Shown here one piece after another: positions 1 through 23,966 of a stretch of DNA of 23,966 nt. The notes under the pieces were generated by a model. That model searched no databases. It had not been told where the DNA came from and saw only the letters and a list, made by a program, of their open reading frames with translations. Made by a program: the position numbers and the translations under genes. The stretch is from Candidatus Thorarchaeota archaeon (GTDB taxonomy: Archaea; Asgardarchaeota; Thorarchaeia; Thorarchaeales; Thorarchaeaceae). Position 1 is the stretch's first letter; each line of letters begins with the position of its first letter. Location: positions 1 through 23,966 of the forward strand of contig JAEORO010000066.1 of assembly GCA_016840855.1 (NCBI GenBank). The letters run 5' to 3'.

Positions 1-2
1 GA

Positions 3-35
3 AAAACACAGAGCACGCTTGAGCAGTGGGTATGA
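3..35 (+). CDS. 3' end of a gene truncated by the window edge, ending in a PIP-box-like (PCNA-interacting) peptide KTQSTLEQWV*
   Basis: Frame starting at base 3 reads AAA ACA CAG AGC ACG CTT GAG CAG TGG GTA TGA. Q-x-x-L-x-x-W-V at the extreme C-terminus fits the archaeal PIP box QxxLxxW/FF of Fen1, RNase HII, PolB and RFC-L. Only 10 codons are visible. Confidence 0.5.
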   Translation, partial: KTQSTLEQWV

Positions 36-45
36 CTGTCTATCA

Positions 46-69
46 TCAGTGGACTCTCCAAGTCCCTGA
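46..69 (+). terminator. Stem-loop just downstream of the PIP-box gene stop (possible terminator or stability hairpin)
   Basis: TCAG-T-GGACT ctcca AGTCC-CTGA is a 9-bp stem with one bulge and a 5-nt loop. A T7 tract follows at 147-153. Confidence 0.3.
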
Positions 70-156
70 ATATCAAAACGATTGTAATTCATATACCGAA
101 GTTGCACTTTTGTACCCTCGTCAATCACAAAAAACCATCATAATGCTTTTTTTAAT

Positions 157-170
157 GAAAAATTAATTAA
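157..170 (+). promoter_or_regulatory. Candidate BRE/TATA promoter for the giant-protein operon
   Basis: GAAAAA followed by TTAATTAA inside a very AT-rich block (about 125-185). Confidence 0.4.
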
Positions 171-269
171 TGTACTTATTTTAGTCATCGGGGCTCCAAT
201 TAGGCCTTTTTTACATCAGTGTACCTCTATACTCCTGTAGATGAGTCTGAGTGAAAGTTTACGAATACT

Positions 270-346
270 CCATGTATCTTCATACATGTCATGAATGATT
301 CCGCATGCCGCTGGACATGGCGCAACAAAGACGCGGACATGGCGGA
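270..346 (+). promoter_or_regulatory. Structured, repeat-rich leader upstream of the operon RBS
   Basis: Perfect hairpin CATGTAT-cttc-ATACATG at 271-288. Direct repeat GGACATGGCG at 313-322 and 335-344. A 12-bp bulged stem pairs 300-311 with 333-346. Six CATG tetramers lie within 271-341. Confidence 0.4.
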
Positions 347-363
347 TGGAAGGATGTGATACC

Positions 364-963
364 TTGCAGACAGACATTGGTATGTTGATGGTTGCCAATC
401 TAATCTATTCGTTCAGTGTGACTCCAATTGTCATTGTTGGAGCAAGCATACTGAGAGGTCTGCTGTTACTCTCAGGTCAGAAGCGTGAGTTTGAGGACTG
501 GACCCGCAACAAGCTCATGACCTTCCTGACTATCATTTTTCTTCCAGGAACTCTTGCCTATATGGGGATACGCTTCCTAATCGCTAAGGTGTTCGGGGTC
601 AACATAGAAGACATTGGGAGTTCGTCGACCTATGGTGAAATCAATGTCTTCCTTAAGGTGGATAAACCACCACGAGTTGGTATCGTGTTAGTAGTCCTCT
701 TCCTAAACGTGGTTGCTGCAGTGTATACTGCGTTCACTCTGATTGTCCTGCCTGTGATGATATACATGGAAACATTGTGGATTGCTGTGTTCTGGTGGGT
801 AGCACTCGGAATACTGTTCAACTGCTCTCTTCGATCTGGGGATCTGTCCTTGATAGTGGCTGCTCTACGAAACAAACCACGGAGTGGAGTCATTGAGTTC
901 ATTGGTTTCATGATTATCATGGGCTTCATCTATTACACACTTTATGTGGGGGTGAGCGTGTGA
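364..963 (+). CDS. Multi-pass membrane protein, M50/zincin-peptidase-like scaffold lacking the HExxH metal ligands
   Basis: ORF track gives 295..963. TTG at 364 follows SD-like AGGATGTGA (351-359) and is preferred. About 5 hydrophobic segments. FLPGTLAYMGIRFLIAKVFGV aligns by eye to the FLPGTxxHExxHxLxAKxxGV pattern, and SLRSGDL to the distal SxxD motif. Confidence 0.75.
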   Translation: MQTDIGMLMVANLIYSFSVTPIVIVGASILRGLLLLSGQKREFEDWTRNKLMTFLTIIFLPGTLAYMGIRFLIAKVFGVNIEDIGSSSTYGEINVFLKVDKPPRVGIVLVVLFLNVVAAVYTAFTLIVLPVMIYMETLWIAVFWWVALGILFNCSLRSGDLSLIVAALRNKPRSGVIEFIGFMIIMGFIYYTLYVGVSV

Positions 964-1190
964 GCTGGCAGGAAAGGATCGAGAGAAATGTTCAGGCTCG
1001 GATAGATTCCGCTGTTCATTCTAACTCCCTACAAATGTCTCTTTCCAAAGGTCATCTGTCCCCCTCTCTCTCCGAGTCCGAGCCTGAGCACCACTCTGAC
1101 CGAGTTGTAGTCTATGAACCAGTTATCTCCAAGGCTCACCTCATAGAGATTATGATGACTGAGCAAGGATACAGGAGGAGCAAGCATTGA
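960..1190 (+). CDS. Small soluble hypothetical protein (76 aa), middle gene of the operon
   Basis: GTG start overlaps the upstream TGA (GTGA) with SD GGGGTGA. Its TGA overlaps the downstream TTG start (TTGA). Coupling on both sides supports a real gene. Confidence 0.7.
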   Translation: MSWQERIERNVQARIDSAVHSNSLQMSLSKGHLSPSLSESEPEHHSDRVVVYEPVISKAHLIEIMMTEQGYRRSKH

Positions 1191-4100
1191 AGCTTCGAGG
1201 TTTCATTATAGTGATTATCATACTTTCGATGATGAGTACTCTTGTAATAGTAGATCAACCATCTCAGTCAGGAATACACGTCGTTCAGAATGAATTAATG
1301 CATCCTGCAGCAGAGCCTGTAGTTTCAGTAGATTTTGGTCATTATATCATCATCGAGCTTCCGGGAGCTTTGCTGCCCTCTCATGGTCTAACACTTTCAT
1401 TATTCCTTACTGAACAGGGAATTGTACACGCCCTATACACTGTGAATGAAGTGTTGGCGAATCCTGCATTATTATCCAACGCTCAAGCTCTAATCATCGA
1501 TTCCAGTTGCGGGTCTGATGATGGGTCAGCTGTGAGTGAGGAGTTCATTGCGCTTCTGGTCCGAATGGACCTTCCCACTATCTTGGTCGGTCGTGCAGCA
1601 TGGCTTGTCCATAGACTCAGACAGACCAGTCCACCCTCAACCACTGCATCTATTGAGTCTTATTTGCAAACCACACCTGAGTTCAATGGGGCAGTGTTCC
1701 TCTCTCAACCAACGAGTCTTACAATTGGCTCACTCCTAACTGCGGAGACCGGTCTGACTCTACCCGTGGATGAAATACAGGCTGAACGGTCACGGTTGAT
1801 AGACCTCACGGGAACTACCACACCCGCAGCTCTCTCGCCATTACGATACGAGTCTTGGCCTCTCGATGTGTTCCTCATAGGTCCAGAAGATCCTACTCAG
1901 TGGACAGTGAATGGGAAGGGGCTCTTTGTGAACACTGTGGCTTATGCGACAGCTCTTCGAGAGACCTCTCTTGCTAATCTGTTCAGTTTAGTTCAGTCTA
2001 AAGAGGGACAGACTTTGGCTGGAGGGCTGCATCATTATCATACGCCCAACATTGAGGGCACATATCTCGCAGTCCACACAGTCCATGATCTTTCAACGTC
2101 TATAGTATTCTCATCATGGCGGTTGGACAACCAAGAACTCGTTCAAAATATTCTGGAGAGTCTCTATGAAGACTTTGGGAGTGAGGCTGGATTTGCAGAG
2201 TCTTTGTATGATAGTACAATATCAGTAGACACAACTGCAATGGGTCTCTGGCTTGTTACAGTTATGGGACTAGGTTCACAGTTTAGTGTCACAAAACTTA
2301 CTTCCTTCATAAGCACACGTCAGAGTGTAGATGGTGGGTTTTCAAACCATATGACAGTGTCATATCATGTCACTGAAGCGCTGTTTGAGAGCGGAGGGCT
2401 TGGTGCAATCAACACGGTTACTCTTGAGTCATGGCTACGATCATGCGTTGTAGATGGTGATACCGGAACTCCAGAAAACTGGGGTGGCATAGCTAAGAAC
2501 CCCATAATAGGTGAATCTCACAATATCTATTCCTCACAGTTTGTACTCTCACTCTGGATGTTAGGAAAGGCTCACACTGACCCGGCAAAGCTTACAGAAT
2601 GGATACTCGAAACAAGTAATGGTGATGGGTCCTTCAGAGATACAATCGGGGCGGACTTACATACAACAAGAGGAACTGCATCCGCTCTAACTACAATGTC
2701 TGTTTTGGGTACGTTGAATCCATCAAACACGACCTCCGGACTAGCTTGGTTCACTGCAAATCAATTGCCATCAGGAGGGTTTGGTATTGGGCTGGCAACA
2801 AATGATATTGTAGGAAAGACATGGGTCGCGGCTGAGGTTGCTGTGTGTTTGAAAGAACTGGGTTTAATCAATGGTCCAGTCGCAATGGGCATTTGCTCCT
2901 ATATTACTGCAGTACAGAACGAAGCAGGTTTTGAGCTCATGGAAGAGATACCTTCGTTGATGTGGTCCTACTGGTTGTCTGAAACGAATAGACTATCTCA
3001 CACAGGAAAGGTAGACAATAGTCTCATAGAGGACTATCTTCAAGGATTTGAAGGGACAGCATTAATTCAGTACCCTGGACATTCAAACCTATCAATTGTG
3101 ATAGCTCCTGAATATGACAATCAGCAGTATTATCTCTCTGGGGTGTGGGCTCAGTTTTTCGGCGTTGGTCTTGCTGATTCAGCAGTAGCCACACTCTCAC
3201 CTAGTCAGGTTTCTTCAATTACATTATATCTCTCAATGAGGCAAGCCTCAACAGGACACTACAAACCTTCAGTGGTTGGCCTTCCACATATGCAATATAC
3301 TGTGGCTGCGGTTGAAGCTCTGTTCCAGCTTGACGAGTTGGACACGATATGGTATAGATCTGCGTTAGAGTCAGAGGTTCTCTCTCTCTACTCCTCCGGA
3401 AGTTGGAGTCCTTCAGGATGGAATCTTGTTCCGTTTGCTGGCGTACAACCAGCAATTGACTTTTTGAGCACACGTACAGCCCTAAGACTTGGCCTCGTTA
3501 CACAAAGCATGGCATCAGAAATTGCGAGTACTATCGAGTCACGCTTGCAGTATAATGACCTCTGGACATTGAGTTGGGATGTCAAGACACTTGCCCTTCT
3601 GAATACAAGTGCTTTCTCTATTGGTCTTGATTCTATAGACCGTGAATCTATTCTCACTTGCTTAGGGTCTGCTTTTACTGAAGGTTGGTTTAATTCATCA
3701 ACCCTGTGGCAGCCTGTTTTCACAGCTGGAGTTTTTGAGATGTTGTCAATCCTTGGCTTGAGACCTCGAATGAATATCATAGAGGGGTGTTCACTCTCTG
3801 TATCTTTACCTAGTTCAGTTCAACTAGGCGAAACACTATACATTGGAGTATCCATTTACTCAATTCAATCATCATATTCAGTATTTGTGCATGCATTTGA
3901 CTCGTGGACTTTGTTCGAGAATGTCTTAGAAATAGATACTCTCTCACTCACCGTCCCCTCAAGCGTTGAGGCAATTGGAGTACAGGATATCTCACTGGTT
4001 GTTTGGAATTGGGGTATGTCAAGGGCTTTTGGCAGCGACATGACTGATGTTTTAGGATCAATGGAAGGCGCTCTAACAATCCAGACACCCTATATTGTGA

Positions 4101-7100
4101 GCGGCGATTCAATTTTGGGCACCGTATCATGGAACCTTTCAGGTGGTGGAGATGCTGGTTCTACAGATGTGACAATCAGACTGTCCAATGGGTCATACTT
4201 CAGCGACTTGACTTCAACGGAATTTAGTCCCTATGATTTCTCCATTCCCACTGATGGACTTGGAGCTGGTCCATACAATCTCATCATCACGCTTCGTAGA
4301 GATGGTTGCGATGACCTTGTACTCTGGAAAACGGTTTCGGTAGCAAACCCTGTATACACCTACATTTCTTCTATCTCACCCATACTAGGAGGGATCGGGA
4401 ATGTAACTCTGATACCCTTCTCGCTCAACTTGGAGTCCAATGGTTCCACCATTGTAGGCGAAACGGTGACTCTCACAATCTGGAATGAGAGTATGAACGT
4501 AGTCCACACGGATATGCTGGTGTCTGTTGATGGCTCCAAGGATTTCAGCTGGACTCCCTTGACACGAGGACAATACACCTTCAACCTCCATTTTACAAGG
4601 AATGATGTTCTTATGGGGAGTGAGTTCAATGGGACCATTGAGATATATGAGCAACCCTCCATCATGATTGAATTGGATGAGGTATTGATTGCTCCAGGCT
4701 CAGCCACACTCAAGGTTGTAGTACTGGATTCAGACATGGAGGGTCTCTCCGGAGCATCTGTTCATGTAATCGTCACGCTCAATGGTTCACCCATTCTTGA
4801 CTCAATAAGCAACACACTGGGCGATGGTTCACTCACATTCTCACTCGGTCTTTATACACCAGGGGCATTGGAAGTCACAATAGATATTCCAGCTGAAGGT
4901 TGGATACTAGAGATTTCTACTGATGCCTTGTATACAGTCCTTGGAGAAACAACTTTAGTGCTGAGTCTACCAGGACAACCAATCAAACAAGGAACCACAT
5001 TGGGAATCTCCGTTCTTGTACTGGACTGGACGAACTCCCCCCTCATCGGGGCAGAGGTGCAAGTGAAGGTTTCTTGGTATAATGGTACCGTGATTCGCTT
5101 AGTTATCACACATACTGGCTTCGATGGCACATGCCTAGTGTCCCACCCCTTCATCTTCGTTGGAGACTTTCGAATAGAAGCAGTATATGCTGGTTCCGGA
5201 CTTAATTCGTCAGCTAACAGCTCTGTAATCCAACGAGTGTATGTCGTTCCAACCATGATTCTCATTCATGATCCAACAGTTAATGTCGGGAATACCATAG
5301 AGTTCTTTGTTGGGATTAAAGACACATTTGGACAGTACATCATTGGAAGGACACTCAGCTTCTTCATCACCATAAGTGGTGTGACAGTTTTTCAGACTCA
5401 GGTGACATCTGTGAATGGGCTTGTAGCCATTATTTGGAGTCCATCAGAAAGAGGACTTGCTATGATTACACTCGTCCATAATGGCGATACTTTTTACCAA
5501 GCGAACTTCACTGATTCATCAATTTCAATCATGGAGGTGGTGGGTGGTACTATCGAGTTGAGTTCCTCAACAATTGATCTGTTTAATTCTGTGACCTTGA
5601 CTTACAGTCTTGTATCTACAGGTGATATTGAAGGAATAGATATTGTATTCCAAGTGTTGGGCATGGACCTTGTGCCAGTCTGGACCGAGCATGTACCAAC
5701 TGATGCTTCAGGTATTGCATGCGCAATGTATTATGCTGATGATGTACATGGGCTCCTAAAAGCAACAGCAGCTCCTGCAGATGACCAGTTTATGTTGGGT
5801 GGCGATAGACAGGTTGACCTGACTGTGAAGACTTATGTTCACACCGTGACTGACCTACTTCCCAAACCCCCATCGGTTGGACAGCTAATCGACTTGAACG
5901 TTATTCTAACAGATGATTTAGGAGTTCCAATTGATGGTCTGAGGATAACTGTCAAGCTCTACAACATCTACGACGAGTTGATTCTTACTCGTACAAAAGA
6001 TACAGTAGATGGCCTTGCTGTAGTGCAGTTCACTCCAACTCAGTGGGGACTTTACAGTGTAGAGATTTCCTCTAATGGAGGCCCCTCAGTGCATGATTTT
6101 ATTGAAGACAGGAATGATCATGAACACACAATCTATTGTCCAACAACCCTGATACTATTGATTGATAACACTGACATTGAGGTTGGAGAGAGTGTTCGAA
6201 TTATAACTCAGCTTCTCAATGTCTATGGCAATCCCCTTGTGGGTATGAATGTTAACTTGGTCATTGAAGGCGATGTTACTATAGGACCTGTGACACGTAC
6301 CACTAACTCATCTGGTTATGTGTCATGGGACGTAATCATCAATGAACAGGGTTTCTGGGAAGTACATGCTGCGTTTTATGGACTTGCCACATACTTGCCT
6401 ATGTCTGACTCCGTGGCGCTACACTCCAGTTTTGGCACGTCTGTTACCCTTGAGCTTCTAGATGATGGTGATATTATAGCTGGACTCATACCCCTGAATG
6501 TCAGTGTGCTTCTTCTGGACTCTGGAGGGACACCATTGGAAGGACGAACAATCCAGTGGGCTGCATATCATATTGTGCACGGTCTCTTAAGCAGCGGTAG
6601 TATCATTCAGCAAGGTGTGGAGCCTGAAATCATAGAGATATTACTCATGCGTGGTGGAAATTACACAGTTATTTTCTCCTTTGCAGGTTCGGCACACTAT
6701 CACTCATCCAATGCAGCCATAGACATTCTTGTGATGGGGACAAGTACCATACTCATCGATGGGCCTGCAGTTGCAGACCGAGCCAGTTTAGAAAATGTCA
6801 CAATATCAGTGATTGATGAGCTCGGATTCTTCTTGGATCTCAAAGCCTTACCAATTACAGTCACATTGACAAATGAAACTGGTTGTGTGGAGTTCACATC
6901 ATGGTTGAGTAGCGAAAGACTGGTTCTCAGTGTTTTCGGACTACATGTTGGTGATTACAATCTGAATGTCACGATAGCTGAATCAAACACTAGGATTGGC
7001 ACAGTGTTATTGTGGGAACTAAAGATTACAACACAGAGCGAGCTTCAAACAATGTTAGTAGACTTGTCCGGTATTGTCGGTCAGAAACATTCTGTTACAT

Positions 7101-8074
7101 TGCATCTTATAGACTCACTTAATGGCACTATGAGTGGCATGACGATTTGGGTAAGTCTCTACCGTCCCGACGGTGTAGAGGTTTACGGGAGCATTGGTGA
7201 TATGACACCAATTGGTCTTGTGAATGGTCTAGGGGAGGTTTCATGGACTCCTTCATGGACTGGGAATTACACACTCGTCATCCAGTACTTTGGTGATGAG
7301 TGGAGACTTCCAGCTATGATTTCGATAAGCGTACTAACTAGAAGGCTCACAACTCTCACAGTTCAGCCTCTGCAACCAGTGGACTACCCAATGAATGTGG
7401 AGATAGAAGCTACATTGTCCAGTACGTTGTCCAAGCTAGGAGGGGCTCAGATTTCCTTCGCAGTCCTTCTTGGAGAAGATTTAGTGATTCAACGGATAGA
7501 GAGTACGAATAGTAGAGGAGTATCTGTCACGTCCTTTGATGGCTTACTTGCGGGAGCATATATAATACGAGTCTATTATGCTGGTACCGACTCACTGGCT
7601 CCATGTATAGTGAACCTAGAACTTGAGGTACGACCAACTGTCAGCACCGATCTACTTCCTCTCACACAACCATATGTCAATTCGAACTGCAGTGTTAAGC
7701 TGTCTGTGGCTGTTCTTGGTGTAGATGCAGATTGGTTTGGTACGGTTGTGGTGACTGTATACAATCCACAGAACAATCTGCTACTAAATCATACTCTGCC
7801 TTTAGAGCCACTCTTTGAGCTCACATTATACATCGTTTTGAGAATAGAGGGTCAGTTTAGAGTCAACATAGCAATCATTGGACTACCAGTAGTGGAGATT
7901 TATGAGAATGAACTGCTGTTCATGTCAACATCAGTCCCAATGAGCGTGGTGCTTGATGCAGGCTCCACACCAGTAGTGGCTGGTGCTCCAATCATTACTC
8001 TAATCGGACTAGCTTTGAGAAAGAAACTGGGTGAGGCAATTGAAGGATTGCCCTCAGAATGGGGTGGCACATGA
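1187..8074 (+). CDS. Giant secreted, C-terminally membrane-anchored protein: N-terminal alpha/beta domain, prenyltransferase/squalene-cyclase-like alpha/alpha barrel repeats, multiple Ig-like domains
   Basis: 2295-aa open frame with SD AGGAGGAG at 1173-1180. Signal peptide MKLRGFIIVIIILSMMSTLVIV. QW-like repeats QSVDGGFS, NGDGSF, QLPSGGFG, QNEAGF, QASTGHY. Ig-repeat signatures DxxGxPLxG and Y/F-x-G-xxx-Y. C-terminal hydrophobic helix followed by RKK. More than 20 N-x-S/T sequons. Confidence 0.9.
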   Translation: MKLRGFIIVIIILSMMSTLVIVDQPSQSGIHVVQNELMHPAAEPVVSVDFGHYIIIELPGALLPSHGLTLSLFLTEQGIVHALYTVNEVLANPALLSNAQALIIDSSCGSDDGSAVSEEFIALLVRMDLPTILVGRAAWLVHRLRQTSPPSTTASIESYLQTTPEFNGAVFLSQPTSLTIGSLLTAETGLTLPVDEIQAERSRLIDLTGTTTPAALSPLRYESWPLDVFLIGPEDPTQWTVNGKGLFVNTVAYATALRETSLANLFSLVQSKEGQTLAGGLHHYHTPNIEGTYLAVHTVHDLSTSIVFSSWRLDNQELVQNILESLYEDFGSEAGFAESLYDSTISVDTTAMGLWLVTVMGLGSQFSVTKLTSFISTRQSVDGGFSNHMTVSYHVTEALFESGGLGAINTVTLESWLRSCVVDGDTGTPENWGGIAKNPIIGESHNIYSSQFVLSLWMLGKAHTDPAKLTEWILETSNGDGSFRDTIGADLHTTRGTASALTTMSVLGTLNPSNTTSGLAWFTANQLPSGGFGIGLATNDIVGKTWVAAEVAVCLKELGLINGPVAMGICSYITAVQNEAGFELMEEIPSLMWSYWLSETNRLSHTGKVDNSLIEDYLQGFEGTALIQYPGHSNLSIVIAPEYDNQQYYLSGVWAQFFGVGLADSAVATLSPSQVSSITLYLSMRQASTGHYKPSVVGLPHMQYTVAAVEALFQLDELDTIWYRSALESEVLSLYSSGSWSPSGWNLVPFAGVQPAIDFLSTRTALRLGLVTQSMASEIASTIESRLQYNDLWTLSWDVKTLALLNTSAFSIGLDSIDRESILTCLGSAFTEGWFNSSTLWQPVFTAGVFEMLSILGLRPRMNIIEGCSLSVSLPSSVQLGETLYIGVSIYSIQSSYSVFVHAFDSWTLFENVLEIDTLSLTVPSSVEAIGVQDISLVVWNWGMSRAFGSDMTDVLGSMEGALTIQTPYIVSGDSILGTVSWNLSGGGDAGSTDVTIRLSNGSYFSDLTSTEFSPYDFSIPTDGLGAGPYNLIITLRRDGCDDLVLWKTVSVANPVYTYISSISPILGGIGNVTLIPFSLNLESNGSTIVGETVTLTIWNESMNVVHTDMLVSVDGSKDFSWTPLTRGQYTFNLHFTRNDVLMGSEFNGTIEIYEQPSIMIELDEVLIAPGSATLKVVVLDSDMEGLSGASVHVIVTLNGSPILDSISNTLGDGSLTFSLGLYTPGALEVTIDIPAEGWILEISTDALYTVLGETTLVLSLPGQPIKQGTTLGISVLVLDWTNSPLIGAEVQVKVSWYNGTVIRLVITHTGFDGTCLVSHPFIFVGDFRIEAVYAGSGLNSSANSSVIQRVYVVPTMILIHDPTVNVGNTIEFFVGIKDTFGQYIIGRTLSFFITISGVTVFQTQVTSVNGLVAIIWSPSERGLAMITLVHNGDTFYQANFTDSSISIMEVVGGTIELSSSTIDLFNSVTLTYSLVSTGDIEGIDIVFQVLGMDLVPVWTEHVPTDASGIACAMYYADDVHGLLKATAAPADDQFMLGGDRQVDLTVKTYVHTVTDLLPKPPSVGQLIDLNVILTDDLGVPIDGLRITVKLYNIYDELILTRTKDTVDGLAVVQFTPTQWGLYSVEISSNGGPSVHDFIEDRNDHEHTIYCPTTLILLIDNTDIEVGESVRIITQLLNVYGNPLVGMNVNLVIEGDVTIGPVTRTTNSSGYVSWDVIINEQGFWEVHAAFYGLATYLPMSDSVALHSSFGTSVTLELLDDGDIIAGLIPLNVSVLLLDSGGTPLEGRTIQWAAYHIVHGLLSSGSIIQQGVEPEIIEILLMRGGNYTVIFSFAGSAHYHSSNAAIDILVMGTSTILIDGPAVADRASLENVTISVIDELGFFLDLKALPITVTLTNETGCVEFTSWLSSERLVLSVFGLHVGDYNLNVTIAESNTRIGTVLLWELKITTQSELQTMLVDLSGIVGQKHSVTLHLIDSLNGTMSGMTIWVSLYRPDGVEVYGSIGDMTPIGLVNGLGEVSWTPSWTGNYTLVIQYFGDEWRLPAMISISVLTRRLTTLTVQPLQPVDYPMNVEIEATLSSTLSKLGGAQISFAVLLGEDLVIQRIESTNSRGVSVTSFDGLLAGAYIIRVYYAGTDSLAPCIVNLELEVRPTVSTDLLPLTQPYVNSNCSVKLSVAVLGVDADWFGTVVVTVYNPQNNLLLNHTLPLEPLFELTLYIVLRIEGQFRVNIAIIGLPVVEIYENELLFMSTSVPMSVVLDAGSTPVVAGAPIITLIGLALRKKLGEAIEGLPSEWGGT

Positions 8075-8084
8075 AATAAGCAGT

Positions 8085-8109
8085 TGAAGCAGGTGTAGGG
8101 GTGGCTTCA
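8085..8109. terminator. Inverted repeat between convergent genes
   Basis: TGAAGC (8085-8090) pairs with GCTTCA (8104-8109) in the 45-bp gap between two stop codons. There is no clear U-tract. Confidence 0.2.
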
Positions 8110-8119
8110 TTTGGCAGAA

Positions 8120-8854
8120 TTATGCTGATGCTCCTATGTAGTAGGGGCACGATTCTTCTTCACAATCCCTATTCATTGCAGTATACTTGCACGACTTGTG
8201 CTCTGGTAACTCTCCTAAGTCTATATTGTATTCCTCTCGGAGTAGTTTCATTGCAGCTGTCAACCCATAGTACGTGGCTCTTTTACAGCACCGTTTCAAT
8301 CCATCTTGTGAGAGGTTAAGCGCATTTGTTGTGGCGACATGAGCAACTTTTCTCTCTGGACCTTTGGTTGGAGTTGAACCAATGAACAGAGCGACTGCAA
8401 CCCCTGCTCCAACACATGCGCCACAGGTACCTGCATATCCACAAAAACCACCTGGTATTTTTGCCCCTCTTCTGATGCCTTCCAATATGGTTTCAAATGT
8501 AATAGGTGATCCATCTGGTTTCGCTATCTTACGATTTTTCATGGCAATTAGAATGGCTGCAGGAACAAGACTATGGTGCTCTGGTCCGTGGAACTTAAAG
8601 CTTGGATGAGACAAAGCCTTCTTTACAACATCTTTCGGATCTTTGCTCTTATCAATCTCAGCAAGTCTCTGTAGAACGGCTATCGCATCTTCGGAATGGC
8701 AAGAATCACAAACAAAGTGTCCATTAGGACAGTAAATTGGGGATGCCTCCATTTCTCCACAATATACGCAAATTTGGTTTTTGGCGGTTTTATCATATAT
8801 AAGATCTGCACCGCACACCATACAAGCAATGTTGTGTTCTGTGCTTTCCACCAT
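8120..8854 (-). CDS. Cys-rich metal-binding protein, DUF5714-like
   Basis: 15 Cys in motifs CxxC...CxxC...CPNGHFVCDSCH, HGPEHH, PGGFCGYAGTCGACVGAG, RCCKR and C-terminal C...C...CPYY. SD GGTGA lies upstream of ATG 8854. Confidence 0.8.
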   Translation of the reverse strand: MVESTEHNIACMVCGADLIYDKTAKNQICVYCGEMEASPIYCPNGHFVCDSCHSEDAIAVLQRLAEIDKSKDPKDVVKKALSHPSFKFHGPEHHSLVPAAILIAMKNRKIAKPDGSPITFETILEGIRRGAKIPGGFCGYAGTCGACVGAGVAVALFIGSTPTKGPERKVAHVATTNALNLSQDGLKRCCKRATYYGLTAAMKLLREEYNIDLGELPEHKSCKYTAMNRDCEEESCPYYIGASA

Positions 8855-8955
8855 GACTCCATATCACCAGTCGACCAGTCGCATCAGTCAAAGGAGAAAA
8901 ATCTGTTGATGTATCAAGGACGTATCTAAATACCGGGATTTCCATTTGAGGACAT

Positions 8956-10170
8956 ATGTCGCGAGTCATTGTATTAGGTGGTTGCGGAATTGTGGGGTCC
9001 CAAGCTGTGAAAGCGTTAGTATCGACAAATGACTTTGACGAGATTGTCATTGGAGACATCAATCTGGAGAAAGCGAACAACTATGTATCTGAGATTGATG
9101 ACCCACGTCTATCTGCAGTTGGTATTGATTTGACTGTCCCTAAAATGGTCAAAGATGCAGTCAGAGATTTTGATGTTGTTCTAAATTGCTCAGGACCTTT
9201 CTACAAGCTTGGACCAATTATCCTGAAGGCTGTTATTGACTCATACATTGACTATGTGGATGTCTGTGATGATCTGGATGCCACACAGAAAATTCTTGAA
9301 ATGGATGAGGACGCGAAAAGTGCTGGTGTATCAGCACTCATTGGAATGGGCAGCTCTCCCGGTGTGGCAAACCTTCTTGCAAAGTTCTGCGCTGACCACA
9401 TGCTCGACAAAGTCGATTCAATCGATATTCTTCACGCTCATGGAGGAGAACCTTCAGAAGGTGCTGCTGTTGTTGCGCATCGCATTCACAGCATGATTTC
9501 ACCAATTCCTATGTATCTCAATGGTAAACATACAACCGTTGATTACTTTGAGGAGAGTGGTGTTGCACTTCGCCAGGATGTTGAATTCCATCAGATTGGA
9601 ACATACACCTGCTACCCGTATCCTCACCCTGAAACTATAACACTTCCAAAATACATCAGGTGCAAACGTGTAACTAATCTTGGCTGTGTCCTTCCTCCTG
9701 AATACTATCAGCTGACGCAAGATGTTGTCAAGGTTGGCATCATAGAAGAAGATCCAATTACTGTTGGAGCGCAGCAGGTGATACCAAGAAACTTTGCTAT
9801 TGCATATGTCATAAAGGAGAGGGAGCGCATTCTCAAAGAAACCAACTTTGGTGAGCAGCGAGGGTGTCTAAAGATTTCAATTCGGGGTATTGAAGATGGA
9901 GAACCTCGTCAATACAATTTTCAAATGTCTTCAATTGGACAATCGATGGGCGAAGGGACTGGAATTCCAGCCGCATTAGGCACAATTCTGATGCATCGTG
10001 GGAAAATTTCAAAGAAAGGCGTGTTACCTCCTGAAGCCTGTGTAGCCCCACTTGATTTTCTAGGTATCATGCAAGAATACCTCAAGCTAGACAAAATGAC
10101 AGGCAGAGGGTCTCCACTGATTATTGAATCAATTGACAAGGATGGTAATGTAGAACAACTGGAGATATAG
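8956..10170 (+). CDS. Saccharopine dehydrogenase-like NAD(P)-dependent oxidoreductase
   Basis: N-terminal Rossmann motif VIVLGGCGIVG, plus NCSGPFY, YVDVCDD, GMGSSPG, HPETITLP and GVLPPE motifs of the family. Confidence 0.9.
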   Translation: MSRVIVLGGCGIVGSQAVKALVSTNDFDEIVIGDINLEKANNYVSEIDDPRLSAVGIDLTVPKMVKDAVRDFDVVLNCSGPFYKLGPIILKAVIDSYIDYVDVCDDLDATQKILEMDEDAKSAGVSALIGMGSSPGVANLLAKFCADHMLDKVDSIDILHAHGGEPSEGAAVVAHRIHSMISPIPMYLNGKHTTVDYFEESGVALRQDVEFHQIGTYTCYPYPHPETITLPKYIRCKRVTNLGCVLPPEYYQLTQDVVKVGIIEEDPITVGAQQVIPRNFAIAYVIKERERILKETNFGEQRGCLKISIRGIEDGEPRQYNFQMSSIGQSMGEGTGIPAALGTILMHRGKISKKGVLPPEACVAPLDFLGIMQEYLKLDKMTGRGSPLIIESIDKDGNVEQLEI

Positions 10171-10225
10171 TGCATTGTCAGAACTTCTTGTCCTTAGAAA
10201 TGATGGACAAATTGAGATGTGAAAT

Positions 10226-10248
10226 AATGGCTGAGCCATTCTATATAT
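10226..10248 (+). promoter_or_regulatory. Internal promoter for the FGGY kinase with an adjacent palindrome
   Basis: AATGGC-tga-GCCATT (10226-10240) directly precedes TATATAT (10242-10248), about 35 nt before the ATG at 10282. Confidence 0.35.
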
Positions 10249-10281
10249 GGTGGTTTGACCATCAAGTACATGGGTTAGGAA

Positions 10282-11862
10282 ATGACTGAGGATAAAAGTG
10301 AGAAGAAGTATGTGATAGCTGTTGATCATGGAACTTCTGCCATGAAGGTTGCACTTGCTGACACATGCGGCGAGATTCTTGGTTTTGATTTTGAACCAAC
10401 CCCCCTCTATCTCTTCGAAGGTGGTGGTGCAGAGCAGAATCCTGATGAATGGTGGAACGCATTCGTCACAAGTACGAAACGACTTCTCTCTCGGAATTTA
10501 GTTCCCGTTGAAGAGATTGTAGCTATTTGTGTATCAAGCCAGTGGTCAGGAACTGTTGCAGTTGATGAATCTGGCAATCACACACATAACGCAATCATCT
10601 GGATGGACTCTCGTGGTGAGCCATATATCAGAAAGATAAACGAGGGCATCATTAACATTTCAGGATACGGAATTCTCAACATCGCTAGATGGCTAAGGAG
10701 TACAGGCGGTCTGCCTGCAAAGGCGGGAAAGGATCCAACTGCTCATATCCTCTATCTGAAGAATGAACATCCCGATGTTTACAAATCTACATACAAATTC
10801 TTAGAACCCAAAGACTACATGAATCTACGACTGACAGGAAAGTTTGCAGCCTCTTATGACTCGATAATGCTCCACTGGGTAACAGACATACGTGATATCA
10901 ACAACGTGTACTACAACGAGGGGCTCATCAAGAAGATGGGCATTGATGCTGAAAAACTCCCGCCACTGATGAAGGCTGTTGACATTCTTGGAATCGTGAA
11001 ACCTGAAGTAGCTCAAGAATTGGGGATTCGAGAGGATACACAAGTTGTTGTAGGGTCTCCAGACCTCCAGTCTGCAATTGTTGGATCTGGTGCTGTTCGT
11101 GATTTTGAGGGTCACATCTACATTGGGACTAGTAGCTGGACTACTTGCCACGTGCCTTTCAAGAAGACAGACATATCTCATAATATGGCGGCTGTCCCTT
11201 CATCAATTCCTGGCAAGTATTTCGTTGCAAATGAGCAAGAGAGTGCAGGAGCTTGCTTGACATTTCTACGAGATAACGTATTCTACATTGATGATGAGTC
11301 TCGTAAGGGGAACCCTGCAGTATACCAGGAATTCGATGAGATTGTAAAACAATCACCGCCTGGGAGTAATGGGTTAATCTTTACTCCATGGCTTTACGGA
11401 GAGCGAACTCCAGTCGAAGACCATAACCTCAGGGGCGGTTTCCATAATATGTCACTCCATGTGAAAAAGGAAGACATAGTCCGTGCAGTCTTTGAAGGCG
11501 TTGCATTCAACACTCGATGGTTATTTGAACTGGTTGAAAAATTCATCAAGAAGAAGATGAACCCAGTGAATATTATTGGAGGCGGCGCGCAGTCTGATAT
11601 TTGGTGCCAAATCTTTGCTGATGTTCTCAATAGAACAGTTCGCCAAGTCAAGGACCCAATAATGGCCAACGCAAGAGGTGCGGCATTCATTGCTGCCTCA
11701 GGACTTGGATATTGCACATTTGATGATATTCCTAACCTTATTCAGTATTCAAATACCTTCGAACACACTCCTGAGAATCGTGAACTCTATGATACATTGT
11801 TCAAGGAGTTTCTTAACATCTACAAGAATAATAAATCAATGCACAAGAGATTGAATCAATAG
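10282..11862 (+). CDS. FGGY-family carbohydrate kinase (xylulokinase-like, substrate unassigned)
   Basis: Motifs AVDHGTSAMK, AEQNPDEWW, AIIWMDSR, YIGTSSW, FTPWLYGERTP, RAVFEGVAF and IGGGAQSDIWCQIFADV. Confidence 0.9.
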   Translation: MTEDKSEKKYVIAVDHGTSAMKVALADTCGEILGFDFEPTPLYLFEGGGAEQNPDEWWNAFVTSTKRLLSRNLVPVEEIVAICVSSQWSGTVAVDESGNHTHNAIIWMDSRGEPYIRKINEGIINISGYGILNIARWLRSTGGLPAKAGKDPTAHILYLKNEHPDVYKSTYKFLEPKDYMNLRLTGKFAASYDSIMLHWVTDIRDINNVYYNEGLIKKMGIDAEKLPPLMKAVDILGIVKPEVAQELGIREDTQVVVGSPDLQSAIVGSGAVRDFEGHIYIGTSSWTTCHVPFKKTDISHNMAAVPSSIPGKYFVANEQESAGACLTFLRDNVFYIDDESRKGNPAVYQEFDEIVKQSPPGSNGLIFTPWLYGERTPVEDHNLRGGFHNMSLHVKKEDIVRAVFEGVAFNTRWLFELVEKFIKKKMNPVNIIGGGAQSDIWCQIFADVLNRTVRQVKDPIMANARGAAFIAASGLGYCTFDDIPNLIQYSNTFEHTPENRELYDTLFKEFLNIYKNNKSMHKRLNQ

Positions 11863-11883
11863 CATCCATTTGGATCTGATACA

Positions 11884-12393
11884 ATGACTCAGTTTACGTT
11901 TGAATTTATAGAGAATAACGTGAGAAAGAAGTCCTTTGGAGTTCTAACGACTATTGACCCTAAAGGTCGACCTCATAGTACTGGAATCCTCTATGCTGTA
12001 GGCCCTCCTGAAAAACCATTTGCCCTTTACAACATAGCCAGTAAGAAATATGCAAAAGTCCGTCACATCAGGCAAAATCCCAATGTATCTCTCTTTGTTC
12101 CTTTCCCTCACTACTGGATTAGGTTTGCGCCATCGAGCTATGTAATGTTTCGAGGAACGGCTGAGATCCTCCCTGCTGACAATACAGATGGCAGATGGGC
12201 GATGAGCCAAACAAGAATTGGCCGAATGAATCTACAAACAGATGCTGATGAAATAGGCGTTGATTATGTCTACATCAAGACGATCCCTGAACCTACAATA
12301 TTCTGTTATGGACTTGGCTATGGCTTGATGGAGTTGAGAAAAGACCACACAAAGGGTGCGTATAAGGTTACAATCCCCGTCGATCGACGGTGA
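11884..12393 (+). CDS. Pyridoxamine 5'-phosphate oxidase-like (split-barrel flavin/F420-binding) protein
   Basis: GVLTTIDPKGRPHST and K-x-x-x-IRQNPNVSL are family signatures. The gene starts 21 nt after the kinase, so it is probably co-transcribed. Confidence 0.85.
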   Translation: MTQFTFEFIENNVRKKSFGVLTTIDPKGRPHSTGILYAVGPPEKPFALYNIASKKYAKVRHIRQNPNVSLFVPFPHYWIRFAPSSYVMFRGTAEILPADNTDGRWAMSQTRIGRMNLQTDADEIGVDYVYIKTIPEPTIFCYGLGYGLMELRKDHTKGAYKVTIPVDRR

Positions 12394-12436
12394 CTCTTGG
12401 GAAGAATGTGTTGTATTTTATAGGACTATTAAGAAA

Positions 12437-13432
12437 CTAACCAAGATGCCTTCGAAGTACACGCGCCGCTCTGAGAGTTATCCACTTTGATGGTTTATTC
12501 TTTTCATCTATGTCACAGAGCATCTTTCCATTGAACGTGTTCTTAAGTAACCATCTGGAATCTTGCGTTTTATTACTGATTACTAAATCAATTGATTCCT
12601 GCATCCTTCTGTCCTTCACGCTGAGTTCAGTCAATACATCCAGTACTTCTAACACATCAGATTGATAGAAGAGTGGAAAACCGAACTTCTTCCAGCCTGC
12701 TTTGTCCTTCCTGCTTCCATCAGAGTTCCGGAGATACCTAAAAATCTCATTCTCTAGCAAGATCTCTGCTTCTTGGTGAACTATCCGATTCAGGTCCTTT
12801 GACCGATGTTTTTTCGGGATTCGTGCGATTGACTTGAGTACTTTCACACCACCCATGTAGCAGTTCTCTGGGAACACTTTGTTCCTGTCAATTGGGAACG
12901 CCCTACATTTCCAGCCTCCTACATCATCGGAGTGATATTTAACTTGGAAATCAATTAGCTTCTGCGTTCTTGGATCCTCGAGATATCCAAAATGAATCAG
13001 ATAAAACAGGATATTTCCATCGATGCAGCAACCATCATTGACAACACTATCATACCCTTTCTCAGTCTTTGGAATGTCTGTAAGAAAATGTCCTGATTTC
13101 CTTTGATGGAGAAAGATATACTCTATTGCTTTCTCAATATTTGGAGTTCTCTTTGCGCCTAATTCAGCAAGAATCAGCAGATTGTGTGTAGTTGCCTTAT
13201 ATTTTGGCAAATACATAGTTCCATACGTGCCCCAGTGCCCCTCACTCTTTTGAGCTTTCATGATTGTTTTTACACATGCTGAAACCATCAACGCGTCTTG
13301 AGCATCTTTCACATCAACATCATCTGTAAGTCTATCTTCTAATTGTTGAAGCGCCCAAAATCTAACACCTGGACTCTCCGGGCTCATCAACCAATCAATA
13401 GTTCTCTGAGTGAGTACCTCCTTCCATCGCAT
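12437..13432 (-). CDS. Cytoplasmic prenyltransferase/terpene-cyclase-like alpha/alpha barrel protein of unknown function
   Basis: QW-like repeats QKSEGHW, QRKSGHF, DVGGWKC and QDSRW. YLPKYKAT, FGFPLFYQSDVLEVL and PSKWITLRA match a widespread conserved hypothetical family. No signal peptide. Confidence 0.75.
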   Translation of the reverse strand: MRWKEVLTQRTIDWLMSPESPGVRFWALQQLEDRLTDDVDVKDAQDALMVSACVKTIMKAQKSEGHWGTYGTMYLPKYKATTHNLLILAELGAKRTPNIEKAIEYIFLHQRKSGHFLTDIPKTEKGYDSVVNDGCCIDGNILFYLIHFGYLEDPRTQKLIDFQVKYHSDDVGGWKCRAFPIDRNKVFPENCYMGGVKVLKSIARIPKKHRSKDLNRIVHQEAEILLENEIFRYLRNSDGSRKDKAGWKKFGFPLFYQSDVLEVLDVLTELSVKDRRMQESIDLVISNKTQDSRWLLKNTFNGKMLCDIDEKNKPSKWITLRAARVLRRHLG

Positions 13433-13557
13433 ACATTTTCATTTGTATTTCCTCGTAATAAGGGCTAGCTCGCATGACTCTCTACTAATTGTCCTGAAAC
13501 CCAAAAGGATTAATTATCAATACCCACTCTCGGCATATCACTTACAGAGCTAGATCG

Positions 13558-14466
13558 ATGTTGCAAGACATATTCTTTGACTTCGTTAATTATCTCAAAA
13601 CACTACTTACACCTTGGGGCTTGCAAGACTACGCTGGTTTAATAGCTCTGCTACCATTCTACATTTTTCTCTATTTGCTTTACCTAATAGCGATTCGTTC
13701 AATTAGAGTGTCCTTCAAGAAAGTAGGGATGCCCAGAGAAGCGACTGGAGGAACAATCTTTGGTGTACGGTTGTTCTTCTTTTCTGTCGCTCTTCTTGTT
13801 CTTCTAACCACTGTAGGTGAATCAATTGCGCAATACATTGTAGCTGGTGGCGCACTGATTGGTACTGCGATAGGTCTCGCATTCTCCAAGGCACTTTCAA
13901 ACATTGTAAGTGGTCTCTATGTTCTTGTTGCTAGACCATTCCGTGTAGGTGACTATATCCGGCTTGGTGAAACTGAAGGAATAGTTCTTGAAATCACTCT
14001 GAACTACACCCGAGTACTTCGAACTGACCACACAAGACAGTTTGTTCCAAACTCCACGACTATAGACTCACGGCTCACAAACTTTCGTGTAAGAATTGAT
14101 GACTACCTCGACGAAAGGGGCATGAGCTACAAACATGAGATCTTTGATCCTGACGATGATGAAGACTCCCGGTTTCGAGACATTGTAGAGAAATTAACGT
14201 TACTCACAAGAGGGGATGAGGTTTATCGGTACACTTTTGATATAGAGGTTGAGCGAACGTGCTCACAACCCAAATTAGAGGAGTTTTTTAGCTCGCTTTG
14301 TACTAAATGGAGTGAGGTATTTATTCTGCCACCAGAGTATTTCTTCTGGTCAAGTACTGCAACAACGATGATCTATCGGTTCGCGTTCATTGTTATAGAT
14401 CCAAAGGAAATCTTTAATGAAGGGCAACAATTCAAGACTGAAGCCGCTGGATACCCTGCAAACTAA
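13558..14466 (+). CDS. mscS: Small-conductance mechanosensitive channel family protein
   Basis: Three N-terminal TM segments. GGALIGTAIGLAF...LSNIVSGLYVLVARPFRVGDYI, EGIVLEITLNYT and VPNS are MscS signatures. Confidence 0.88.
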   Translation: MLQDIFFDFVNYLKTLLTPWGLQDYAGLIALLPFYIFLYLLYLIAIRSIRVSFKKVGMPREATGGTIFGVRLFFFSVALLVLLTTVGESIAQYIVAGGALIGTAIGLAFSKALSNIVSGLYVLVARPFRVGDYIRLGETEGIVLEITLNYTRVLRTDHTRQFVPNSTTIDSRLTNFRVRIDDYLDERGMSYKHEIFDPDDDEDSRFRDIVEKLTLLTRGDEVYRYTFDIEVERTCSQPKLEEFFSSLCTKWSEVFILPPEYFFWSSTATTMIYRFAFIVIDPKEIFNEGQQFKTEAAGYPAN

Positions 14467-14558
14467 GAACCGCACTTCCAAGTGATTATTTCATCCTCAC
14501 GACCTTCTAGTATCTTCTGGACGACGAACAGATGTGTAAGCAATCCTCTACCAATGCA
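14463..14558 (-). pseudogene. Decayed fragment resembling the C-terminal barrel segment of an NADH:flavin oxidoreductase (old yellow enzyme family)
   Basis: The minus frame reads CIGRGLLTHLFVVQKILEGREDEIITWKCGS*, matching the family pattern GRxLLxDPxxxxKxxEGREDEIxxC. In-frame stops precede it, and the N-terminal body of the gene is absent. Confidence 0.55.
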
Positions 14559-14573
14559 CTATCAATATCAGGT

Positions 14574-15884
14574 CTAGAGGTCTGCTCCGGTTCTACCGCT
14601 TCCCCATGCCTCCATGGCAGCCTTCAGTTCTTCATGTCCTTCTTCTTTTGCATACTTGCTTACAGGGATGCCTTGCATCTTTGCGTCGATTGCTTGTCTG
14701 AACGCGATGGCACCTGCGCGTGGTCCCATGGGATGTGCATGGATTCCCGCTCCGGTTCCAATGACAATATCTAATCCAAGATCGTCTATGACTTCCTCAA
14801 CATGTCCCTGACTAATTCCTCCACTTGGCATCGGGGCAGTTTGTTCAATATTGTGCAGAGGCATGATCATATCGTGCGCAACATTGAGAAAACGTTCCTT
14901 GAGGACAGGCGCTTTTCCATATGGTGCTGGAAAAACTGTGATGTCCGAACCACAAATCCTGGGTAGTTTCCCGGTCACAATGTTGGATGAAATCCCTGTG
15001 ATGGGTGAGTAAGTCATTGCTCCCGTGACGTCCATGTGTGCAAGAACCGGTACTTTGGATATGTTTTCACAGACATGTCTGAATGCGTCATACCCCACAG
15101 CGAGGAAATTCATCATCAGTCCATTAGCACCAAGCTCCTGAGCTCGTTCAGCATTCTCAAACATTCGTGGGAGCTTGTCGGTGATGTTTACAGTGTAGAG
15201 TGTTTTTTCACCTTTCTCAGAGCTCGCGCGGTCAAGTGCTTCCATAAAACGTGGGATTCTGTCCTCTAATGTATTAAAATCAGGATTCGCAAGTAACTCG
15301 TCATCCTTTATGATGTCTGCTCCTCCAACAGCCGCTTCATACGCTAGATCTGCTCCCATCTGGCAGGAGGTATAGACACAAGGTTTGACCATATTATTCA
15401 GGATTGGTCTATTCTTGATTTTTAACAGCTTTCGTAGACCTTTGATACCAAACTTCGGTCCTTTGAATCCCTTTAGCCAGCTCTTTGGGAACTTCATGTC
15501 AAGACACTTGATTCTCCCATAGAGTGAGATGTTGCCTATTACAGTGCTAAACAACATTGGTATTTGCTGACCAAAGTTCTCCCAAGGATAAGCAACTTGC
15601 ATGATGTACTCTCTTCTCTCGAGGTCCTTGGGAATACTATACTCGTATTGGGGTACTTCATAGACTCCAATGACTTTCGCAACATGTCGTCGTCGAACCT
15701 CTGGAGTTTCACCAGGTACAAGTGTCCAAGTACCCGTACTCTGTTCAACAGCAGCAGCATGTGCTAACTCCCTAGCATCCATGAATGGAGGGAGTCCAAC
15801 ATAGTATGTACAAACTACATACTTCTCCTCATCAATAGCATCTGGTAATGCATCAGGTAATGCATCGAGTGGAAGCTTTTCCAT
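14574..15884 (-). CDS. RuBisCO-like protein (form IV RLP)
   Basis: Motifs EQSTGTW, GGADIIKDDE, PMPSGG and GIHAHPMG are present. Carboxylase residues are replaced: KPK to KPC, HRA to HMD, and the H327 region reads ITVFPAPYGK. ATG 15884 follows SD-like GGTTGA (ORF track start 15899). Confidence 0.93.
   Translation of the reverse strand: MEKLPLDALPDALPDAIDEEKYVVCTYYVGLPPFMDARELAHAAAVEQSTGTWTLVPGETPEVRRRHVAKVIGVYEVPQYEYSIPKDLERREYIMQVAYPWENFGQQIPMLFSTVIGNISLYGRIKCLDMKFPKSWLKGFKGPKFGIKGLRKLLKIKNRPILNNMVKPCVYTSCQMGADLAYEAAVGGADIIKDDELLANPDFNTLEDRIPRFMEALDRASSEKGEKTLYTVNITDKLPRMFENAERAQELGANGLMMNFLAVGYDAFRHVCENISKVPVLAHMDVTGAMTYSPITGISSNIVTGKLPRICGSDITVFPAPYGKAPVLKERFLNVAHDMIMPLHNIEQTAPMPSGGISQGHVEEVIDDLGLDIVIGTGAGIHAHPMGPRAGAIAFRQAIDAKMQGIPVSKYAKEEGHEELKAAMEAWGSGRTGADL
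15838..15866. repeat. Short in-frame 12-bp tandem repeat in the RLP N-terminus (DALP-DALP-DA)
   Basis: GCATCTGGTAAT GCATCAGGTAAT GCATC on the + strand. Confidence 0.6.
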
Positions 15885-15954
15885 AACAATCAACCACACT
15901 ATTCTATGCGCGCCCGTCTTATGTTCTTTTGGAGAACTCCATTGTCTGGAAGAA

Positions 15955-17136
15955 CTATCTTCTACTTCTGATTACTAATGCAGCTACAACTATAACACCT
16001 GTCGAAACCACGCCAATAAGTAGGTAGGGGATGTCTGGTTGATTTTCGCTTGGATAAATATTCGTCACTGCTCCAAGTATTCCATCACTTACCAACCAGT
16101 CATACTCGTTGGGACCATCATCATTGTCAGAGGAAAAAACAACCACAATGTCATATTCCGGAATCACATAGATGAATTGACCATTATATCCCCTGGCAGA
16201 GTACCACTCATGCGTATCATCAAGCCACCATTGATATCCATAACTGATTCCTGAATATGGCGTTGATGGACCATGGCAGGAGCTATAGACCCAGTCTGAC
16301 GATACTACTTGTTGACTATCCCAAGTTCCGTTGTTTAGAAATAAGAGTCCAAACTTCGCCATGTCGCGTGGTCGTAGAGCAAGACTTGAACCTCCAAAAT
16401 TAACTCCTTGGGGGTCTGTCAACCACAATCTGGTTGTTATACCTAAGGGACCAAAAAGGTACTGATCTGCAAATGCAAGTGGAGTCATACCTGTGGTCAC
16501 ATTGATGATCGTTGCTAGGAGATGAGAGTTTCCGCTATTGTAATAAAATGATGAGCTTGGTTCGTGCGCCATTGGGCGATCAAGAACATACTGTGCCCAG
16601 TCTTCCGAGTCCCTCATTGCAAAGAAGTCATTGTACTCATAGTAGTTATCCTCATTCCACTCAAAACCTGACCTCATTTGCAATACATCTTCAAGTGTAA
16701 TTGCCTCTTTCCACGCACTAAGGTTTGCAATTGTTCGATCTGGAAAGAAGTCAAGCAGCAGTTGATTTGTGTTATCAATAAAACCGTGATCGATAGCAAT
16801 TCCAATCAAAGAAGAAACTACACTCTTTGTGACTGAGTAGAGAATGTGAGTATCATTCACATCATAGAGCATTGGTATGAAATATTCCTCTGAAACAAGA
16901 TATCCGTACCTAACAACTAGAAGACTCCGGATGCTAGCACCTGAATTTCTTACATGCGTATAAACTTCTTCAAGGACCGAGGAATCCATCCCCTGATCCT
17001 CAGGAGCTGAGAGTGCCCACCCCTCTGTTGGCCATACAGCAACTGGTCTGTCTGTTTGCCCATTGGTAGGCGTTGCATGAACGAACATGGACAGTATAAG
17101 AATCACGAGTACTGTTTTCAAATTCCTTGACTGCAT
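15955..17136 (-). CDS. Secreted, C-terminally anchored serine hydrolase of the class C beta-lactamase / family VIII esterase type
   Basis: Signal peptide, catalytic SxxK (SVTK), tyrosine motif FYYNSGN, LRPRDMAKFGLLFLNNGTW, YGYQWW, ARGYNGQ, and a C-terminal TM helix followed by RSRR. Confidence 0.9.
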   Translation of the reverse strand: MQSRNLKTVLVILILSMFVHATPTNGQTDRPVAVWPTEGWALSAPEDQGMDSSVLEEVYTHVRNSGASIRSLLVVRYGYLVSEEYFIPMLYDVNDTHILYSVTKSVVSSLIGIAIDHGFIDNTNQLLLDFFPDRTIANLSAWKEAITLEDVLQMRSGFEWNEDNYYEYNDFFAMRDSEDWAQYVLDRPMAHEPSSSFYYNSGNSHLLATIINVTTGMTPLAFADQYLFGPLGITTRLWLTDPQGVNFGGSSLALRPRDMAKFGLLFLNNGTWDSQQVVSSDWVYSSCHGPSTPYSGISYGYQWWLDDTHEWYSARGYNGQFIYVIPEYDIVVVFSSDNDDGPNEYDWLVSDGILGAVTNIYPSENQPDIPYLLIGVVSTGVIVVAALVIRSRR

Positions 17137-17220
17137 AAATCAAAGTGTTTCCATAGTAAATTAAGTCTGATAGTCAAAGCAATCGTTCAACTTTGCCGTA
17201 GAGCTTCTTTTATCAAGGTG

Positions 17221-17227
17221 TTATATA
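17221..17227 (+). promoter_or_regulatory. Candidate TATA box for fhs-folD
   Basis: TTATATA about 40 nt upstream of the fhs GTG start, in a divergent intergenic region. Confidence 0.4.
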
Positions 17228-17267
17228 CCGTGAAAAATATTCGACAATTGCTAGGAAGAGTGAGATC

Positions 17268-18869
17268 GTGATTCCTGTATCTGATGTTGCAAAGAAGGCT
17301 GGGATTGATGAGAAATATCTAGAACACTATGGAAATTACATGGCGAAGATAGACCTAAACATCAGAAAGAATCTGGGAAAAAGGAAGGGCAAGCTTATTC
17401 TTGTAACTGCAACAACTCCAACTCCAGCTGGTGAAGGAAAGACAACCAACTCTATTGGACTTTCAATGGCACTTAATGCCTTGGGAAAGAATGCTGTGGT
17501 GGCATTAAGGCAACCATCCTTGGGTCCCGTCTTTGGTATTAAAGGAGGAGCCGCGGGTGGTGGCAAGTCCACAGTCGAGCCTTTTGAACAGATTAACCTG
17601 ATGTTCACTGGCGATTTTCCTGCTGTTTCAGCAGCAGGTAACCTCCTCTCAGCTATGATTGACAATTATATCCATCATGATCATCAACCTGAAATCGATG
17701 TGAGGCGAATCTATTGGCCACGAAACGTGGATATGAATGACCGTGCCTTGAGAAAGGTAATTGTCGGACTTGGGGGCCGGTTTGATGGATTTCCGCGCGA
17801 GGATAATTTTGTCATCACTTCAGCTTCAGAAGTAATGGCTGTCCTTGGATTATCAAAGGACTACGTAGATCTCAAGAAAAGACTAGGCGATATTTTGATT
17901 GCACGTTCTGAGCAGTCGAAGGAGATGTATGCAAGAGATGTAAAAGCTGAAGGTGCTATGGCAGTTATCTTGAGGGACGCGCTCAAACCAAACCTAGTGC
18001 AAACACAAGAAGGGACTCCTGCAATTATTCACACAGGACCATTTGCAAACATAGCACACGGTACTAGCTCAATAATTGGCACTGATATTGCTTTACGTCT
18101 GTTTGATTATGTAGTGATTGAGGCTGGTTTTGGTGCTGACTTAGGCGCTGAGAAATTTTTTAATATAGTCACTAGAGCCGGGGACTTCAATGTTGATGCA
18201 TGTGTTGTAATAACAACGATTCGCGCTTTGAAATATCACGGATTTGATAGACTTGAAGATGGTTTTTGCAATTTAGAAAAACACATGGAGAATATCAGCA
18301 GTTTTGGGGTGCCTGCTGTTATAGCTCTCAACCGATTTCCAGATGACACACAGGAGGAGATAGATCAACTTCGAAAATTCTGTGATGAGAAAGGCTGGAA
18401 AATGGAAGTTTCAGAGGTATATACGAAGGGTAGTGATGGAGGAAAGGCACTAGCTCAAACAGTGCTTGGAACAATAACGACCAAGGGTACTAAGCGAATA
18501 ACGTACACCTACGATTTGGAAGACCCGATAAAGACAAAGATTTTGAAAGTCGCACAGAAAATCTATGGTGCCAAGGATGTTCTATATACCACCACAGCTC
18601 GGGGGACCATCAGGTCTCTTGAGAGAAGAGAATATGGAAATCTTCCAATTTGTATAGCAAAAACCCAATTCAGTCTATCAGACTCAAAGAGCTTGAGAGG
18701 AAGGCCCTCAGGATTTGAAGTGGAAGTTACCAGTGCCAATGTCAGTAGTGGTGCTGGATTCATCGTTGTAAACATGGGCGATATTAATCTCATGCCCGGT
18801 CTGCCTGAAGAACCGTCTGCTCATGGAATGGACATAGATGCAGATGGGAATATTAGTGGAGTATTCTAA
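17268..18869 (+). CDS. fhs: Formate--tetrahydrofolate ligase
   Basis: Motifs PTPAGEGKTT, LRQPSLGPVFGIKGGAAGGG, GPFANIAHG, EAGFGADLGAEKF, CIAKTQFSLSD and MPGLP. Confidence 0.97.
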   Translation: MIPVSDVAKKAGIDEKYLEHYGNYMAKIDLNIRKNLGKRKGKLILVTATTPTPAGEGKTTNSIGLSMALNALGKNAVVALRQPSLGPVFGIKGGAAGGGKSTVEPFEQINLMFTGDFPAVSAAGNLLSAMIDNYIHHDHQPEIDVRRIYWPRNVDMNDRALRKVIVGLGGRFDGFPREDNFVITSASEVMAVLGLSKDYVDLKKRLGDILIARSEQSKEMYARDVKAEGAMAVILRDALKPNLVQTQEGTPAIIHTGPFANIAHGTSSIIGTDIALRLFDYVVIEAGFGADLGAEKFFNIVTRAGDFNVDACVVITTIRALKYHGFDRLEDGFCNLEKHMENISSFGVPAVIALNRFPDDTQEEIDQLRKFCDEKGWKMEVSEVYTKGSDGGKALAQTVLGTITTKGTKRITYTYDLEDPIKTKILKVAQKIYGAKDVLYTTTARGTIRSLERREYGNLPICIAKTQFSLSDSKSLRGRPSGFEVEVTSANVSSGAGFIVVNMGDINLMPGLPEEPSAHGMDIDADGNISGVF

Positions 18870-18880
18870 GAGGTGATTTC

Positions 18881-19765
18881 ATGTCAGACGACGATCTAAA
18901 ACCGATCTGCGAAGACCACGAACTAAAGGGTCGTCGGTTATCACATCGGATAAGAACTGAGGTGGAGAACGAAGTCACAGAACTCGTTGCTCAACATAGA
19001 ATTTCCCCAAAGATTGCAACAGTGATTGTCGGGGAAGACCCTGGTTCGCAGATGTATATCAGAATGAAACACAAGGCATCAAACAAAGCTGGCATCCTTT
19101 CAGACCATCATGATCTCCCTGAAACAACAAGTCAGGAGGAACTTCTTGAATTAATTAGGAAATTGAATAATGATTCTTCAGTCCATGGAATTCTAGTACA
19201 ACTTCCCCTGCCCAAACACATCGACGAAAAAACAATCATTGCAGCTATTAATCCTTTGAAAGATGTCGATGGGTTTTCCCCTGCAAATGTTTATCGTCTA
19301 TTCTATGGGGGCGAAGACCTTAGTGCAGCCACACCTCATGGAATTGTCACCATGCTAGACAGGATAGGTTGGAATGACCTCTCTGGTAAACATGCTGTAA
19401 TTATCAATCGGTCAACAATTGTGGGGAAACCTTTGATTATGCTTCTACTGAACAGAAACGCTACAGTCACAGTCTGTCATTCAAGAACTAAGGATTTGCC
19501 ATCTTTCACAAGACAAGCTGATGTCCTAATTAGTGCAATAGGTCGACGCACAAACGAATCCGATCCATTTTTCATCACAGCGGACATGGTCAAAGACGGT
19601 GCTGTTGTTATTGATGTTGCCACACCTCTTGGAGATGTTGATTTCGAGAGTGTGAAGAACAAGACTTTGTGCGTGACTCCTGTCCCTGGAGGAGTAGGAC
19701 CCATGACAATAGCGATGCTCTTGAAGAATGTTATTGCAGCCTATAAAGCGCAAATAGTGCAGTAA
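18881..19765 (+). CDS. folD: Bifunctional methylene-THF dehydrogenase/methenyl-THF cyclohydrolase
   Basis: YxxxK (YIRMK), HGILVQLPLP, KDVDGF, RSTIVGKP, ATVTVCHSRT and TPVPGGVGPMT. SD GAGGTGA upstream. Confidence 0.97.
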   Translation: MSDDDLKPICEDHELKGRRLSHRIRTEVENEVTELVAQHRISPKIATVIVGEDPGSQMYIRMKHKASNKAGILSDHHDLPETTSQEELLELIRKLNNDSSVHGILVQLPLPKHIDEKTIIAAINPLKDVDGFSPANVYRLFYGGEDLSAATPHGIVTMLDRIGWNDLSGKHAVIINRSTIVGKPLIMLLLNRNATVTVCHSRTKDLPSFTRQADVLISAIGRRTNESDPFFITADMVKDGAVVIDVATPLGDVDFESVKNKTLCVTPVPGGVGPMTIAMLLKNVIAAYKAQIVQ

Positions 19766-19823
19766 AGAATCATTCCCAAACGCTTTTGTATATGGACTCC
19801 CCGAGCGGGCACGGGTGAATCTT

Positions 19824-21386
19824 GTGAAAGTTGTTGAGTGTGTGCCCAACTTTTCAGAAGGAAGAGACAAAAAAATTATCGACGCCTTGGCTGAAGCTAT
19901 TAAGAGCGTTGAGGGTGTTCGACTTCTGGATGTAGAGTTTGACCATGATCACAATCGGTCTGTCTTTACATTCATAGGTGGACCGCAACAGGTGAAGAAT
20001 GCAGCTCTAAAAGCATCAGAGCTTGCAGTTGAGAAAATTAACCTAACAAGACACAAGGGTGCACATCCAAGAATGGGGGCAGTTGATGTTGTGCCATTTA
20101 TTCCACTTCATGGAACTACAATAGGTGAGTGCATCGAGCTCTCAAAGGAATTCGCTAAGGAGTTCTCGGAAAAGTGTAAGGTGCCTGTCTTTCTCTACTC
20201 AAAGTCTGCGACACGCCGAGATCGAGTTGATTTACCCAACATCCGTGAAGGTGAATTCGAAGGTCTCAGTAAAGAGATTGGAACAAATTCCGAGAAAGAT
20301 CCTGATTATGGCCCAAGCAAAATACATCCAACAGCTGGTGCAACAGCCACAGGAGCTCGGAATTTCTTGATTGCAATCAATTTCAATCTGAACACGACTA
20401 ATGTTGAGGTTGCGAAAGTATGCGCTGATGCTGTGCGGGCAACTACCGGTGGCTTTACAAATGTTCAAGGAATCGGGCTGGATCTTCCTGCAAAGAATTG
20501 CGTGCAGGTCTCTCTAAACCTAACTCATCCCAAACGTACTAAGATTCACCAAGTGCTTGAGGTTGTACGAAACGAAGCGCGTAGGTTTGGTGCAACTGTT
20601 ATTGAAACTGAAATAGTTGGAATGGTGCCTCTTTTTGCACTTCTTGATGCCCTCAGGTATTATATCCAACCAGAAAAACTAGATGAATCAATGATTCTTG
20701 ATCTCTACTATCTTGGTGGTGGAGCTGACCCCACTCAAAAGACATTTACTGAGATGTCTATGATTGAATTTGGTAACGAAGTTCGTAGAGCTCGTGCGAC
20801 TCCAGGAGGAGGTAGCGTCGCTGCAGCTCTAGGTTCGTTTGGAGCTGGTTTAGTTTGTATGGTCACTGGTCTCTCGCTAACTGGACGAAAATTTGCAGGG
20901 ATTAAGGATGAGATGCTGGAACATCGACATGCGTGCGAATACGATCGAGGAGTCCTTATGGACCTAGTTGAGAAGGACTCCAAAGCATTTGATGTTGTAA
21001 TGGATGCGATGAGAGCTCCAGCAGAAACTGCAGCTGAAATAAAGAAAAAGGAATCCTCTATTGAGAAAGCTACCATCGAAGCTGCGAAGGTACCACTTAC
21101 AACAATGCAGCACTCATACAATGCTTTGGTTCATGCACGTGCAGCAGCTGACAAAGGAAACATAAACTCGATTACGGATGCAGGTGTAGCCACTTATGCG
21201 CTCATGGCAGCAATCGAAGGTGCTGCTCTGAATGTAAGAATAAATCTAGGAAATATTAAGGACAAGTCATTTGTCGAGAAAACTGAAAATGATGTAAAGA
21301 AACTCTTGACGAATGCCACTAAGCTCAAGACTGAAATCCTTGAGATTGTTGAAACTCGAATGGCAGAACTGGCAAATGCGGCCTAA
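19824..21386 (+). CDS. ftcd: Fused glutamate formimidoyltransferase / formimidoyl-THF cyclodeaminase
   Basis: N-terminal VECVPNFSEGR, DHNRSVFT, HPRMGAVDVVPFIP and HPTAGAT mark the transferase. C-terminal TPGGGSVAA, GNINSITDAGV and NVRINL mark the cyclodeaminase. GTG 19824 follows SD GGGTGA (ORF track start 19815). Confidence 0.95.
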   Translation: MKVVECVPNFSEGRDKKIIDALAEAIKSVEGVRLLDVEFDHDHNRSVFTFIGGPQQVKNAALKASELAVEKINLTRHKGAHPRMGAVDVVPFIPLHGTTIGECIELSKEFAKEFSEKCKVPVFLYSKSATRRDRVDLPNIREGEFEGLSKEIGTNSEKDPDYGPSKIHPTAGATATGARNFLIAINFNLNTTNVEVAKVCADAVRATTGGFTNVQGIGLDLPAKNCVQVSLNLTHPKRTKIHQVLEVVRNEARRFGATVIETEIVGMVPLFALLDALRYYIQPEKLDESMILDLYYLGGGADPTQKTFTEMSMIEFGNEVRRARATPGGGSVAAALGSFGAGLVCMVTGLSLTGRKFAGIKDEMLEHRHACEYDRGVLMDLVEKDSKAFDVVMDAMRAPAETAAEIKKKESSIEKATIEAAKVPLTTMQHSYNALVHARAAADKGNINSITDAGVATYALMAAIEGAALNVRINLGNIKDKSFVEKTENDVKKLLTNATKLKTEILEIVETRMAELANAA

Positions 21387-22486
21387 TTGACCATAACTAC
21401 CTCTGCTCCTTTAGCCACTTTCACGATATATGGAGTTCCACCAGCACTCTTTATCGAAGCAGCTACTTCATGTTCACATCCGACTGCATACGCCATCATT
21501 GATCCTCCACCTCCACTTCCATTAATCTTGCAACCCAATGCTCCTGCATCATAGGCTGCTTCAATTAACCTTTCAATTTTAGGTGTGGACCTCTCCAAGT
21601 CATCCCTCAAGATTTCATGATGCTCCCTTAACATCCTCCCAAGTTCATTACTGTCGGGTAATGGCGTACTCAACAGTTTAAGAGCTCTATGTGTGAGGTC
21701 TCTATTACGTATTGTCGCTAAAGCCATCCTTCTCTCTTTGCTCTGATTCATTTCGACTTTTTCATGGACTGTATTAACTGGTGTTAGTCTTCTATTGAAT
21801 GAACCTAAATCTCTACTAATCTCTCCATATTCCCTCTCTATTGTTGTTCTAATGTATCGGAGGTCTCCTACAGTGTTTCTCTTTTTCTCTCCCGAATCTC
21901 CTATAACGAACGTATCAAGCTCTGCTGGCAGTCTGTTAATCCTGTTTTCTACGGTATTAACATAAATCACTCCTCCAACTGATGATGCAAAATGGTCCAT
22001 TGTCCCACCACTTTCACCAAATTCAGCTACCTCTGCATCATATGCTCTTAGTGCGATTTCTTCAGGTGGTAAGTCTCTTCCAGTCATCTTAGTGATTGCT
22101 TTGATTCCTCCAACTGTCAGAGCGGAAGAACTAGAAAGCCCTGCAGCTAGGGGTATTGTTCCGCTCACTTCCATATCCCAACCATGTTTCAGAACAAACC
22201 CTTTTCTAGCCATCACATTGAAGGCGCTTCGAATGTAGTCTCTTTTCGTTCTATAACCAACCTCACCAATAATAGAGAATTCATCCCACTCTTTGAGATC
22301 CGTGTAATTCACAACAATCAACTCATCTTCTCTGGGTTGAGCTTCAATCTTTATCGTGACATCAATAGCTGCAGCAATAACATCCAATCCAAGGTAATCA
22401 CTATGTTCCCCAAAAAGACATACTCGCCCAGGAGCCCTCACACTAAATCCTGAACGATTATCTCGACCCAACAGTTTTGTCTCCAC
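21383..22486 (-). CDS. GHMP-family sugar kinase, galactokinase-like
   Basis: Motifs APGRVCLFGEHSDY, PLAAGLSSSSA, GGTMDH and GCKINGSGGGG. The exact start is uncertain. The stop overlaps the ftcd stop by 4 bp (convergent). Confidence 0.88.
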   Translation of the reverse strand: METKLLGRDNRSGFSVRAPGRVCLFGEHSDYLGLDVIAAAIDVTIKIEAQPREDELIVVNYTDLKEWDEFSIIGEVGYRTKRDYIRSAFNVMARKGFVLKHGWDMEVSGTIPLAAGLSSSSALTVGGIKAITKMTGRDLPPEEIALRAYDAEVAEFGESGGTMDHFASSVGGVIYVNTVENRINRLPAELDTFVIGDSGEKKRNTVGDLRYIRTTIEREYGEISRDLGSFNRRLTPVNTVHEKVEMNQSKERRMALATIRNRDLTHRALKLLSTPLPDSNELGRMLREHHEILRDDLERSTPKIERLIEAAYDAGALGCKINGSGGGGSMMAYAVGCEHEVAASIKSAGGTPYIVKVAKGAEVVMVN

Positions 22487-22605
22487 TCACTCTGAAATTC
22501 AATTCCCTCACACATCCTTATGGCTTCTTCTTGAGTAAGTCCAGAACCAACAAATGCGGAATCAAACTCATTATTGCGCATTTTATTCAGAAGGATTTCG
22601 ACTGC

Positions 22606-23700
22606 TTATTTCTGTTCAAAAGCTAGTTTTACAGCAGTTTCGATGTCTTTTGGCGTAATACCAGGCGACTCGATTTTGAATTTAGAATATGCTTCGTCCG
22701 CTTTTTTGAGAATATCTCCATTCTCAATTCTTGCGCCTACAAGTGACTTCTCAAGGTTAGATATCGCATCCATTGGGAGCATAAAGAAATCTCCGCTAAT
22801 GACAACATCATTTAGTTTTCCCTCTGTTTCCTCAGCAGTGATTCGTAAGAGACCGCCAGGAGCCTTGTAGTTTGAGGTGCCCACCCTCGTTGTGGCTGAA
22901 ATCCTAACAGTTCTCGCGTCTATCCTTCCACCTCGTCTCCAGTGTAACCACTCATCAGACATATACCATGGTTTGAGTTCGATTACTTTCTCAATCTCCC
23001 ATCTGTTAAACTTCCCAGGAATCAACTCGATGTCAAGTGTTTCTTCATAGAGTCGCAGAAGGTCCTCTTTGACCTCTACTCTATCGGGCATCGATCCTGT
23101 CAGCAATTGAATGGTGGACATACGCTCACGAAGACTTTGCGCAATCTTATCCCTGAACTTCTCATTAGGCACTCTCAGGACCTTCACCATCATATCAAAA
23201 TTGAAGTCAAATATCATATTTCCAACAAGAATTCTCGCATCGCCAATGTCCCCTGCACCATTCCCTGAGATCTTCTTATCATTAGCGATTATGTCGTTCA
23301 CTGGCTTGAACTCTGCAGGTACTCCAAGATTCCTATATGCTTGCACTGGGGCATCAAGGAACTTTACATAATAATCATCAATCCTTTTAGGTGTGGTAGG
23401 ACTGTCTTTCCGTCCAATCAATTGATAGAACATTTGACCATCATCTAGATAGACACCGCCACCACCCACAACTCGACGTGTGTAGAATATGTCATTTTCA
23501 TCACAAAACTTTGTATCAATGTCTGCCTCAATCTCTTGGAAATACCCGAGGCTAACAAGAGGTGTGGCTGGCCAGCAGATGATGAGTGTGTTTTCAGACT
23601 TCCCTTCAGTTATTCCTTGAGCAATCATATCATAGTTAATTTGAGTTTCAATAGGCATGATTGGACCCAGATCAAGAAGTCTCCAGCTCTCAAGTGTCAT
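22606..23700 (-). CDS. lplA: Lipoate--protein ligase A family protein with C-terminal domain
   Basis: Motifs SLGYFQ, RRVVGGGGVYLD, PVNDI and KKISGNGA, with C-terminal KAPGGLLR and ISGDFF. Confidence 0.9.
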   Translation of the reverse strand: MTLESWRLLDLGPIMPIETQINYDMIAQGITEGKSENTLIICWPATPLVSLGYFQEIEADIDTKFCDENDIFYTRRVVGGGGVYLDDGQMFYQLIGRKDSPTTPKRIDDYYVKFLDAPVQAYRNLGVPAEFKPVNDIIANDKKISGNGAGDIGDARILVGNMIFDFNFDMMVKVLRVPNEKFRDKIAQSLRERMSTIQLLTGSMPDRVEVKEDLLRLYEETLDIELIPGKFNRWEIEKVIELKPWYMSDEWLHWRRGGRIDARTVRISATTRVGTSNYKAPGGLLRITAEETEGKLNDVVISGDFFMLPMDAISNLEKSLVGARIENGDILKKADEAYSKFKIESPGITPKDIETAVKLAFEQK

Positions 23701-23804
23701 GACTCACTGCAAATTGTATTCTCTTATATTCGTTACCAAATGAAACTGAATATGTTTGGATGCTAAGGCATAAATGGCTCTCAGAGGAACAAATCTCGAT
23801 TTTG

Positions 23805-23966
23805 ATGATTGAAGCCATTGGTCTAAAGAAAATGTTCAGCGAGTTCACAGCTGTTGATGACCTTTCATTCCGTGTAAATCCTGGAGAGATCTATGGTTTG
23901 CTTGGACCAAATGGATCTGGGAAATCAACAACCATGCGTATGTTGCTTGGCTTGCTAAAGCCAACA
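23805..23966 (+). CDS. ABC transporter ATP-binding protein (ABC-2/multidrug type), 5' part, truncated by the window edge
   Basis: Reads [54 protein letters not shown], with Walker [10 protein letters not shown]. The frame is also open back to an ATG at 23760. Confidence 0.93.

Follow-up and report, generated by a model that had tools for sequence, protein, structure and literature searches.

TmcP and the other DUF3267 proteins (PF11667) belong to the S2P clan (MEROPS MM) and are intramembrane zinc proteases with four TMHs. iRhom and Derlin are pseudoproteases, which bind transmembrane (TM) clients rather than cutting them. Tetrabrachion and SlaB are stalked, C-terminally anchored proteins of the archaeal envelope, and alpha-2-macroglobulin-like proteins carry a thioester motif, CxEQ, in a toroid flanked by MG domains. 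At the level of translation, a leader ORF is combined with an RNA switch in secM-secA, and the start of the MS2 replicase is controlled by long-range pairing. For TmcP/DUF3267, one report describes cleavage of a TM precursor and a requirement for both HExxH and the distal Asp (PMC13712780). According to two others (PMC6728339, PMC10666635), translation of overlapping ATGA and TGATG gene pairs is coupled in archaea, and their products are often subunits of a complex.

The locus described here opens a window, the whole 23,966-nucleotide stretch of Candidatus Thorarchaeota DNA that was analysed. With modest confidence, we read it as a Thorarchaeota-specific module of two cell-surface proteins, a small membrane protein and a giant surface protein, in which the middle one of three ORFs would be a cis-acting translational device and not a third protein. 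A preliminary description of this DNA had recognised no named system of such composition, and literature and database searches likewise found no named system that combines this membrane protein with this giant.

Organization of the locus

The features of the locus are as follows:

1..35, + strand: 3' end of a co-directional upstream gene, ending in ...KTQSTLEQWV and a stop codon; outside the module
36..363, + strand: intergenic region, presumed promoter and operon leader, without significant leader structure
364..963, + strand: membrane protein gene, 199 aa; S2P-clan/DUF3267-like pseudo-peptidase by profile comparison
960..1190, + strand: bridging ("relay") ORF of 76 codons; its GTG lies in the membrane-gene stop and its TGA in the giant's TTG; peptide not conserved
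990..1092, + strand: conserved single-copy RNA element with a 5' arm (990-1002) and a 3' arm (1077-1089), then an invariant CACC, from alignment and covariation
1173..1180, + strand: Shine-Dalgarno (SD) sequence of the giant, AGGAGGAG, as read from the sequence
1187..8074, + strand: giant surface protein gene, 2295 aa; domain borders approximate
7958..8071, + strand: C-terminal anchor of the giant, with a TM helix, a basic cluster and an 18-residue tail containing LP(T/S/G/E)(E/D)W

Read directly from the sequence, the three ORFs extend from 364 (TTG; alternatively 295, ATG) to 963, from 960 (GTG) to 1190 and from 1187 (TTG) to 8074. Neighbours share 4-nt stop/start overlaps (GTGA at 960-963, TTGA at 1187-1190), and SD-like purine runs precede all three starts: GGAAGGA ahead of 364, GGGGGTGA ahead of 960 and AGGAGGAG ahead of 1187. 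GGAGG-like runs also occur upstream of the giant's start in most relatives. The co-directional ORFs, with their 4-nt overlaps, non-ATG starts and individual SDs, are thus as first described; the "structured leader" placed in front of them is not supported. The segment 270-375 folds with a z of -0.71, 49 of 200 shuffles folding equally well, and the repeated leader sequence GGACATGGCG has no conserved counterpart in the two nearest relatives. Blocks at about 100-117 and 225-300 of the intergenic region are common to the window, G005 and G006. The upstream gene shares its C-terminus with a 331-aa gene of G006 that lies ahead of the membrane gene there and has XPG_I and XPG_N domains.

Both junctions have the 4-nt or 1-nt stop/start overlap by which overlapping co-directional gene pairs are recognised, and such overlaps are kept across genera. 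The sequence suggests that the operon is translationally coupled. In its overlaps it resembles the archaeal termination-reinitiation pairs of the two reports (PMC6728339, PMC10666635), from which it differs in that many lineages use an intermediate ORF with a drifting peptide and a conserved helix. Literature searches found no description of an intermediate ORF with an embedded conserved helix as a coupling device.

Linkage across Thorarchaeota

The membrane gene and the giant gene are a Thorarchaeota-restricted pair, adjacent on the same contig and strand in all 59 genomes that hold both (57 of the 76 sampled genomes of the family, plus G000 and G025), and the gene order was seen directly in 25 of 25 fetched loci. 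This linkage supports the earlier proposal of a dedicated, tightly coupled cell-surface operon. It extends across genomes to the two large genes and not to the 76-aa ORF, which has nothing conserved to link. Two types of junction occur: a direct 4-nt overlap, or a bridging ORF of 44-79 codons, the start of which overlaps the membrane-gene stop while its stop overlaps or abuts the giant's start.

The 76 family genomes divide into 57 with both genes, 14 with neither, four with the giant only and one with the membrane gene only. Three of the four giant-only cases lie at contig ends, and the membrane-gene-only case is a partial match at a contig end. Some of the 14 genomes without either gene are 90-93% complete; given these 14, it may be that the module is not essential, or that it is poorly assembled. 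In G041 (98% complete), the giant lacks an upstream membrane gene, and a search with the family profile detects none anywhere in the genome, so the membrane partner is dispensable at least there. The giant is present in most family genomes and is single-copy in G000. In the latter genome, the usual neighbours (a 681-aa gene, a HEAT gene and a 657-aa gene) are found together on another contig, and the membrane gene, relay ORF and giant therefore moved as one unit.

The membrane protein

The membrane protein has about five hydrophobic segments by hydropathy. Its start at TTG364 is supported by its homologues, most of which start at the position aligned with it and are 197-199 aa long (range 168-222). 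Searches of Pfam (E <= 0.1) and NCBIfam gave no matches to it, and the PDB gave no sequence match; its relation to the S2P clan and DUF3267 is visible by profile search and hhalign only. By hhalign, it matches P0091 with a probability of 96.2 and P0092 with one of 95.4. These two proteins carry HEASH and HELIH, respectively, and match Peptidase_M50 below the Pfam cut-off (P0091, 19.9 bits versus 27.2) and DUF3267 above it (P0092, 30.8 versus 27.1). Their HExxH aligns to Y-M-G-I-R, residues 66-70 of the membrane protein. Family members differ at the first two of these positions and all have R70; a regular-expression search found no HExxH in the window's protein. The distal Asp (D160) occurs in every one of 22 membrane-protein sequences and is the sole invariant column among nine sequences that include the HExxH-bearing relatives. 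The protein appears to be a remote relative of the S2P-clan/DUF3267 intramembrane zincins, and because HExxH is missing while the distal Asp is kept, the label of "pseudo-peptidase" given to it in the preliminary description is supported. Its invariant polar residues (R41, W46, R48, N49, R70, Y90, E92, N153, S155, D160 and E178) might just as well belong to a catalytic site of a different type.

Like TmcP and its DUF3267 relatives, the membrane protein is small and polytopic, matches HExxH-bearing proteins at 95-96% probability in profile-profile comparison, conserves the distal Asp and is encoded beside a TM-bearing protein, its putative client. Unlike them, it has x-x-G-I-R in place of HExxH and no Pfam match at the above threshold, its neighbour is a 2295-aa surface protein rather than a small bacteriocin precursor, and no TmcE-like escort protein was identified. 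With iRhom and Derlin, it would share the fold of an intramembrane protease whose catalytic residues are gone while conservation stays strong, from which it may be suggested, by analogy, that client binding has been retained. It differs from them in having a putative S2P rather than a rhomboid fold, in belonging to another domain of life, and in that its client binding is putative.

The giant surface protein

Translation from TTG1187 gives the giant a proper signal peptide, as in G005, whereas the database gene call (P0094, 2280 aa) starts 15 codons downstream. The protein is arranged as follows:

Residues 1-27: signal peptide
Residues about 28-290: N-domain of no known family
Residues about 290-870: alpha/alpha toroid
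Residues about 870-2240: Ig-like repeats
Residues 2256-2262: LDAGSTP motif
Residues about 2258-2277: TM, then RKK
Residues 2288-2292: LPSEW, within the 18-residue tail

This order fits the image of a "barrel on a stalk" under which the protein was first described, and the giant may be a stalked envelope or adhesion protein. Members of the family are about 2300-2700 aa long, secreted, acidic, single-copy and rich in N-x-S/T sequons, of which the window's protein has 25. The tail motif LP(T/S/G/E)(E/D)W is family-wide, and W2292 is shared by all 22 aligned sequences.

Residues 388-561 match Pfam Prenyltrans (51.9 bits versus a cut-off of 26.5), GGTase-II beta chains match the toroid with E values of 4e-4 to 4e-5, and the giant has the alpha/alpha toroid typical of class II terpene cyclases and protein prenyltransferases. 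The catalytic motif of the cyclases, DxDD, and the other catalytic motif of this class, DDxxD, are both missing from P0003, and assignment as such an enzyme was rejected. Since the toroid lies behind a signal peptide, it is expected to be extracellular. Bacterial alpha-2-macroglobulins are a second point of comparison: relatives of the giant carry MG2 and MG4 Ig domains of macroglobulin type plus the toroid, with the Pfam matches to MG2 and MG4 confined to these relatives and absent from the window's protein. Here too the assignment was rejected, as there is no CxEQ thioester and the toroid precedes the Ig array instead of lying close to the C-terminus. The giant is also not an archaeosortase/PGF-CTERM substrate of the usual kind, since it has LDAGSTP, a TM, RKK and the LPSEW tail in place of PGF; no LPxTG motif was found in it either. 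Tetrabrachion and SlaB resemble it in being large, acidic and secreted, with sequons and a C-terminal TM anchor. The conserved cytoplasmic LPxEW tail sets the giant apart from these proteins and from alpha-2-macroglobulins.

The intermediate ORF and its RNA element

In the genus, 20 of 20 genomes have an ORF connecting the membrane-gene stop with the giant's start, and the bridging frame is open in all six other spacer-bearing lineages examined. When spacers are shuffled, the frame stays open with a probability of 0.017-0.144, depending on the lineage, and the chain of overlaps exceeds chance. The encoded peptide behaves differently from its neighbours: the 76-aa ORF has a dN/dS of 0.57-0.91, while the membrane gene is at 0.05-0.06 and the giant at 0.19-0.25, and the codon-position entropies of the ORF (0.56/0.66/0.62) have no periodicity, compared with 0.37/0.10/1.22 and 0.65/0.42/1.27 in the controls. 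It thus has neither the dN/dS well below 1 nor the third-position excess of a sequence under purifying selection. Homologues of the protein are confined to the three nearest relatives found (G005, G006 and G262), with none among 5.8 billion clustered proteins, and the ORF is missing in seven lineages, in which the two large genes overlap directly. Synonymous divergence is lower in the ORF than in the flanking genes, and three lineages each read the homologous 5' arm of the RNA element in a different frame. These sequence comparisons make the ORF more likely a translated spacer with a conserved RNA hairpin than a third protein. The ORF itself, as previously reported, exists; its standing as a protein-coding gene under purifying selection, and with it the proposed "small cytoplasmic factor", is not supported, given the near-neutral dN/dS, the differing frames between lineages and the seven lineages without it.

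The RNA element is about 105 nt long, and its arms close a loop of about 75 nt. RNAalifold predicts 13 pairs, five of them compensatory. On 33 sequences, in an alignment fitted to the model and thereby favouring the structure, 97.2% of cells pair and six of the 13 pairs have double changes, in 35 cells; none of 500 shuffles reaches the observed covariation, and slid controls pair in 23-62% of cells. The window's own element folds with a z of -4.4. Because compensatory changes are accompanied by G-U pairs, the helix forms on the sense strand. Rfam gave no match to the element at E <= 10 (window 1-1500) or at E <= 1 (the loci of five relatives). Each genome has a single copy, invariably located in the spacer between membrane gene and giant, and nothing therefore points to a mobile family. 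As seven lineages have no spacer, the element is an add-on rather than a core part of the module.

Alternative explanations

The three-protein system of the preliminary description, in which the middle ORF encodes a fast-evolving, functional cytoplasmic microprotein of 76 aa, would account for a frame that stays open in every spacer-bearing genome, its start and stop both coupled, for indels between G000 and G006 that are multiples of three, and for short recurring peptide motifs (SEPEH within the G000 clade and RPVGHP elsewhere in the genus). However, these motifs fall on the RNA arms, which are frozen at all three codon positions, and together with the dN/dS values, the missing periodicity, the variable frame across the 5' arm, the lack of homologues among clustered proteins and the seven lineages without the ORF, they make a microprotein highly improbable. 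It is also distinctly improbable that a palindromic element once inserted here left the spacer behind as an inert relic, in which only the open frame is selected, for coupling, and the helix has no function. The spread of the spacer is indeed patchy (13 spacer-bearing, seven direct-overlap and two unscored rows), the gene tree requires at least two changes, a sister-family genome lacks the spacer, and the element has terminal inverted repeats; yet compensatory changes keep the helix paired across genera to a degree that shuffling does not reproduce, and the low synonymous divergence and single copy per genome argue in the same direction.

A further alternative concerns the proteins. The membrane protein might be an active enzyme of unrecognised chemistry that cleaves or transfers the giant at a C-terminal signal composed of the LDAGTTP motif, the TM, the basic cluster and the LPxEW tail, much as archaeosortase-type enzymes act on dedicated targets. 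The parent fold cleaves TM substrates, according to the TmcP report (PMC13712780), and one-to-one adjacency in 59 of 59 genomes, the motif-TM-basic layout with its conserved tail, and the many invariant polar residues, including the distal Asp, would all suit a sorting or processing pair. Against it, HExxH is lost with no conserved His or Cys in the membrane protein as a substitute, the giant has neither PGF nor LPxTG, and G041 keeps the giant without a partner. To our knowledge, the conserved tail that follows the basic cluster is also unlike known C-terminal sorting signals, and we consider such a pair unlikely.

Possible mechanism and significance

For the two-protein module with a cis-acting middle ORF, a function can be inferred from the sequence. 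Ribosomes finishing the membrane protein would restart on the relay ORF, melt the helix in passing and restart on the giant, and synthesis of the giant would thereby be tied to that of its membrane partner. The helix, and perhaps also a C/U-rich stretch 3' of it that can pair with the giant's SD, may limit independent initiation on the giant, or may set mRNA processing and stability. Masking of the SD in this way would depend on weak hairpins (-5 to -9 kcal/mol), which are unable to covary. As in secM-secA and MS2, a short, putatively translated ORF precedes a secretion-related gene and ribosomes must open a helix; unlike in those systems, the giant's SD lies outside the helix, the setting is archaeal, and an arrest peptide is at most hypothetical. 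The pseudo-protease could hold the giant's C-terminal TM helix and tail in its old substrate-binding groove, a putative contact, and would then act as a non-cleaving anchor or escort.

One cultured relative is described as having an envelope without an ordered S-layer that bears complex surface proteins instead; literature searches found no comparable surface-protein description for Thorarchaeota. The giant, with its conserved cytoplasmic tail, is a concrete candidate for the role of major envelope or adhesion protein, and the membrane protein is a candidate for a new pseudo-enzyme family derived from intramembrane proteases. The combination of a cis-regulatory RNA and a relay ORF is a new candidate mode of coupled translation in archaea. 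For the annotation of small proteins, the locus suggests that even a small ORF that is well formed and coupled can turn out to be no microprotein but a translated spacer.

A more elaborate reading, which we regard as very doubtful, would make the relay ORF and helix a secM-like sensor, and the S2P-like protein and LPxEW tail a transmembrane link from the Asgard cell surface to the cytoplasm. While paused on the conserved 3'-arm codons (...RPVGHP or ...SEPEH), ribosomes would keep the helix open, exposing the giant's SD, and if this were so, the state of membrane insertion or secretion would gate production of a surface protein of 2300 aa.

Gene order and start sites

The source genome is a 3.36-Mb metagenome-assembled genome, 92% complete, of which the window is one whole contig of 23,966 bases. 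Reading the window for open reading frames (ORFs) gives three overlapping frames:

295/364..963, + strand, membrane protein ORF
960..1190, + strand, middle ORF
1187..8074, + strand, giant surface protein ORF

In the window sequence, the start/stop overlaps are GTGA (960-963) and TTGA (1187-1190), and each of the three starts follows a Shine-Dalgarno (SD)-like purine-rich run, most clearly AGGAGGAG at 1173-1180. The placement of the membrane gene's start at TTG364 in the preliminary description is borne out by the homologues, most of which (76 in all; range 168-222 residues) are 197-199 residues long and start at the aligned residue. Some records call the gene from ATG295 instead, giving 222 residues. 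The database call for the giant (2280 residues) begins 15 codons after TTG1187 (window 1187-1231), and the charged start of its signal peptide is thus cut off. A structured leader had also been proposed upstream of the genes, but this did not hold up: window 270-375 folds with z = -0.71, 49 of 200 shuffles are as good, and the repeat is not kept in the two nearest relatives.

Distribution and linkage of the membrane protein and the giant

Named homologues of both large proteins belong to Candidatus Thorarchaeota, with one giant homologue labelled Promethearchaeota. Among 1.84 billion cluster representatives, the profile of the membrane protein matches only 15 clusters. Both profiles were searched against a phylum sample of 301 genomes, including 76 of the window's family and one of its sister family. 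The membrane-protein profile matches 58 of the 76 family genomes and the sister-family genome; beyond these two families there are only five weak matches in the sample (E 1e-4 to 1e-7). The first 900 residues of the giant match 61 of the 76 and again the sister-family genome, with weak matches in 5 genomes of two other families.

Both genes are present in 57 of the family genomes and neither in 14, while the giant occurs alone in four and the membrane gene alone in one. Three of the four giant-alone cases and the single membrane-alone case are partial matches at contig ends. By match coordinates, the two genes are adjacent, on the same contig and strand, in all 57 genomes as well as in the source genome and G025, and gene order was seen directly in 25 loci in fetched sequences. 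The one clean exception is G041 (98% complete), in which a giant lacks the membrane gene upstream; the membrane-family profile finds no copy in the rest of that genome. At this locus (L092, G041:C63:39565-45138), a gap of ~430 nt lies in the membrane gene's place. The giant is single-copy in the source genome. In another relative (L050, G171:C3:608800-623400), the giant gene is broken into at least five open frames, with one TGA within a match, and is either a pseudogene or an assembly error.

The middle ORF and the RNA element

The middle ORF had been described as encoding a 76-residue microprotein. Homologues of this protein came only from the closest relatives, namely G005 and G006 (41 genomes searched) and a fetched locus of G262, and it has no relative in a collection of 5.8 billion clusters. 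The frame that links the stop of the membrane gene to the start of the giant is nonetheless open in 20 of 20 genomes of the genus and in all six other spacer-bearing lineages examined, the chance of such an open frame being 0.017-0.144 per lineage. Entropy across codon positions is flat in the middle ORF (0.56/0.66/0.62), whereas control values in the same genomes are 0.37/0.10/1.22 for the membrane gene and 0.65/0.42/1.27 for the giant. Its dN/dS is 0.57-0.91, with dS below that of the flanking genes. In the clade of the source genome, the homologous 5' arm of the RNA element described below lies in codon phase 1; genus g25 has it in phase 2, and the remaining genomes of the source genome's genus have it in phase 3. 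In seven lineages (six genera and the sister family) the spacer is absent altogether, and the two large genes overlap directly. A conserved microprotein is thus not supported. With its frame open in every spacer-bearing genome and its peptide not conserved, and with no spacer at all in some lineages, the middle ORF is read here as a translated relay over a conserved RNA element, kept open for coupling.

That element was recognized from two perfectly conserved blocks in the spacer that are mutual reverse complements (990-1002 and 1077-1089 in the window). Across 20 genomes of the genus, the element closed by these arms measures 111-127 nt, and RNAalifold gives it 13 pairs, 5 with compensatory double changes. 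For the window copy, the folding z-score is -4.4. Searches with a covariance model place the element once in the source genome (986-1096) and once apiece in 29 of 86 family genomes, in every case next to the membrane gene; laxer filters recover copies in further genera too. In an alignment of 33 sequences, 97.2% of cells pair, and double changes occur in 6 of the 13 pairs (35 cells), a level reached by none of 500 shuffles; in slid controls, the paired share is 23-62% of cells. The alignment had been fitted to the covariance model, which favours the structure. G-U pairs occupy 36 of its cells, which places the structure on the sense strand. A palindrome acting at the DNA level is disfavoured for the same reason, as each G-U pair would become an A-C mismatch on the opposite strand.

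The element has no Rfam match. Four RNA motifs, H/ACA, K-turn, bulge-helix-bulge (BHB) and C/D, were weighed by eye against their definitions and rejected. For an H/ACA sRNA, the ACA is not positioned after the helix in the clade of the source genome; the tandem G-A pairs of a K-turn were not found beside the bulge; the bulge geometry is wrong for a BHB intron motif; and the candidate C/D box (ATGATGA...CTGA, 1151-1164) is not kept in G005. Conservation of an inner hairpin (CAGGUC/GACCUG) extends to 11 genomes without any covariation, and no claim is made for it.

The membrane protein

The membrane protein has no sequence match in Pfam, NCBIfam or the PDB, and its family profile gives no match to PDB sequences at E <= 10. 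Two proteins stand among the weakest matches to that profile. P0091 matches Peptidase_M50 (E = 5e-4, 19.9 bits), below the Pfam cut-off of 27.2, and P0092 matches DUF3267, "putative zincin peptidase" (E = 4e-7, 30.8 bits), above the cut-off of 27.1. With hhalign, the membrane family aligns to these proteins at 96.2% and 95.4% probability, respectively, and their HEASH and HELIH motifs fall on Y-M-G-I-R of the window protein, a site whose first two positions vary among family members and whose Arg is invariant. D160 is the sole column invariant across nine aligned sequences, including the HExxH-bearing relatives. The S2P-clan protease DUF3267/TmcP has four helices and requires its HExxH histidine and a distal Asp for cleaving a membrane-embedded precursor (PMC13712780). 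Taken with these requirements, the motif alignment argues that the window protein is probably a derivative of an S2P-type fold without the metal site, in agreement with its initial labelling as a pseudo-peptidase.

Many invariant polar residues and a dN/dS of 0.05-0.06 point to strong constraint on the protein; its conserved loops are LLLSGQKREFEDWTRN and PRSG..E. Remote homologues in other Asgard families, from G164 (HELSH) and G091 (no HExxH), are not beside giant genes. It may be that HExxH was lost before the pairing with the giant, or that it was lost twice. The G091 homologue (L061:2203-2922, 239 residues) has R-V-G-L-R at the HExxH-aligned site.

The giant surface protein

From N- to C-terminus, the giant consists of the following parts:

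N-terminus, signal peptide
residues about 25-300, domain of ~260 residues, no Pfam match
alpha/alpha toroid, matching Pfam Prenyltrans (51.9 bits) and PDB GGTase-II beta chains
Ig-like repeats, ~1,370 residues, matching Big_1, Big_3_5 and Filamin in the window protein
C-terminus, LDAGSTP, transmembrane (TM) helix, RKK and an 18-residue tail with LPSEW

This order fits the barrel on a stalk proposed previously. The N-terminal domain matches no Pfam family at E <= 10 in any of three sequences, and relatives' giants also match MG2 and MG4. The tail motif, LP(T/S/G/E)(E/D)W, is found across genera, with the Trp invariant in 22 of 22 sequences. The protein is acidic and Lys-poor (1.3%), with 25 N-x-S/T sequons. 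Terpene enzymes are marked by DxDD or DDxxD, thioester proteins by CxEQ, and sorted proteins by PGF or LPxTG. A motif search of the giant found none of these, and it thus belongs neither with the terpene enzymes, nor with the thioester proteins, nor with the known sorted proteins.

A model for coupled expression

The S2P fold, toroid and Ig surface proteins, and translational coupling are all of known kinds. The HExxH-less family, its fixed pairing with an LPxEW-tailed giant, and the helix-bearing relay ORF are undescribed: the literature searches, which took in PMC9834061 and PMC6737245, found no paper on the module. A listing of sequencing runs shows 20 DNA entries in 6 studies and no RNA entry. 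The mechanism set out below is inferred.

Termination-reinitiation has been described at archaeal ATGA/TGATG overlaps (PMC6728339, PMC10666635). Translation of the membrane gene would in this way lead on to the relay ORF and then to the giant. The helix, which ribosomes must open, would curb independent initiation or else govern processing and stability. In many genomes, the giant's SD can be paired by a C/U-rich stretch that lies 3' of the 3' arm; the hairpins so formed are weak, and covariation is not possible in them. The pseudo-protease would most likely hold the TM helix and tail of the giant, and this holding and the coupled expression are the predicted features of the module.

At seven loci (L009, L011, L013, L016-L019), a short conserved upstream ORF (MEEKRKAKEVW), found ~45 nt ahead of the membrane gene, ends in TGATG, overlapping that gene's ATG; the window has no such ORF. 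It would lengthen the coupled chain by one upstream step in those genomes.

Relocation of the cassette and its surroundings

In most of the genus, the module lies between a ~190-residue HEAT-repeat gene (with a divergent ~680-residue gene) and a convergent ~657-residue gene. In the source genome, these three usual neighbours sit together on another contig (C97:7554-12178, L093-L097), and the module (window 1-8074) adjoins an XPG/FEN1-like gene. The cassette has therefore relocated as a unit in this clade. The clade's membrane protein is 49-53% identical to those of other genera versus 37-44% to those of its own genus, which hints at cassette replacement from another genus. The giant gene tree, a quick version with weak deep support, is a hint only, too weak to prove replacement.

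Convergent to the giant, at the position of the relatives' 657-residue gene, is a DUF5714 gene (8120-8854, - strand). A 331-residue ORF at 12437-13432 (- strand) has no Pfam match. Further along the window are the following:

14574-15899, - strand, RuBisCO large-subunit-like gene
17268-21386, + strand, formate-tetrahydrofolate ligase, FolD and formiminotransferase-cyclodeaminase genes in a row

A beta-lactamase-fold gene lies between the RuBisCO-like gene and the folate-gene row, and the whole stretch (14574-21386) looks like a one-carbon/folate cluster.
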